Virus record (IMG/VR): IMGVR_UViG_3300036791_001299 | Span: 1-53,914 of that record | Origin: a virus | Lineage: Duplodnaviria > Caudoviricetes | DNA: 53,914 nt | Reading direction: 5' to 3' (one strand) | Part shown: in pieces, positions 1-53,914 of the stretch | How positions within the stretch are numbered: position 1 is the first letter of the stretch | Layout of the letters: each line of letters starts with the position of its first letter | The notes under the pieces: generated by a model | What the model was told of the DNA's origin: nothing | Databases searched by the model: none | What the model saw: the letters and a program-made list of their open reading frames with translations, nothing else | Position numbers and translations under genes: made by a program

Positions 1-2
1 TG

Positions 3-365
3 CTGCGTCATTGTACCGGCTGACGTCACCGCTAGCGCGTGAAAGCCCCTTTCGAGCGGCGTCAGCTCCGCCTGTTCGTTGTCGAGCACCAGACGCATCA
101 GCGCGGTGTCGTCGTCCATCTCCTCGACCCAAGCCGGGATCTCCTTCAGGCCCGCGCGTCGCGCCGCCTCTGTGCGGTTATGTCCCCCGATGATCTGGTT
201 GTGTCCGTTTAATGGCCTGACGGTAATCGCATGTGAAGGGCTGAAGCCAGAAGTCCTGATCTGCAATTCGATAGCAGAGATAACCTCCTCCCGTGGGACA
301 AGGCGCGGATTTTGCGGGTGGAGCCTCAACGAGGCGATTGGGACCAGAACCGGTTTATTGTTCAT
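3..365 (-). CDS. ParB/Srx N-terminal domain protein (partial, runs off window start)
   Basis: Not in ORF track. Manual translation from ATG 365: MNNKPVLVPIASLRLHPQNPR...ITVRP...QIIGGHNRTEAARRAGLKEIPAWVEEMDDDTALMRLVLDNEQAELTPLERG, a typical ParB GHxR motif. ATGA overlap with the upstream ORF stop. Confidence 0.8.
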   Translation of the reverse strand, partial: MNNKPVLVPIASLRLHPQNPRLVPREEVISAIELQIRTSGFSPSHAITVRPLNGHNQIIGGHNRTEAARRAGLKEIPAWVEEMDDDTALMRLVLDNEQAELTPLERGFHALAVTSAGTMTQ

Positions 366-775
366 TTGGCTTTTCCTTCTGTCAAACAGTGGCAATCATG
401 ACATACTGGCTCTAAATCAGACGGTACGTCGAAAGTGCAAAACGCCGGAAATGTCCGGTCTTCATAAAGAGGCTCCAGGGGAGGGTACTCCGGGTGATGA
501 ACTTCTGATACCGGCCCTCCGCAGCGCAGGCACTTGCCTTTGGCGTCGCGGATCGCAAGCGCCCTGGCCGCGCGAAACACTGGCGAATTAAGATATTCCC
601 GGTAACTGTTGAACAACATCAGAGTGGCCTTGTCGCTGCGACGATCCTTTGCCCATGCTCTGAATTGAGGTGATGAAAGCCAAGGTTCTCGTTGTCGTTG
701 TACGGCCAATTGCGGCCAATCAGCATCACGAATGAGTCGCCGCGACCCTTCCTTTTGATTTTTCTGATTAACCAA
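362..775 (-). CDS. HNH endonuclease-like protein (true start uncertain, possibly near 619)
   Basis: CLRCG...EVHH...LEPVCHDCH zinc-binding HNH pattern. Confidence 0.65.
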   Translation of the reverse strand: MVNQKNQKEGSRRLIRDADWPQLAVQRQREPWLSSPQFRAWAKDRRSDKATLMLFNSYREYLNSPVFRAARALAIRDAKGKCLRCGGPVSEVHHPEYPPLEPLYEDRTFPAFCTFDVPSDLEPVCHDCHCLTEGKAK

Positions 776-1422
776 TATCGTCGATTCAGGAGAGCAGGAA
801 ACTCCATAATGTCAGGACAGAACGTATCAACCCACCCACTCTCTCCACGGGCAACAAGAGCGCGCGTCATTTTCATGGTGCGAACGTTAAGGTTCATCAC
901 TATGTCAATGCGCTCAAACTCGCGACAGAAATCAATGATCTCGAAAACCGGCGTCCGCGACGGCCTCTTGGAGGTCCTTGATTCAGCGAAGCATCCGTTA
1001 GGATCGACCAGTATGCTGCCCATTGCGAGTTGCGGATTTTCAGTGGTGCGAATGCGCTCGGCGAACACTTTTATTACCTCGCGATTTGTGCGGGCGAACA
1101 GGCAACACTCGCGCCCCTCTTCCATGGCCGCCCTTACACGTGGCCGACGAATGAGGGACATGATTTTGCTTTCGTCGGTATCGCAAAAGAAAGCGCGATA
1201 GCGCTTATTGAACTGTTCGACTATTTCAAGAAATGCGATTGGGCTGCCAATACAATCGGCCTTCCAATTAAAGCCCTCCCCTGCGTGCAAGTCACAGTGG
1301 TTATAAGGAAAGCTGGAGTGATATCTCCCGGGCTTCGTTAGGACCTTCATGTTCACCGTAAAAGCGTCCTGGAAGCAATGTTCCTTGTGCTGAGTGTTTG
1401 CGCCCTGTCCTTGCTGGCTCAT
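619..1422 (-). CDS. TcmP-like (three-Cys-motif partner) SAM-methyltransferase-fold protein
   Basis: DLHAGEG...GSPIAFL...FCDTD...LVDPNG motifs resemble the TcmP family. Confidence 0.5.
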   Translation of the reverse strand: MSQQGQGANTQHKEHCFQDAFTVNMKVLTKPGRYHSSFPYNHCDLHAGEGFNWKADCIGSPIAFLEIVEQFNKRYRAFFCDTDESKIMSLIRRPRVRAAMEEGRECCLFARTNREVIKVFAERIRTTENPQLAMGSILVDPNGCFAESRTSKRPSRTPVFEIIDFCREFERIDIVMNLNVRTMKMTRALVARGESGWVDTFCPDIMEFPALLNRRYWLIRKIKRKGRGDSFVMLIGRNWPYNDNENLGFHHLNSEHGQRIVAATRPL

Positions 1423-1547
1423 GAAATCCTCACGTGATGTCCACGCTCCGCCAGCGTCGCTCCCGGCACGCCCGGCGCGTCGACAGCTTTAGACAGACAG
1501 AAGTGGGTAATCGATCCGGTGACCATGGTCATGTGCTTGGTCTCCGC

Positions 1548-2168
1548 TTACGCTAACGTCCGGGCGTGGCTATTGACATAGGCATCAATTAAGTCGACAC
1601 AGTTCCATATGCCATGCTCAAAGTTTTTCAGGGCGAAGTAGACCACCTCGGTTCCGTTACACGTCGTCGACGTGTTAAGGCTGGTCTCTAATGCGGCCAG
1701 CCACTGCGTATAAACGTTATCCGGGCAAGTAAGCCGAGCGACTCGCTGTTCAGCTTTCCAAAGTTTTTGGACCTCCGGGTTGGCTAAGATCCGCGCCGCG
1801 ACATCGTTTTTGTATTCGACAAAAACCAAAAGAACAGGCGTTCCTGTTTCCCGTTCATAGTCTTTGTAGTCACACCATTTCCGGTAATCAATTCCCGTTT
1901 CAACGTCGCCCGTATAGCGTCCTCTGGTGCGGTCGGTTTTTGTTTTGATCTCAGCGGCAATCGAAACCCCTCGCCTTGACAACGTAAAGTCAGGCCGGGG
2001 GATCTTGCCGTGTGCAGTTATCATGGATGGCCCGCGCCCATCCCGGGCCATCGCATCGGCGTTGTTTTCAAAACTGTAGCCGTGACGCCCCAGGAGTTTC
2101 TCAATGGCGTACTCACCCACCGTTCCCAGTAGCCGGTTTTCGTCAAACGTTCGCTGCATTGACTTCAT
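1548..2168 (-). CDS. PD-(D/E)XK nuclease-like protein
   Basis: GE...RPDF...AEIKTK catalytic-like motif. Confidence 0.55.
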   Translation of the reverse strand: MKSMQRTFDENRLLGTVGEYAIEKLLGRHGYSFENNADAMARDGRGPSMITAHGKIPRPDFTLSRRGVSIAAEIKTKTDRTRGRYTGDVETGIDYRKWCDYKDYERETGTPVLLVFVEYKNDVAARILANPEVQKLWKAEQRVARLTCPDNVYTQWLAALETSLNTSTTCNGTEVVYFALKNFEHGIWNCVDLIDAYVNSHARTLA

Positions 2169-3195
2169 GCCCCCATACGCGCCATCCCTCCCTTGGCTGG
2201 CGCGCGAAGATGTCTATCTTTCCGCTGGGAGGGGTAGGACAAAGACTTTCAACCAACGCATAAAACTGATCCGGTTTACGTGAGTGGTCGAGGACGTCCG
2301 CGACTAATGCCGTGCTTTGAGCCTTCAATGTGATAACGGGTTTGCCGCGACTCGCAAATAAACAATGCTCGGTTTGCCCGCGCAGCCAGTCACCCAACCC
2401 GATGCGGTTTTTCACCCATGTCAACGTTGTGCGGTATTTAAACCCCCACGCCTCCAAAACATTAAAACCTTCTTTGAGGAAGGCGTTGGTCGTCCATAGC
2501 CATAGGACTGCATCATCGGCGGCGAGGTCTTGAATAGGCAAGGCTTCGATGTCAGCCAGAGCCATCCCGGCGTAGTCCGGATACCCTCGCGCATCATTGA
2601 CCGTTGGCCGCCGCAACGCATAAGGCCATGGGGGATCTGCCACAATGACACGAAATGGCCCCTCTGGTAGTGCTGCAGGCTCGGCTTTGATCTCTTCGGC
2701 CTGTTCATCCCGCCGCGCGAATTTGGCCGACGTCCGCAAGCCTGACGTCGTCAGCTCGTGGGACTCCTTTTCTTTGCCCTCGGCTATATAGGCCTCGAAG
2801 ACTTCTTCCGGCACAGCAGCGATCTGCTGCCAGCGGGAAGACTGCATCGGTTCGACGCCGTAGTCAGCCAAAGTTTTCCCCGAAGTAACATTGTGTGATT
2901 TCGGGGAATTGCCGACACGCAGGTTATCTTCGCGTCTTACCAACTCGCCGTTCATCTGCATTCCGACGATCATCTGGCCCGCGCGGCGCTCTGCTCGTAG
3001 CCGGATCTCAGCCGCATATTTGGCAGCGTCATGAGCATGGAGAGCGGCCTGGAAGTAATGCTGAGCGGACTTCGCCGCCGCGCGGATATTCAACACGTCG
3101 GACAGTGTCCTGGCTTCCTTTAGCAGGACCTCCGCGCGCCCGCCTAGGAATGAAAGTGCGGTGTCCTCTTTCGTTTGCTCGCTATTTTTTCTCAT
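2143..3195 (-). CDS. MT-A70 family N6-adenine DNA methyltransferase
   Basis: VIVADPPW, LWLWTTN, WGFKY, WVK, GQTEHCLFA, HSRKPD, DIFAR motifs; likely start MRKNSEQ at 3195. Confidence 0.9.
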   Translation of the reverse strand: MRKNSEQTKEDTALSFLGGRAEVLLKEARTLSDVLNIRAAAKSAQHYFQAALHAHDAAKYAAEIRLRAERRAGQMIVGMQMNGELVRREDNLRVGNSPKSHNVTSGKTLADYGVEPMQSSRWQQIAAVPEEVFEAYIAEGKEKESHELTTSGLRTSAKFARRDEQAEEIKAEPAALPEGPFRVIVADPPWPYALRRPTVNDARGYPDYAGMALADIEALPIQDLAADDAVLWLWTTNAFLKEGFNVLEAWGFKYRTTLTWVKNRIGLGDWLRGQTEHCLFASRGKPVITLKAQSTALVADVLDHSRKPDQFYALVESLCPTPPSGKIDIFARQPREGWRVWGHEVNAANV

Positions 3196-3284
3196 GAGAT
3201 TCCTACTTGTGCCATTGGCACCCACACCGAACCTTGCCTTGCCACACCTAGCCCGACCGTGCCGAGCCCTACCGCGCCCATCTC

Positions 3285-3974
3285 TCATGAAATCCGCACG
3301 TGATGTCCGCGCTCGGCCAGTGTCGCTCCCGGCACGCCCGTGAGCCCGCTGTCGCCGCAGCTGGCGCAGGGTGCATCTGGCTGTTTAAACCTGCCTCCCT
3401 GGCAGGCGAGACACGGCTGTGCTAAAGACTCGCGGACCAGACGGGTGTCGACTATTCGCTCCGCACCCCTGATGGCTGGCGATCCCAGCAATTCGACCAT
3501 CCGTAAATACTCGTCGTACCCGACCTCGATCCGGTACCGAAAAAATTCGCCGGGCAGGAGCTGCTCGTTGACGTCGATCCGTTGCTCTCCGCCATTCGCC
3601 CAGAGCGAGATGGTGGCGCTGCGGCCTTCGAGCCGACGCAATCCGCGCTTTGGTATGGGCAGCAGTTCGAGCACTCGGGCGAGATAGCCGCGCAGTCGTT
3701 CACGCGCGTTCTGGAGGCGCGCTTTGCGCCTGCGGAGACGCTGTTCTTCTTCCTCGGCGAGCTTGACCTGCGACTCCAGATACCGGACCATGTGCGCGGC
3801 GGCGTCCACGCGCTCGGGGATGCGCTCGCCGAGATACTCCGCGATCTCGCGGTCGACATCCGAGGTGTCTTCCTGGCTGTCAATCATTTCCATCTGTAGC
3901 GTGACCAGCTGCGCGAGATCACCAGCCAGCGAGTAGAGTGCCAGCGGTTGTGGTTTATCCTCGGCAGGTGTCAT
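3285..3974 (-). CDS. Siphovirus Gp157-like protein with C-terminal CxxC motifs
   Basis: LYSLA N-terminus, coiled coil EEQRLRRRKARLQN, C-terminal VPGATL...HVRI; adjacent to bet. Confidence 0.7.
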   Translation of the reverse strand: MTPAEDKPQPLALYSLAGDLAQLVTLQMEMIDSQEDTSDVDREIAEYLGERIPERVDAAAHMVRYLESQVKLAEEEEQRLRRRKARLQNARERLRGYLARVLELLPIPKRGLRRLEGRSATISLWANGGEQRIDVNEQLLPGEFFRYRIEVGYDEYLRMVELLGSPAIRGAERIVDTRLVRESLAQPCLACQGGRFKQPDAPCASCGDSGLTGVPGATLAERGHHVRIS

Positions 3975-4918
3975 TGCTGCTCTCCTGAGCGATCCCATAC
4001 TTCCCATTCGTCTGCGGCGGGTGTGGCGGGTGTCTCTGGCACCGGCGCGGCGGGTTCCGGTGCCGGAGCGGCGGCGGCAACGCCAGCCGCCTTCATCTCG
4101 TTGTAAATCTGGCGGGCCAATTCCCGGCTGCGAATCTGATTTGAATGCTTGAGCCCACGGGCCGCGAGAACCTTGTAATAAAGCTCTTCGCCTATCTCTG
4201 ACTTAAGTGCCGCGAAGGCATCCAGCATCACCTTGTAGGCATTCTTCTCCGGCTGCGCGGGGGGTGTGACTAAAGGACCCGGTTGCATCAAGGGCGCGCC
4301 TCCGTCGACGTCCTGGCGGTGCATTTCCTCGGGAACATACATGCCGCCGCACTCGTCGGGGAAGGCCTTGCGCAGAGCACCCGCCTCAGCACATTTGATT
4401 AATTGGTTAGCGGGCATCCTTTTCCACATGGGGACCAAGTCAAAGCCGCCTTCTTTGCGTTTGTACCTGGGCGCGTATTCCTTGAACACGGCAATGGAAT
4501 AAAGCGGAGCCTGAAAGTCCTTGCGGTAGACTCCGACGCGGGCGGCTGCGGGCGGAGTGTCAGCCAGCCAGACTGGCAGCCATCGACCGCTGGCGTCGCA
4601 CCATTCCGGCGGAGTCTGGCCCGCGTATTTGCCACTGCGCTCGGCTTGCAGCCGGAAACCGTCAATGCCGGTTTGAATGGTCATGACATACTTGCCAGCC
4701 TCCTGGTCGTAGCGTTTGATGCAATAGATTTGTTTGGCGAACGGGTCAAGCCCTTTGTGCTTGCAAACCTCAATAAACAGCGAGAATTCGTCGTCGGTGG
4801 TATCCTTGGCGATGGTTTGCTTGAGCAGGTCGAGCTGGTCGCGATTGGGATTGAAACCACGGGGAAGGGTCTCAGCCTTCGGCGTTTCGATAATTTCAGT
4901 TCCAGGTGTCGGTGTCAT
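3971..4918 (-). CDS. bet: Phage recombination protein Bet/RecT (single-strand annealing)
   Basis: GLDPFAKQIY, IQTGIDGFRLQAERSGKYAG, WKRMPANQLIKCAEAGALRKAFP, GMYVPEEM. Confidence 0.92.
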   Translation of the reverse strand: MTPTPGTEIIETPKAETLPRGFNPNRDQLDLLKQTIAKDTTDDEFSLFIEVCKHKGLDPFAKQIYCIKRYDQEAGKYVMTIQTGIDGFRLQAERSGKYAGQTPPEWCDASGRWLPVWLADTPPAAARVGVYRKDFQAPLYSIAVFKEYAPRYKRKEGGFDLVPMWKRMPANQLIKCAEAGALRKAFPDECGGMYVPEEMHRQDVDGGAPLMQPGPLVTPPAQPEKNAYKVMLDAFAALKSEIGEELYYKVLAARGLKHSNQIRSRELARQIYNEMKAAGVAAAAPAPEPAAPVPETPATPAADEWEVWDRSGEQQ

Positions 4919-4933
4919 TGTCGTATTCCTCGG

Positions 4934-5389
4934 TTAAAATTGCTCAGTAGGTTTCAATGCCTGCTCAGCGGCTTGGTAGCTGAGACTGGTAGCTGAGACC
5001 AGAGCCATGCGCATAGCGATGGTCATGGCCAGACATTGCTCCACGTTTAAATTCCACTGCCGCACCATAATCTCGACGCGGCCATCGCGCACGTAGAGAG
5101 TGGCGGGAATCCAGGTCATGCCTTCCATCGGCGGTTGCGAGCAGAAGAATTCGATGCGCGTCAATTTGCCGTTCTGCGTCTCCGTAGGCTCGATACGGCA
5201 GAGCACCCGCTTCGCGTCTTTCAACTCGGTCTCGTGCTGCCGGTCGAGGTCGAAGGCGTCGATTACCGAATGGCATTGCTCGCACACCGCGTAGTCCTGA
5301 GAGCTGGGACCCGTTTCAGAGTCGTAGTCGAGGCGTGTCAGCATGCGGAATTCGGACGGCTGGCCGCAGGACGGGCAATTGAGTGTCAT
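4934..5389 (-). CDS. Hypothetical zinc-ribbon protein; C-terminus encoded by a CRISPR repeat copy
   Basis: CPSCG...CEQC; 3' end overlaps the solitary repeat. Confidence 0.6.
   Translation of the reverse strand: MTLNCPSCGQPSEFRMLTRLDYDSETGPSSQDYAVCEQCHSVIDAFDLDRQHETELKDAKRVLCRIEPTETQNGKLTRIEFFCSQPPMEGMTWIPATLYVRDGRVEIMVRQWNLNVEQCLAMTIAMRMALVSATSLSYQAAEQALKPTEQF
4951..4999 (+). repeat. Solitary CRISPR repeat plus 13-nt tandem duplication of its 3' end
   Basis: GTTTCAATGCCTGCTCAGCGGCTTGGTAGCTGAGAC (4951-4986) then TGGTAGCTGAGAC; 4 mismatches to the array consensus. Confidence 0.9.
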
Positions 5390-5592
5390 TTGGACGCCTT
5401 CACCTTTCCGGAGCGTTGGGCCTGCAGCCACGCCATGGCATCCGCGCGAACAAGCCAGACGCGCCCGTGAATTCTTTTAACTGGCAGTTCGCCGTCCGCG
5501 ATCAAATGCCGGACCAGCCTTGGTCCAAGCCCGGCCATGCGCGCAAATACAGCAGTCGCTATAAAAAGAGGGTCGTTCTGTTTTTGAGGCAT
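5386..5592 (-). CDS. Excisionase-like/HTH_17 DNA-binding protein
   Basis: FARMAGLGPRLVRHLIADGELPVKRIHGRVWLVR. Confidence 0.7.
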   Translation of the reverse strand: MPQKQNDPLFIATAVFARMAGLGPRLVRHLIADGELPVKRIHGRVWLVRADAMAWLQAQRSGKVKASK

Positions 5593-5668
5593 AGTTGTCA
5601 CCAGCACACCTTGGTGGCCTTCGCATTCTTTGTGTTATACTTGGCCGACGAGTGCGTCGTGTAACTTC

Positions 5669-5686
5669 GTAGCATTATGATGCTAC
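5669..5686. promoter_or_regulatory. Palindromic operator candidate in the divergent control region
   Basis: GTAGCAT-TATG-ATGCTAC; related sites at 26671, 26694, 29360, 33352. Confidence 0.6.
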
Positions 5687-5736
5687 CACCAACTTACTCG
5701 GTCAAGAGTTTTTTTAAGAGAGGCGGAACGTATTGT

Positions 5737-6213
5737 ATGAACGGGAACACACCAGAAGAAAACGAATTATTAGTGGATGCGGAAACCGTGCGCACCAGCA
5801 TCTACCTGCCGCGGGAACTCCACCGGCAACTAAAGATGCGGCTTCTCGATATGGCCATGGGCACCCGTATGAACTCGTTGATCGTCGAGGCTATCGATCA
5901 ATACCTAAACCGGCAGCCAGCTCGCCGAAAAAATATTAACTCCACTTTCACAGAATCACATCAAGAGTCGGTCCAAACTCTGGTGGAGATGCTGAACAGC
6001 AATTCTCCTGAAGTGGTGTCGGCTTTTCAGACACTACTGAGCGCCGCCTGCGATTTGATTGAATTGAAAAGGACCGCTGAGAATGACAAAGCCATCAACG
6101 AGGCCGAAACAACCATTCGCTCAGCAGACGCAATACTTGCAGATGCTGAAGACGTTATTCGAGAAAATGAGCCAGTGCGCCAACACCGGCCAAAAACTCG
6201 TTCTGTTGCTTGA
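5737..6213 (+). CDS. Ribbon-helix-helix (Arc/CopG-like) regulator, putative repressor
   Basis: VRTSIYLPRELHRQLK...MNSLIVEAIDQYL; divergent from the early operon. Confidence 0.7.
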   Translation: MNGNTPEENELLVDAETVRTSIYLPRELHRQLKMRLLDMAMGTRMNSLIVEAIDQYLNRQPARRKNINSTFTESHQESVQTLVEMLNSNSPEVVSAFQTLLSAACDLIELKRTAENDKAINEAETTIRSADAILADAEDVIRENEPVRQHRPKTRSVA

Positions 6214-6312
6214 GAGTCAAATCGAGCCAGACGATACCGAATTGCCCCTGCCGATTCCCATCAAACCGGAGAAAGCCCCGCCGCATCTGAAGTACGGTAC
6301 GGCGGGTTGACC

Positions 6313-6663
6313 TCAGTTTCTGCTGCTCTCGAAAAACTTCCGCGCCCGCGCATTCTCGGCCTGTAGCCGTGCAATCTCACGCTCTGCCTCTTCCCATTGC
6401 TCCGGAGTGTATTTAGTCGCGCCGTCCTCATAGCGGAACTGGCGTGAATGGCAGATGCCGCACCAGGGATCGATCTGTTTATTACCGATCATCCGCTCGG
6501 TGATTTTACGAAGATACCCGGGTGCGTTTTGCGGAGTCATAACGCGGGAGTCCCGGCCATTGCCCTGAGCTGCGGTGATGTGAGGAATATAGGCAAGGCC
6601 TAAAATGCAGTGCCGCTGCGGACAGAGACACTGCACAATGTGAATCTTTGGTAGTACGTGCAT
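6313..6663 (-). CDS. Hypothetical Cys-motif protein
   Basis: CLCPQRHC...WCGICHS. Confidence 0.5.
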   Translation of the reverse strand: MHVLPKIHIVQCLCPQRHCILGLAYIPHITAAQGNGRDSRVMTPQNAPGYLRKITERMIGNKQIDPWCGICHSRQFRYEDGATKYTPEQWEEAEREIARLQAENARARKFFESSRN

Positions 6664-6719
6664 TATGTGAAATTTACTCCAATGGGGTGCATTATATACG
6701 CTCATTGGAGGAAGAAACA

Positions 6720-6772
6720 AAAACAAAAAGGGCCGCAACTGTCCGGCGAATTGGCTTCCGGCTGCGGCCCTT
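6720..6772 (-). terminator. Putative intrinsic terminator ending the tail operon
   Basis: AGGGCCGCA...TGCGGCCCT stem followed by a U-rich tract on the minus strand. Confidence 0.45.
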
Positions 6773-6847
6773 GGATCGGGATCAGCGTAATGGAGTAATC
6801 ACCTGGAAAGTGGTGATCCCGTACATTTAGCCCGATAGTATCACGCT

Positions 6848-7225
6848 TCAGCTGGCCCGGTGCTTCTTGATGTCGACTGCGGCGGAACCGTTCTCCAGGT
6901 CGCGCTTGAGCGGCAGCAGCCACTCCACGTCCGACGTCCGGATCTTGGCGGTAGAGAGAAGCTTTTTGAGTTCCTCGATCTGACTGTCCGGCATCTCGCG
7001 TACGATGGCGGGCTCTTTCTCTACCAGCTCTTCATTGACCATCACCGCGCCGTCCGGACGCCGCAGGAACAGTTTCTCCTTCTCCTGGCGGTCCATGCGG
7101 ACGCTCTTTAGCAGCTCGTAGGCAACGATCTGCTCGTCCAGCGTCTTTAGTTCCCGCGCGCTGATCAGGGCCTCGATATTGAGGCGTTGCAGACAAGTGA
7201 GTGTGATTTTCATAAGAAAACCCAT
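6848..7225 (-). CDS. Hypothetical protein (possible tail-fibre chaperone)
   Basis: ORF at the end of the tail operon. Confidence 0.55.
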   Translation of the reverse strand: MGFLMKITLTCLQRLNIEALISARELKTLDEQIVAYELLKSVRMDRQEKEKLFLRRPDGAVMVNEELVEKEPAIVREMPDSQIEELKKLLSTAKIRTSDVEWLLPLKRDLENGSAAVDIKKHRAS

Positions 7226-7226
7226 G

Positions 7227-8051
7227 CTACCCTACATCGCACCAGAAACGGTAATCGTCAAAAGCCGAATCCATCCCCGGCCAGTTGGTGTACACCTTGA
7301 GCACCTGCACATTGGGCAGACTGGTCACGGTGGTAACCGGCCCGGGCTCGAGCTGGATCATGTTGGTCGGACTGCCGGTGGCCGTAACCAGCGCCGGGTC
7401 GTACAACGGCACCGGGACCGCCGCTGCGGCATTCGCGATGCTTCCGCCCGACCACCATGGCAGATATCCGTCCGGATCGTACGCGATGCTGCCGGTCGCG
7501 CCGAGCACCCGGCAGAAGTCGTATACGTCGTTATTCGACTGGGTGAGGGCGCGAATGAAGCCGATATTCGTCAGCGAAAAACCGGAGCCCTGGTAGTAAA
7601 ACGAGAGGTAAGCCGACAGCGAAGCGTAAATGAGCTTGATGTATTCGACCGACGTGGCCGGGTCCGAATGGCTATTAAGGAAGATGCCGTTGACGTGGGT
7701 GGCATCCACCACCTTGACCTTGGCGATCTCCACATTGGCCGTACCGTAACCAATGAGAATATAGTTGTCGCCGGTCTGGTCGAAAAACAGAGTGCTCGAA
7801 ATCTGGACATCCTGCGGCGAAGGACTGGCTGTGATGGCCGCCAGGAGGGGCAGGGGATTGCCTCCGCCCCGCAAGTCGGCGATGAAGGGCGCGCTCATCG
7901 CTTGCTTGATGGAGAACGACACATAGCTGCTGCCGGACGCCGTTAAGGTCGCAACATTGGCCATGACAAAGGGGGTGGGATGCGCGGTCTCGCCGAGAAC
8001 GCTCCCGGCGACTCCTCCTACTACGTGGGCCAGATACGGGTTAAGAGCCAT
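7227..8051 (-). CDS. Hypothetical virion-associated protein
   Basis: AAGGAG RBS; beta-rich composition; follows the tail fibre. Confidence 0.6.
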   Translation of the reverse strand: MALNPYLAHVVGGVAGSVLGETAHPTPFVMANVATLTASGSSYVSFSIKQAMSAPFIADLRGGGNPLPLLAAITASPSPQDVQISSTLFFDQTGDNYILIGYGTANVEIAKVKVVDATHVNGIFLNSHSDPATSVEYIKLIYASLSAYLSFYYQGSGFSLTNIGFIRALTQSNNDVYDFCRVLGATGSIAYDPDGYLPWWSGGSIANAAAAVPVPLYDPALVTATGSPTNMIQLEPGPVTTVTSLPNVQVLKVYTNWPGMDSAFDDYRFWCDVG

Positions 8052-8072
8052 TTTTTCTCCTTGTCGTTTGGT

Positions 8073-11000
8073 TTATGCCCAGCCGGTGATAATCCCGCCG
8101 GTGATGGTCACGGTCTGAGTGCCGCTGGGCGTTGTCACCGCCATGGAGGCATTCATCCCGGGAATACTGCGGCAGACAAACCTGCCGCTGGGCGAAGCGG
8201 ATGTGATCGTGATGTTCCCGGCATTAACCGTTATGCTGCCGCAGCCCAGGTTGCCGATGTTGGTCAGATTCTGGTTGATGTCGATCACCTGAATGCCATT
8301 CGAATAGTAGCCGTTGGCGTTGACATAGTTGGCGGCCACTGAAAAGCCGGGCCCGTTGAAACTGGCTGCTCCGAAAAAGGTGGCCCCGCCCGAGCCGACC
8401 GTCAGCGCGGCGAAATTTGCCTGCGAGGAATTATTGATAACCAGCGTGCCGGAAGTGGAGGTGCCGATGGTTACTGAATGGCAGAATACGTTGGCGGCGG
8501 AATCGATGACTGTGCGCAAGGTTCCGCCATGGGTGCCGATCTGAAAGCCGGTGCTCGCGGCGTAGACATTGGCACCCACGTTACCGTCGGGGAAAAACGC
8601 GATAGGGTTGGACATCACGTCGGCGTTCCCGGTATTGGGGAAGATAATAAACGTTCCGTCCGACGCCGAATAGAGCTTGCAGAGGTACTGCGCGGAAGTA
8701 CCCGACCGGAAGTCGATGAACTGCGAGTTTACACCGATGGCGGAAGGACAGCGTCCGATCTGAATGCCGATATCGCAGGACCCGTCCGCGAAATAGATCC
8801 CGCGGCTGAACCAGTTGTGCGAGCTGGCGTAGGCGTCGGGGCCTCCGGTCAGCTGGATGCGGATGGCGTCGACGGGGATGGTAAAGAGGTCGCGGGACGG
8901 CTTGTCGACGGCACTTGGCATGTAGACGCCCAAATTGATTCCGCTGCAATCCGAGCCCGTGTTGTTGAGCTTCATATCGATCTCGCAGCCGATCACCGTG
9001 GAGCGATAATTCTGGCTCGGATCGAAGTTGTCGTAATCGGTAACATACCAGTTCTGCGCCCACGCATAGCCTCCGTCGGTCGCGGACACGGCAAAGAAGG
9101 AGCCCGCCACCGAGGCCTTCTGGCTCTTGTTGACGATGGTCGAGACGATGCCGTCCGTCTCCCAGTTGGTGGTATTAGCCGGTACGATGGTGCCCGCCAT
9201 GAGCGCGGCTTCGCGGCTCACCACGCCAGTCGTCGGGTAGGGATAAACGTGATTCTCGACCACGCGCATGCTGGTGGCTTCCGGGCCCAGCAAAAAGACG
9301 GCGGGCGAAAGGTTGTCCTGGTCGTTCATCGCGCCATCGCTCTGCGCGGTGATGTGGTGGGACTCGATAGGCGCGGTGGTGGAGAGCGATACATTGCCCA
9401 TGGTGATGTCTCCCACCCAGCTGCCGCCGTTGTTGATGATGAGCGTGTCGCCCACGTAATAAGACTGCGCCGAGAAAGACCCATCGCCGCGCGCATACAC
9501 CACGTCGATCCCGGCGACATTCAGCGTGAGGACGCGGCTCGAGACATCCTGGTTGGCGATCCTGACCAGCAGTCCATTCGACTTGGCTAAATCCGCATTG
9601 GAGTTTTCGAGGCCCATCATGTAGCCGGTGGACGCCGCGCTCCAGGTGATGCCGGTGAAGCCGGTGGTGCCGGTGCCTCCCTGGTCCTCGATGTTCTGAT
9701 TTGTATTGCTGAATTTGTCGAATGGCGGGTTGTTGATACTCAGTGACAGCTGGCCAGCAACGAAGGTGTTCCCCTCGAAGTCGATGGAAAATTTCTGCGA
9801 TCCGCTATTCAGAAACGTGGCGTAATTGCCGTCGAATGTCCCGCTGCCATTCTGCATGGCGAGGACCAGACAGTTGCCATGAAAGTCGCTCGTGTCCTGC
9901 GTGAATTGCAGCATGTTGCCCGAGACCCGGACGCTGGTGGCGTAACCGTAGCCGGTGCCAGCCGTCGACGCCGCGCTGTCGTTGATCCGTATTCCGTAGG
10001 CATTGGCTGCCCGGTCGACAGTGAGGCCGGTCCCGTCAATAGTGGCCACCATGGGCGACTGGGAAGTCAGGTTGCCCAGCCAGAAGCGATGAGTCTGCGC
10101 CGTGAAATCGATAGCGTTGCCTGAAGCAAGCGCAAGAGTATTGAAATGATCCGATGAAATGGACCCGGTGAACGTTCCGGCATTGTAAAGGTCGAGATAC
10201 ACGGTACTGCCGGAGCTGGTGTTTTCGAGGACCAGCGCGGGACCGCTCGCACTGGTTTGCGCCACCGTCAGGATGCCGAGACCTTGCGTGGTCCCAATAC
10301 TGGCTTGGCCGCCGACCTCGAAGATGGCCGAGTCGCCGATACTCTTGCCGTCGGGCGTATTGAATTTGGCGACGTAATTTTCAGATCCGGAAACCACGCC
10401 CCCGGAAACAATCTGTCCATTCCACAGTAAGTTGGTTCCGTCGCTGTAGAGGGCATTGACGGTGGTTGCCGGAACGCCAGGATTGATAATCAAGCCGCCA
10501 TCGTTGTTTACCTCCAGGCGCAGCGAGAGCGCCGCCACGGCGTCCGCAGCCCCCTGCGCGGCGGTGTAGAAATTGATCCTGCCTGACGTGTCCTGGTTGA
10601 TCGCCGACGCATAGCCGTTTTCGATGTAGTGATACTGGCTCGCTGCAGGGTCGTAGTAGAGGTTGTTTGCAACGGTCGGGAAGCCTTCATTGCCGGGATC
10701 GAATAGACCCATGACGGAGCCTACCTGCAGCGCAACCTTGGGCACCGCAGTGCCGATCCCGACGTTGCCATTCGAATCCTGGAAGATGGTTGAATCGCCC
10801 AGAACGGTGGTGTCGGTGAAGAATGGAATGTAGCCGGGGGTGCCAGCCATGCCGCCAACCGGCTTGCCATTCCATGTCAGCACGCCGTTGTCGTTATAGA
10901 TCGCGTCGATGACGTTGCCCGGCACGCCGGGCGCGACGTGAATGCCGCCCTGGTTGTCGCTGCCGTCCGGCTGCGTACCCGTGGTGAAGCCGACGTCGAG

Positions 11001-11447
11001 CTGGTTGACCGGCGGATTGTCGGAGCTGTATCCGGCTCCCACGCCCACGTTGCCATTCGGCCCCTGATAGATCACCGATCCGATCAGGGTCGAGCCGTCG
11101 TCCGAATAGATGGGCACCTGCCCGGGAGTGCCGGGAGGAACATTGCCCCCGACCGCGCCGCCCGACTGGCAGAGCGCCGGGGATTCGCCATTCTGCGGGA
11201 TCTTGATCAGCGTCCAGAAGGTGGCATCGTTGAGCATGATTGACTTGGTGCCGTCCGGCAATAGAAAGTCGGTGGTCGAGGGATCGACGCGGATGATGAC
11301 CTTGTGGCCGTCGCCGGTGGTGACACGTTGCAGCTCGAAGGGCGCGTTGGGCGTTTGAGCAAACGGCAGCAGCGTGACGGTGATGTCATCCTGCGAGGTG
11401 TCGAAGCGCAGAAACCGGTCGATCTTGCGAACCGTGTAGCTCGTCAT
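8073..11447 (-). CDS. Tail fibre / receptor-binding protein
   Basis: 1124 aa, G/S/T/N-rich, repeated GNVG(I/V)G motifs, position after the tail tip gene. Confidence 0.8.
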   Translation of the reverse strand: MTSYTVRKIDRFLRFDTSQDDITVTLLPFAQTPNAPFELQRVTTGDGHKVIIRVDPSTTDFLLPDGTKSIMLNDATFWTLIKIPQNGESPALCQSGGAVGGNVPPGTPGQVPIYSDDGSTLIGSVIYQGPNGNVGVGAGYSSDNPPVNQLDVGFTTGTQPDGSDNQGGIHVAPGVPGNVIDAIYNDNGVLTWNGKPVGGMAGTPGYIPFFTDTTVLGDSTIFQDSNGNVGIGTAVPKVALQVGSVMGLFDPGNEGFPTVANNLYYDPAASQYHYIENGYASAINQDTSGRINFYTAAQGAADAVAALSLRLEVNNDGGLIINPGVPATTVNALYSDGTNLLWNGQIVSGGVVSGSENYVAKFNTPDGKSIGDSAIFEVGGQASIGTTQGLGILTVAQTSASGPALVLENTSSGSTVYLDLYNAGTFTGSISSDHFNTLALASGNAIDFTAQTHRFWLGNLTSQSPMVATIDGTGLTVDRAANAYGIRINDSAASTAGTGYGYATSVRVSGNMLQFTQDTSDFHGNCLVLAMQNGSGTFDGNYATFLNSGSQKFSIDFEGNTFVAGQLSLSINNPPFDKFSNTNQNIEDQGGTGTTGFTGITWSAASTGYMMGLENSNADLAKSNGLLVRIANQDVSSRVLTLNVAGIDVVYARGDGSFSAQSYYVGDTLIINNGGSWVGDITMGNVSLSTTAPIESHHITAQSDGAMNDQDNLSPAVFLLGPEATSMRVVENHVYPYPTTGVVSREAALMAGTIVPANTTNWETDGIVSTIVNKSQKASVAGSFFAVSATDGGYAWAQNWYVTDYDNFDPSQNYRSTVIGCEIDMKLNNTGSDCSGINLGVYMPSAVDKPSRDLFTIPVDAIRIQLTGGPDAYASSHNWFSRGIYFADGSCDIGIQIGRCPSAIGVNSQFIDFRSGTSAQYLCKLYSASDGTFIIFPNTGNADVMSNPIAFFPDGNVGANVYAASTGFQIGTHGGTLRTVIDSAANVFCHSVTIGTSTSGTLVINNSSQANFAALTVGSGGATFFGAASFNGPGFSVAANYVNANGYYSNGIQVIDINQNLTNIGNLGCGSITVNAGNITITSASPSGRFVCRSIPGMNASMAVTTPSGTQTVTITGGIITGWA

Positions 11448-14400
11448 GATGCCAGTATCGTATTCCGCCTGAGCGGCGGCGGCACCGTCGTCACATTGGT
11501 CGTCCCCTGCACGCCGGGGATATAGAGCATGCGGACCAGTGCGTTGGTGTCGTCCACGATATCGCCCTGGCTGGCAATGGTCACGCCTTCGCAGAGCAGC
11601 TGCGTCTGCAGATAATTGTTGATCGGGATCTCGGATAGCGTGGTCCGTAATGCATCCACATTGTCCACGATTACGTCCTTCGAGTAGGCCCAGCCGGGAT
11701 CGGTCACCACCCAGACTGAGGTCGCGTCGATCACCAGAGCACGGTCGAGCGTATAACTGGTCTCGTCGTTGTCGACGATCTTGGCGGAAAGCCCGCGCCC
11801 GGTGCCCGCGATAATGCGCACCATCTGGCCGATGCGGCTGGGATCATGCGGCGTCTCGGCGCTATGCGGCGGAGTGTTGTTGGCGTTGGCGAGGCCGGGG
11901 TCGCCGATGACGGTAGGCGTCGCGCTGTTGTCGTAGCCCTTGAAGCAGATCACAAACGTGTCGCCGACATTCACCTGCCCCTCGGCGATGGGATCGCGGT
12001 CGAGCGTGTACTCGCCGGTGGATGCGTCCCAGCCAGCTACATTGAAGTGCTGGAACCGCGTGACACCATCCGTCATCTGTCTGCCGATGATGGCGAGCAC
12101 GCGCCCGGTCCAGTTGTCGGTGCCCGCGACATCGATAGTGTCCCAGCTGGTAATGCTGTTGTGTGAAATGTCCTGTACCGCAGCGCCCAGCACGCCGCCG
12201 TGGATCATGCGCGTGGCGCGCAGACGGAGGATATGGACATCGTGGTCGGGCACCGCATAGGTCTGCCGCAGAAGCGGTCCGTTGAACGTGATGGAAGCGG
12301 GTGATCCGGTGCCGGTGGCTTGCTGGCAGATCAGATCCTCGGTGGTGCCCGCGAATAGCGCCCAGCCGGTCAGGCCGGTGACCGGCGGCCAGTGGATGTT
12401 GTTGATGGTGATCGAGTGCGAGTTGCCGTCCGGCGGCACCTGCAGCACCAGGATCTCGGACGGCGGACTGTAGCTGACGCTGCCGGTGGTGCTGTTGGTG
12501 ATGGCCGCGCAGATCTGGACGTACATCGTGGTGCCGCCCGGGATCGAGCCGCCAGGAGCCCAGCTGACGCCGCCCTTTTTGATATCGGGCGATCCGCAGT
12601 TGGGAATGAATTGATTGACCGGCAATGCTCCGCCGAGCCACGCCGAGGTCAGCAGACTGCCATCCCCGGCGTGGTCGAAACTCTGCGACAGACTGAAGCT
12701 CCACTCCGCCGGATAGAGCGCATCGTATTGATCCGCCTGCACCTGATGCGGAGCCCACTGGCCCAGCGGCTCCGGGAAAAAGAGCACCGGCATGGGACGC
12801 GGGTTTGCGCCGGACACGGGAACGTTGCCGGACTCGAGATCGTACATCGAGTCAACGCAGGAGTCGGCGACAATCGTCACAGACCAGTCGGAGTGCAGCA
12901 TCCATTTCTTGATCCGGAAGGGCCATGTGTTTGCCGGGAAGGGCCCGTTGCTGCCCGCCTTCGCGCTCTTCGCGGCACCGGGATAGGTCGGCATATCCGG
13001 ATGGGTGATGGCGATCACCTGACCGATCTCGGTGTTGAGTGCGAGCAGGGTTGTTTTGAAAGTCGCGCGCTTATTGTTGTCCCACTCGATGTAGGGGTTG
13101 GCCGTAACATCGGGGCGCAGCACGCCGCCGGTCTCCTCGCGCACGCGCGAGACCGCCACGCGCAGTCCCTGGGACAGCGTCGAGATGCCCACCGACTTCA
13201 TGGAGCTGGTCAGCGGCGCGCCGCCGCGTCCGTAATAGATGGCGTGATCCTTGTCCTGGTACTCGGCCATGTCGGCCTGGAATTGCAGCTCGACGTTGGC
13301 AAAGTTGACCTTCAAATACTCGAATTGCGCCGTGATGGGTGTCAGCGACAGCGACTGGTAGAGCATCGATCCGAGCGAGAAATTGTCGGTCGGAATGGCG
13401 TTGTAGCGAATGCCCAGGTTGAGCTTCCCGAATTCGAAACAGAAGTAGCCCAGCGAGCAGTTGAGGATCTCGGTCAGCCAGTCGCGAAACGGCTTGAACT
13501 CGCCGATGGCACCCTGGAACATAAACTGCGGTTCCTGGCCGGACGTGCTGATGGTGGCGATATAGCCCTGCTGAACCGCGGCCTCGATGGTGATGGTGTG
13601 GATGGGGCCGGTCGGCGGACCGGTCTGCCAAGTGAACGTGTCGTTGTAGTAGTCGAGGTTGGCACCGTACAAGGCCTTGCCGGTGGCCGTCATGACATAA
13701 CCAGGGATCACGCTGCCGATGACCGGGTTCACCCACAACGCGGCGATATCGGCGCATCCCGTGCCCGCCGTATTGGTTAAACTGTCGAGCACGATGGCGG
13801 ACAGCTGCGTAGCGGCATCGGCGAATTGAATACCGAGCGCCCTGAAATAGGAATTCACCGCCACCCAGAACGGGTTGATGCATCCCGGAGCGGAACTGCG
13901 CACGCCGTTGACATCGAATATGCTGGCCGTCAGTCCTTCGCGGATGGGCACCTGCATATTGTGCGATTCGGCGGTAGTCGGGGAGACGCCGGTGCCCCCC
14001 GATTTCGAGTAGCGGATCTCGCAAAGCGCCGTGCCTGCGGCATAGGGGATGATCTGGTTGGCGATCCCGATATTGGTAAACTTCGGATCATGTTCAGCCC
14101 ATACCTGAGGATCTCCCTGACCCAATGAAAAAGCGTCCTGGCCCTGCTGTGGCGACGTACTGCGCGCCACCGGATCGTTACCGACTGACCATCGCAAACC
14201 AGCGGTGTTGATGCTCGTGATATTGAGGTTGCTGTCGAGTTGCAACCCCTGCGGGAAAAAACCGTCAGCGATAGGCGAAACGACAAATTTATAGCCGTCG
14301 GAATTGGTCTGGATGCTCATGCCCTCGAATTGAGCAATGGGACCCGCTCCCACGATGCCCAGGACGTCCATGAACGTCGACTCGTCGCGCACGGCAACGA

Positions 14401-15724
14401 TCATGCCCGTCGCCCAAAAAGCCCGCTGCGGGTTGCCCAGCGAATTGCACCAGATCTCCTGCAGCGGACTGCCCCAGATGCTGTCGCTCAGAATGGAGGT
14501 CGCGAATACGGTCGTCTGGTTCCAGAAGGAACTGGCACCCAGGTCTTTGATCAGCACGGTCTGCGGTTGCGCCGGATGACCGCCGAAGTAGTTGCTCATG
14601 CCATGCGCGAGACAGCCATTGGTTGAGTCGAAATTGTAATCGCAGCTGAGGGGATCGCCGCCTTGCGGATTGAAGTGCTGCGTGGTGTAGGGGCAAGGCC
14701 GGTATCCCGGCAGAACGTCTTTATCAAACGGCTTCCAGCATTGCCTCGAGACCGTGCGCGGCGGATAGGACTGCGTTACCGGATACATGCCGTCCGAGCA
14801 CTGCACGCTCATCTGGGGGGTGCCGTCGATCTGCCAGGAGATAATCACACCTTTCCACATCTGGATCAGATAGCCGGACTGGACGTGGAATAAACTCAGG
14901 TCGATCTCCGCGAATTCGAGCGAGCAGTCGTTGATCAGCGCGGTCATGGCGCGGTCCGCGTTGCCGAAGGTGAAGCGCACGTTGTCGGAGCGGCCATCGA
15001 TGGACTGCGACAGGATGACATCGGAACTGCCCGGCTGGCCGATACCGACGACCCGCGGCAGAAACGTGGTAGCGCCAGACGTGCCCGGGAAGCCGGTCAC
15101 ACTGCAACGCCGGTCGGAGAAGTAAATGTCCGGCACTGCGGCATTGCGCACCTTGATGTGCAACAGCGGCACGATGGTCTGCACCTGATTGGCGAGCTGT
15201 TGCAGTACGGCATCTGGCGGGAAGCGGGTGACGGTAGCGCCGATGGCATAGGTGGGCGCGGCAGCGGGATCGATGACCTCGACGAACGTGATGCCGGTCT
15301 GCACACGGTTAGCCAGCTCTGTCGCGGAAAGTGGCGCAAGATCGAAGATCACCTGATAGTTGGTGAAGCCCACGGGCCATTGTCCGGCTGGCATCTGTGT
15401 GATGTCGTCATTCGGCACCGGATAGGTGAACGACTGAAACGACCCCTGTACCGAGTCGTAAAAGCTATTGAGGTAGCGCCGGTCGGCGTAGGTCAGACTG
15501 GACTTGATGAACTGGAAACGCCGCGCGCCGGAGCCTACCACATAGCGCTGGATGCCCATGGTCGCCAGATCGCCGAACCGGTGCTCGACAATTTTCCAGT
15601 CCTGCGTCATCCCGTAGCCGTACTCGGAGACGAGAGTAAACGTGAGACCGCTGCGCACCGGCACCGGCACGTTAATGCGGCCAATGGTGTCCGCCGTTTT
15701 TGTGTCGCCTTGCTTAACCATCAA
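11444..15724 (-). CDS. Tail tip / host-specificity protein (gpJ-like multidomain hub)
   Basis: 1426 aa after the tape measure and distal tail genes; Cys cluster (CWKPF...CPY...CDY...GC) like gpL/hub proteins. Confidence 0.7.
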   Translation of the reverse strand: MMVKQGDTKTADTIGRINVPVPVRSGLTFTLVSEYGYGMTQDWKIVEHRFGDLATMGIQRYVVGSGARRFQFIKSSLTYADRRYLNSFYDSVQGSFQSFTYPVPNDDITQMPAGQWPVGFTNYQVIFDLAPLSATELANRVQTGITFVEVIDPAAAPTYAIGATVTRFPPDAVLQQLANQVQTIVPLLHIKVRNAAVPDIYFSDRRCSVTGFPGTSGATTFLPRVVGIGQPGSSDVILSQSIDGRSDNVRFTFGNADRAMTALINDCSLEFAEIDLSLFHVQSGYLIQMWKGVIISWQIDGTPQMSVQCSDGMYPVTQSYPPRTVSRQCWKPFDKDVLPGYRPCPYTTQHFNPQGGDPLSCDYNFDSTNGCLAHGMSNYFGGHPAQPQTVLIKDLGASSFWNQTTVFATSILSDSIWGSPLQEIWCNSLGNPQRAFWATGMIVAVRDESTFMDVLGIVGAGPIAQFEGMSIQTNSDGYKFVVSPIADGFFPQGLQLDSNLNITSINTAGLRWSVGNDPVARSTSPQQGQDAFSLGQGDPQVWAEHDPKFTNIGIANQIIPYAAGTALCEIRYSKSGGTGVSPTTAESHNMQVPIREGLTASIFDVNGVRSSAPGCINPFWVAVNSYFRALGIQFADAATQLSAIVLDSLTNTAGTGCADIAALWVNPVIGSVIPGYVMTATGKALYGANLDYYNDTFTWQTGPPTGPIHTITIEAAVQQGYIATISTSGQEPQFMFQGAIGEFKPFRDWLTEILNCSLGYFCFEFGKLNLGIRYNAIPTDNFSLGSMLYQSLSLTPITAQFEYLKVNFANVELQFQADMAEYQDKDHAIYYGRGGAPLTSSMKSVGISTLSQGLRVAVSRVREETGGVLRPDVTANPYIEWDNNKRATFKTTLLALNTEIGQVIAITHPDMPTYPGAAKSAKAGSNGPFPANTWPFRIKKWMLHSDWSVTIVADSCVDSMYDLESGNVPVSGANPRPMPVLFFPEPLGQWAPHQVQADQYDALYPAEWSFSLSQSFDHAGDGSLLTSAWLGGALPVNQFIPNCGSPDIKKGGVSWAPGGSIPGGTTMYVQICAAITNSTTGSVSYSPPSEILVLQVPPDGNSHSITINNIHWPPVTGLTGWALFAGTTEDLICQQATGTGSPASITFNGPLLRQTYAVPDHDVHILRLRATRMIHGGVLGAAVQDISHNSITSWDTIDVAGTDNWTGRVLAIIGRQMTDGVTRFQHFNVAGWDASTGEYTLDRDPIAEGQVNVGDTFVICFKGYDNSATPTVIGDPGLANANNTPPHSAETPHDPSRIGQMVRIIAGTGRGLSAKIVDNDETSYTLDRALVIDATSVWVVTDPGWAYSKDVIVDNVDALRTTLSEIPINNYLQTQLLCEGVTIASQGDIVDDTNALVRMLYIPGVQGTTNVTTVPPPLRRNTILAS

Positions 15725-16155
15725 GCCACCTCGATCAGCGTTATATTGGGCACCACGTTGCGCCCGGGCCCCACTGTATGGGACCAGTTGCCGCGGAAGA
15801 ATACCGTGGCGCGGCCTTGCGCATTGCCGCCGGTCGGGTCGTAGTTACTGCCGTGCTTCTGCCCGGGCAGCACATCGGTCGGATCGTAGAAAAAAAACGG
15901 CTCCTGGCCGCCGTGCGCAATCACCCGCCACATTTTCAGCAGCTGCGAGAATTGCCACGTGTTGAGCCGGTGCGAGAGTACCCAGGTGCGCATGGCTCGC
16001 GGCGGATTCACGCCATCCTGTACCAGCGAGCGCTCGATAGTGCCGTCGTTATATTCGATGGTGAGGAGCGGATAGATGCGCGTCAGCACAAATGACGTGC
16101 TCAGTACCGGGTCGATCACTGCCGTCGGGTTCGCGGGATTGAGGTTATAGGGCAT
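15721..16155 (-). CDS. Distal/minor tail protein (gpM-like)
   Basis: Directly after the tape measure; GGQEPFFFYDP motif. Confidence 0.6.
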   Translation of the reverse strand: MPYNLNPANPTAVIDPVLSTSFVLTRIYPLLTIEYNDGTIERSLVQDGVNPPRAMRTWVLSHRLNTWQFSQLLKMWRVIAHGGQEPFFFYDPTDVLPGQKHGSNYDPTGGNAQGRATVFFRGNWSHTVGPGRNVVPNITLIEVA

Positions 16156-16156
16156 A

Positions 16157-19100
16157 TTATCCGCTGATGGTACCGGGCTCGTTGAGCATGAGCGCTTGAT
16201 TGACTCTGCCGTTCGACGCATACATGGCGTTTGCGTACTGCGTCGAGACGACGTCCGGAGTGACCACCTGCCCGGTCATGAATCTGGCCGCATCCTGGCC
16301 GCCGACATTGAGCGAGAGCGAGAGCGGCATATTGCCGCCGGGATTGGCGAGCTGCGTGGTGGAAGCGCCGCCGTAGACCGGCAGATTGGAGCTGTAGCTA
16401 TAGCCCTGGCCGTACTGATACGTGGCCTGCTGATACATTCTGCCGCCGGACTCGACCAGAGACGCGCCATGAGCTTCGTTGGCGCTCTGCTTGAAGAGGC
16501 TGCCCTGCCCGGTGCCCGCCGCATAGAGACCCAGCATGTGGCGCACCTCGGGCGAGCGCACCGCGAGCGAGACATGCCCGGCATAGCTCTGCTTCGCCAT
16601 GGCGACGATCTGATCGGCGACCCCGTTGTCAATGTGAATGCCGTAAACCTGCTGCACGAGACGGATGGCTTCATGGCGCGGCGACTCCGCGCCGGTGAGC
16701 ACCTCAAGGCCGCCCGCCAGTGCTCCAGCCGCAGCGCCAATGCCTGCGCCGATAGCCGTACCGACGCCCGGCATGATCATGGTGCCGATCCCGGCCCCGG
16801 TTAGCGCTCCGCCGCCCATCGACTCAAAGAAACCGCCTGCGGTGCCTCGGCGCTGTCCCGCGAGACCCGCCATACCGAGCATCAACCCCGTGGATAATTC
16901 GGCTTGCCCGGCAGCTTTGCTGGTCAATGCCCCAGCTAGTTTGCCACCGGTCGCCAATTCCACTAAACCCGGCGGCAGTTTAACCGGCGAAACCGGTAAG
17001 CCATCCGCACCGATCATTCCACCACCGCCGCCGCCGCCGCCACCACCCGCAGGTCGCCCGAATCCCCGCAGGATGCCTCCTATAAGGCCGCCGCCACCAC
17101 CCGCAGGCTGCCCGAATCCCCGCAGGATGCCTCCTATAAGGCCGCCACCGCCACCGCCTCCGCTATACCCCATGGAGCCTCCGCCGCCGGGCGATGCGAT
17201 GGATGCTGTCCCGAAGCCCGGGAAGATGCTGCCCGCGCCATAGTATCCGGTGCCGGATTCCGCCGGTGCCGTAGCGCCTCCGCCACCGCCGCCGTAAAGC
17301 AGACCTGTCGGTAACGAAATACCGCTACGAAGGACTCCGCCGCCGATAGTGCCGCCACCACTGCCAAACAAAGTAGCCAAGGCTCCGCCACCACCGCCAC
17401 CGAACAGATGAGGCGCAAAAGCCGAAAGGGGGCCGCCCCCGCCACCACCAACTCCGCCAGCTCCACCTGCGGAAACGCCGGTCACGTGTACCGGAACAGA
17501 ACCCTCTGATGTCAATTTCACGTCCGCCAGCTTCCCGTGGAATCCGCCGAACATGCCGTGGAGCATGCCCGCGATACCGCCGGTGCCCTCCGCGCCGAAA
17601 ATAGTGGGCCGCATCAACTGTGCCGCGGTTTCACTCAACCCGCCGATAATCGGCCTCATGGTGGCTTGCCTGACGGTCTGCCCCAGCTGCGAACCAAACT
17701 TGCCGGGGTGTGTGAAGAGCGTCTCGAATAGCGGTTCCAGGGTCTTGGCAATTTCCTCAGTCTGCTGCTTCTGCATTTCCATCAGTTTGACCGTGCTATC
17801 CCAATGCGCGTCGTCGATCTGCCGCTGATATTCGCCCTGCGCTTTGACACCTTCGATCTCGAGTTTATTCAGATCGATGGCTCTTTTTTCCTTGTCAGCG
17901 GTCTGCTGTTTGCTTACCCTGTAGGTTTCTTCGACCAGAATTTTCTGTTCCGCCAGTTGCTGTTGAGTTTCCGCGCGGCCCATTCCGGCTTCCTGGATAC
18001 GCAAGCCTTCGATGCCAGCAAGGGTACCGGGCCGTCCGCTCTTGAGGCCCTCGGCCTGGAGCATTTCAATCTGCCGGTGCAGCATGTCACGCTTGCGCCT
18101 GCGGCCTTCGGAAAACACTGCCTGATCCAGTTGACGCTCCCGGTCCTTCGCCGCCTGCGCGGCGTTTTTGGCCTGATCGTCGCGCTTGGCTTCGAGCGCA
18201 CTCTGCTCTGTGGTTGCTTTGGTCCTGTCTTCGGCAATGCGGCGTTCCAGTTCACGCTGGGCCTTGGCTTGCGCTTCCTCGATGGTGGCTGCATCCATTT
18301 TGGCCTTCTTCATCTCCTCGATACGGCCCATCTCATCGCGGTAGGCCATGGTCGCGAGGACTACTTGGTTGCGGTACTCGGCCTGGATGTCGACCTCGCT
18401 GTACTCCTCGCCAGCAGCCTTTCGTTTGGCCTGGAAGATGGCGTAGCTGGAACGGATAGCGCTCTCATCCCGTGAGCGCTGCGTTTCATCCCGGGTCGCC
18501 GCCCGCATCTGCGCCTGCTTCTGGTTGAAGGCTTCGATATTGGCAGCCTGGATCTGATCGATGATCGCGATGTTTTGCCGGTGGTTTCGCAGGATGGCGG
18601 GATGCTCTTTCTCTTCTTCGCGGAGCAGCCGGATGCGTTCGGTATGTGCGGCATTGATTTTGTCCATGCCGTACAACTCTTTTTCCTGCGCTTTCGCCAG
18701 TTCCTCCCGCAGGCGATTGGTGTAGGCCAGCGCTTCGTTCAGGTCCTTGAGACCGGCTTTTTGGGCATTGAGTATGTCGTTTTTCGCCTGATCTTTGGAC
18801 CCCTTCGTTATCTTTGTCTGCAGATCGGTTGACTTTTCGATATATTCGATCTCGGCGTAGCGCGCATCGATATCCTGCTGCCGGATGATTTCGCCATGGA
18901 TTGGCGTAATCCCTGGCGGAAGCGTCATGCCCCGGGTGTCGGTAACGTCTCCCGGCATACCTGTGCGCGGGCCCTTTGCCCGACGCCAAAAGCCTGTCAT
19001 CTCCTCGCCGGTTTTTCCCTCAAAGGGGTCTCCTAGCTGAGCCGCCCGCCAGAATGCAAGATTGTGTGCTTCGGCTTCCCGCTGGTCAATGACTCGCTGT

Positions 19101-20074
19101 TTCGCCTCCTCAAAGAAAACACCAGTGCCCTTCATTTGTTTGAGGTGCGCGATCTCCTCATCAAACTCCGGAGGAGCTACCAATAGGCCCATGGGTTTTT
19201 GGATCCACTCTTCTACCCAGCTCATTTTCGTCTGGTCTTTAAGAACCGTGAGCAATTTATCCAAAATATCGCCCATGGTCTTGTCGAGCTTCATGGCCGC
19301 CAGATTGGCATCGTCAATGGCCTGTGCGAAGCCATCTTCGGGCTTGTGTTCCAGTTTGGCGATGGAGTTCTCCAGTTTGTCGTTCACCACCTGTTGCTCA
19401 AGAATGGTGATCTCGATCTCCTCGTTCATCTGGCGGAAGGCGAGCCTTGCCCTCAAGGCTGCCTGCTCCATATCCCTCAATTCCTTTTGCAGCTTCATCA
19501 CGCCTTCAACCACGCGCCCGATGACTTCCAGGATGCCGACAACGGCAACCGCACTAAACGCGGCGCTCATGGCCGCGCCGACACCCGGCAATTCTGCAAG
19601 GAAACCACGGAGCTGCCGTGGTATATGGACACCGAATTCCATGCCCAGCAAGGCCATGGCGTTTTTGGCGTCCTTGGCCTGGGCCGCGACTTCCGCAAGG
19701 TTTCCGCCCGCGCGCTCCTTCTCCTTCCGGATCATCTCCTCCATGGCAACGTTGACCCGTTTGATGGCCTCTTCGTTGCCTTTGTACTTCTGGGTGAGAA
19801 ACTCCTGCCGCGCGATCAGCCGGTCGACCGGACTTCTGGCGTAGGCCGCCGCTTCGCGCTCCAGATTTTTCAGGTTGCGCTCGGTATTCTGTTCCTGCCG
19901 GTTGTTCAGCGCCGTGATGGACTTCGAGAAATCGTCGACCGCTTTCTCCGCGACCTTGAAGTCAGTAACGACCCCTTTCGACATGTCCTCGAAGACTTTC
20001 TCGACCTTCCGCACTTGCTCCAGGACGGAGCGCTCGTTGATCCTGATGTCGATGTCGATGCCGGACGGCGTCAT
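16157..20074 (-). CDS. Tape measure protein
   Basis: ~1305 aa, helical/coiled-coil, Gly-rich C-terminal part, canonical position. Confidence 0.85.
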   Translation of the reverse strand: MTPSGIDIDIRINERSVLEQVRKVEKVFEDMSKGVVTDFKVAEKAVDDFSKSITALNNRQEQNTERNLKNLEREAAAYARSPVDRLIARQEFLTQKYKGNEEAIKRVNVAMEEMIRKEKERAGGNLAEVAAQAKDAKNAMALLGMEFGVHIPRQLRGFLAELPGVGAAMSAAFSAVAVVGILEVIGRVVEGVMKLQKELRDMEQAALRARLAFRQMNEEIEITILEQQVVNDKLENSIAKLEHKPEDGFAQAIDDANLAAMKLDKTMGDILDKLLTVLKDQTKMSWVEEWIQKPMGLLVAPPEFDEEIAHLKQMKGTGVFFEEAKQRVIDQREAEAHNLAFWRAAQLGDPFEGKTGEEMTGFWRRAKGPRTGMPGDVTDTRGMTLPPGITPIHGEIIRQQDIDARYAEIEYIEKSTDLQTKITKGSKDQAKNDILNAQKAGLKDLNEALAYTNRLREELAKAQEKELYGMDKINAAHTERIRLLREEEKEHPAILRNHRQNIAIIDQIQAANIEAFNQKQAQMRAATRDETQRSRDESAIRSSYAIFQAKRKAAGEEYSEVDIQAEYRNQVVLATMAYRDEMGRIEEMKKAKMDAATIEEAQAKAQRELERRIAEDRTKATTEQSALEAKRDDQAKNAAQAAKDRERQLDQAVFSEGRRRKRDMLHRQIEMLQAEGLKSGRPGTLAGIEGLRIQEAGMGRAETQQQLAEQKILVEETYRVSKQQTADKEKRAIDLNKLEIEGVKAQGEYQRQIDDAHWDSTVKLMEMQKQQTEEIAKTLEPLFETLFTHPGKFGSQLGQTVRQATMRPIIGGLSETAAQLMRPTIFGAEGTGGIAGMLHGMFGGFHGKLADVKLTSEGSVPVHVTGVSAGGAGGVGGGGGGPLSAFAPHLFGGGGGGALATLFGSGGGTIGGGVLRSGISLPTGLLYGGGGGGATAPAESGTGYYGAGSIFPGFGTASIASPGGGGSMGYSGGGGGGGLIGGILRGFGQPAGGGGGLIGGILRGFGRPAGGGGGGGGGGMIGADGLPVSPVKLPPGLVELATGGKLAGALTSKAAGQAELSTGLMLGMAGLAGQRRGTAGGFFESMGGGALTGAGIGTMIMPGVGTAIGAGIGAAAGALAGGLEVLTGAESPRHEAIRLVQQVYGIHIDNGVADQIVAMAKQSYAGHVSLAVRSPEVRHMLGLYAAGTGQGSLFKQSANEAHGASLVESGGRMYQQATYQYGQGYSYSSNLPVYGGASTTQLANPGGNMPLSLSLNVGGQDAARFMTGQVVTPDVVSTQYANAMYASNGRVNQALMLNEPGTISG

Positions 20075-20085
20075 AGCTTTTCTCT

Positions 20086-20562
20086 TTAGGCGACCATACC
20101 AGTCTGAGTAACCTGAAGCGGCGACCGCCGCATCAGCTCCTCCCGCATTCTCCCGTAGATCGCCTCCTGGTCGGTCGGCGAGAGTCCCCACATGTGATCC
20201 AGCCGGTTACGGCTGTACATGATGATGTAGGCCTCGCGGGAAATGGGGCCGATGGTGGCCACGTTCTCGCTCGCGGCTTTCACCTTCATCGACTGAATGG
20301 TGCGTCCGCGCAATGTCCAGTCGCGCACCGGGAAGCCGCTATAGCGGCGGTTGCCGCCGAGCGCGACGAAACGCCCGTGGCGCTTCTGCTCCGCGTATTT
20401 GGTGTCGAGCGGCTTGGCCGCGCTGTCTGTCGCGTCTGTCGCCGACTGGATGCGACGGATGATGTGGCTGAGACCGGCCTGCGCGATCCCCTGCATCTGC
20501 TCAGCCGTGAACGGCGACCACGTCACCCGCGCGCGCCGTATTTTTGTCTGAAAAAAAGGCAT
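20086..20562 (-). CDS. Virion morphogenesis / neck-like protein
   Basis: Basic 158-aa protein with RDWTLRGRTIQSM motif; tail-module position. Confidence 0.5.
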   Translation of the reverse strand: MPFFQTKIRRARVTWSPFTAEQMQGIAQAGLSHIIRRIQSATDATDSAAKPLDTKYAEQKRHGRFVALGGNRRYSGFPVRDWTLRGRTIQSMKVKAASENVATIGPISREAYIIMYSRNRLDHMWGLSPTDQEAIYGRMREELMRRSPLQVTQTGMVA

Positions 20563-21065
20563 CAGAAACTCCCTTGCTTACGCTGCATTTCCTTGATCCG
20601 CGCACGCTCCTCGTGCTCCTGCCGCTGCCGCTCCCGGGTCTCCTGCTCCCACTTCCCGCGTTCCTGCTCGAGCACCTTCAAGCCTTCGCGGATCTCGACG
20701 CTGACATCGCCCGGGTCCATCCGGTAATGTTTGCAATCGAAGTCGTGCTCGAGGATGCGGTCGAGGAGCTGGCCGGTGGTGGTCGAGCGCCGCCGGTATT
20801 CGATCTCGGTCACCGCGCAGGCTTCGCAGCGCTCCGCTACCGATGCCCACTGGCCGCAGGAGGGGCACGCACCCGGCATGTTGACATCGCCCGAATCCGG
20901 CTGCCAGCGGGTCTCGCACGCTATGCAGCGTACTTGAGTGGTCAGGGGACAACTGCTCGCGCCCGCTTCCTCGCCATGACAGAGTTCGTCGGCGCGAAGC
21001 AGACGGAAGATGAGAAGCCGGAGCGGTAGGGGAAACGGCCAGACGTCCGGCTCTATCCGTTTGGG
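20562..21065 (-). CDS. Tail assembly chaperone, -1 frameshift extension (gpT-like, Cys-rich)
   Basis: Frame is open from the slippery site CCCAAAC through ORF 20562..20879. Confidence 0.7.
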   Translation of the reverse strand, partial: PKRIEPDVWPFPLPLRLLIFRLLRADELCHGEEAGASSCPLTTQVRCIACETRWQPDSGDVNMPGACPSCGQWASVAERCEACAVTEIEYRRRSTTTGQLLDRILEHDFDCKHYRMDPGDVSVEIREGLKVLEQERGKWEQETRERQRQEHEERARIKEMQRKQGSF

Positions 21066-21757
21066 TCGAGCTGCGGGTCGAGATCATAGAGCGCGCCAGA
21101 AACCTCGGCAGCCACGCTGCGCTTGTGGTGCGGCGGGATCTTGCCCAGGAAGGCCTTCAGCTCCACGCCTTCGATCACATGCCGGTTGCCGTTCACGGTC
21201 CCGGCGGGCACGTTAAAGCTCGGCGCATATCCGTCCACCGACACGACGATGGCATCGTACAACGCGGTGGGAACTTCCGGCGGATAGCGTTGTTCCTCGG
21301 CACCATGACGCAAGCCCCGGGACTTGATCACGTTATCGCGGTACGCCTGGATCTCGCGCGTGATGGGCATACGGCAGCGGTGAATCGTCCTGCCCCAAAG
21401 CGTCTTCAGCGCGACCACAAACTCGTCGGCATCGCGGTCGCAGGAAACCGTATTGTGCTTGAGCACGATGTTAAGCGCATAGGTGACCTCGGCTTCGTCG
21501 AATTCCGTACCCGACTTGTCGAGCCGGATGGCGTCAAACAGCTTGCGCTCCGCCTCGTGGTTGGGCACATTCTGGTCTTCGGTCTGGCCGCGTCCGGTGC
21601 GGTATAACAGCGTGCGGATACTGCCGGTGTAGGCGGCGATCTCTTCGGACGTCGGCAGCCGCAGTGCCGCCACTTTGTGCGGATTCGGGATGGCGATGGG
21701 AATCGCCGGGATGCTGTTGCCGTCAGCCGTTTCGATGGATGGTAGTTCTCCGTACAC
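21053..21757 (-). CDS. Tail assembly chaperone (gpG-like)
   Basis: Follows the tail tube; GTG start with AAGGAG RBS; ends DPNG* over C CCA AAC slippery heptamer (21059-21065). Confidence 0.75.
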   Translation of the reverse strand: MYGELPSIETADGNSIPAIPIAIPNPHKVAALRLPTSEEIAAYTGSIRTLLYRTGRGQTEDQNVPNHEAERKLFDAIRLDKSGTEFDEAEVTYALNIVLKHNTVSCDRDADEFVVALKTLWGRTIHRCRMPITREIQAYRDNVIKSRGLRHGAEEQRYPPEVPTALYDAIVVSVDGYAPSFNVPAGTVNGNRHVIEGVELKAFLGKIPPHHKRSVAAEVSGALYDLDPQLDPNG

Positions 21758-21767
21758 GTGGTTCTCC

Positions 21768-22910
21768 TTATTGATGCGGCTGCGGCGGCTGTTGCGGCGG
21801 ATGCGGTGGTGCCGGTGGCGTGTGCGGGGGAGTCGTAGGCTTGCCACTTTTGGCTTCCTTCGCCGCCTTGGCCTCTTTCGCGCCAGCGCTCAGCTGGCCA
21901 ATGCCCGCGATACCGCATTGCGCAGTCACGATCAGCGGACCGCCTTGCACCGGGTCAAGTTTGGTGGCGACCGTCACCGTAACGCTCACGATGCCGTCCT
22001 GCTCGCCGTTGACCACCGTCTCATACTGGATCGACGGATAGTTAAACGTCACCGTATGGGTGGCGTCAAAGGTGGCGGTCAGCGAGGCCTTCGCCGTGCC
22101 CGCAGGAGGCGGAGTAATCAGCATCTGATACTCTTGCGAGCTTTTCAGCAGACGTGCCGTGAAAGTGAACGTCGAGGCGCGCGCGCCCATCTCGAGACGA
22201 CCGCGAATGGCCGCGCCGTTCTGCATGCCACTGCCCGGGAAAAAGCCGGGGCCCACCAGCAGATTATTTTTCCAGCCGATGGTGCCGGACAGAATAGTGG
22301 CCGCGGCAACGTAGTCGACACCGTTGATCGTCAGCGCCATACTGGCCGATAACAGATAGTGCTCGGACACCGGCGCAGGGACTGTGACACCGGAGGGTGT
22401 GACCATCTTGCCGCTGCCCACCCAGTTGACGGTCATGCTCCCGGACTGACGGCCAGGGCCGTAGTTGAAGGTGTACTCGACATCTTCAATGGCGCATCCC
22501 ACAAACTCGTTATCCAGAGCGGTCGCACCGGCTTCGCACACCTGCTCGACCACCGAGAAATACGGCAACTCGAGACCATCGGTGCAGGGGTCGATAGGCT
22601 TGATCGTGTACGTCCCGGCGGCTTCCGTCACTTTGCCCAAAGCGAAGGCGAACGCCCAGGTGGCGAATTCCGCCGAGGCATATTTGTCGATGCGCGCCAG
22701 CGGGTTGTAGCTCACCGGGTAGACGCCATCCACCGAGATAAATTCAGTCCCCTTGCCGATCTCCGCCGCGTCGTTCTCGGTCATGAATCCGGACGGTGCC
22801 AGCTCGGGGTTATTCTGCCGGAAGCGCAAAAACGTCTGAGAGGGCGTGTGGATATCCGCCTGCGCGTCCTGCCCCAGGCCGAGGATCTTATTCTGTATAC
22901 GAGCGGCCAC
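21768..22910 (-). CDS. Major tail (tube) protein with Pro/Gln/Lys-rich C-terminal extension
   Basis: 380 aa beta-rich protein upstream of the chaperone and tape measure genes. Confidence 0.7.
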   Translation of the reverse strand: MAARIQNKILGLGQDAQADIHTPSQTFLRFRQNNPELAPSGFMTENDAAEIGKGTEFISVDGVYPVSYNPLARIDKYASAEFATWAFAFALGKVTEAAGTYTIKPIDPCTDGLELPYFSVVEQVCEAGATALDNEFVGCAIEDVEYTFNYGPGRQSGSMTVNWVGSGKMVTPSGVTVPAPVSEHYLLSASMALTINGVDYVAAATILSGTIGWKNNLLVGPGFFPGSGMQNGAAIRGRLEMGARASTFTFTARLLKSSQEYQMLITPPPAGTAKASLTATFDATHTVTFNYPSIQYETVVNGEQDGIVSVTVTVATKLDPVQGGPLIVTAQCGIAGIGQLSAGAKEAKAAKEAKSGKPTTPPHTPPAPPHPPQQPPQPHQ

Positions 22911-23442
22911 TTTTTAGTCCCCCTTCTTTTCCCGGTCCGATACACATGAAGTTAACGCCGTCGGGACCGGCGTCACCCATCTCGTCAAACAAAAGCAATA
23001 GCGACCAGAAATCCTGGCCCAGTTCATCGTTGGCGCGCGGCTCGGTCAGCGAAAACAGCCACAGATTGTGGTTGCAGAGATCCACATAGCGGATGTTGGG
23101 CGCTGTCTCCGGCACCGTGATCGGATAATTGACCGCCATTGCCAGCAGATCCGGCGCACTCAACGCGCCGCCGTTAACCTTCGCATTCCTGGCGCGCACA
23201 TATAACGCCACGCGATGCTTCCACATCGTCTGCCCGTCGAAGTTGCCCATCATGATGTCGTTGTAGGCGATCAGCATGCTCGGCTCGCGCATCTGGCCAA
23301 GCGCGCGCATGAGGGAATTTTCTTCGCCGGAATAGGAGTAATGCGCGGTGATGAACTGGCTGCCGCCCAGTTCAGCCGTCAACTGAGGGATGGACTGCAG
23401 CGATGCGAGCACCGCGTTGAGGACTGTGGTCGAAGTGAGCAT
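22888..23442 (-). CDS. Putative tail terminator / head-tail completion protein
   Basis: Position and size. Confidence 0.5.
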   Translation of the reverse strand: MLTSTTVLNAVLASLQSIPQLTAELGGSQFITAHYSYSGEENSLMRALGQMREPSMLIAYNDIMMGNFDGQTMWKHRVALYVRARNAKVNGGALSAPDLLAMAVNYPITVPETAPNIRYVDLCNHNLWLFSLTEPRANDELGQDFWSLLLLFDEMGDAGPDGVNFMCIGPGKEGGLKSGRSYTE

Positions 23443-23451
23443 TTTGGGCCA

Positions 23452-23796
23452 CTACGAAAGCGCTCTTAACCGGATGTGCAGACCGCCGCACCGGTCGCCG
23501 TCCGACTGCACGACGTTGTACACGACACCGTTGTAACTCGCGGTGTCGCCGCGCACCGCCATAACGCCAGCTGACGCCGGAATGAAGAGCATCAGCATGG
23601 CCGTACCCGTCAGGCTGCCGGGTACATAATCCTCTTCCATCGCCGGATTCTTCACGACACAGGAAACCGGGATGTCCGGATCCCCGTTGGTGGGATGGAG
23701 AATCAGCTGAAGAGTTCCCGCGTCTGGGTCAACTTTTTGAAACGTGGAAACGACGATATTGTCCATCTGGCCGACCAGGGAATCGAAGTCCATCAC
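23452..23796 (-). CDS. Head-tail joining protein (gpFII-like)
   Basis: RGDTASYNGVVYNVVQSDGDRCGGLHIRLR pattern; position. Confidence 0.6.
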   Translation of the reverse strand: MMDFDSLVGQMDNIVVSTFQKVDPDAGTLQLILHPTNGDPDIPVSCVVKNPAMEEDYVPGSLTGTAMLMLFIPASAGVMAVRGDTASYNGVVYNVVQSDGDRCGGLHIRLRALS

Positions 23797-24185
23797 TTCC
23801 TCCCCGGCGGCTTTTGCCGGAACCCGCGTACCGTCTCTTCGACCGGCACATCCACCTGCGGCAGATCCGCGACAATCCGCGATGCCACCGGAACAACCGG
23901 CTCGACCAGCGGCTCGACGGCAAGAGCCGCAGTGGCTTCGCGTGCTTTCTGCTCGCGAAGATACTGGCGTGTATTGGGCAACGGCTCGACCGGCTCCAGA
24001 CGCCGCATTTCGTAAAACTGGCGCAAGCGTTCACGGCGAATCTGCAGGGGAAACACCTCCGGGTTAATCGTCTGGCCGACCGGAATCGTGACCTCGCCGA
24101 GCACCAATGGACGCAGCGCTACCTTGAGCGCCGGAATGCCGGTGCGGGTGAGATCACGCCATGGAGTCAGCTCGCGAAACAACAT
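23793..24185 (-). CDS. Hypothetical head-module protein
   Basis: Likely start MLFREL at 24185; packed in the operon. Confidence 0.5.
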   Translation of the reverse strand: MLFRELTPWRDLTRTGIPALKVALRPLVLGEVTIPVGQTINPEVFPLQIRRERLRQFYEMRRLEPVEPLPNTRQYLREQKAREATAALAVEPLVEPVVPVASRIVADLPQVDVPVEETVRGFRQKPPGRK

Positions 24186-24189
24186 GGGT

Positions 24190-24480
24190 TTACCGGGGCT
24201 TGGGCTTTTCCACCGCAGCAGGGTTATGATGCTCGCCGGTGTGGGTCTGGGACGCAGTATGCTGCTCACTGCGCGCCGCCTTATCAACTCCGGCGATAAA
24301 CTCCTCGCACACCGCGCGGATTTCAGGCGCGCGAAAGTCATTCCGCAGATAGTAGGAGACCGCTTCGCGGATAATCTGGTCCTTCTCCGACTGCGACTTT
24401 TCCGGCTTTTTCTCTTCGGGTTGGGTGTGCTGTACCGGTTCGTCCTTGGGCATTTTCTTTTTCCTCTTCGTCGTCGCCAT
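24190..24480 (-). CDS. Hypothetical charged protein
   Basis: TAATG coupling to the capsid gene stop. Confidence 0.5.
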   Translation of the reverse strand: MATTKRKKKMPKDEPVQHTQPEEKKPEKSQSEKDQIIREAVSYYLRNDFRAPEIRAVCEEFIAGVDKAARSEQHTASQTHTGEHHNPAAVEKPKPR

Positions 24481-25559
24481 TAAATGCAGTTGGTGAGAAA
24501 CCCGCCCATGTCGGCGCTGACCACTTTATGGACGTAAGCCGACTCAATTTCCACATGCGTCGAGCGATCCTGCTGCAGGTAGTAGCTCGAGATCCGTTCG
24601 CCCGCCGGAGTCGCGCCGAAGTACCCGTTCCAGGTGAAGGTATAGCCGCATGCGGCAGTCATGATGCCGGGCGCGGGAGGCGTGTAGCCGATCCAGACAT
24701 TGGGTCCGGCGACAAACTGGTTAGCTTCACCGGCGTTCACGCCGACGTTGTAGCCGGGCGGAACGTAAGTGGCACCACTGTCTGGACCGGCCAGCTCGGG
24801 GGCGCTATTGTAAATCGCGTCGGAGACAAACACTTTGTCCATCTCGAAAATCGCGGCCAGCGTATCGAGGATGACCTGCGCGGGACGCGGCGCGGTCTGG
24901 CCGTATTTCACGCGGTCGACGAATTCCGGATGGTCGAGCAACACGTCGAAAACAGGGCGTCCGATCACCATGCGGTTGGCGCGGTAGGTGCTCGTGAGCT
25001 GCACGATCTGTTTCAGCTTGCGCACGTCCTGGATGGGCGTCGAGGCGGCGTTTGACCAGAGCATGAAGTTGTAACTCGATGCGCTGGACGGAGGCGGTGC
25101 TGTCGGATACGCGGGGCTGGCCGCAGCCGCGCCGGTCCACAGATTGGTCCACACGCCCGGCTGGAAGAAGGTGGTCATCCAGGCCATCTCGCGGTTGATC
25201 AGCGATTGCATGGTCAACAGGCGCGTGGCTTCGAGGTCGAGATTGAAGATCGAGTCGGCGTTGCCGCGGGTCTGATCGTCAATGGGTTTGCCGAGGGCCC
25301 AGACATCGCACAGATACGAGGCATTCGTGTCGGTGCGGTAGCCGATGTTTTTTACCATCGTCCCGGGCGCGCGCTTCTGCATCTGGTTGCGGTTGAAATC
25401 GGCGCGCGAATAGGTGAGATACCGGTCGGAGATCTTGGGGACCGGCACGATGGGGAACACATCCCGCGCGATGAAGTTGGTCTGGTCCTGCGAAAACATG
25501 ACGCTCATGTCGGTGAGTAGCGCGTTTACGTGGACGTCGGATAGTGTCGGCTGAGCCAT
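24480..25559 (-). CDS. Major capsid protein
   Basis: 359 aa; LTDMSV...FIARDVFPIVPV N-terminus; follows the protease and decoration genes. Confidence 0.88.
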   Translation of the reverse strand: MAQPTLSDVHVNALLTDMSVMFSQDQTNFIARDVFPIVPVPKISDRYLTYSRADFNRNQMQKRAPGTMVKNIGYRTDTNASYLCDVWALGKPIDDQTRGNADSIFNLDLEATRLLTMQSLINREMAWMTTFFQPGVWTNLWTGAAAASPAYPTAPPPSSASSYNFMLWSNAASTPIQDVRKLKQIVQLTSTYRANRMVIGRPVFDVLLDHPEFVDRVKYGQTAPRPAQVILDTLAAIFEMDKVFVSDAIYNSAPELAGPDSGATYVPPGYNVGVNAGEANQFVAGPNVWIGYTPPAPGIMTAACGYTFTWNGYFGATPAGERISSYYLQQDRSTHVEIESAYVHKVVSADMGGFLTNCI

Positions 25560-25579
25560 GGTCTTTTCCTCTCTTTTTC

Positions 25580-25978
25580 CTACATAGCCGCGTTATTCGG
25601 CAGGAGCCGCGCGCTGATGATGCCAATTGCCGCAGTGGATGCAAGCGGCTCGAGCGCCTGCGCCACCGCCGTGCCCGCCGCATGCGGAATAAACGTGCCG
25701 CCCACATCCAGGTCGAGCAATGCGCCCGCAGCCACTGCAGTACTGGCCGTAACCGCAATCTTGGTGGTGCCGTTGGTCTGAATGCAGGCCGCCTGCCCCG
25801 GCAGCGGGTTATTCTGCAGCACGCCGGTGATGGCCTTGCCCGCTCCGCCGAGCGCCACATGCACGCCGGGAGGAGTCGCCGCGTCGGCCACCAGCGACAC
25901 GCCGTAGAACAGCTTGCCCGACATATCCGAACCGGCGGGGTAGGAAATCGTGTTAAAAAGGCCTTCGTTGTACGCCAT
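25580..25978 (-). CDS. Capsid decoration/cement protein (DUF2190-like)
   Basis: Small Ala/Gly-rich protein with GVLQN motif between protease and capsid. Confidence 0.75.
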   Translation of the reverse strand: MAYNEGLFNTISYPAGSDMSGKLFYGVSLVADAATPPGVHVALGGAGKAITGVLQNNPLPGQAACIQTNGTTKIAVTASTAVAAGALLDLDVGGTFIPHAAGTAVAQALEPLASTAAIGIISARLLPNNAAM

Positions 25979-25990
25979 GGTTTCTCTCCT

Positions 25991-26629
25991 TTACATCGCC
26001 CTGGTGCGGACTACATCTTCAATCGCGGTGCTCAGGCCGAGCTGCATCATGTAGCGCCGCTGATGAGTGAGCACGTATTCGGTCAACATCGCGCCGCGGC
26101 CACTGGGACAGGCGGCGATCACCCGGTCGCGCTCATCCATGTAGGACTCGTAAATCTGCGGGTTATCGAGCAGCACCCGCTCGAGCGCCTGATAGCGGGT
26201 AAGCGAGTTGTTTGATCCGGCGCGCAGTGCATGTGCCTGCCGGATGGCCTGCTCGACGGAAACCTGTCCCTGCGCGGTGCTCTCACCGCTCAGGAAGGAT
26301 CCGACCGGACCGGGCTGCTCCGAGGCTTTCGCCCGGCGCTCGTTCAACTTCGTCATGACTTCGTCTTCGGTGAGACCGGCGGCTATGTATTCGCCGACCA
26401 ATTCCCGGCAACCAGCGAGCTGGCAAAGCTCATCGATACGCTTTGCAACGTCATTCGGTCTCGACACCTGCGTCACTCCTTTGGCTTTTGACTTCGACTT
26501 GGACTTGGCTTCTTCTTCATCCTCGTCATCGTCGTCATCGTCCTCACCCGGCTTTTTCGCGTCATCGTCGTCCAGGTCCTCATCGTCCTGTTTCTTCTTC
26601 GACTCTTCGGTTTCAGACTTCTTTGCCAT
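25991..26629 (-). CDS. Nested in-frame scaffolding protein (Nu3-like)
   Basis: Internal ATG (MAKKSET) preceded by AAAGGAG; acidic/charged sequence. Confidence 0.65.
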   Translation of the reverse strand: MAKKSETEESKKKQDDEDLDDDDAKKPGEDDDDDDEDEEEAKSKSKSKAKGVTQVSRPNDVAKRIDELCQLAGCRELVGEYIAAGLTEDEVMTKLNERRAKASEQPGPVGSFLSGESTAQGQVSVEQAIRQAHALRAGSNNSLTRYQALERVLLDNPQIYESYMDERDRVIAACPSGRGAMLTEYVLTHQRRYMMQLGLSTAIEDVVRTRAM

Positions 26630-27652
26630 GTCTTCAGCTCCTTTTTCGTCCGCAGTGTCCGCTAACGTCCCAGCATCTGGATGCTGTAATGCCGTAACGT
26701 CATGATGCTGTGCATTGAGTGCATTATTATCCATAACTCCCGGCAGTGCAAGAGTCTTGGATGTCAAGGTATTAATGCGCACAGTGAGTGCGGCCAGTGC
26801 ATCGTCGAAAGTGCCCACCTCATCCGCCAGCTTGTTGAGCGCGTTGGTGCCGAAGAATACCTCCGCTTCGGTGTTGCGGACGGCCTGTTTCGAGATGCCG
26901 CGGTTGCGCGCCACGCAGCCCACAAAGATCTCGTACTCGCGGTCGACTTCGGCCTGAATGTCGGCTTTGGCCGCCTTGCTCAACGGCTGATGCGGGTTGC
27001 CGTCAGTCTTTTTCTCACCCGCGAACACGTAGGTGTAGTTGACCCCGGTCTTTTCGTCGAGCACCGACTGATCCATGTGCAACGCGAAGACGCCGATGGA
27101 CCCGACGCCGCCGGTGCCGGTGACAAACACCCGGTCGGCGGCGCTGGCGAGCGCATAAGCCGCGCTGGCCGCCAGATCGTTGGCAATCGCCCAGACCGGC
27201 TTGCCGCTTTCAGTGCGCATGGTATAGAGCGCATCAGTCAATTCGAAACAGCCGTGGGTTGTACCGCCCGGCGAGTCGACGTCGAAGAGCACGGCTTTCA
27301 CGGCTGGATCTTCGATGGCTTGCCGCGCGGTCTTCGCCAGTCCCTGGTAAGTGGTCAGTCCGCTGGCGGAAGAGAGAAACGAAAACCGCTTCATCAGCGT
27401 GCCCCGGATGGGAATCACCGCGATACCCTCCGGCGTCAGCCGGTACGGTTTCTGATCGGGTTTCTGCGCATCGCCCGCCTGCGCGACAACCAGCCCTCCC
27501 GCGCGGGGAAACAATTCCTCGATGACGGCCTCATTGAGCATGAGGCGGGGTCCCAGAACGCGCAGAATAACGCCCAGCTTCTCGGGCAGAATGGCATGCG
27601 GCTGGTCGAAGATCATCTGCGCCAGATGCGGCCAGTGTAAGTGTTGCTCCAT
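25991..27652 (-). CDS. S49 family prohead protease (lambda gpC-like) with C-terminal scaffold
   Basis: DVDSPGG, AASAAYALASAA, GSIGV, KTDGNPH motifs. Confidence 0.92.
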   Translation of the reverse strand: MEQHLHWPHLAQMIFDQPHAILPEKLGVILRVLGPRLMLNEAVIEELFPRAGGLVVAQAGDAQKPDQKPYRLTPEGIAVIPIRGTLMKRFSFLSSASGLTTYQGLAKTARQAIEDPAVKAVLFDVDSPGGTTHGCFELTDALYTMRTESGKPVWAIANDLAASAAYALASAADRVFVTGTGGVGSIGVFALHMDQSVLDEKTGVNYTYVFAGEKKTDGNPHQPLSKAAKADIQAEVDREYEIFVGCVARNRGISKQAVRNTEAEVFFGTNALNKLADEVGTFDDALAALTVRINTLTSKTLALPGVMDNNALNAQHHDVTALQHPDAGTLADTADEKGAEDMAKKSETEESKKKQDDEDLDDDDAKKPGEDDDDDDEDEEEAKSKSKSKAKGVTQVSRPNDVAKRIDELCQLAGCRELVGEYIAAGLTEDEVMTKLNERRAKASEQPGPVGSFLSGESTAQGQVSVEQAIRQAHALRAGSNNSLTRYQALERVLLDNPQIYESYMDERDRVIAACPSGRGAMLTEYVLTHQRRYMMQLGLSTAIEDVVRTRAM

Positions 27653-27670
27653 TGCTTTTGCTTCCTTTCG

Positions 27671-29344
27671 TTACGGCTTGGGCGGCTCGCTGCTATCGTC
27701 CGTTTTCGCGGCGTCCTGCGACTCCGGTTCACCCTCTTCCTCGGCTTGCGGCGACGCCTCTTTTCCGACCAGAATCTTGCGCGGATCGATGTCGTAAACC
27801 AGCTCGAGCGCGTCGGTCCGGGCATTGTCCGCGACCTGCTGCTGGTCGATAGTCTCCGCATCCTCGCCGAGTTCCGCGCATACGGTCTGGCGCGACGTGA
27901 ACCCGCAACGGACCATGGTCTGCTTGGCCTCGATGTCCTTCGCCGGGTCGATCCACTGCCACGCCGACGGCATCCACGCAACCTCCAGGTATGGCTCCGG
28001 CTCATCCGCGTAACCCGGGAGGCTGAGGCGGCCACTCAGCACCGCTTCATCCATCCACCAGCGCAACAGCGGCTGGCAGAGTTGAGTGATCAGCACGTTG
28101 TAGATAAACTGCTCGGCCTTGCGGTGGGCGTCCTGCACGCCCGCGCGAATGGAGGAGAGGTTAACGCCACGCAGATCGCCGGTCACCTGCTCGTAGGTCG
28201 CGCCGATGGCCGCCGCAAACTGATGCAGCATGATCGACATGAAACTGCTGAGATCGTTGTTTTGCGGCAGCGACGGGAACTTGATTTCCTCGCCCGGGTA
28301 CAAGTAATTAAACGAGCCGGGCTCCACCTCGGTGAACCCGACAGGCTGGGGCGGAACATAGCCACCAACGGGAGCCGCCGTGCCGCCCGTCCAGGCCGTG
28401 GGTAAAACGTCGGTCTCCGGCACGGTCTTTGAGATGAAGCCCGCAAACATCGACTGCACCTCTTTGGCGACTACCGTGGCATCGGTATACTTGCCCAGCT
28501 CATGCAACAGCACCAGCACGCTCGCCAGATGCGGCTGTCCACGCAGCAAACCGGCGCGAAACGGCTTGTAGGCGTGGATCATCCGGTCGGACGGCACCCG
28601 CACGAATTGCAAGGCGGACGATGTGAAGAACATAGTCTCGCCGGGGTGCTCGGCATACATGTGAAAGGCCGCCAGCCGTCCCTGCGCGTCGAATTCCTTG
28701 CCGGTGCGCACCATGGAGCCCTGCGCGGTGGGCGCAAGACCCGCCGTCGCCGTCAGATTCAGCCAGATGGGACATTGCTCGGCCTCGATCAGCTGAAATT
28801 GCACCGGCACCCGCAGCGGCTGCTTCGCATTGGGATTGGCGGACCAGCCGCGGGGCCGGATGTGCCGCCGCACGAAGACCTCGCCGCCTTCGAAGATCTC
28901 GCGCGCCGCGAGCGCCTGCAGGCCGAAGAAATCGCTGAGACCGTGATAGTCGATGGTCTTGGTCAGCATCGACAGGCGAAACTCGCGCTCGATCTCGAGT
29001 TTGAGCTTTTCGTCCTTGAGCGACCACTTCGGCTTGATGCCGTTGCCGACCACCTGACTCTCGAAGTTATCTACCGCCGACGCGGCCAGCGGGTTGTTGC
29101 GGACCTCATCGTGACACCGCGCGAGCATCAGGTCCCGCGTACCCCATAGCGATGTTGTAGGACCCAGTCGCGACGGCTGCCAGCCGCCTAAACGGCGACC
29201 GGTGCCGGTAGCTTCGTAGGGCGCGCCGGAACCGCTATAGCCGGAGTATTCGGAGGGATATTGCGCGCGCCGGTCGAGCACCGCCGTGCCGGGTGTCGAC
29301 CCTGAGAGGCCGTGGAGCCGGGCCAGACTGCGTTCCGATGCCAT
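27671..29344 (-). CDS. Portal protein, lambda family
   Basis: RNNPLA...VGNGI, QLIEAEQ, RGQPHLA, YEQVTGDL..VN.SS.RAG, WIDPAKD. Confidence 0.93.
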   Translation of the reverse strand: MASERSLARLHGLSGSTPGTAVLDRRAQYPSEYSGYSGSGAPYEATGTGRRLGGWQPSRLGPTTSLWGTRDLMLARCHDEVRNNPLAASAVDNFESQVVGNGIKPKWSLKDEKLKLEIEREFRLSMLTKTIDYHGLSDFFGLQALAAREIFEGGEVFVRRHIRPRGWSANPNAKQPLRVPVQFQLIEAEQCPIWLNLTATAGLAPTAQGSMVRTGKEFDAQGRLAAFHMYAEHPGETMFFTSSALQFVRVPSDRMIHAYKPFRAGLLRGQPHLASVLVLLHELGKYTDATVVAKEVQSMFAGFISKTVPETDVLPTAWTGGTAAPVGGYVPPQPVGFTEVEPGSFNYLYPGEEIKFPSLPQNNDLSSFMSIMLHQFAAAIGATYEQVTGDLRGVNLSSIRAGVQDAHRKAEQFIYNVLITQLCQPLLRWWMDEAVLSGRLSLPGYADEPEPYLEVAWMPSAWQWIDPAKDIEAKQTMVRCGFTSRQTVCAELGEDAETIDQQQVADNARTDALELVYDIDPRKILVGKEASPQAEEEGEPESQDAAKTDDSSEPPKP

Positions 29345-29461
29345 CTTACGGCTTACTTTACAGCATCATGACGTTACAATGCTAGCCGGTTTGACTCCAG
29401 CGAAGCTGAAGTGAGAAAATTATTGCGTTCGAGACACGACATTTTCCTTTTTGTTTGGGAT

Positions 29462-29494
29462 GGCGGCCTTCATGCGATGGGGCCGCCTTTTTTT
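29462..29494 (+). terminator. Hairpin with a + strand T-tract (terminator-like, opposite to the late operon)
   Basis: GGCGGCC...GGCCGCC followed by a T run. Confidence 0.4.
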
Positions 29495-29502
29495 GTCTTG
29501 CG

Positions 29503-29787
29503 CTACCAGAAACGCGCGTAATGCGCGTCCAGCCTGGGTGGCCAGTTTGCGCGCAGGTCGTGCGGTATTCCCTCCGCATCCAACGTTGCCGCAATTTCCG
29601 CAACAGTGAGAAGACCACAATTCTTGATATGCAGGAGATCCTGTGCGGTTGCCTTTAACAGATCTTCAAGGGTTTCAATGTCCCTCGTCCAGGCATAAGT
29701 AAGAGCTGAGATCGCTCTTCTACTCAAACATGGCCGAAGCTTCATTCCGAATTCAACCAGTTGCTTGTTCCTGTCGTCTTCCGGCAT
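29503..29787 (-). CDS. Stand-alone RNA polymerase alpha C-terminal-domain-like protein
   Basis: LSRRAISAL...IETLEDLLKATAQDLLHIKNCGLLTVAEI matches the alphaCTD pattern. Confidence 0.75.
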   Translation of the reverse strand: MPEDDRNKQLVEFGMKLRPCLSRRAISALTYAWTRDIETLEDLLKATAQDLLHIKNCGLLTVAEIAATLDAEGIPHDLRANWPPRLDAHYARFW

Positions 29788-29788
29788 T

Positions 29789-30142
29789 TCAGAACGTCCC
29801 CGTCACATGCGGCACCGCAAGCAGGAACCGCGGCTGCTCCGTCGACAGTAGTTCATTGATGGCTTCGCGCATGATGGTGGCCGGTTTCTGCTCCTTCTCG
29901 GCGGCGATCTGCGCGGCCAGCTTCCATGCGCGCTCGCCGATCTGGTTCACATCCGCGACATGCGCCAGGACGTCGCTATTGACCTGGATCTCATCGAGCG
30001 GCTTGTCCGTCTCCGCGCCGCTGACGAATGCCCAGAGGGCTTCATCGCGGTACAGGAGCCAGAGCCGCAGCGTTGAGAGCAGCGCGGCACGCGGCCCGAT
30101 GACGGCTTTTTGCCCGGCGGACACGATTGCAGGACTCGTCAT
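29789..30142 (-). CDS. Hypothetical protein
   Basis: ATGA coupling with gpW. Confidence 0.5.
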   Translation of the reverse strand: MTSPAIVSAGQKAVIGPRAALLSTLRLWLLYRDEALWAFVSGAETDKPLDEIQVNSDVLAHVADVNQIGERAWKLAAQIAAEKEQKPATIMREAINELLSTEQPRFLLAVPHVTGTF

Positions 30143-30387
30143 AGGCCCTTGTTGGTATAGGCGCGCACCTGACGCCGCGCGTTCGCGGCGTTATTACCGC
30201 CGCCTTGCAATTGAGCCAAATAATTGGCGCGGAGGATCAGGTCTGCTGCGGACGGATATCGGACCGTGCGGTCCTGAAAGCGGACTTCGGCGACGCCGGA
30301 TCCGATAGTCTGATCGAGTGCCAGCTGCTGCTGCTCAAGCGGATCGGGGTCGGGGAGGCCGGGAATGGGAGTAGGAGTCGTTGCCAT
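30139..30387 (-). CDS. Head-tail joining protein gpW-like
   Basis: GVAEVRFQDRTVRY.S..DL...KGL; upstream of portal. Confidence 0.8.
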   Translation of the reverse strand: MATTPTPIPGLPDPDPLEQQQLALDQTIGSGVAEVRFQDRTVRYPSAADLILRANYLAQLQGGGNNAANARRQVRAYTNKGL

Positions 30388-30419
30388 GTTAGGTTGTCCT
30401 TTCTATTTTGATGTTAGCC

Positions 30420-32585
30420 TCAGTTCCAGCTGGTCAGGATGCCGCCGGTGAATACCAAGTGCGTGTAGGCCGTTCCGCCGACATTAAACGTTCCGGTGAC
30501 GGTCGTTGTCTGCCCCTGCAGGTTATTCGCCCAGAAGCCATTCTGAGCATGAAAACAGCTTGTTTTCTGTGCTACGCCCCCGGCCACGACGCCTACTGTC
30601 GTCACCAGTGCGAAGTTGCAATTGTGCGAGGTGTCGATCACCACCGCGCCGCCGATAGTCAGGGTCCCGCCAAGAGTAGTATTCCCGGCTGAATCGATCA
30701 GAATCTTCGCAACCCCGGCGTTATAGCCCAGCAGAAAGTACCCGGTAAACGTACCGCTGCCCGACGCCATGTTCATGGTAAGCGCGCTACCCGCGAATGC
30801 CGACGTATCCTGATACAGACCGATGAGATCGCCGTCGGTCCGGTACGCGGTATGCAGATAGTATCCCGCACCGCCGGTTACGCCGCTGAGATCGTTGACG
30901 ACCACTCCCTGGGATGATGCCGACGCCCGGTTGATGATGAGTTCCGGCGCTGTCATGGTGCCGGATGCGTTAATGCCAACGAAACTAGCGTTGCCCGCAG
31001 TATCGACAACAACCCCGAAGGCATTCACCGCGAAACTATTGCCACTCACCCTGCCATTGCAGTCGACAATAAAACTAGCTGCCCCCCCGTTGAGGCAGTA
31101 GATAAAGCTTCCGGTAAACGACCCGCTACCCTGCGCCATCGTCAATGAAAGAGCGCTGCCTGCGTAAGCCGACCCGTTCTGGTAAATACGGAGAAACTCG
31201 TCGTTTATTCGCGAGGTCGACTGGATAAGGACAGAGTCTCCTGCGGTTGCTGAATCGTTGACGGTTATTGCCGGTGTGCTTGTCGCCTTGGAGACATTGA
31301 CGCTGCCTGCCACATCCAGCTTGGCTTGCGGCGACCCGGTGCCGATACCCCAATTGCCGTTGCAATCGATGCCACCAGCAAAGACTGCGGCCCCCGCAGC
31401 GTTACGTGTGGCCCATGCGTAGCCACTGCTATTCGCATCGGCGATGCAGTACAGGTCGTCACTATCGCTGGCCATTGTCGAAGCCAAGCTCCAGTAGTAA
31501 TCAGCGGCTCCTTGCTGCACAACAAGAATAGGGCCGCTTGCCACGTTGACGGTGAGCCTCCCAGCGACGTGAACCGCGCCCGCCACATCGAGCATGGCCT
31601 GCGGCGAGGTCGTCCCGATGCCGACGTTGTGGTTGAGGAAAATCCAGTCACCGCTGAGACTGTCAAACACAAAGTTACCGGAAGAGATATCTTCACGAAC
31701 CCCAGTCAGGAAGCCACCCGACCCTGAGCTGGGCACGTGGAAAATAGCCGACTGATCGCCCTGCAATTCAATTCGTCCCCCGGAAACATGCAGCAAAGAT
31801 TGCGGCGAACTCGTCCCGATGCCGACGTTGCCGGACCCGTCGATGGTGAGGCGGGCAGTGGCTCCGGTAGCCAAGGTGAGCGGGTAAGCGCCAATCGAGC
31901 GTAGCGTCAGTTGTGTATCAGCGGAGAAGTATGCTCCGCCTGAACCCTGCATGTCGATCTGGCTGTAAGTTTGTCCATCCATCGGGGGGATGGAAATGTA
32001 TCCCGATGCATCAATCACCACCCGCTGCGTAGCGTTAGTGGACAGGAAGAGCGGTGAGGCTCCCATTGTCCGCAGCGTCAGCGCGCTGTCAGCCGAGATG
32101 TACCCCCCGCCTGAACCCTGCATGTCGATCTGGCTGGAAGTTTGTCCATCGACCGGGGCAATATAAACGAGTCCCGATGTATCGATCACGAGACGTTGAG
32201 TCCCGTTAGTCCTCAGGCTAAGAGCGGCACCCGCCAGTCCGGAGACATATCCCGCAAGGACTCCACCGGATGCCTGGATGTTGCCCGCGACATCGAGCGC
32301 CACTTGCGGCGATGCCACACCGACGCCGATTCTTGACGCATTGTAGAGCTGGAATCCGGCGGCATCCACGTCCGCCACCCAGGGACTGACCATCCCTGGA
32401 GGCCCCTGAGGACCCGGAGGGCCAACAGGACCCGGAGGTCCGATATCCATGTAGAGCGGATTCTCAGTTAATACGTCGACGCTGATCACGGCAGCCGGAC
32501 TGTTGGTTGCGTCGACCACCACGCCGTCCTGGTCCTCGATGACGATGACCGGCGGCTCCGTCGTCCTCATTTCAACTTCGGGCAT
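30420..32585 (-). CDS. Second fibre-like protein with a short collagen motif
   Basis: GPPGPVGPPGPQGPPG, repeated GNVGIGTxSPQ, C-terminus similar to 8073..11447. Confidence 0.7.
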   Translation of the reverse strand: MPEVEMRTTEPPVIVIEDQDGVVVDATNSPAAVISVDVLTENPLYMDIGPPGPVGPPGPQGPPGMVSPWVADVDAAGFQLYNASRIGVGVASPQVALDVAGNIQASGGVLAGYVSGLAGAALSLRTNGTQRLVIDTSGLVYIAPVDGQTSSQIDMQGSGGGYISADSALTLRTMGASPLFLSTNATQRVVIDASGYISIPPMDGQTYSQIDMQGSGGAYFSADTQLTLRSIGAYPLTLATGATARLTIDGSGNVGIGTSSPQSLLHVSGGRIELQGDQSAIFHVPSSGSGGFLTGVREDISSGNFVFDSLSGDWIFLNHNVGIGTTSPQAMLDVAGAVHVAGRLTVNVASGPILVVQQGAADYYWSLASTMASDSDDLYCIADANSSGYAWATRNAAGAAVFAGGIDCNGNWGIGTGSPQAKLDVAGSVNVSKATSTPAITVNDSATAGDSVLIQSTSRINDEFLRIYQNGSAYAGSALSLTMAQGSGSFTGSFIYCLNGGAASFIVDCNGRVSGNSFAVNAFGVVVDTAGNASFVGINASGTMTAPELIINRASASSQGVVVNDLSGVTGGAGYYLHTAYRTDGDLIGLYQDTSAFAGSALTMNMASGSGTFTGYFLLGYNAGVAKILIDSAGNTTLGGTLTIGGAVVIDTSHNCNFALVTTVGVVAGGVAQKTSCFHAQNGFWANNLQGQTTTVTGTFNVGGTAYTHLVFTGGILTSWN

Positions 32586-32588
32586 GCT

Positions 32589-32969
32589 TCAACCTACCTT
32601 TGATAGCCGCGCCGGGCGGGTTAACGGAATAGCGGAGTCGGTGACGTCGACCGTGATTCTGACAGGACCCATCAGGATCGTTCCCACGTCGCCGTTGGGA
32701 TACGTGAGCTGCAGATCCCAGTTACCGCCGGACGGCGGCAGGCTGGCACAGTCTGATGCCAACAGATCCATGGCGATGATGTTGGGCAGCGTGACTGTCA
32801 ACGTCATGGTGAGCAGCAGGGACCCCGCTGGTTTGTCGCGGATCTGCGACTTGACCGTTACGCCGGTCAGGTCGACCGGCTGCGTCCGGGCAGTGTCCTG
32901 CCAAAGGGTAAACTGCCAGTGGTAACTGTCGCCGCGGTAGAGCGCGAGCGGATAAACGCCGGGAGTCAT
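32589..32969 (-). CDS. Fibre adaptor-like protein (BppU-like), paralog 1
   Basis: LYRGDS...PVDLTG....QIR...WDLQLT. Confidence 0.6.
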   Translation of the reverse strand: MTPGVYPLALYRGDSYHWQFTLWQDTARTQPVDLTGVTVKSQIRDKPAGSLLLTMTLTVTLPNIIAMDLLASDCASLPPSGGNWDLQLTYPNGDVGTILMGPVRITVDVTDSAIPLTRPARLSKVG

Positions 32970-33322
32970 GTTTTTTTCGCTCCTCCTTGCCGGGTGATAT
33001 CCGGCGTCACGACCACGGCACCGGCCACGACCGTCCGGATCGTGCCGTCAGTGGCCGTCACCTGCAGGTCCCACTGATAACGTCCGGACATAAGTGCGGT
33101 GGTGGCATTCGGAATGGCGAGCAGGATCTGGTTGGGTGGCATGATGGTGATGCCGATCTCGACCACCACGATGGGGTTTTGATCCGCAGGACCCAGCCGG
33201 ATCTGCGCTTGCGCTTCGCATCCGGTCAGATCCGGAGTCGTGCCATCCGGGTTGACCACGGTAATCGTATCGCTGAAGTCGTCGCCTTCGTAGATGGCCA
33301 AATTGGCTTTGCCTACCGCCAT
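32966..33322 (-). CDS. Fibre adaptor-like protein (BppU-like), paralog 2
   Basis: IYEGDD...PDLTG...AQIR...WDLQVT. Confidence 0.6.
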   Translation of the reverse strand: MAVGKANLAIYEGDDFSDTITVVNPDGTTPDLTGCEAQAQIRLGPADQNPIVVVEIGITIMPPNQILLAIPNATTALMSGRYQWDLQVTATDGTIRTVVAGAVVVTPDITRQGGAKKT

Positions 33323-33474
33323 AATGGCTACCATGGTAACGCCGTGACGCCGAAACGTCATAGTGCTACCTTGCTTTTAGAGCATGCCACGTGCTAAAAA
33401 CGAGTGCGAATGGTTCCTTCAAAGGTTGCAACTGAAGCGAAACATATCTCAGAGCAAAGGAAGTGAAAAACAGC

Positions 33475-34173
33475 ATGAACGGTCCAGTTTTAGCGTGGAT
33501 CATTCCCATCTCTTCCGGTGGACATCCGGAGCACCCAATTGCACCCGGTGGACCGCCTCCATATCCGTCTCATCCCATTCCGCCAACCGTGTGGCCAAAC
33601 CCGCCGGGCGGTGGTGGTACTCCTCCTGGAATCTGGGGGGGCGCACCCATCCCGTGGCCGACGCCGCCGATCTACAACCCGCCCACGTATCCCATGCCTC
33701 CGATCTACACCCCAGTCGACCCGGGTTATGGGCAGCCCACGCCGCCGGACCAAATCTGGGGGGGTAGGCCGCCTGCGGGTTATCCGACGCATCCTATCGC
33801 TCCTGGTGGCCCGCCGCCATATCCCGCACACCCGATCCCTCCCACCGTCTGGCCAAACCCTCCTGGTGGTAATCCTCCGGGAATCTGGGGAGGCGCGCCC
33901 ATCCCAGGCTACCCAGCGCACCCTATCGCGCCCGGTGGACCGCCGCCGTACCCGAGTCATCCCATTCCGCCGAACATCTGGCCCAACCCGCCCACCAAAC
34001 CGCCAGGAGGAGGCGAGGCAGGAAGCCCCGACCATCCCATCAACTTGCCGCCCACTGATGACCTGGGCGAGCACGGCTTCTGGACGATGGTCCATTTCCC
34101 GCCCTACGGTTGGGCCTGGGTATGGGTGCCGGTGCCGAAGCCGGATGTTGCCGCTGACGAGGAAAAGAAGTAA
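33475..34173 (+). CDS. Proline-rich repeat protein
   Basis: Three HPIAPGGPPPYP.HPIPP..WPNPP units; upstream AAGGAAG and downstream terminator. Confidence 0.7.
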   Translation: MNGPVLAWIIPISSGGHPEHPIAPGGPPPYPSHPIPPTVWPNPPGGGGTPPGIWGGAPIPWPTPPIYNPPTYPMPPIYTPVDPGYGQPTPPDQIWGGRPPAGYPTHPIAPGGPPPYPAHPIPPTVWPNPPGGNPPGIWGGAPIPGYPAHPIAPGGPPPYPSHPIPPNIWPNPPTKPPGGGEAGSPDHPINLPPTDDLGEHGFWTMVHFPPYGWAWVWVPVPKPDVAADEEKK

Positions 34174-34192
34174 GCCAACACCGTGCAAAACG

Positions 34193-34234
34193 AAAAAGCC
34201 GCCGGGTTCCCGTTTGGGTCCGGCGGCTTTTTTT
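34193..34234. terminator. Bidirectional intrinsic terminator
   Basis: AAAAAGCCGCCGG...CCGGCGGCTTTTTT between convergent genes. Confidence 0.8.
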
Positions 34235-34256
34235 ATTTTGAGAGGCTGAGGAAGTT

Positions 34257-34604
34257 TTACTGCTTTTTGGTCCGCTTGTAGCACTCCCGCCAGTACTCGG
34301 AAGTTAACATGGCATAATTCAGATACTCGCCAAGCAGCATCGCTGAAGCCCTGAAATCTCTCGTGCGAGCGATGCGTTTAGCCTCTTCCATTGAGTGTTT
34401 TTCGGTGTGCAACGAACATTCATCCATCTCTTCCGCCCGCAGCTCCAGTTCAGCAACCGGTAGTTTACTCACGTCAACACTAAGAGTCTTGAGCCACGTA
34501 TCGCGAAAACCGCGGCATACCGCAAGGGGCGTTAGCGGCTTCTCCTCCGCCTTCAGCGGACTCAATACGGCTGCGGCGAGCGCAACCAAAATAATGCTTT
34601 TCAT
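34257..34604 (-). CDS. Secreted hypothetical protein
   Basis: Signal peptide MKSIILVALAAAVLSPLKA. Confidence 0.65.
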   Translation of the reverse strand: MKSIILVALAAAVLSPLKAEEKPLTPLAVCRGFRDTWLKTLSVDVSKLPVAELELRAEEMDECSLHTEKHSMEEAKRIARTRDFRASAMLLGEYLNYAMLTSEYWRECYKRTKKQ

Positions 34605-34614
34605 TGGTGTGTTC

Positions 34615-34863
34615 CTAGTTTGAAATATCAATTGTGCCGACGGCATGCAGCCCGTCGTCGTTTACTGCATCGGCTTTGGCTGCCCAAAGCATGGCCACGC
34701 GGTCATTGCGGACATCGTAGTCCGCGTCGGCATCGGCACTGGTGCGCTCAAAGCCACCGGCGTCGTAGATGACGCCCTCGGGATATTCGGCGAGAAACGC
34801 CTTTACCGCGTCCTGGATCGAGGCGTACTCCGCCTCCTGGTGGTCGAGCGTCATGGAAACCAT
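34615..34863 (-). CDS. Hypothetical acidic protein
   Basis: ORF in small-gene cluster, GGAG before ATG. Confidence 0.55.
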   Translation of the reverse strand: MVSMTLDHQEAEYASIQDAVKAFLAEYPEGVIYDAGGFERTSADADADYDVRNDRVAMLWAAKADAVNDDGLHAVGTIDISN

Positions 34864-34873
34864 GGCTCCATTA

Positions 34874-35299
34874 TCAGTGAGTGGCGGCATAGATCTCGTC
34901 CTGGCTGACGACCTTGCCCAGATTATTCTCGACTTGGGCGTGATACCACGTGGCGGAGCACGAGCCGTCGACCCGCTCGGTCTTGATCGCGAGGCATTCT
35001 GCCGCGCCCTTCAGCGTCCGGTGTTTGTGGCCGCAGTGCGCCAGCTCCTGGTGAATGCCGGTTGAGGCATTCCAAGAATTGGGGTCGCGGACGACCACGC
35101 TGTAGCTGGTGGCCTTACGCTCAAAGCGCTGGCCTTTGCGCAGGTTGATCACCCGCGTATCGATATCCACGATGTAGCCGGTGGCTCGCTGCTCGGCGGC
35201 GGCAGCCAGTGCCGCGTCGAGCGTCTTAAACATCTGTGGGCCCGGGATGTCCAGGTTGTGCAGACGGACCGGCGTGTAGACTTCTGCGATTTCGTTCAT
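34874..35299 (-). CDS. Hypothetical protein
   Basis: GGAACACACCAATG start; CGHKHRT motif. Confidence 0.65.
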   Translation of the reverse strand: MNEIAEVYTPVRLHNLDIPGPQMFKTLDAALAAAAEQRATGYIVDIDTRVINLRKGQRFERKATSYSVVVRDPNSWNASTGIHQELAHCGHKHRTLKGAAECLAIKTERVDGSCSATWYHAQVENNLGKVVSQDEIYAATH

Positions 35300-35323
35300 T
35301 GGTGTGTTCCTCTTTTTGGTGGA

Positions 35324-35581
35324 TTATTTCAGCCGCGCCGCAACGTGCTCGGCTAATTTCTCGTAATACTTCAGCATCTCAGTGAGCTGCGAGATGCGCT
35401 GCTCGTGCTCCGCAACCGCCCGCCGGAAGGCGTCCTCCGGCCTCTGGACGTAATAGTCCCTGGCATTGGGACCATTCTGGCGGAGCGTTTTGAGTGCCGA
35501 TTCGAGCGCACCGGAACAGTCAAGCGCCTGTTCCAGCAGGTCGCTCGCAGCTGTGCCGTTGAGATGGACGGTGGGCATCAT
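35324..35581 (-). CDS. Hypothetical protein
   Basis: GGAGGTG RBS; PTVHLNGT...PNARDYY phage-type motif. Confidence 0.65.
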   Translation of the reverse strand: MMPTVHLNGTAASDLLEQALDCSGALESALKTLRQNGPNARDYYVQRPEDAFRRAVAEHEQRISQLTEMLKYYEKLAEHVAARLK

Positions 35582-35772
35582 CGCACCACCTCCTGTTTCT
35601 CCGCCCAGACCACCGGCAGGAAGCCGCCCTTCCGGATCCAGCCGTTAAGAGCGGTGACCAGCTCGGCCAATTCAAGCGCATCGAGCGGGTCAATCGCCTT
35701 CTCGCGGTCTGCCTGCATCTGCAGGCGGCGCGCCAGCTCAATCTGGCGTCTGAGATTCTCGTTGGGGTCCAT
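35578..35772 (-). CDS. Hypothetical protein
   Basis: MDPNENL...WIRKGGFLP..W small phage protein pattern. Confidence 0.65.
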   Translation of the reverse strand: MDPNENLRRQIELARRLQMQADREKAIDPLDALELAELVTALNGWIRKGGFLPVVWAEKQEVVR

Positions 35773-36093
35773 TTACTGCTTCACCTCCGCTGCCGGTCCG
35801 ACTTCGATGTCCTTCACCGGCACCCAGCGGCCAGTGCCAGCCTGTCGGCCCCAGGGGCCCTTGCAGCCGCGCATGGTGACCTTGTAGGCCGTGATCCTCA
35901 CGCGAGTGCCGCTACTCTGCTCCAGAGTTGCAAAGACTTCGCGGCCAGCCCGCAGCGAGGCGTTTACGGAATGGGCGGAAGTGTAAATTTTCAACGTCAT
36001 TGGTGTGTGTGCTCCCGACGCCTTGCGGCGTTTCGCCCGGATTCCACGGGCTCCGTTTTCGGTGAGCTGATTTGTTGCGTTGGTGTGTTCCAT
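35773..36093 (-). CDS. Hypothetical protein (leaderless start 36093 or internal start 36000)
   Basis: ORF directly behind the promoter. Confidence 0.5.
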   Translation of the reverse strand: MEHTNATNQLTENGARGIRAKRRKASGAHTPMTLKIYTSAHSVNASLRAGREVFATLEQSSGTRVRITAYKVTMRGCKGPWGRQAGTGRWVPVKDIEVGPAAEVKQ

Positions 36094-36100
36094 GACCATA

Positions 36101-36130
36101 AGAATAGCGCAATGGAAACTATTGTGTCAA
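36101..36130 (-). promoter_or_regulatory. Sigma70-like promoter TTGACA-N18-TATTCT
   Basis: Perfect -35; ATG 7 nt after the -10. Confidence 0.65.
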
Positions 36131-36148
36131 CAGACACGCGAAATTATT

Positions 36149-38206
36149 TTACCGGCGGCGGAATCCGCCCCGCTGCGCGCCCAGACCCGGGTAGGCTGGC
36201 TGCGCAGTCACCGGTGCCGTCCAGGCGGCTTGAGTGGGCTGTGGCACCGGTGCCGGACGTGGCGGCGCTGCGCCTTCGATGGCAATAGCCGCCTCGAAAT
36301 GACGCCAGTGGTCTTCCCCAAACCGGTCCGCGCCCACAATCGAATAGGCCGCCCGGTTGTACACCGCGAGATCGATGGGCTCATTGCGCGGCGCGCGCTT
36401 CTCGTAGACGACGTCGCCGTTGGGCTTGACGATCTTCACCTCGGAGCATAAGCCTTCGAAGTACGTCATGTCATACATCGGCCAGTGATAACAACCGGTC
36501 ACCGGCGTATCGTCCACCGTAGGCACCGCGTGCCGCATCAAATCAAACAATTCAGCCTTGCAGCAGTTCACCCCGACACCCACAATGCGCGTCCCCTGCC
36601 GCTTGCGCGCCGCATCTTCCTTCGAAATGCTGGCAATGACCCGCAGCTGGTCCGGCGTACCCTTGATAGGCACCACCGTGCGCGCCGCGATCAACTTAAT
36701 ACCTTGCGGTCCGTAATGCAGCTGATGCCCCCGCCGCGTAAACTCGTATACCGGCTTCGGGTTTTTGCCGGTGTCGATGGTCATGCAAAGGATCGGCAGA
36801 CTCTTACCCGAGTTGTGCGCCCACTCGCGTCCCAATAACTCATACAGCTGGTCCCACAATTCCCGCGCGCTCACCGGCAACTCCTGGCCATTCTCGCTGA
36901 ACGCTTGCAGCACCCAGTAGCCCATCGACCAGTTTTCGCGGTTTCTACCCCAGGCCTTCACTTCAACCTCGAGACGCGCCGGATGCTCCTGGACGTCAAC
37001 CGCCGCCGTCAGGAACAGACCCCGCTGCGGCACCACCGCAGTATCCCCGAACGGATAAGCCTCCCGCCGCGCAAACAACAGATCCTTCTCCGGCGCTTCG
37101 CCTTCTTCCACCCATTCCTCGGCGAGCACCGTATTGATAAACGTTTTGAGACTCTGCCGGTCGTCTTTGGCATTCAGAAACTGCTGCGAAATGGACGCCG
37201 CCGACTTCCAGCTCGGTGGCACATACAAGTGGTTCAGCCAGAATCCAGCCGTGCGATTGCCCGCCTGCGGACGATCCGCGCGCCACTCGACATAGTGATC
37301 CACCGCATCCCAGCGCTCCCGCTCCGTCCACGGCTTATCGCAACTGATGCAGTAATAGCGCGCCGTCGCCGCCTGCAGCTCCCGCGCCACGGCGGTAGAC
37401 CACTTGACGTGATACCCGTCCCGGTCGCGGAATCGCAACACCTGCATGGTGCCGCAATGCGGACACGGCACGTAGGGGCGCCGCTGGTCGGACAACGCAA
37501 ATGCCCTGCCGATCCGGCTGCGCCCGGCCACCGTCGGACTGCACGCCAGGATACGCTTGCGGCGCGTCCCGAAGGTCATGGCGCGTTCCCACGCAAGGTC
37601 GATAGGATCACCTTCTCCCTGACGCTCCTGGCTGCCGCCGACATCCTGGTCGTACTTGTCGATCTCATCGCACACCAGATACCGGATGGTGTGCTGCGCC
37701 AGATCCACCGGCGTGCGCGCACTGATGATCAGCAGGTTGCCGCCCGGGAAGGTCTTGCTCTGGATGGTATTCGAGCCATCGTGGATGCCGTCCAGCACCT
37801 TATTGCGCAGGATCTGGCAATCCCGCACCATGGGCATCAACCGGCGCTTCGAGAAATCGCGCGCGGCGTCTTTTTTGGGCTCGACCAATAAGATGGGCCC
37901 CGGCTCCTCGGCGATCCAATACGCAATCGCCAGCATGATCGCGAGACTCTTGATCACCTGGGTGGACGACATGATCACCACGGTCTCGATGGTGTCGTCC
38001 GTTATGGCGTCGAGAATGCCCCGCTGCCAGCCGTACAACCGCAAGGGACCGGTCGACGAGCTGTACTCCGGCGACAGCACCACGTTGGCTTCCGACCATT
38101 GCGAAAGCGGCACCCGGGGACGCACCCGGAAGATCTCAGAGTGCAAGCTCTGAAATACCGGCGGCGGCCAGTCCCAGCCTGGAACTAAGAAAGATGGCGT
38201 TTCCAT
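36149..38206 (-). CDS. terL: Terminase large subunit (lambda gpA family)
   Basis: variant Walker A SSTQVIKS, LVCDEIDKY, CSPT, CPHCG, AAVDVQ, IDTG, RNEPIDL. Confidence 0.95.
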   Translation of the reverse strand: METPSFLVPGWDWPPPVFQSLHSEIFRVRPRVPLSQWSEANVVLSPEYSSSTGPLRLYGWQRGILDAITDDTIETVVIMSSTQVIKSLAIMLAIAYWIAEEPGPILLVEPKKDAARDFSKRRLMPMVRDCQILRNKVLDGIHDGSNTIQSKTFPGGNLLIISARTPVDLAQHTIRYLVCDEIDKYDQDVGGSQERQGEGDPIDLAWERAMTFGTRRKRILACSPTVAGRSRIGRAFALSDQRRPYVPCPHCGTMQVLRFRDRDGYHVKWSTAVARELQAATARYYCISCDKPWTERERWDAVDHYVEWRADRPQAGNRTAGFWLNHLYVPPSWKSAASISQQFLNAKDDRQSLKTFINTVLAEEWVEEGEAPEKDLLFARREAYPFGDTAVVPQRGLFLTAAVDVQEHPARLEVEVKAWGRNRENWSMGYWVLQAFSENGQELPVSARELWDQLYELLGREWAHNSGKSLPILCMTIDTGKNPKPVYEFTRRGHQLHYGPQGIKLIAARTVVPIKGTPDQLRVIASISKEDAARKRQGTRIVGVGVNCCKAELFDLMRHAVPTVDDTPVTGCYHWPMYDMTYFEGLCSEVKIVKPNGDVVYEKRAPRNEPIDLAVYNRAAYSIVGADRFGEDHWRHFEAAIAIEGAAPPRPAPVPQPTQAAWTAPVTAQPAYPGLGAQRGGFRRR

Positions 38207-38351
38207 TTACCACGCGCCTTATTGGCTCTGCCAAACTTCGGATCCAATGCCCGCCGCATGTCAATCGCCTCGCGCAGCCGACGCCAATACTCACACCACG
38301 CCCGAAACGCTGAGGCCGACATCTCTGGCATCTGTAAACCCATATTTTAAA

Positions 38352-38618
38352 GTCTCACCTATCAAGCCGGTGAACAGGCATTGCGTAGCTTTTCTCCATA
38401 ATAATTTCTCCGTAGGTCTCACCAACCAAGCCGGTGAACAGGCATTGCGACTTTAGTGCATGATAGTCTCAGTTACCAGGCCACCAAGCAGGCATTGCGT
38501 CTCCCTCATCCTCGTCCCGGCTACCAAAGCCGCCGAGCAGGCATTGCTTGGTTCCGGCCCCATCTCGACTAGAGCCTTCTGCGTTTCAGCTACCAAGCCG
38601 CTGAACAGGCATTGTGGA
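38352..38618 (-). CRISPR. Distal array segment: 5 variant repeats
   Basis: Repeats at 38352, 38416, 38466, 38514, 38583; spacers about 28, 14, 12, 32 nt. Confidence 0.8.
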
Positions 38619-39263
38619 CTCCTCGGCAATCGCGCGCTGCGCCAATACTAACAGGTCCACGCTGTCAGGCAGCGCCGCGGCCCGTACTGCCACATATGCT
38701 GCCTCCGCCACCCTCCTCATTACCGTAATCTCTATTTGCTGGCACGCCGCGCAGGCCGCACACGTGGCGCACCACGCTGCTTTGGCCGCTCCCCTTGCCT
38801 CCTTCGAGCGATGCTGAACTGCCCGGACTGATGCCGCCATCCCGGCTGCGACTGCCTTTTCGTGAGAACGATCCGTACCGTTTAGCCACCCATACGCCCA
38901 GCCCACAAAGGACGGATCGCGGTCCACCGCCATCGCGCACATAACCGCAAACCGCACCCTCGCGCTTGCCGCAACCTCCGGCATCTCGATGCGCCGGATG
39001 GTGGTCAGCGACCTACACCCACACTTGAGTTGTCCGTCACGCAGTCCTATTTCGCCCTCAGCCTCCCAGAGCAGTATGTTTCGGGGATCAACGTATATTG
39101 CCGGGATCAATAAAGCCGCCAGGAGCGGATGCTCGTGAGCATGTATCCACCCGTCCGTAAAAAGCTCCTTGCCGGTGCCGGTCGCGGCGTGGGTGACATT
39201 CTCCCCCCACTCGATCCCGTCTCCCGACTGGTCATTGGCGTCAGCCACTTTATAGAGGGTCAT
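38586..39263 (-). CDS. Phage hypothetical protein embedded in the CRISPR array
   Basis: 225 aa, AAGG RBS, flanked by repeats on both sides; stop codon lies inside a repeat. Confidence 0.75.
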   Translation of the reverse strand: MTLYKVADANDQSGDGIEWGENVTHAATGTGKELFTDGWIHAHEHPLLAALLIPAIYVDPRNILLWEAEGEIGLRDGQLKCGCRSLTTIRRIEMPEVAASARVRFAVMCAMAVDRDPSFVGWAYGWLNGTDRSHEKAVAAGMAASVRAVQHRSKEARGAAKAAWCATCAACAACQQIEITVMRRVAEAAYVAVRAAALPDSVDLLVLAQRAIAEESTMPVQRLGS

Positions 39264-39325
39264 TTGGTTTTTACCTTACCTTTCCGGGTAGACTAATGCG
39301 CACGGGCTTACTGTGCTCGGCGCTG

Positions 39326-39362
39326 GTCGGCAATGCCTGTTCAGTGGCTTGGTTACTGAGGC
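39326..39362 (+). repeat. Inverted CRISPR repeat copy
   Basis: GTCGGCAATGCCTGTTCAGTGGCTTGGTTACTGAGGC, opposite orientation to the array. Confidence 0.85.
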
Positions 39363-39380
39363 CGTCAACACACATCGCGC

Positions 39381-41379
39381 GTCCCGGCTACCAAGCCGCC
39401 GGGCAGGCACCTCGGATTACTTCACGGATGTCTCAGCTACTAGGCCGCCGAGCAGGCGTTGCGACAGACCATAAGATCTTCGCGTCACACCAACTAAGCC
39501 GGTGAACAGGCATTGCAACGCGGAATGCGACGTGCGTTGGCGTCCACCCGAAGAGTCGCGTCTCAGCTACCAAGCCGCTGAGCAGGCACCGCGACTATCG
39601 CTAAAGGCTAATGTCCCAGCTACCAAGCCGCTGAACAGGCGTTGCAACGCAGCTTGCTGACCCAGATCAAGACCTCCAGATCCATCCCGTCTCAGTAACT
39701 AAGCCACCGAGCAGGCGTTGCGACCCCATGTCTCTATCAACGGACGTCACGACAAACAAGTCTCAGCTACCAAGCCGCTGAACAGGCGTTGCGACGCACG
39801 GCGGCGGCGATCCGCACCAGGAAGTCCACGTCTCAGCTACCAAGCCACCGAGCAGGCGTTGCGACACCACGAAAGGATCGGGAGCAATGACGTCTCAGTA
39901 ACCAAGCCACTGAGCAGGCGTTGCGACGGAGGGTGGCGTGATCGCTCATGAAACCAGTATGCGCTGTCTCAGCTACCAAGCCACTGAGCAGGCGTTGCGA
40001 CGCTGCATCCTTCGGTTGTTCCCATCGCACCTGCCACGTCTCAGCTACCAAGCCACTGAGCAGGCGTTGCGACGATTTAAACCCTGGTATATGCTCATGC
40101 ATAATAGTCGGGTCTCAGCTACCAAGCCACTGAGCAGGCGTTGCGACTGCCAGCCATTTTTCGAGCGCCGCCGTTGGGACGCGTCTCAGCTACCAAGCCA
40201 CTGAGCAGGCGTTGCGACGATTTAAACCCTGGTATATGCTCATGCATAATAGTCGGGTCTCAGCTACCAAGCCACTGAGCAGGCGTTGCGACGCTGTTAA
40301 AGTAGCGCGGTGCCGTTTGTGCGGTTAGTTGTCTCAGTAACCAAGCCACTGAGCAGGCGTTGCGACCACGTCGACAGATCTCTTTCACGGCGATGACGTC
40401 CTGTCTCAGCTACCAAGCCACTGAGCAGGCGTTGCGACGGGGTCGAGTATGACGCCGATATTCAGCCTCGAGCCGTTGTCTCAGCTACCAAGCCACTGAG
40501 CAGGCGTTGCGACGTTCGAAAACTGGCCGGAGATCGCCACCACTGACCCTGTCTCAGCTACCAAGCCACTGAGCAGGCGTTGCGACAGGAGCCGCCCTTG
40601 CAGGCGGATGATCTGGCGCTTGTCTCAGCTACCAAGCCACTGAGCAGGCGTTGCGACACTGCGATCCGGTGCGACCGGCGGGTATCAGCAGTAGTCTCAG
40701 CTACCAAGCCACTGAGCAGGCGTTGCGACGTTGTATTTCGGACAATACTATCCGTTGGAATTTGTTGTCTCAGCTACCAAGCCACTGAGCAGGCGTTGCG
40801 ACATCCGTGGTCCGCGTACTGCGGGTGCCGACATCGTCGTCTCAGCTACCAAGCCACTGAGCAGGCGTTGCGACGTCCAGGTCAAAATCATCAAGCACGG
40901 ACGGTTTAGCGTCTCAGCTACCAAGCCACTGAGCAGGCGTTGCGACCTAAACCCCGGAAAAAGTTCGAAGCACCCTACCCTGTCTCAGCTACCAAGCCAC
41001 TGAGCAGGCGTTGCGACGCGGTGACATCGCCGAGCGCCGCGCCCCAGATGTAGAGTCTCAGCTACCAAGCCACTGAGCAGGCGTTGCGACACGGAAACTG
41101 GTCGGGCTGGAGGAAATCGAGCAGTAGGGGTCTCAGCTACCAAGCCACTGAGCAGGCGTTGCGACCGCGGTCCGGCCTCCGGTCTCCTCTTTCTCGGAGC
41201 GTCTCAGCTACCAAGCCACTGAGCAGGCGTTGCGACAACCCGGACCTGCTCGCTCGATACCGGAACCGTCTTGTCTCAGCTACCAAGCCACTGAGCAGGC
41301 GTTGCGACCATTCGGCAGGGGTAGATACCCCCCAACTACCTACGTCTCAGCTACCAAGCCACTGAGCAGGCGTTGCGAC
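39381..41379 (-). CRISPR. CRISPR array, 29 repeats of 36 nt (21 near-identical, 8 variant)
   Basis: Minus-strand repeat GTCGCAACGCCTGCTCAGTGGCTTGGTAGCTGAGAC; mostly 34-40 nt spacers; divergence increases away from the cas gene. Confidence 0.98.
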
Positions 41380-41382
41380 AGC

Positions 41383-43191
41383 CTAGTCGCCAGCTGCCAT
41401 GTTTTCATCAGGTTCCAGACCGGTTTGCGAGCGGTCTGGTTTTGCGCCCTCTTCCACCTCCGTAACTCGTTGTTTCTTATCAGATGCCACCTCTGGCATC
41501 GCCCCACCGCTCGCACGCATCTGCCCCCACGCCTTCAACAGATTCTTCGCCGCATTCAAATCCTGGTCCCACAACATCCCGCACCCACCGCACCGGTGCA
41601 TGATACTCGCCGCTTGATCCCACTCATGCGCATACCCGCACGCATGGCACTCCCGCGTCGTATACGGCGCAGGCAGCTCAACCACCGCCACCCCTTCCCG
41701 GCTGCACGCACTCTTAATCGCCAGCCGCAACGTCCCCGTACTGGCCATAAACCGGTACGTCCCCGACCCCGTGACAACCGCCGCCGACTCCGGCTGAGGA
41801 TGCTCCACCACCGAGCGCAAATCAAATTCCTCCACCACCACCACGTCATAATCCCGCGCCAGCCCTGCCGCGAAATCCCGATACCGCGCCAGCCTCCGGC
41901 CCGTCATCTGATGCTGCAGATTCCGCCACCAGTCCGTCAAATGCAGAAACTGCTTGCGCCACCGGACCGCCTCCGCAAACATTCCCTCATCACCCGGCAG
42001 CCGGTTATCCGCCCACCAGCGGATCAACGCCGCCACACGTTCCCCGGACCGCCACTGATACAGATACGCCGACCGCGTCCGCCACTCCTCCGCCAACTCC
42101 CGCTGGCCCAGCCACTCCACTAGCTCCGGGTGAAACTGCTCCCGGCTCTTATCGCAGATCGACCGCAGATCCGCGACCTTCTGGAACTGCGCGATATCGG
42201 AGCCCTCAATCCGCAATTCACCATGGCCGCCCAGCGAGTCAGCCCAGTATCCCACCCGCACCGCGCCCTCCGGCTTCAATCGCCAGCCCAGATCGAGCGC
42301 CAATACCCGGCTGCCGGTCTTCTCACTAGGCCGCGGCAAGCTGATGCTCACATTCAGCTGCCAGTGCGTCTTCCCCGCCAGGATGCGGCGGCTGGCGCTT
42401 ACACTCTTGATACGCGCCTCCGGAGGCAGATCCCGATGGTAAACAATCGGAATCTCAACCCACACCGGCGACCGATCCGCATTGCTGCCGATCCGCACGC
42501 GCGCATACCGCCACTTCCGGCCCGGCGTCGGTGGATCCACCTGGAACAGCGTGTTGGTGCCGCCTACGCAGTCGCTGACGCACGCGCCACCCTGCACCTG
42601 CGCGGTAACCGTCCCTTCGCCGCGGAAGCCGTGATAACGCAGCTCGCTATCCCCCTTGCCCTTGCGCGCCAGCTGACGCGCCGTCTCCGCCCGCTGAATG
42701 ATGTCGTTATAGGAGCCCCAATAGAGCCCCAGACCCGCCGCCGCTTGCCGCGCCTTAATCGTGCGCCGGTACGCCCGCTCCGTATTGGCATCCAGCTGCT
42801 GCCGCTTGGCCTCATGCCGCGATTCCTTGGTCGCCTTCCGCTCCGCGATCAACGGCTTTCGCTCCGCCTCCGCCGCCGCAATGCGCTCCGGCAGATCACC
42901 AAGATCCGCGCCCTTGCGTTTACGCGCGGACTGGCGAGCCTTCTTGATCAACTCCCGGCACAAACTGATCTCCGCCGACAGCTCATCGATCCGCGTTTGC
43001 TGGTCATCCCGCATGATCCGCCGGTACGCCGTATCGCGCGTACGCTCGATGGTGACCAGGACATTCCATAGCCGGTTGCCCAGCCGCATCTGTCCTCGAG
43101 CCGAATCTTCATTGATCACCGGTGCGATCCGCGCCGGTACCGTGCCATAGGAGTACACCCGGCTGGCTGTATCGTCTGTTTTACGCTGCAT
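41383..43191 (-). CDS. cas12m: Type V CRISPR effector, Cas12m-like (V-M/V-U1, TnpB-derived), ~602 aa
   Basis: LYWGSYN, LRYHGFRGEGTVTAQVQ, PIVYHRDLP, RuvC-I ALDLGWR, RuvC-II VVVEE, TTRECHACG...CGGCG zinc finger, RuvC-III DQDLNAAKNL; abuts the array. Confidence 0.85.
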   Translation of the reverse strand: MQRKTDDTASRVYSYGTVPARIAPVINEDSARGQMRLGNRLWNVLVTIERTRDTAYRRIMRDDQQTRIDELSAEISLCRELIKKARQSARKRKGADLGDLPERIAAAEAERKPLIAERKATKESRHEAKRQQLDANTERAYRRTIKARQAAAGLGLYWGSYNDIIQRAETARQLARKGKGDSELRYHGFRGEGTVTAQVQGGACVSDCVGGTNTLFQVDPPTPGRKWRYARVRIGSNADRSPVWVEIPIVYHRDLPPEARIKSVSASRRILAGKTHWQLNVSISLPRPSEKTGSRVLALDLGWRLKPEGAVRVGYWADSLGGHGELRIEGSDIAQFQKVADLRSICDKSREQFHPELVEWLGQRELAEEWRTRSAYLYQWRSGERVAALIRWWADNRLPGDEGMFAEAVRWRKQFLHLTDWWRNLQHQMTGRRLARYRDFAAGLARDYDVVVVEEFDLRSVVEHPQPESAAVVTGSGTYRFMASTGTLRLAIKSACSREGVAVVELPAPYTTRECHACGYAHEWDQAASIMHRCGGCGMLWDQDLNAAKNLLKAWGQMRASGGAMPEVASDKKQRVTEVEEGAKPDRSQTGLEPDENMAAGD

Positions 43192-43198
43192 GCTTAAA

Positions 43199-43228
43199 AT
43201 TGTATTTAAAGGTGGGCCAAATTGCGAA
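43199..43228 (-). promoter_or_regulatory. Candidate leaderless promoter for cas12m (TTCGCA-N18-TACAAT-N7-ATG)
   Basis: No SD before ATG 43191; -10 box 7 nt upstream. Confidence 0.5.
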
Positions 43229-43250
43229 AACAACGGCGGGTGGTTTTGTT

Positions 43251-43709
43251 TTATCGTCGCGGCTCGAAAACGATAACCTGGACGGACTCCATCGAGCCAA
43301 GCGCCTGCTCTATTTCCGGACGCACATCACCCCAGCTCAGCCCGCCATTGCCGCATCCCAGCGCAGGTATTGCTAGGGACCGAATATTTTCCTCTTCAAT
43401 CACACGGCGAAGATCCCGCAGTCCGTCGACAATCCATTTCAGCTGGGAGGGATGCCGCCAGTGCTCCTTCGTGGGAAAGTTGATCACCCACTGCGGACCG
43501 TGAAGGTCGTTGGTCTTCGTAACAAACATGCGCCCGATTCTGACTTCATTGCGGTTGCACGCTAATACGTAGGCGCGATAATTCTTCGGATAAGCATATC
43601 TGAATTTGAACGCAATCCCCGCGCCCATCGTGCCGACCGTGTTCACGGTATTGACCAGCGCTTCCACTGGCTCTCTCAAGAGATCCCCGTCTACCCGAAA
43701 TGTGATCAT
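43251..43709 (-). CDS. DarG-like macrodomain (ADP-ribosyl hydrolase)
   Basis: GDLL...ALVNTVNTVGTMGAGIA..F, INFPTKEHWR, SLAIPALGCGNGGLSW. Confidence 0.88.
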   Translation of the reverse strand: MITFRVDGDLLREPVEALVNTVNTVGTMGAGIAFKFRYAYPKNYRAYVLACNRNEVRIGRMFVTKTNDLHGPQWVINFPTKEHWRHPSQLKWIVDGLRDLRRVIEEENIRSLAIPALGCGNGGLSWGDVRPEIEQALGSMESVQVIVFEPRR

Positions 43710-44248
43710 GCCACCTTCTGTGCGTCGAGATCGGCGTTGAGTATCCGGTTAATGTTTTCCCACTTCGCCAGTACCCGCAGCATGGCGGCCTCCAGGACAG
43801 CGCGGATCTTCAGCGGCTCGGTCTCGGACGCCAGCGAGTCAGCCAGCTCGGAAGGCAGCCTCAGCAATTCATCGCGCCCATCGACCAGGAACTTTGCCGC
43901 CCACCGCGACACATAGCCGACCGGCAACAATTCCCCGCGCCGCACCATATTCTCAATCTCTTGCTTCTCGGCGAGCGCCCTCGCCCGGCGCAGCTTCGCG
44001 GACTCCAGCGCATCGGTACGCTCCGCCGCCGCGATCACCATCTCGTATTCCGAGCGCGGAGTCTCTTTCTCCGCCACCGCCTTCTCCGGAATAGGTGGCA
44101 CCGGCGTTGTACCATGCCGCTGCGCCGCAAACGCACGTATCTGCTCGACCGTCTTGCCCGCCCGCATCATATTCGATACCGTCTTGGGCGGCAGATTCAC
44201 ATCGCGCGCGAGCGAATTAACGCCTACATAGGTGACCCGTTGCATCAT
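43706..44248 (-). CDS. terS: Terminase small subunit (Nu1-like)
   Basis: N-terminal HTH; AKLRRARALAEKQEIENMVRRGELLP coiled coil typical of Nu1. Confidence 0.75.
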   Translation of the reverse strand: MMQRVTYVGVNSLARDVNLPPKTVSNMMRAGKTVEQIRAFAAQRHGTTPVPPIPEKAVAEKETPRSEYEMVIAAAERTDALESAKLRRARALAEKQEIENMVRRGELLPVGYVSRWAAKFLVDGRDELLRLPSELADSLASETEPLKIRAVLEAAMLRVLAKWENINRILNADLDAQKVA

Positions 44249-44251
44249 AGG

Positions 44252-44593
44252 TCAATCGTATTCGATCCAATTGATCAACGTCGGCGTCCCCGCTTGCACC
44301 CGGCACTGATAGTAATGACCGGCCAGCACCACGCAGACCAACTGTTGGATCGACGATTGCGGTTGATTACCCGCGATTCGCGCCACTTCTGTTCCCGGCG
44401 GGTTAGCCCCATCACTGAAGAAACTCAGCGTCGAGGCCTTACCCCCTAGATCCCAGCAAGAAAAAACCAGTATCGTTTTGCCGGTGGTGTTTTGGTAAAC
44501 GACATCTGCAGTGCGCTCCGCGGTCACAATGGTCTGCCGCTGTAACACGGTTGGAATACCGTGACGATAGAAAGTACCAGTGCTGTTGGGCAT
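44252..44593 (-). CDS. Hypothetical protein
   Basis: 113-aa ORF upstream of terS. Confidence 0.55.
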   Translation of the reverse strand: MPNSTGTFYRHGIPTVLQRQTIVTAERTADVVYQNTTGKTILVFSCWDLGGKASTLSFFSDGANPPGTEVARIAGNQPQSSIQQLVCVVLAGHYYQCRVQAGTPTLINWIEYD

Positions 44594-44626
44594 ATCTCAT
44601 TAAACTACCCCCAAATGTAGCTAACA

Positions 44627-44665
44627 AAGTTATCTATCAAAGTTATCTATTTAAGTTATGTATTT
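44627..44665. repeat. 3 x 13-bp AT-rich direct repeats
   Basis: AAGTTATCTATCA / AAGTTATCTATTT / AAGTTATGTATTT. Confidence 0.75.
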
Positions 44666-44817
44666 AAGCCAACTTGTGTGTTTTCATATACATAGAGCAT
44701 TATGAAGGCGTTTTACATCCGCCATTCATTCGCGCAGGCCGCACTGCGCCCACCCGCGCGCGGCGACCACCCCATGACCTAGGACCCATTTGCTGCCGTA
44801 GCGAGCCCGTAGCGGCC

Positions 44818-44945
44818 TTTGTTTTCAATGACTTACAGTGGATCTTTGCTGTCAACGGCTTACAGCTCGGCTCTTTGTTTTCAATAGTTTGCAGACTATG
44901 TTTGTTTTCAATTGTTTGCGAGCAAGTCCTTTGTTTTCAGCAGAG
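44818..44945 (+). promoter_or_regulatory. Five phased IHF-like motifs (TTTGTTTTCAAnnnnTT)
   Basis: Copies at 44818, 44845, 44874, 44901, 44930 (27/29-bp spacing). Confidence 0.55.
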
Positions 44946-45269
44946 CGCCGGCATTGGCGCGGTATCAATCCGCTAAGTGCAAGCGTATCAACGCGATACG
45001 CTGGTCGACCCACGCGAAACCCGCATAAACATTGGCCAAAACGCATATTACGAGCGAATACGACCACGAGCGCAAAACGCCGTGCGATGCTGGACTCATC
45101 AGAATACTTGACAGCGCCCTATACGCATTACGCCATGAGACGTGGACGTCAAGGGTACATACCTCAGCGACGCGCGTCGTTTTCAACGCAATCACTCAAT
45201 TACATAAACAGAAGCTTCAACTCGCTGATGAATTTTACTCTCACTAAGCCCGAAACCAAGGAACACACC

Positions 45270-46049
45270 ATGAAACACACCAAAGCAACCCGTAAACGTA
45301 AGATCAAATTCCCCGCACGTCGTAAGCCTGTGGGATACCGCAAACTGATCAATATCGATTCCGACGCTAAGACCATCAAGGGTCGCAAACAGAATTACCT
45401 AACGGGGATCATGTACCTTGCGCCTCACACGTCTAGCGGGGTTATCGACACATGCGGAATGGCAAGTGCGGGTTGTATTGCAGCATGCCTTAATCTGTCG
45501 GGACGTGCGGAAGTTTTCCCCGATATCATCGAAGCGAGGATAGACAAAACGCGGTTCATGGTGTCGAATCCCGACGCATTCCGAGCATCTCTTGTGTATG
45601 ACGTCGAAACCGTCCGCCGTCGTGCTCTGAAACAAGGAATGAAACCCGCGGTAAGGATCAATGGGACATCCGATCTACCAAAGCTTGTTACTGCGGTTGC
45701 GGGCCTATTTCCTGATGTCCAGTTTTACGACTACACGAAGCTTCCTAACCCGTGGCTCCGGCAATTGCCGAATTACAGTCTGACGTTCAGCCACTCCGAA
45801 ACAAACCTACAGGCGTGCCTTGACGCACTAGCGCATGGCGTCAACGTCGCAGTGGTTTTCGGGCTTAAGAAGGGCACGCCGATGCCTGCAACGTGGCATG
45901 GATACCGCGTTGTCAATGGCGACGATACCGACTTGCGCTTCACGGATCCGAAGGGCGCTGTGGTCGGCTTGTACGCCAAGGGACGCGCGAAAAAAGACTG
46001 CAGCGGATTCGTCGTACGCGATTTGATCCAAATCGCGCTAGTAGCCTAG
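45270..46049 (+). CDS. Gp88-like phage protein (three-Cys motif)
   Basis: YLAP...CGMASAGCIAACL, VRINGTSD, QFYDYTK, YSLTFSHSE, GDDTDLRF, GFV. Confidence 0.7.
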   Translation: MKHTKATRKRKIKFPARRKPVGYRKLINIDSDAKTIKGRKQNYLTGIMYLAPHTSSGVIDTCGMASAGCIAACLNLSGRAEVFPDIIEARIDKTRFMVSNPDAFRASLVYDVETVRRRALKQGMKPAVRINGTSDLPKLVTAVAGLFPDVQFYDYTKLPNPWLRQLPNYSLTFSHSETNLQACLDALAHGVNVAVVFGLKKGTPMPATWHGYRVVNGDDTDLRFTDPKGAVVGLYAKGRAKKDCSGFVVRDLIQIALVA

Positions 46050-46130
46050 GTTTGAGTCCTGACAAGGACGGTATACGCGACGCCTATACCGTCAAGTCTG
46101 AATTTAAACCACACCCAAGGAACACACCAA

Positions 46131-46235
46131 ATGATCATCGGAACATCTTACTTTGTCTCAAAATCAAAGGCCATACGCTACTATCGCGCATACGAAGGTA
46201 ACTTACTCGCACTAGGACGAATCCTATTTTTCTAA
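46131..46235 (+). CDS. Small 34-aa ORF
   Basis: Preceded by AAGGAACACACCAA; MIIGTSYFVSKSKAIRYYRAYEGNLLALGRILFF. Confidence 0.45.
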   Translation: MIIGTSYFVSKSKAIRYYRAYEGNLLALGRILFF

Positions 46236-46255
46236 CTAACGCAAGGAACACACCA

Positions 46256-46510
46256 ATGAACACACTATCGAAAAAACAGCGCAAAGCAATCCTGAAGTCT
46301 GCAGACGCAAAGTATATCCGCATTCGGATTATACCTGGAATCGCACTTGCACCCAAGGAAACCGGTGAATCGTGGTATTACACTACACGTGGCGGTGCTC
46401 GCATCCTACATCCGAGCGCCTACAGCAAACGCGGGTTTTCCAACATGGTCTATCATGCGTCGACGCGTAGGATTGAAGTAGGTCAACAATGGGTCGACCA
46501 CGTAAGCTAG
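46256..46510 (+). CDS. Hypothetical basic protein
   Basis: AAGGAACACACCAATG start. Confidence 0.6.
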   Translation: MNTLSKKQRKAILKSADAKYIRIRIIPGIALAPKETGESWYYTTRGGARILHPSAYSKRGFSNMVYHASTRRIEVGQQWVDHVS

Positions 46511-46634
46511 CGTGCGCATGCGGGCACCCCGCGACAAAGTATGGTCTCTGCATTGGATGCCAGTACCGCGAGACCATACGCGCGATACCGCGCGCAGTAT
46601 TGGCACACTGGAGAAAACGTCAAAAGTGAAAAAT

Positions 46635-46664
46635 AAACCCACGCTAAACTAGCGTGGGTTTTTT
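46635..46664 (+). terminator. Intrinsic terminator
   Basis: AAACCCACGCTA-AAC-TAGCGTGGGTTTTTT. Confidence 0.8.
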
Positions 46665-46669
46665 AGTTT

Positions 46670-46825
46670 GCGGTCGGCAGCCGTGCTGGCGGTCGGCAGC
46701 CGTGCTGGCGGTCGGCAGCCGTGCTGTGCGGTCGGCAGCCGTGCTGTGCGGTCGGCAGCCGTGCTGTGCGGTCGGCAGCCGTGCTGTGCGGTCGGCAGCC
46801 GTGCTGTGCGGTCGGCAGCCGTGCT
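46670..46825. repeat. Tandem repeat, 8 x 19-20 bp
   Basis: GCGGTCGGCAGCCGTGCTG(T). Confidence 0.95.
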
Positions 46826-47147
46826 TACCAAGGAAAAGACTATTTTCGCCTTTTCTTCATTTTTATTGTTGATAACAAATGAGTTAACATTTGATCTTCG
46901 ATAGTCACACGAAAAAAGACATTTGTGGGCTAATTTCTGTCAACTGTACTGACAAATATATTTTGCGACGCGGTCAAACGGTCTCTAGCGCGCGCCATAA
47001 CCCGCGCCAAAGGCCGGTTTTTCTATTGTTTTCAATAGCTTGCAACGGTGTGACATATGACGTACGCGCTAAACTGTTGAAAACAATACTTATCCTTTGT
47101 TTTCAACAATTTAACGACTGTCACACGCCTACTGATGTGCGACACGG

Positions 47148-47375
47148 GAAGGAAAGGCGAAAACGCATGTGAAAAGGGGTCTTGGCGAAATAGTAAGGGG
47201 TCCCGGAAAATTTGAAAATTTCAGGAAAATTCTGGCCCGGCATTTTTTCCCGGCCAAAAAAGGGGTCCCCGGCTGGGCCGCCGTTCCCGGCAACACGCAT
47301 CCCTTGTTGACAAAAACTGCTCTCCTACACGATACTCATGTGTACAAGGCGGCGGTCACTGACTGCCAGCCTTAA
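47148..47375 (+). repeat. 228-bp direct repeat, copy 1, containing promoter TTGACA-N18-GATACT (47307-47336)
   Basis: Near-identical to 49087-49314 except for a short central segment. Confidence 0.92.
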
Positions 47376-47605
47376 TAGTTGAGACTCCACCGGAGTCCAG
47401 GAAGCAGGTCATCGACCTTTGAGTATCAAACCCACCTTGACGCCGCGCAATCCCGCAGTCGACCATCCCCGAATAAGCTCATCTCCCGTCGTCCACCACC
47501 GTTAAAGCCTAAAGCTCTTGACCGGCGGTGGTGATGACAGCACGGCATTGGTTTCGACCAGTGTCATGCTGCCCGCATCGCGGGAGAAGAGAGTTAACAC
47601 ACCAA

Positions 47606-48565
47606 ATGGAAGCAACAATCACCTACTTGCTCACCGAGCAAGCTCAACGCAAAGCCATGGCGGCCACTGGCCAGCCAGTTCACCGAAAGCAGACGATGGT
47701 TATCGACGTCCCAGGCGACGATCTCATGCTATTCCCGATCTCAGACGACGGGACTATCTCCGTTGACGTGAGTGGCTTCAGCTGCAGCCGCTGGGCCGAT
47801 CCCCTTAACGCTGCGGGATGGTCACCATGGAACGGTGGAACCGGCACCACGGCGGTTGCAATCAACCCGCCGTTTCTGGCCGACCTACAGCGCGGTCTAG
47901 CTGTTTTGACCGCTCGCAAAGAAGAGCAAAGGCAGCTCACCGCCAGCAATGATAAGTACAACCGGCAGATGACCGAGGCCGCCTATTTGCTGTTTTTTGC
48001 CGACCGCGACGCGCGAATCAACACTACCGCGCTTCGCGGACTCCGCGAATATGTGGGCAATCTGCACTCACCAGCCGACTGGTGGCCAGAGCAACATGCT
48101 GAATTTGTCGCGGAAATCAACCGCCGGAATGCCGCTGACGTGGCGGCGAAGAAAGCCGCCGAGCAAGCCAAGGAAGATGCCAAGTCGCGCTACATCGCGG
48201 ACTGGGCGGCCCATGCGGCTGCTAATATCCGCGAGCAATTCAACGATGGGCTGCTATCGCGCAGCCAGATACTCGAGTTGATCGCGGACGAATTTTTCTC
48301 CAAGCTCAAGCTGCCGGAGCACACCCCCCACACGTGCTCCAACCGGCAGTGTCCATGCAGCGATGACCGGGTGGAAATTGTGTCCATCGAAGCTTATGCC
48401 GCATGGCGCGAGATTAAGGCCAACGTCCCCGAAGGAGCAACGGTCAAATTTTCTAAAGTTACCAGCGATGATAATCTACTAGAGCCCTATTACACGGCTG
48501 ACTTGAGCCTACCGTGTGGTCCGTTCACATTCGACCGCCGCATCCAGCTGAATCTCCAAGACTAG
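47606..48565 (+). CDS. Hypothetical protein (319 aa)
   Basis: AACACACCAAATG start; long ORF with a coiled coil and CSNRQCPC. Confidence 0.75.
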   Translation: MEATITYLLTEQAQRKAMAATGQPVHRKQTMVIDVPGDDLMLFPISDDGTISVDVSGFSCSRWADPLNAAGWSPWNGGTGTTAVAINPPFLADLQRGLAVLTARKEEQRQLTASNDKYNRQMTEAAYLLFFADRDARINTTALRGLREYVGNLHSPADWWPEQHAEFVAEINRRNAADVAAKKAAEQAKEDAKSRYIADWAAHAAANIREQFNDGLLSRSQILELIADEFFSKLKLPEHTPHTCSNRQCPCSDDRVEIVSIEAYAAWREIKANVPEGATVKFSKVTSDDNLLEPYYTADLSLPCGPFTFDRRIQLNLQD

Positions 48566-48598
48566 TCTTCAAAGCGGCCAGGATATATAATGCGCACG

Positions 48599-48730
48599 AT
48601 GAACCTTCATCTGGCGTTTATGGTCCTGGCCGCATTTTGCTTTGCACTAGCGGCGCTCGATGTCACCGTGCCGCGGGTCAATCTGATGGCGCTGGGACTC
48701 TGCTTCGCGGCGATTTCGGCGTTGCTCTAA
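48599..48730 (+). CDS. 43-aa two-helix membrane protein
   Basis: MNLHLAFMVLAAFCFALAALDVTVPRVNLMALGLCFAAISALL; TATAAT 7 nt upstream. Confidence 0.6.
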   Translation: MNLHLAFMVLAAFCFALAALDVTVPRVNLMALGLCFAAISALL

Positions 48731-48797
48731 ATGTTGGAATGGCAAAACGACGCCAGTTACCTACCATCGCCACTGAGGATTTTATGACCGCTATCGA

Positions 48798-48835
48798 GCC
48801 CACATTGCGCCACTGAGCGAATGTGGGCTTTTTTG
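48798..48835 (+). terminator. Intrinsic terminator
   Basis: AGCCCACATT...AATGTGGGCT followed by a T run. Confidence 0.7.
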
Positions 48836-48846
48836 TTCGTGGAGCC

Positions 48847-49063
48847 GTGGTGCCCGTGGTGGTGTCGGCGTGCCCGCGGTGGCATCGGCGTGTCCGCGGT
48901 GAGCATCGGCGTGCCCGCGGTGGCATCGGCGTGCCCGTGGTGGTGTCGGCGTGCCCGCGGTGGTGTCGGCGTGCCCGCGGTGGCATCGGCGTGTCCGCGG
49001 TGAGCATCGGCGTGCCCGCGGTGGCATCGGCGTGCCCGTGGTGGTGTCGGCGTGCCCGCGGTG
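48847..49063. repeat. Imperfect tandem repeat, ~10 x 20-21 bp
   Basis: (G)GTGG(CA/TG)TCGGCGTG(C/T)CCG(C/T)G units. Confidence 0.9.
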
Positions 49064-49086
49064 GAGCACGTTAAGAGTCCGAGGTT

Positions 49087-49314
49087 GAAGGAAAGGCGAA
49101 AACGCATGTGAAAAGGGGTCTTGGCGAAATAGTAAGGGGTCCCGGAAAATTTGAAAAATCCCAGGAAAAACCGGCCCTGGAAAATTTCCCGGCCAAAAAA
49201 GGGGTCCCCGGCTGGGCCGCCGTTCCCGGCAACACGCATCCCTTGTTGACAAAAACTGCTCTCCTACACGATACTCATGTGTACAAGGCGGCGGTCACTG
49301 ACTGCCAGCCTTAA
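49087..49314 (+). repeat. 228-bp direct repeat, copy 2, with promoter TTGACA-N18-GATACT (49246-49275)
   Basis: Near-identical to 47148-47375. Confidence 0.92.
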
Positions 49315-49318
49315 GCCG

Positions 49319-49354
49319 GTCTTAATGCCCGTTCAGTGGCTTGGTAGCTGAGAC
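49319..49354 (+). repeat. Solitary CRISPR repeat
   Basis: GTCTTAATGCCCGTTCAGTGGCTTGGTAGCTGAGAC; last 22 nt identical to the array consensus. Confidence 0.9.
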
Positions 49355-50287
49355 CCCTATCTTAATTCGGATCTCGCGTGGAGCCGGTGTATTGCCGCGT
49401 GGACCGCGCACAGTTTGCGGCGACCAGAATACGCCATGCAGTTTGCCAAACAAGCCACGGCCTTCGCGATAGTCGCGGAAGTGGCCGCGGCAGATATGGA
49501 GCGACTTCTGGATGCTGCCGCCGGGATCATGCGACCGGCCTTCGCGGCGAAGAATCTGTTTCAGCGGCTCGATCACCAGCGTCTTCGGCACGACCGGCTT
49601 AACACCGTGGTTGCGCTCGTACTTTTTGGCGAGTTTGGGCGGCACCGGACCGTCGACCACCGCCACGTTTTTGCAATGCAGAAATGAGATGGCGAGCAAT
49701 GCCGGATGCAAGTAAGTGATGAAATTGTGCATCTCGTTTTTATAGTCGTCCGCGCAGTAAATCACCATTGCGGGTTGCTGCAGCAGGTGTCCATCAGCAT
49801 CGATAAACAGCACAATTGAGCCGATGGGTCCGGTTGCCGTGACACTGCGGAAACCGTAATCGTGAAATTGCTCGCAGTGCAGAATCCACCGCGTGCCGTC
49901 CGGAATCGGCATGGCTTTACGCACATGGTCCGGGTTGGCGACGATGCAAAGCGCGCCTTGACGACCGTTAGGCATGAACGCCGTCACGTCGGTGTCGCCT
50001 TTCTCTTTCGAGTGGATACGCCGGGGCATTTTACACTCCAGCCAAAACATCGGATAGGGTGGTGCTAAATTCGGGAAATCATCCCGCAGATCCCAATACT
50101 CCTGGTCGCTCGAATAGTAATAATCAGCAACGTTGTCGATTAGTAGCACCGGCAGCTGCGGGTCGTGTAGGCATGTCCACACACGAGCGCCCAGCTCATT
50201 CCAGCGCTCTTGAAGCTGCGGCGCGATAAACCACGGCATGGCGATTTTGGCTCCAGGTGCGCGGATGTCGTCGATTAAACGCGGCAT
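49322..50287 (-). CDS. Hypothetical phage protein; C-terminus encoded by a CRISPR repeat copy
   Basis: 321 aa, HICRGHF...LFG...FW...VRG motif; ends VSATKPLNGH. Confidence 0.75.
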   Translation of the reverse strand: MPRLIDDIRAPGAKIAMPWFIAPQLQERWNELGARVWTCLHDPQLPVLLIDNVADYYYSSDQEYWDLRDDFPNLAPPYPMFWLECKMPRRIHSKEKGDTDVTAFMPNGRQGALCIVANPDHVRKAMPIPDGTRWILHCEQFHDYGFRSVTATGPIGSIVLFIDADGHLLQQPAMVIYCADDYKNEMHNFITYLHPALLAISFLHCKNVAVVDGPVPPKLAKKYERNHGVKPVVPKTLVIEPLKQILRREGRSHDPGGSIQKSLHICRGHFRDYREGRGLFGKLHGVFWSPQTVRGPRGNTPAPREIRIKIGVSATKPLNGH

Positions 50288-50553
50288 GGTTTCTCCGACT
50301 CAATCTCGTAGTGGCCGCCACCCGCGATTTCGCGCCAGGGACCAAAGCTCTCGCGCATGAGCAGCATGACAATGCCGCCGGGACCCAGGAGCACACCATC
50401 TTCGAGCACGCGCACCCACTCTGGTTTGTCGGCGAGTGTGAGTCCGATGGACTTCTGATTGGCGGAGATAACCTCCACCGTGGCTTGTGCGGCTTGTGCG
50501 GGTGATCCATGCGGATGCACCCAAACGACGTCGCCTTTGTTGATCTGTGCCAT
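50275..50553 (-). CDS. Hypothetical protein
   Basis: Likely start MAQINKGD. Confidence 0.55.
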   Translation of the reverse strand: MAQINKGDVVWVHPHGSPAQAAQATVEVISANQKSIGLTLADKPEWVRVLEDGVLLGPGGIVMLLMRESFGPWREIAGGGHYEIESEKPCRV

Positions 50554-50557
50554 TGGC

Positions 50558-51064
50558 TCAGTCCTCCGGCTCCAGCTTCGGCTTGAGTATTTTGCGCAGA
50601 AACTCTTGCAGGTTGCCTTCGAATTTCCCCAGTGGTATCGCGCCAAGCTGGAATTCCGGCTCTGACTCTTTCTCGTCGCTGATGTCGACCAGCACCCAGT
50701 CGCGGCGCACTCCCACGCACGCCACGTGCAGCGCATGCAATTCAGAGCGCGCCGAATACCAGAAGAGCTCCTTAGTCAGATCAGTGATATGGTCCAGCTT
50801 GTTGAACTGGTCTTTGAGCACCGCCTTTTCTTCGTGCCCCAACATGAAGTCACCTTCGATTCGCGACTCGAGCAGTTTCAGCTCGAGCATATACTTGCGG
50901 TGCAGGCAACCCACGGCGCGAGTGGCGCGGTCGATAATGACGCCGAGCATCTTCTGGGTGTCCTTGGGTGGCTCGAGCGAATCACCCGCCTTGCGGATCT
51001 CCTCGTCAGTGACCTTCGCGACCGCCGTGATCAGGTCTTTAAGTACTATTGGCATTCCTTCCAT
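50558..51064 (-). CDS. Hypothetical protein
   Basis: AAGGAG RBS, 168 aa. Confidence 0.65.
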   Translation of the reverse strand: MEGMPIVLKDLITAVAKVTDEEIRKAGDSLEPPKDTQKMLGVIIDRATRAVGCLHRKYMLELKLLESRIEGDFMLGHEEKAVLKDQFNKLDHITDLTKELFWYSARSELHALHVACVGVRRDWVLVDISDEKESEPEFQLGAIPLGKFEGNLQEFLRKILKPKLEPED

Positions 51065-51479
51065 TTAGTGAATCTCCTTTTTGATTGGTGGTAAGCTCAT
51101 GCGAATCTAATGCCCGTCCGGCGGCCTTTGTAGTCGGGGCGACCAGGACATAGTGTGGTTTGCCCAGCCGTTTCATCTGGTAAATCATATTGCGTGTGCC
51201 GGGTGATTTGCCGTCCCAGATAGCGACCAGACCTTCTGCGGCTGCGGCCATCTCCGCGTTGCGAATAGGGCCCGCAGCTTTACCGTGCTTGGTCCAATTG
51301 GCGGGATATCGTTCAATTGGAATATGCTTCGCCTTCGCCCATTGCGCGCCTAAGTGGTCGATGCCGTCCGGCGCGCAGCCACTGATGACTGCGGTGACGT
51401 TGAAACCAGAGCGCTCGACAGCTATTCCGATGAGCGAGTAATCGGTAATGGAGCGGCTGCCCGCAATGATGACTTTCAT
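51039..51479 (-). CDS. SLOG family (DUF2493/YspA-like) protein
   Basis: MKVIIAGSR, VISGCA.DG.D, ANW..HGKAAGPIRN.EM, WDGKSPGT. Confidence 0.85.
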   Translation of the reverse strand: MKVIIAGSRSITDYSLIGIAVERSGFNVTAVISGCAPDGIDHLGAQWAKAKHIPIERYPANWTKHGKAAGPIRNAEMAAAAEGLVAIWDGKSPGTRNMIYQMKRLGKPHYVLVAPTTKAAGRALDSHELTTNQKGDSLNGRNANST

Positions 51480-52075
51480 GCCGTCACCGGCGGCTTCCAT
51501 GGCGCGCCCATAACGCCACGCACCAGGGCTTCGCCTTCGGCACGGTCGAGCTGCGCGCCATGCCGCCAGTACTCGATGGCAATGATCGGCTTTATGGGTC
51601 CGACGCGCGGCAACTGCGCGGGGAACTTTGCCATGTCGACCATCACGCCGGTTGATGCAATGGCCACGAATAAGACTGGCCTATCCGGGATCTGGGTCTC
51701 GTCAACCAAGACCCGCGACGGCGGCAACACGCGCGACTCCGCCGGACGTCCGGTCTCGTGATAGTGAGGTGCGGCCAGCCAGGGGCAGACGCGCAGCGCG
51801 AATTGCGCGCACTCATAATGCATGGGTAGATCGATGTAGCAACCGCGCGGGTCGAATGCGGAGCGCGGTCCGCCGACAAACCACTTGGTGCGAGCCAGCA
51901 GCTGGCCGCATATCGGACATAGTCCGCCGAATAGAGCGGTCATGTGACGCCGGTCGTCATTGACAACAAAATACGGCTTGCCGTCTTCGCGAAGCACATT
52001 CCAGGGGATTGGATAGCCGCGCGGATCGCGGTCGAGACGTGCAATACGTGGAGGTATGTCGGGTGGCAGGGTCAT
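51476..52075 (-). CDS. Hypothetical Cys/His phage protein
   Basis: RGYPIPW, CPICG, FVGGP, MHYECA...CPWL. Confidence 0.7.
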   Translation of the reverse strand: MTLPPDIPPRIARLDRDPRGYPIPWNVLREDGKPYFVVNDDRRHMTALFGGLCPICGQLLARTKWFVGGPRSAFDPRGCYIDLPMHYECAQFALRVCPWLAAPHYHETGRPAESRVLPPSRVLVDETQIPDRPVLFVAIASTGVMVDMAKFPAQLPRVGPIKPIIAIEYWRHGAQLDRAEGEALVRGVMGAPWKPPVTA

Positions 52076-52317
52076 ACGATGCGCCGCTCGGTCTCCATGC
52101 GGCTGAGCCGGGTATCGAGTTCCGAGTGGTTTTTCTCGAGTAGCACGCGCAGCTCTGCGATGTCCTTGGACGTCTCGGCGCGGCTGGCTGTAATCTTCGC
52201 GGCCAGCAATTCCTTGATGTCATTGAGGCGCGTGTTATTCAAAAACACGCCGATCAGTACAGCCAGGAACGATGTCGAGAGCGCGATAGCAAGGGTGAGT
52301 ATCTGGGTGTCGGTCAT
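52072..52317 (-). CDS. Small membrane-anchored coiled-coil protein
   Basis: N-terminal hydrophobic helix plus heptads. Confidence 0.65.
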   Translation of the reverse strand: MTDTQILTLAIALSTSFLAVLIGVFLNNTRLNDIKELLAAKITASRAETSKDIAELRVLLEKNHSELDTRLSRMETERRIV

Positions 52318-52580
52318 TGGATCTTTTCTGGGTGAATGCGGATGGGTTGCACCATGCGGTCCGGCGTGCTGCCAAAGCGGAAGAAGCGCTGGTTGACGTC
52401 TGGCTCATCGAGAAACTCAATCTCGATGGTGAAGTTGTCCTGGTGAGCAGCGATCATCTCCATGTGCTCTTCGGCAATATCCGTCAGGAGAGTGTCCATT
52501 TGCTCGGTCTCGATAACAAGGTTGTCGCGGAATACCAGAGTGTCACCGGCATAACCGCGGATCGCAAGACGAATGGTCAT
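52314..52580 (-). CDS. Hypothetical protein
   Basis: ATGA-coupled on both sides. Confidence 0.6.
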   Translation of the reverse strand: MTIRLAIRGYAGDTLVFRDNLVIETEQMDTLLTDIAEEHMEMIAAHQDNFTIEIEFLDEPDVNQRFFRFGSTPDRMVQPIRIHPEKIQ

Positions 52581-52753
52581 TTGAGCCTTTCTTCAAGGCG
52601 TGCAATCTTGCCTTCATGGATGACGAGGTAGTCGATCAGCCGTTTGACATCGGCGGCTATCGGGTCGATCTTGGCGTCGATGTAGTACTTCAAAAAACCG
52701 AAGCCAGCGATCAATAATCCCGCTACTGCGAAAAATAGCTGGCTGGTGGTCAT
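52577..52753 (-). CDS. Small membrane-anchored coiled-coil protein
   Basis: MTTSQLFFAVAGLLIAGFGFLKYYIDAKID...ARLEERLK. Confidence 0.6.
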   Translation of the reverse strand: MTTSQLFFAVAGLLIAGFGFLKYYIDAKIDPIAADVKRLIDYLVIHEGKIARLEERLK

Positions 52754-53130
52754 TTGGTCAACTCCAGCGCGCGGTCGAGCAGATCGCGGTATTGCGGTCG
52801 CTTTTTGCGCTTGCGTTGTTTGCGCTGCGGCTTTTCTGTTTGCTGCAGAGCTGAAACGTCGACACCCAGCGCGCGGCAACATTCGAAGCCCCGGGTGCGC
52901 GCACGGGTGAGTGTATTCGCGCAGCAGGGGCAGCGCTCCTTGTCGCTGAACGGTGGGCCGATATGGCGTGGCTCCCAATTGTCGACGGCGGCGGCGGACA
53001 CCATCCAGCTTCTGCCGAATGGCGTGGCGGGGATATCGCCGCGGCGGATAGCGACACGGACGCCGCATGCGGTCATGCCGAGGCGGCGCGCGGCTTCGGC
53101 GGTGGTGATGAATTCTTCGGTAGTGGGCAT
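52750..53130 (-). CDS. HTH_17 DNA-binding protein
   Basis: ITTAEAARRLGMT..GVRVAIRRGDIPA.PFGRSWMV. Confidence 0.75.
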   Translation of the reverse strand: MPTTEEFITTAEAARRLGMTACGVRVAIRRGDIPATPFGRSWMVSAAAVDNWEPRHIGPPFSDKERCPCCANTLTRARTRGFECCRALGVDVSALQQTEKPQRKQRKRKKRPQYRDLLDRALELTK

Positions 53131-53140
53131 AGCTTCGCCC

Positions 53141-53170
53141 ATAGTACCGCAAGCGCAAGAGTTATGTCAA
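53141..53170 (-). promoter_or_regulatory. Sigma70-like promoter TTGACA-N18-TACTAT
   Basis: Perfect -35, near-consensus -10, heads the 49.3-53.1 kb operon. Confidence 0.65.
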
Positions 53171-53388
53171 TTGAAGAGCTGGGTTTGATCCGGGTCTGGA
53201 CCCGGCGCGCCCTTTTTCTCGCGGACTGGCAGGGAGACGGCGGGTGTCGGAGTTTCCGGCTCGGACGGTCTTGTGAACCTTTTCCAATGATGCACCAGCA
53301 TCCAGACGTACCACTCGCGGTAGCGCATGCGGCGCGGCGGTGGTGCGTTTTCGCTTGCGGACGGATGAGCCTTCGCGTTGTGTGACAC
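53167..53388 (-). CDS. Hypothetical protein
   Basis: 73-aa ORF, weak support. Confidence 0.35.
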   Translation of the reverse strand: MSHNAKAHPSASENAPPPRRMRYREWYVWMLVHHWKRFTRPSEPETPTPAVSLPVREKKGAPGPDPDQTQLFN

Positions 53389-53914
53389 TTGCGAAATTCC
53401 GTATTACACTCACGCTGTTTTACACTTTTTTTTGTGTTTTACGCTTTTTCGTACAATTCTCTTTAAAAATTGGCGTGTACACTAACTTCCACGGTCGTAG
53501 AAACGACGGTTGCAAGGTGTCTACGACCGTTTCAGTGTCGCCCCACCAACTTCAGCGGGAACCCCTTTTGGCCCCGCGCAGCGGCGCTCTGGAGAGCCGA
53601 CCGGGGTCCGCAGTCTCGCACGACCCACGCGCGGTTTTCCGGAGCGCCGCTTCGCGGGGAAGTACCACAATTGTCGAGGATGGCACCGTGACAGCAGGGT
53701 ACACGACAATTCGGGAACAGACCCCCCCCTACCCCCCCCGTCACAAATGCTTTACGGATAGGAGTTTACATTTTCCCCCCACCGCATAACCGCGCCACCG
53801 GTGTCCCGTTTCTTACGAAAACGAGTGTCGCTACCCCGCTCCCTCTGTGCTTCCCAGCACTTCGGTCTTGCGGACGACGTACGGATTTCCGGGTATCCCG
53901 GTAAGCTGTATCCC

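Follow-up and report, generated by a model that had tools for sequence, protein, structure and literature searches.

A Cas12m effector with an intact D-E-D triad and an adjacent CRISPR array between the terminase genes of a 54-kb viral contig

The mode of action of Cas12m is transcriptional silencing, according to Bigelyte et al. 2024 (PMC11013384) and Omura et al. 2023 (PMC10442227). Across the eight Cas12m variants covered in the former, four of them carrying a D-E-D RuvC triad, none cleaved dsDNA, six showed PAM-dependent binding, and purified D-E-D MsCas12m cleaved neither target (cis) nor collateral (trans) DNA or RNA. In the latter, reversion of the HDD site of Cas12m2 to DED did not restore cutting. 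The same paper cites a division of Cas12m into four clades, of which clades 3 and 4 bear D-E-D (Wu 2022), and raises the idea that these two might hydrolyse DNA. Virus-encoded members have already been reported: CHOOSER (PMC11576732) describes 21 viral Cas12m, with D-E-D in 9 of them, and a preprint on D-E-D MvCas12m from myxophage MV-1 (bioRxiv 10.64898/2026.09.14.751636) suggests nuclease activity from these residues, without a test.

Here we analyze a 53,914-nt viral contig (IMG/VR record IMGVR_UViG_3300036791_001299; hereafter the window), in which a cas12m gene and its CRISPR array lie between the genes for the small and large terminase subunits (Table 1). The system is of the known Cas12m kind, and its new points are modest: the terminase-flanked locus, a distinct all-D-E-D clade with an apparent virus association, and three extra single repeats. 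On balance, we favor a reading in which this virus-encoded V-M system would silence rival elements through RNA-guided DNA binding.

The effector gene and its phage surroundings

The cas12m reading frame spans 41383..43233 on the minus strand and encodes 616 aa from a TTG codon, or 602 aa if translation begins at the ATG at 43191. Two observations favor the 602-aa version: a gene call of equal length (P0205) exists on the same 53,914-bp contig, and homology extends upstream of the start of a shorter 568-aa call, beginning at an RVYSYG strand that aligns with solved Cas12m chains and all close homologs. The interval assigned to the gene in an earlier note on this DNA is exactly this 602-aa frame.

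Table 1. Positions of the cas12m locus, single repeats and neighboring genes in the window.
Feature	Position	Strand	Details
Solitary repeat 1 with intact scaffold (4951-4986), followed by a 13-nt duplication of the repeat 3′ end	4951..4999	+	48.7 bits, E 9.5e-11
Terminase large subunit gene, gpA type	36149..38206	-	phrog_15, E 4e-168; Pfam GpA_ATPase, GpA_nuclease
Distal block, five degenerate repeats (38583, 38514, 38466, 38416, 38352)	38352..38618	-	33.9-48.7 bits
225-aa ORF lodged within the array	38586..39263	-	N-terminal ~130 aa DUF7666-like
Inverted repeat copy, just upstream of the lodged ORF	39327..39362	+	35.4 bits, E 2.4e-7
Main CRISPR array, 29 copies of a 36-nt repeat	39381..41379	-	First copy 3 nt past the cas12m stop
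cas12m, 602 aa plus stop	41383..43191	-	Cas12u1 profile, PDB 23vw, AF2, Foldseek
Promoter-like site 5′ of cas12m, TTCGCA-18-TACAAT	43228..43199	-	Consensus match only
AT-rich 59-nt gap between macrodomain gene and cas12m	43192..43250	-	Holds one promoter-like site
Macrodomain gene, DarG-like and stand-alone, next gene 5′ of cas12m	43251..43709	-	Pfam Macro 2.6e-22
Terminase small subunit gene	43706..44248	-	phrog_57, E 2.2e-11
Solitary repeat 2, scaffold intact	49319..49354	+	40.5 bits, E 1.2e-8

The window also carries portal, protease, scaffold and major head genes, and the entire assembly is this one contig. Its major head protein shares at most 39% identity with those of Roseobacter, Rhizobium and Pseudomonas siphoviruses. 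We found no tRNA genes in the window, and neither end has a terminal repeat within its outer 1.5 kb. The macrodomain protein matched the PADLOC DarG profile (E 2.9e-70), with its residues 1-151 covering positions 1-146 of the 329-position profile. Of the 123 listed ORFs with 110 aa or more, 46 were scanned, and none of these matched Cas1, Cas2 or Cas4.

Profile matches, solved-structure sequences, predicted fold and guide-RNA scaffold identify the protein as a type V-M (formerly V-U1) Cas12m effector. The Cas12m-like motifs that the earlier note had read in a protein of ~600 aa (ALDLGW, VVVEE and DQD) are all present, within LALDLGW (D300), VVVEEF (E454) and WDQDLNAAKNL (D542, D544), together with a CxxC...CxxC zinc ribbon (C515/C518/C534/C537). 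The PADLOC Cas12u1 model matched at E 4.3e-107, with residues 10-556 spanning positions 3-531 of the 533-position profile, and scored 357 bits versus 309 bits for the characterized MsCas12m; Pfam and NCBIfam profile searches returned no Cas12m match for the protein. When the PDB was searched by sequence, the top five matches were all Cas12m chains, led by 23vw (E 9.7e-89, window residues 36-567). That entry ('CRISPR-associated DNA-binding protein Cas12m', 577 aa) likewise carries D-E-D, in AIDLGW, VLEEF and WDQDYNAAKNLL, but represents a neighboring group, to which sequence P0061 scores 494 bits versus 302 for the window Cas12m. A literature search found no paper behind PDB 23vu, 23vv and 23vw.

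The structure prediction that the earlier note had proposed points the same way. The AF2 model (pLDDT 85.1) has helices at residues 28-176, RuvC strands and helices from residue 296, and the bilobed Cas12m fold, with WED, REC1, coiled-coil REC2, and RuvC with an inserted zinc-finger TNB. Foldseek ranked Cas12m2 and GoCas12m first to fourth (TMq 0.61-0.70), with TM ≤0.46 for the other matches listed. MmCas12m2 (8hhl, 8hio) and GoCas12m (8pm4) resemble the window protein in fold (TMq 0.67-0.70), guide scaffold register and domain order, and differ from it in carrying H-D-D in place of D-E-D, in having lost the NAAxN part of RuvC-III, in sequence (20-23% identity) and in their actinobacterial hosts. 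The Cas12m2 chain aligns with ALHLGW and VLVDD, in agreement with the earlier note's account of ALHLGW and a RuvC-II Asp in MmCas12m; PMC10442227 gives the triad as His317/Asp485/Asp579. Residues R111, R112, R126 and R173 of Cas12m2, from the Arg-rich REC1/REC2 pocket in which the displaced strand is held, fall opposite R, K, H and K of the window protein, in a phmmer alignment to 8hhl at ~20% identity whose register is uncertain.

These comparisons make it exceedingly improbable that the protein is a transposon-type TnpB or, as the earlier note had proposed, a TnpB-to-Cas12m intermediate. Its C-terminal RuvC/zinc-ribbon part does match TnpB and Cas12f profiles, and Cas12m has been suggested to branch close to the root of TnpB (PMC10442227), but the match to NCBIfam NF040570 covers residues 442-567 only (the last 126 residues matched) and reaches 51 bits against a cut-off of 100. 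The full REC insertion, with its long coiled coil, is present, and the protein has 602 aa versus ~400 aa for TnpB. Its TM was 0.42 to TnpB 8h1j and at most 0.46 to TnpB/Cas12f structures, versus the 0.67-0.70 obtained with Cas12m; the protein is nested within the Cas12m tree, and its guide source is a CRISPR array, not a transposon end.

The D-E-D triad in the window clade and across Cas12m

Phylogenetic analysis placed the window Cas12m in its own 19-row clade (SH-like support 100), nested within the Cas12m tree. The grouping inside characterized non-cleaving Cas12m, one half of what the earlier note named as refuting its reading, is borne out in part: the protein falls within the Cas12m family, in a clade that contains no characterized member. 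Across 185,579 species genomes, no match exceeded 36% identity. The protein and its relatives at ~50% identity have 59 invariant columns in common, all three clade loci with visible context are viral, and both close relatives whose DNA was covered lie on IMG/VR viral contigs. The clade is distinct, all-D-E-D and apparently virus-associated.

The nearest characterized relative is MsCas12m (WP_013159911.1; PMC11013384), encoded on pMESIL02 of Allomeiothermus (Meiothermus) silvanus. It shares with the window system D-E-D, the Cas12u1 profile, an array downstream of the gene, and a very similar 36/37-nt repeat (GT.GCAA.GCCT..GCTCAG.GGCT...CTGAGAC), with no adaptation genes or tracrRNA reported. 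It differs in its length (536 aa), in sequence (31.6% identical) and in being plasmid-borne rather than viral; it is not sister to the window clade, and the tree, which took in MsCas12m as the single candidate reference of published clades 3/4, leaves open how the two are related. Lack of cutting is measured for MsCas12m and presumed for the window protein.

The viral Cas12m from CHOOSER and MvCas12m, both compared by description only, likewise combine a viral genome, an effector with an adjacent array, and no cas1/2/4; the former have 623-999 aa versus 602 aa here, and the latter has 8 spacers versus ~25 here. In Virus Rctr197k (KX853510), the gene for an unannotated D-E-D homolog of 622 aa is directly followed by an annotated CRISPR, but this homolog is 32% identical and falls in another part of the tree.

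The earlier note had treated D-E-D as a trait setting the protein apart from Cas12m, a view at odds with the wider family: D-E-D is the majority state, found in 93 of 115 sampled Cas12m-family sequences, as well as in the two published clades introduced above. Within the window's own clade, D300, E454 and D544 are invariant in all 54 members covering the three sites, at a median pairwise identity of 52%; D542 is likewise invariant, D-E-D recurs in 26/26 rows of a further alignment (A1), and the CCCC zinc ligands are present in 45 of 57 rows. By the tree, the wider Cas12m family has lost the triad at least 12 times. Such invariance, alongside repeated loss elsewhere, is compatible with real catalysis.

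We therefore weighed whether the D-E-D site of the phage clade forms a working RNA-guided nuclease that cuts or nicks target DNA and so destroys rival genomes. The invariance of the triad argues for it, as do the retained TnpB-like RuvC-III motif (DQDxNAAxN in full) and four zinc ligands, the suggestion by Omura et al. that D-E-D clades may cleave, the MvCas12m preprint's appeal to the same residues, and a window clade that contains no assayed member. We nevertheless consider a nuclease unlikely: all four tested D-E-D variants lacked dsDNA cleavage, purified MsCas12m lacked target and collateral cleavage alike, the unsuccessful reversion in Cas12m2 suggests that the family lacks something beyond the triad, and a state this common family-wide is no marker of active members. 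An intact D-E-D is thus normal for Cas12m and does not predict cutting in members tested so far, and the caution in the earlier note that the triad alone proves no cleavage was apt. That this phage-associated clade keeps its triad because of real cutting or nicking, unlike the tested bacterial and plasmid D-E-D Cas12m, appears to us rather improbable; if true, it would offer a 600-aa nuclease with its own guide processing and no need for a tracrRNA.

Array, guide scaffold and single repeats

Repeats 1-23 of the main array carry 0-2 mismatches and repeats 24-29 carry 4-11, with 19 repeats identical to the letter. The 20 spacers closest to cas12m measure 35-39 nt each, and spacers 16 and 18 have the same sequence. 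The distal block, with short irregular spacers, ends 145 nt before the start codon of the terminase large subunit, giving 34 repeat copies and ~25 spacers at the locus. The lodged 225-aa ORF has 122 homologs at ~50% identity over its first ~59%, a match to PF24703 (E 0.0012) that falls below the cut-off, and a C-terminus that runs into a degenerate repeat.

An eroded far end with a gene and an inverted repeat lodged in it could mark a decaying remnant that no longer works, and a relative, G002, keeps only a 130-aa N-terminal cas12m stub beside four repeats. The window's cas12m frame, however, is intact and full length, its 59 invariant columns are common to relatives at ~50% identity, the structural model is confident (pLDDT 85), and the 19 repeats remain letter-identical; we regard decay as very improbable.

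The repeat has a stem between positions 14-18 and 30-34 and a pseudoknot between positions 9-11 and 20-22, in the register described for PmCas12m and Cas12m2. In an alignment of 44 repeats, drawn from six loci, pairing holds in 98.6% of cells, 7 of 8 pairs show compensatory changes, and the observed covariation score was reached by none of 500 shuffles. The window repeat is closely similar to that of MsCas12m. Apart from the three full copies on the opposite strand, a search of the window recovered no antisense partner of the repeat, and we infer that the system needs no tracrRNA. Metagenome searches with a 28-nt repeat core recovered three loci, two with Cas12m 28-29% identical and one a lone repeat, and the same core had no match in IMG/VR. 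A DRSQ motif in the disordered C-terminal tail of the protein was tried as an RNA element and rejected: its hairpin is not kept in a related locus (L001) and folds no better than shuffles. Separately, the motif shares a 10-nt DNA stretch with L001.

Spacer searches returned chance matches of 14-19 nt in the window itself, matches of ≤19 nt in the other loci retrieved, no target among INPHARED phages, and, among PLSDB plasmids, the MsCas12m array alone, via its repeats. One 24-nt piece of the duplicated spacer had no match in IMG/VR; with IMG/VR scanned for this one spacer, the case for an absent protospacer is weak.

All three opposite-strand single repeats keep intact scaffolds, and two have a same-strand promoter-like site at most 80 nt upstream. 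Solitary repeat 1 lies beside the recT start, antisense to neighboring genes, with a promoter-like site at 4912-4940 (+), by consensus only; solitary repeat 2 overlaps the last codons of a minus-strand phrog_20769 gene and follows TTGACA-18-GATACT at 49246-49275 (+), again by consensus only. The sequences adjacent to the single repeats occur just once in the window. Two relatives, G001 and G002, likewise have single repeats at a distance from their arrays, one of them directly behind a promoter-like site, and one single repeat of G001 runs straight into a terminator-like hairpin, which leaves no room for a guide. The three opposite-strand repeats of the window may serve as additional one-guide units or as decoys of the repeat.

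Two known arrangements bear comparison. RNA anti-CRISPRs (Racr; Camara-Wilpert et al. 2023, PMC10651486) are also single repeats of viral genomes, in many cases immediately downstream of a promoter, but they mimic a host system and are described as 'not associated with cas genes', whereas the window genome encodes the matching cas12m; we set aside an assignment as Racr units on this ground. Phage Cas12r (bioRxiv 10.64898/2026.04.20.719267) uses single-repeat guides, showing that one repeat suffices for a guide.

The single repeats bring in a further possibility, that the system is mainly a regulator, with fixed guides from the array and from promoter-driven single repeats repressing host, own or kin genes during infection. 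The intact scaffolds and promoter-like sites outside the array orientation fit this, as do the distant single repeats of G001 and G002, the one-repeat guide of Cas12r and the transcriptional silencing known for Cas12m; in L001, the array consists of diverged repeats only, and their stems are compensated, a pattern suggestive of fixed guides without turnover. We find a mainly regulatory role hard to favor, as neither the spacers nor the single-repeat-adjacent sequences match elsewhere in the window genome, the 23 near-identical repeats and uniform 35-39-nt spacers resemble a recently growing immune array, and the G001 repeat with its immediate hairpin fits a decoy better.

Proposed mode of action and significance

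If the system silences rival elements by binding their DNA, as we favor, cas12m and the array 3 nt past its stop would be co-transcribed from the minus strand. By analogy with characterized Cas12m, the effector would cut the precursor within the repeats, yielding guides with the repeat's 3′ pseudoknot-plus-stem handle followed by ~17-20 nt of spacer. The complex would then find PAM-flanked matching dsDNA, form an R-loop and remain bound, and, as suggested by the four tested D-E-D Cas12m, would block transcription or replication without cutting. The D-E-D residues would most likely coordinate metal ions and through them clamp the displaced strand. The system is probably aimed at phages or plasmids with which the virus competes inside one cell. 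Among the ORFs scanned, the phage has no adaptation genes.

The position of the locus in the packaging operon, beside a DarG-like macrodomain, suggests that this tailed phage carries conflict genes in a small accessory island. If the single repeats make guides or decoys, phage Cas12m systems would be wired unlike the plasmid systems studied so far. As a well-preserved example of its clade, the window protein is also a sensible choice for asking why a catalytic-looking, seemingly unused site persists in most Cas12m.

A Cas12m gene among viral packaging genes

We assign the 602-aa window protein to the Cas12m family (type V-M, formerly V-U1), and this assignment is solid: profile, solved-structure sequences, fold and guide RNA independently uphold the Cas12m-like identity that the earlier note had proposed. 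The PADLOC Cas12u1 profile matched residues 10-556 (E 4.3e-107), and under the same model the protein outscored the characterised MsCas12m, a D-E-D member from an Allomeiothermus silvanus plasmid. The best five matches among solved-structure sequences were all Cas12m chains: 23vw (E 9.7e-89), UnCas12m4a (E 2.5e-24), two chain sequences of Cas12m2 (8hhl and 8hio; E ~1e-23) and 8pm4 (E 1e-16), a GoCas12m complex according to its Foldseek title. The structure prediction that had been suggested as a check, an AlphaFold2 model with 26 relatives as input (pLDDT 85.1, pTM 0.69), returned Cas12m2 and GoCas12m as nearest folds (Foldseek ranks 1-4, TMq 0.61-0.70); the remaining listed fold matches, Cas12f, TnpB and Fanzor included, reached TMq ≤0.46. 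Long REC helices, a trait separating Cas12m from TnpB, span residues 28-176 of the model. Pfam matched only a Cas12f1-like TNB domain, and NCBIfam only a TnpB tail, below threshold.

We consider the ATG at 43191 the correct start because the 602-aa gene call P0205, on the same contig, has exactly this length, and because the N-terminal strand RVYSYG, which aligns with solved Cas12m chains and every close homolog, lies upstream of the shorter 568-aa call P0002. The range coincides with that first read from the sequence, and the motifs named then are present — LALDLGW (D300), VVVEEF (E454) and WDQDLNAAKNL (D542, D544) — together with a zinc ribbon of four cysteines. What the earlier note says of MmCas12m (Cas12m2) also holds: its chain has ALHLGW and VLVDD at the aligned positions, and the residues given by Omura et al. 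are His317, Asp485 and Asp579 (PMC10442227). The C-terminal tail (residues 567-602) is disordered (pLDDT below 50) and carries a DRSQ(T/S) motif found in about half of the aligned relatives, the others having no tail; a 10-nt DNA stretch in this region is common to the window and the close-relative locus L001, with no conserved hairpin.

The window, assembled as a single 53,914-bp contig, encodes a lambda-type portal, S49 prohead protease, scaffold, major head protein (≤39% identical to known siphoviruses) and tail-fibre-like proteins, as well as RecT, a Gam-like protein and an MT-A70 methylase. It contains no tRNA genes and no terminal repeat within the outer 1.5 kb at either end, and three very large tail-region ORFs matched neither Pfam nor PHROG at the thresholds applied. 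The minus-strand order is terminase small subunit, DarG-like macrodomain, cas12m, array and terminase large subunit; cas12m and its array lie between the terminase genes, and the CRISPR unit is therefore inside the packaging operon. The stand-alone macrodomain gene overlaps the stop of the terminase small subunit by 4 nt, and its product (Pfam Macro; PADLOC DarG, E 2.9e-70) corresponds to the N-terminal half of the profile for the DarG antitoxin and may help the phage to counter DNA ADP-ribosylation of the DarT type.

Coordinates of features in the window
Feature	Position	Strand	Remarks
ORF containing cas12m	41383-43233	-	
cas12m from ATG 43191	41383-43191	-	602 aa
C-terminal tail of Cas12m	41383-41490	-	
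Macrodomain gene	43251-43709	-	152 aa
CRISPR array	38352-41379	-	34 repeat copies
Duplicated spacer (16 and 18)	40111-40147 / 40256-40292 region		
ORF within the array	38586-39263	-	225 aa
Large tail-region ORFs	8073-20191	-	1124, 1426, 1344 aa
Single repeat	4951-4986	+	48.7 bits; stem and pseudoknot kept
Span containing this repeat	4951-4999	+	
Promoter-like site	4912-4940	+	upstream of 4951 copy
Single repeat	49319-49354	+	40.5 bits; stem and pseudoknot kept
Promoter-like site	49246-49275	+	upstream of 49319 copy
Single repeat	39327-39362	+	35.4 bits

Virus-encoded Cas12m has been reported previously and is not new. The CHOOSER study describes 21 Cas12m proteins of viral origin (623-999 aa), nine of them D-E-D (PMC11576732), and a 2026 preprint presents as the first phage Cas12m the 610-aa MvCas12m (D305, E463, D555), whose locus has eight spacers with, by its account, no targets found (bioRxiv 10.64898/2026.09.14.751636). 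GenBank Virus Rctr197k also carries an unannotated 622-aa D-E-D homolog beside an annotated CRISPR.

The D-E-D triad across the family

Cas12m is a large family, with 2,840 clusters (50% identity) recovered by profile search at E ≤1e-30. We aligned 115 members: one in three of the close hits, alternate entries from the 146 listed representatives (520-720 aa), and locus proteins with a length of 500 aa or more (L004, a copy of L003, was excluded). D-E-D occupied the three columns in 93 of them; the rest were NED, HDD, NDD, DKD or singletons, one of these a truncated row. On a FastTree of 114 rows (L022 dropped), the non-D-E-D states imply 12 or more changes along branches with good support. Given this majority and these departures, D-E-D looks like the default Cas12m state, with inactivated sites apparently arising repeatedly. 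A published scheme of four clades likewise places canonical triads in clade 3 (DED, NED) and clade 4 (DED, DND, NED) (PMC10442227).

The suggested phylogeny placed the window protein within the Cas12m tree, where it and L001 (IMG/VR) belong to a clade that has 19 rows in our sample and is D-E-D throughout (stem length 0.63, SH-like support 100). Elsewhere in the family lie MsCas12m, the group nearest PDB 23vw (P0061, 494 bits), Virus Rctr197k and the HDD group, for which an M. intracellulare plasmid protein stands (646 bits to Cas12m2); the tree does not fix the order in which they branch, and several branches are long. Of 57 close homologs (median pairwise identity 52%), three are fragments, and the 54 that span every one of the three sites are without exception D-E-D; in a one-genome-per-species set (185,579 species), searched with patterns from the window clade, the best relative was 36% identical. 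The two close relatives whose DNA we examined are both IMG/VR viral contigs: L001 has cas12m and an 11-repeat array (11743-12428) next to a terminase large subunit from a different family, its repeats all different from one another with the stem still compensated, and L002 (5603-6116) retains only 130 aa of cas12m, as a stub that is fused to an array of four repeats.

The strictly conserved D-E-D of the window clade might suggest real DNA cutting or nicking, which we consider unlikely. Bigelyte et al. (PMC11013384) detected no dsDNA cleavage with any of eight proteins, of which four were D-E-D, two H-D-D and two N-D-D, and saw PAM-dependent binding with six of them; purified D-E-D MsCas12m left target and bystander DNA and RNA uncut, and its D274A mutant kept pre-crRNA processing. 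Reverting HDD to DED in Cas12m2 did not regain cutting in the reported assays (PMC10442227). An apparently canonical triad, the earlier note's ground for interest, thus fails as such, being ordinary in Cas12m and without cleavage meaning in tested members.

Array and guide-RNA repeat

The first repeat begins 3 nt past the cas12m stop codon, and the array therefore lacks a leader of its own. Run unfiltered, the covariance model of the repeat located the 34 copies, of which 19 are letter-identical; the first 23 have ≤2 mismatches, and gene-distal copies are eroded, with shortened spacers. The 20 gene-proximal spacers measure 35-39 nt. Searches of the window, INPHARED phages, PLSDB plasmids and the collected Cas12m loci, far from exhaustive, yielded no spacer targets, and Cas1, Cas2 and Cas4 had no match in 46 scanned ORFs (picked from 123 listed ORFs ≥110 aa). 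A single spacer is duplicated, as numbers 16 and 18; it is AT-rich, with a plus-strand promoter-like site (TTTAAA-18-CATAAT) at both copies, and a 24-nt piece of it had no match in IMG/VR. Were this spacer promoter-derived, it would suit a silencing effector. The ORF lodged within the array is DUF7666-like over its first ~130 aa and has 122 database relatives; its Ala/Cys-rich tail reads into a degenerate repeat, and an inverted repeat copy (39327-39362) lies just upstream of it.

On the gene strand, the 36-nt repeat forms a 5-bp stem between positions 14-18 and 30-34, which leaves 2 nt before the spacer, and a 3-bp pseudoknot between 9-11 and 20-22. Both are in register with the pairing described for PmCas12m, in which G(-28) to C(-26) face G(-15) to C(-17), and C(-23) to C(-20) face G(-3) to G(-6). 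In a set of 44 distinct repeats (those of the window together with others from two viral relatives, MsCas12m, two genome loci and Virus Rctr197k), pairing held in 98.6% of cells, and seven of the eight pairs changed on both sides; none of 500 shuffles reached the covariation score, and slid controls lowered the paired fraction to 10-51%. Conservation is limited to the 3' 28 nt, even between Cas12m proteins ~28% identical (metagenome loci L039 and L040). One metagenome contig (88,766 bp) has a lone repeat-core copy (L041:2001-2028) with no Cas12m match in the 4 kb examined.

Single repeats and proposed function

The covariance model also located three full repeat copies that run against the array, on the plus strand. 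The 4951 and 49319 copies are antisense to neighbouring genes, and a promoter-like site, a consensus match only, precedes each at short distance on the same strand; chance alone would give ~0.2-0.3 such sites in every 600 nt. None was found upstream of the third. In the whole records of the viral relatives, G001:C1 has copies far from its array (strong at 23228 and 50536; weaker at 21955, 22036 and 25450), one directly behind a promoter-like consensus match and another followed immediately by a terminator-like hairpin; the G002:C1 copy at 9956 has neither, and the Rctr197k record contained no convincing single repeat. Solitary repeat units have been described as RNA anti-CRISPRs in elements without a matching cas gene (PMC10651486), and for phage Cas12r a single repeat is enough for a guide (bioRxiv 10.64898/2026.04.20.719267). 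The copies here may serve as one-guide units or as decoys, or may be scars of recombination. That the system is mainly regulatory, its single repeats acting as fixed guides, seems to us slightly more doubtful still than cutting; sequences adjoining the single repeats of the window match nothing elsewhere in it.

On our analysis, the protein probably acts by guide-directed binding and silencing, with competing phages or plasmids the likeliest targets. We propose that cas12m and the array would be co-transcribed, the precursor processed by Cas12m, and the guide complex bound to PAM-flanked matching DNA, blocking transcription or replication. The triad would most likely help to hold the displaced strand through metal ions, as has been demonstrated with the HDD site of Cas12m2 (PMC10442227).

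Collectively, these results add modestly to what is known of Cas12m: a distinct, apparently virus-associated clade, a CRISPR unit located within a terminase operon, and dispersed single repeats.

What the first reader, a model, noticed from the sequence alone, without database searches (positions are those of the whole stretch)
49246..49400. Promoter-driven solitary repeat converging on the right-hand operon
TTGACA-N18-GATACT lies 43 nt upstream of an intact repeat (49319-49354) in crRNA-sense orientation. The would-be spacer (CCCTATCTTAATTCGGATCTC...) is antisense to the 3' end of the 321-aa gene, whose stop lies within the repeat. With 4951 and 38583, three different genes end inside a repeat copy. 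The pattern points to a phage-wide use of CRISPR repeats as regulatory RNAs or as gene-cassette junctions, which I do not recognise as described for Cas12m.
Basis: partly seen in the sequence, partly recalled or inferred. Interest (0 to 1): 0.85.

Follow-up and report, generated by a model that had tools for sequence, protein, structure and literature searches.

The report
Lone Cas12m repeat at a gene junction
A phage that carries its own DNA-binding CRISPR protein (Cas12m) keeps an intact, lone copy of that protein's RNA handle behind a promoter-like site, exactly where a conserved gene ends and a unique gene block begins, and a related phage does the same.

Summary
49319-49354 is a real off-array copy of this phage's own type V-M (Cas12m) repeat. 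It lies in crRNA sense on the + strand, 43 nt behind TTGACA-N18-GATACT. The 321-aa gene on the other strand stops inside it.

- The promoter lies in a 228-nt module that occurs twice. The other copy heads a 345-aa gene and ends in a 10-nt stump of the repeat.
- The repeat sits within 3 nt of the gene's natural end. 30 of 34 relatives stop there. This gene lost its stop and reads 11 codons into the repeat.
- The junction is a mosaic breakpoint next to a unique, oppositely oriented segment.
- Repeat copies keep the Cas12m scaffold stem through compensatory changes.
- The only related phage with Cas12m has 5 off-array copies, one directly behind a promoter-like site. 77 related loci without Cas12m have none.

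Best reading: a recombination-placed handle that is still transcribed and bound by the phage's Cas12m, giving an orphan crRNA-like antisense RNA. No target was found and no RNA data exist. This is a new variant of known stand-alone-repeat RNAs (crlRNA, Racr). Earlier notes of this scan report similar lone Cas12m repeats in other phages.

The parts
49319..49354 (+). Off-array (solitary) copy of the phage's type V-M CRISPR repeat, in crRNA sense on the + strand
   Evidence: 31 of 36 positions match the consensus and the 3' 22 nt are identical. Covariance model: 49.1 bits, E 9e-10.
49246..49275 (+). Sigma-70-like promoter site, TTGACA-N18-GATACT (10 of 12)
   Evidence: An identical site at 47307-47336 is the only candidate promoter scoring 9 of 12 or better ahead of the 345-aa gene, after the terminator at 46635-46661.
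49087..49314 (+). Module B, a 228-nt duplicated segment. It holds three AAGGGGTC boxes, the promoter-like site and a leader hairpin. It also reads as a 68-codon ORF (49108-49314).
   Evidence: 94% identical to 47148-47375. The 13 differences all lie in 49158-49184. The ORF has no convincing homologues.
47148..47385 (+). Module A plus TAGTTGAGAC (47376-47385), a 10-nt stump of the repeat's 3' end, upstream of the 345-aa gene (47528-48565)
   Evidence: Homology between the two modules resumes at, and ends with, the repeat's 3' end.
49355..49394 (+). Would-be guide: CCC, then the reverse complement of the last conserved codons of the 321-aa gene
   Evidence: No second-site match beyond chance.
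49322..50287 (-). 321-aa gene of a conserved phage family (PHROG 20769, function unknown). Its last 11 codons and stop (49322-49357) are new: ten codons and the stop lie in the repeat (49322-49354) and the first new codon, GGG (49355-49357), replaces the native stop.
49159..49182 (-). Terminator-like hairpin plus T-run on the - strand, 140 nt past the 321-aa stop. It is built from the 13 bases that set module B apart from module A.
41383..43233 (-). cas12m (616 aa)
   Evidence: E 9.7e-89 to PDB 23vw Cas12m and 1e-23 to Cas12m2. Pfam Cas12f1-like_TNB.
39381..41379 (-). Main CRISPR array of 29 repeats, starting 3 nt after the cas12m stop. The distal repeats are degenerate, with spacers of 13-40 nt.
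38352..38618 (-). Mini-array of 5 degenerate repeats (spacers 14-31 nt) between the 225-aa gene and terL. The 38583-38618 copy holds that gene's stop codon.
39327..39362 (+). Inverted off-array copy facing the last array repeat (39381-39416). Together they fold into a long hairpin.
   Evidence: Fold of -44 kcal/mol, z -3.5 to -3.8.
4951..4999 (+). Inverted off-array copy (4951-4986) plus a 13-nt duplicate of its 3' end, overlapping the 3' end of ORF 4934-5389 and next to recT
   Evidence: A promoter-like site, GTGTCA-N17-TAAAAT, lies at 4912-4940 on the + strand.

Best explanation
49319-49354 is an off-array copy of the phage's own Cas12m repeat. Recombination placed it at the exact 3' end of a conserved gene, at the border with a unique, oppositely oriented accessory segment. 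It is still a working RNA element.

Proposed mechanism:
1. Transcription starts near 49282 from the promoter of the duplicated module. It runs through a leader hairpin and the repeat, then antisense into the 321-aa gene.
2. The phage's Cas12m recognises the scaffold, whose last 22 nt are identical to the array consensus, and trims the RNA.
3. The product is an orphan crRNA-like RNA whose guide is the complement of the gene's last codons.
4. The only perfect DNA match is its own locus. There the repeat occupies the PAM position, so the RNA probably does not silence this genome through canonical PAM-dependent binding. I expect it to act as a Cas12m-bound antisense or regulatory RNA at the convergent junction.

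Shown: the sequence, its placement at the gene end, the duplicated module, selection on the RNA fold across repeat copies, and recurrence in other Cas12m elements.

Inferred: transcription, Cas12m binding, and any effect on expression.
For: Repeat and effector:
- The repeat is genuine, and the cognate Cas12m is encoded 6 kb away.
- All 5 differences from the consensus lie in the 5' 14 nt. Positions -36 to -30 of the Cas12m2 scaffold are disordered. Variants like those at positions 8, 12 and 14 also occur in array repeats here, in G001 or in the bacterial copy L014.

Selection on the RNA fold:
- Across 30 distinct copies, 98.9% of cells pair, and 5 of 6 pairs of the main stem carry changes on both sides.
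- 0 of 500 shuffles reach the observed covariation, and slid controls collapse to 17-56% paired. G-U pairs are valid only in the sense RNA.
- Three G001 off-array copies that were not in the model keep the stem, two of them through further compensatory changes: CCCGAG/CTCGGG at 23228 and CTCGGC/GCCGAG at 25450.

Promoter:
- It scores 10 of 12. Its identical twin is the only candidate promoter for the 345-aa gene downstream of a strong terminator.
- G001's 25450 copy lies 4 nt behind a 10-of-12 site at the head of an operon (88-aa gene, SNF2-like helicase), and the window's 4951 copy lies 10 nt behind a 9-of-12 site.
- So 3 of 9 off-array loci examined have such a site within 43 nt upstream on the same strand. 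About 0.13 would be expected, given 15 sites in 26 kb scanned on both strands (the arithmetic is mine).

Link to the phage's own Cas12m:
- Off-array copies occur in 2 of 2 Cas12m phages of this family and in 0 of 77 related loci without Cas12m.

Placement by recombination:
- 30 of 34 relatives end the gene at ...K/R[VIL]*. This gene runs 11 codons further. The downstream sequences differ, with L035 and L036 the same.
- The genes between 46256 and 48816 have no homologues in the 78 related loci.
- A GP88-like gene lies on the same strand as the 321-aa homologue in 3 relatives, but on the opposite strand here.
- The phage encodes RecT and a Gam-like protein.
Against: - No RNA data bear on transcription of this site.
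- No target: the would-be guide has 8 partial matches (5 or fewer mismatches in 17 nt) in the window against 6.7 in shuffles. Nothing beyond chance was found in related loci.
- The 17 tested sequences following G001's repeats (12 array, 5 off-array) also have no second site in G001.
- The PAM of this Cas12m is unknown.
- No clear + strand terminator follows. The nearest is a weak 5-bp stem at 49540.
- The promoter lies inside a possible 68-codon ORF that ends 4 nt before the repeat. Its codon-position GC neither confirms nor excludes coding.
- The two module copies are identical over their last 130 nt. Their likeness may therefore reflect recent duplication and says nothing about selection.
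- The 4951 promoter-like site overlaps the recT start and ribosome-site region, so it may be a by-product of that.
- Two other Cas12m plasmids showed no off-array copy: pPRO1 and pMESIL02.
- Two of the five divergent bases create the TAA that ends the extended gene. This shows selection on the other strand as well.
Confidence: 0.45

Rival explanations
1. Inert scar. The copy is debris from a recombination between the CRISPR array (or a former mini-array with its leader) and the genome. It is tolerated because a stop codon arose quickly, and it has no present function as RNA.
For: - The repeat abuts the natural gene end at a mosaic breakpoint.
- Homology between modules A and B ends exactly at the repeat's 3' end, and copy A keeps only a 10-nt stump.
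- A 13-nt partial duplicate follows the 4951 copy, and G001 has a tandem duplicate of gene end plus repeat. Both are signs of sloppy recombination.
- No target was found.
- RecT is encoded.
Against: - Decay is not uniform. All 5 changes are in the 5' 14 nt and none is in the 22-nt part that matches the structured scaffold.
- Off-array copies in G001 keep the stem through compensatory changes, as degenerate copies in the window do.
- Promoter-like sites are enriched just upstream.
Confidence: 0.25
2. Cis-acting element of phage transcripts. Cas12m handles in 5' leaders and between genes let Cas12m cut, cap or block the phage's own RNAs or operons. Here the handle would mark the end of the + strand unit and shield the convergent operon. 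A guide-target pair elsewhere is not needed.
For: - By my tally from the calls cited here, 8 of 10 off-array or mini-array loci lie in sense to local genes, at junctions or in leaders.
- Window: the 38352-38618 mini-array ends 8 nt before a small ORF upstream of terL.
- G001: 21955/22036 lie between two genes, 21 nt before an ATG. 23228 lies between two genes and is followed by a terminator-like hairpin. 25450 is in an operon leader.
- Rctr197k: the copy lies 24 nt before tRNA-Met.
- pLM6: the copy lies upstream of a gene on the same strand.
- Module A looks like a former promoter-handle-leader-gene unit.
- No second-site targets exist in either phage.
Against: - Cas12m is known to process pre-crRNA and to bind DNA. 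I found no report of it acting on mRNA.
- The 4951 and 39327 copies are antisense to the local genes.
- A DNA roadblock in cis would need the repeat's end (GAC) to serve as PAM. The Cas12m PAMs reported are T- or C-rich.
Confidence: 0.15
3. RNA anti-CRISPR (Racr- or Cracr-like). The lone repeat is a decoy or re-programming guide aimed at a Cas12m of the host or of a rival element.
For: - Solitary repeat units in viruses are the defining form of Racrs (PMC10651486, abstract and search listing; PMC11656645, passages).
- Viral crlRNAs with their own promoters are described (10.1101/2024.10.29.618823, abstract and section 7).
- Two related bacterial chromosomal contigs carry a conserved repeat-like copy beside hom, so cells in such samples may use this repeat family.
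Against: - The repeat matches the phage's own array, and the phage encodes the effector.
- 0 of 77 related loci without Cas12m carry a copy, although such phages would gain equally from a decoy.
- No match to a cas promoter can be tested, because the host is unknown.
Confidence: 0.05
4. The promoter-like site is incidental. The 228-nt module is a duplicated small gene (68 codons) whose stop lies 4 nt before the repeat. Any + strand RNA over the repeat would then be the tail of that gene's mRNA.
For: - An open frame of 68 codons is present in both copies, and homology ends at its TAA.
- It has a weak likeness to Ig-like repeat proteins (E 7e-11, summed over 6 stretches, 32-34% identity).
Against: - No homologue in 78 related loci, and only self plus three repeat-protein hits among 1.84 billion representatives.
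- The 13 differences between the copies cluster in 27 nt and change most residues of a 13-residue stretch (compare the two translations). They build a - strand terminator-like hairpin instead.
- Codon-position GC is not distinctive.
Confidence: 0.2

Closest known systems
crRNA-like regulatory RNAs of CRISPR-cas loci (CreR, CreA, crlRNA; stand-alone repeats and mini-arrays of types I and V-A)
   Same: A stand-alone, partly diverged repeat with its own promoter-like site. It is predicted to load the cognate Cas effector with a fixed guide (10.1101/2023.03.03.530964, abstract and passages; 10.1101/2024.12.27.630466, abstract).
   Different: - Those elements lie inside cas loci, and their pseudo-spacers pair partly with a cas or toxin promoter next to a PAM.
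- This one is 6 kb from cas12m, at a gene end, with no detectable target.
- It belongs to type V-M. Those texts mention V-M only as a silencing system.
Viral solitary repeat units, RNA anti-CRISPRs (Racr) and viral crlRNAs (Cracr)
   Same: A single CRISPR repeat unit in a phage genome, apart from any array, plausibly transcribed as a small RNA (PMC10651486, abstract; 10.1101/2024.10.29.618823, abstract and section 7).
   Different: - Racr and Cracr mimic the host's repeats and subvert the host's Cas proteins.
- Here the repeat is that of the phage's own array and effector.
- Copies are found only in the Cas12m-encoding members of the phage family.
Type V-M (Cas12m) crRNA scaffold
   Same: A 36-nt repeat ending in ...GAGAC, with a 5-6 bp stem between positions about -23 to -18 and -8 to -3, plus a GCC/GGC helix that crosses it. 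This matches the pseudoknot-and-stem layout of Cas12m2 crRNA (PMC10442227, passages).
   Different: The copy is not followed by a second repeat, and its 'spacer' is the neighbouring gene's end and not a captured sequence.
Phage lambda oop RNA (recalled from general knowledge, not from a call)
   Same: A short promoter-driven RNA that converges on and overlaps the 3' end of a gene of the opposite strand in a lambda-like phage.
   Different: oop has no CRISPR repeat and ends at its own terminator. Here no clear terminator was found.
Conserved boundary sequences at module junctions of mosaic phages, and spacer-protospacer recombination at CRISPR loci (both recalled, not from a call)
   Same: The same short sequence sits at several gene junctions, one of them a point where relatives diverge.
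   Different: No exchange between genomes at these repeats was demonstrated here. The copies also show selection on an RNA fold, which a pure DNA homology patch would not need.

Membership tests
Type V-M CRISPR repeat / Cas12m crRNA scaffold | Sequence matches the repeat of a Cas12m-linked array | tested here: met
   31 of 36 positions, with the 3' 22 nt identical. Covariance model E 9e-10.
Type V-M CRISPR repeat / Cas12m crRNA scaffold | Scaffold stem and crossing helix can form in the sense RNA | tested here: met
   All 9 model pairs can form in this copy, one as U-G. Family-wide, 98.9% of cells pair and there is covariation.
Type V-M CRISPR repeat / Cas12m crRNA scaffold | Cognate Cas12m encoded by the same genome | tested here: met
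   41383-43233, E 9.7e-89 to PDB 23vw Cas12m
Type V-M CRISPR repeat / Cas12m crRNA scaffold | Part of an array (repeat-spacer-repeat) | tested here: not met
   The nearest other copy is 7.9 kb away.
Type V-M CRISPR repeat / Cas12m crRNA scaffold | Transcribed, bound and processed by Cas12m | not testable with these tools
   No transcript or binding data could be obtained with these tools.
crlRNA / CreR / CreA | Pseudo-spacer pairs, at least in its PAM-proximal part, with a promoter next to a PAM | tested here: not met
   No match beyond chance in the window. The host genome and the PAM are unknown, so targets outside the phage remain open.
crlRNA / CreR / CreA | Located within or beside the cas locus | tested here: not met
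   6 kb from cas12m, across five ORFs of the other strand
crlRNA / CreR / CreA | Own promoter | tested here: inconclusive
   A 10-of-12 consensus match is present, but there is no transcript evidence.
Racr / Cracr (viral RNA anti-CRISPR) | Solitary repeat unit in a viral genome | tested here: met
Racr / Cracr (viral RNA anti-CRISPR) | Mimics the repeat of the host's CRISPR-Cas system and acts on host Cas | not testable with these tools
   The host is unknown. The repeat equals the phage's own, and copies are absent from 77 related loci without Cas12m, which argues against this.
Cis-antisense RNA of the lambda oop kind | Promoter-driven RNA overlapping the 3' end of a convergent gene | tested here: inconclusive
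   The geometry fits. There is no defined terminator and no transcript data.
Recombination junction / mosaic boundary | Lies where similarity to relatives ends | tested here: met
   The gene's conserved end is 3 nt from the repeat, and downstream sequences differ among 34 relatives.
Recombination junction / mosaic boundary | Documented exchange between genomes at the shared sequence | not tested
   No second genome with the same repeat and a swapped neighbour was available.

The most novel reading that the evidence does not exclude
In Cas12m phages the effector doubles as a regulator of the phage's own genes. Handles placed in operon leaders and between genes let Cas12m cut, cap or block the phage's own transcripts, or bind the DNA beside them. 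On this reading, CRISPR repeats here are cis-regulatory punctuation of operons as well as immune memory. The 49319 unit is the handle that polices the convergent junction.
Probability: 0.2. Interest if true: 0.85.

Novelty: new variant of a known kind. Interest (0 to 1): 0.6.

Why it matters
Stand-alone CRISPR repeats are known as regulators of cas genes (crlRNA) and as viral decoys against host Cas proteins (Racr, Cracr). Here the element, its effector and the array all belong to the same phage. Copies sit at gene junctions and behind promoter-like sites and keep the RNA fold. In the phage family of the 321-aa gene they occur only in the two members that encode Cas12m.

If these RNAs are bound by Cas12m, a DNA-binding, non-cutting effector would have a second, built-in job in phage gene control or in rivalry between close kin. 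The sites would also be natural examples of compact promoter-handle-guide units for a very small Cas protein.

The exact placement at gene ends also gives a concrete case for studying how CRISPR repeats spread outside arrays.

Tried and rejected
RNA and read evidence
- The look-up of sequencing runs listed no RNA holder, only two DNA soil-metagenome runs, one of which may be the source.
- Laying their contigs gave no information on starts, ends or variants at the site.

Close relatives by exact repeat words
- A 17-mer in viral contigs gave 4 chance hits, two of them tRNA-like.
- A 21-mer in genome contigs gave 3 orthologous Marinobacterium hits that lack the stem, judged to be chance.
- Single-protein searches of viral contigs with the 321-aa protein and with Cas12m found nothing.
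- The promoter-leader pattern found nothing in viral contigs.
- A two-sequence Cas12m alignment recovered only G001.

Protospacers
- The array region against GenBank phages gave no match.
- Spacers and would-be guides against the window, 78 related loci and G001 gave only chance-level matches. No PAM could therefore be derived.

Records and homologues
- The records behind the metagenome contigs L013-L016 are not held, so they could not be searched for Cas12m or an array.
- The Zn-ribbon ORF at the 4951 copy has no homologues, so its natural end could not be tested.

Other tests
- Folding the predicted RNA gave no special stability (z -1.3 to -1.4).
- Rfam and tRNA scans of the window were empty.
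- No promoter-like site lies near the Rctr197k or pLM6 copies.
- An array was not detected by my k-mer screen beside the Manganitrophus plasmid Cas12m, and I did not pursue it.

Ideas considered and dropped
- Whole-segment inversion between the 49319 copy and the array: terS, cas12m and terL keep the orientation seen in relative L027.
- Kin-targeting by the guide: its first three bases (CCC) replace the stop codon, so they would mismatch relatives.
Full report
SETTING
- The window is a whole IMG/VR virus record: 53,914 bp, linear, 76% complete by CheckV.
- It is a lambda-like tailed phage. Its terminase, portal, S49 protease and major head genes lie on the - strand. It is only distantly related to GenBank phages: TerL is at most 36% identical.
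- Between terS (43706-44248) and terL (36149-38206), all on the - strand, it carries:
  - a macro-domain gene;
  - cas12m (41383-43233, 616 aa; E 9.7e-89 to PDB 23vw 'Cas12m');
  - a 29-repeat array that starts 3 nt after the cas12m stop;
  - a 225-aa gene;
  - a further 5-repeat mini-array.
- A relative with 80% identical TerL (L027) has terS next to terL without this insert.

THE OBSERVATION
- The copy at 49319-49354 differs from the consensus repeat at 5 of 36 positions, all within the first 14. Its last 22 nt are identical to the consensus.
- A covariance model built from 30 distinct copies scores it at E 9e-10. The model finds 37 copies in the window and nothing else below E 0.36. Of these, 34 are on the - strand and 3 are on the + strand, at 4951, 39327 and 49319.
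- The + strand is the crRNA sense for this copy, on three grounds:
  - In 6 of 6 Cas12m loci examined the array follows the gene on the same strand, and each repeat ends in ...GAGAC or a close variant.
  - Wobble pairs are valid only in that sense.
  - The layout matches the solved Cas12m2 scaffold, whose 5' seven nucleotides are disordered (PMC10442227, passages).
- The 321-aa ORF on the - strand ends with TAA at 49322-49324, inside the repeat.

1. The promoter-like site lies in a 228-nt module present twice, at 47148-47375 and 49087-49314.
   - The two copies have 13 differences, all within 27 nt.
   - The first copy stands ahead of the 345-aa gene, after a strong two-way terminator at 46635-46661. 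Its TTGACA-N18-GATACT is the only + strand site scoring 9 of 12 or better in that gap. By context, then, the motif is a plausible real promoter.
   - After the shared TAA, copy A continues with TAGTTGAGAC, which matches 9 of 10 bases of the repeat's 3' end. The duplicated unit therefore once ran through a repeat, and homology stops exactly where a spacer would begin.
   - The 13 differences give copy B a - strand terminator-like hairpin with a T-run (49182 to 49159), 140 nt past the 321-aa stop.
   - The module also reads as a 68-codon ORF that ends 4 nt before the repeat. It has no homologue in 78 related loci. Among 1.84 billion representatives it has only weak, repeat-summed hits to Ig-like repeat proteins. 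I leave its coding status open.

2. The repeat sits at the gene's natural end.
   - The 321-aa protein has 622 homologues, mostly about 307 aa long.
   - In an alignment of 21 of them, 19 end at ...REIEVK[VIL]. This protein goes on for 11 residues (GVSATKPLNGH).
   - In 34 related viral loci, 30 end at that point and 4 run 1-5 residues longer.
   - The codon that replaces the stop (GGG, 49355-49357) touches the repeat's 3' end. The new TAA comes from two of the five divergent bases.
   - Sequences downstream of the gene differ among the relatives, except L035 and L036, which are the same. This is a mosaic breakpoint.
   - The neighbouring segment (about 44594-49318) is on the opposite strand. 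Its ORFs of 84, 345 and 100 aa have no homologues in the related loci. Its GP88-like gene lies on the same strand as the 321-aa homologue in 3 relatives.

3. The same holds for the 225-aa gene. Full-length homologues end about where this protein's ...AIAEE lies, and its last 10 residues and TGA are repeat-coded. The ORF at the 4951 copy has no homologues.

SELECTION ON THE RNA FOLD
- Across 30 distinct copies, 98.9% of cells pair. The copies come from the window, G001 and one bacterial contig.
- 5 of 6 pairs of the main stem have changes on both sides.
- 0 of 500 shuffles reach the covariation score, and sliding the partners drops pairing to 17-56%.
- The copies are related, so the shuffle count is not a probability. 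But three G001 off-array copies that were not used for the model also keep the stem, two of them with new compensatory pairs.

RECURRENCE
- Of 78 viral loci that encode a relative of the 321-aa gene, one (L047, in G001; 61,383 bp, 95% complete) also encodes Cas12m (52% identity in the tblastn match; 51% in the alignment), followed by an eroded array.
- The model finds 17 copies in G001. Twelve are in the array and 5 are elsewhere, at 21955, 22036, 23228, 25450 and 50536, all on the array's strand.
  - The pair at 22036 and 21955 is a tandem duplicate of 'gene end plus repeat'. The stop of a 106-aa ORF lies inside the first copy, and the next ATG follows 21 nt after the second.
  - The 23228 copy holds the stop of a 164-aa ORF and is followed by a terminator-like hairpin.
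  - The 25450 copy lies 4 nt behind TTGACA-N17-AAGAAT (10 of 12), at the head of an operon with an 88-aa ORF and an SNF2-like helicase.
- The other 77 loci, 1.22 Mb without Cas12m, give 0 matches at E 0.1 or lower.
- Further afield:
  - Virus Rctr197k (Cas12m 32% identical) has one copy 64 kb from its array, 24 nt before a tRNA-Met.
  - Plasmid pLM6 has one inverted copy about 41 kb from its array.
  - pPRO1 and pMESIL02 have none by the patterns used.
- Two related bacterial contigs carry a conserved repeat-like copy between an HpiC1-like gene and hom.

PROMOTER PROXIMITY
Of 9 off-array loci examined, 3 have a promoter-like site of 9 of 12 or better ending within 43 nt upstream on the same strand: window 49319, window 4951 and G001 25450. 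The scans gave 15 such sites in about 26 kb on both strands, so about 0.13 would be expected. The arithmetic is mine. The 4951 site overlaps the recT start region and may be incidental.

TARGETS
Neither the would-be guide nor any array spacer has a match beyond chance in the window, in the related loci or in G001. G001's own downstream sequences have no second site in G001 either. The array region finds nothing in GenBank phages. The PAM is unknown.

READING
- Origin by recombination at a gene boundary is well supported.
- Present function is inferred. The intact scaffold part, the family-wide selection on the fold, the promoter context and the restriction to Cas12m-encoding genomes make a Cas12m-bound, promoter-driven RNA the best single account (0.45).
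- Its only perfect DNA match is its own locus, where the repeat stands in the PAM position. I therefore expect an antisense or regulatory role at the convergent junction and not classical interference.
- A dead scar (0.25) and a cis-acting transcript element (0.15) remain live. A decoy against a host Cas12m is unlikely (0.05).

KNOWN WORK
- Cas12m binds DNA without cutting it and trims its own pre-crRNA (PMC11013384, passages; PMC10442227, passages).
- Type V-M is enriched on plasmids and occurs in some prophages (PMC11656645, passages).
- A 2026 preprint reports what it calls the first phage Cas12m (10.64898/2026.09.14.751636, passages).
- Stand-alone repeats are described for types I and V-A (10.1101/2023.03.03.530964, abstract and passages). 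They are described in phages as Racr and Cracr (PMC10651486, abstract; 10.1101/2024.10.29.618823, abstract and section 7).
- None of the texts I saw describes off-array V-M repeats within the element that encodes Cas12m. Supplements and subscription papers were not seen.
- Earlier notes of this scan report like elements in other phages. I did not check those notes.

Noticed in passing
window 38586-39263 with 38583-38618 and 39327-39362: A 225-aa gene sits inside the CRISPR array as a 762-nt 'spacer', bracketed by two repeat copies in inverted orientation. Some homologues carry PF24703, and homologues occur in many other contexts.
   Followed up: partly
window 39327-39416: The inverted off-array copy and the last array repeat form a long hairpin on either strand (-44 kcal/mol, z -3.5 to -3.8). 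It could end or process the array transcript.
   Followed up: partly
window 39381-39724 and 38352-38618: Distal repeats alternate with very short spacers (13, 14, 14, 17, 18 nt). These are at or below the 17-bp heteroduplex reported for Cas12m2. G001's array is eroded in the same way.
   Followed up: partly
window 40074-40111 and 40219-40256: One 38-nt spacer occurs twice, as part of a 111-nt duplicated repeat-spacer unit.
   Followed up: no
window 46669-46825 and 48850-49064: Two different 20-nt tandem arrays (7.9 and 10.6 copies) each precede one copy of the 228-nt module. They may be iterons or binding-site arrays.
   Followed up: no
window 44817-44924 and 47024-47119: Five copies of a 25-nt motif (CTTTGTTTTCAATAG...) lie around the start of the GP88-like gene (44838-46049) and upstream of module A. 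They are possible operator sites.
   Followed up: no
window 41383-44248 versus L027 18955-20949: The macro-domain gene, cas12m, the array and the 225-aa gene are an insert between terS and terL. A relative with 80% identical TerL has terS next to terL without the insert.
   Followed up: partly
L014 1986-2021 (same DNA as L016); L013 and L015: Bacterial chromosomal contigs carry a conserved lone copy of a near-identical repeat between an HpiC1-like gene and homoserine dehydrogenase. The whole records could not be searched.
   Followed up: partly
L021 2943-2966 (KX853510.1 175442-175465, - strand): In Virus Rctr197k a lone Cas12m-type repeat is followed by 24 nt and then tRNA-Met. RNase P cutting would give a guide of defined length. 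A second, degenerate repeat-like unit lies about 150 nt upstream, next to a tRNA-like 3' half.
   Followed up: partly
L108 3228-3263 (G001 23228-23263, - strand): This off-array repeat variant itself reads as TTGAAA-N17-GATACT (9 of 12), so some repeat copies resemble promoters.
   Followed up: no
window 29503-29787: A 94-aa ORF in the head module matches the C-terminal domain of the RNA polymerase alpha subunit (Pfam E 2e-6).
   Followed up: no
window 17033-17155: A 54-nt tandem repeat (2.3 copies) lies inside the 1344-aa ORF.
   Followed up: no
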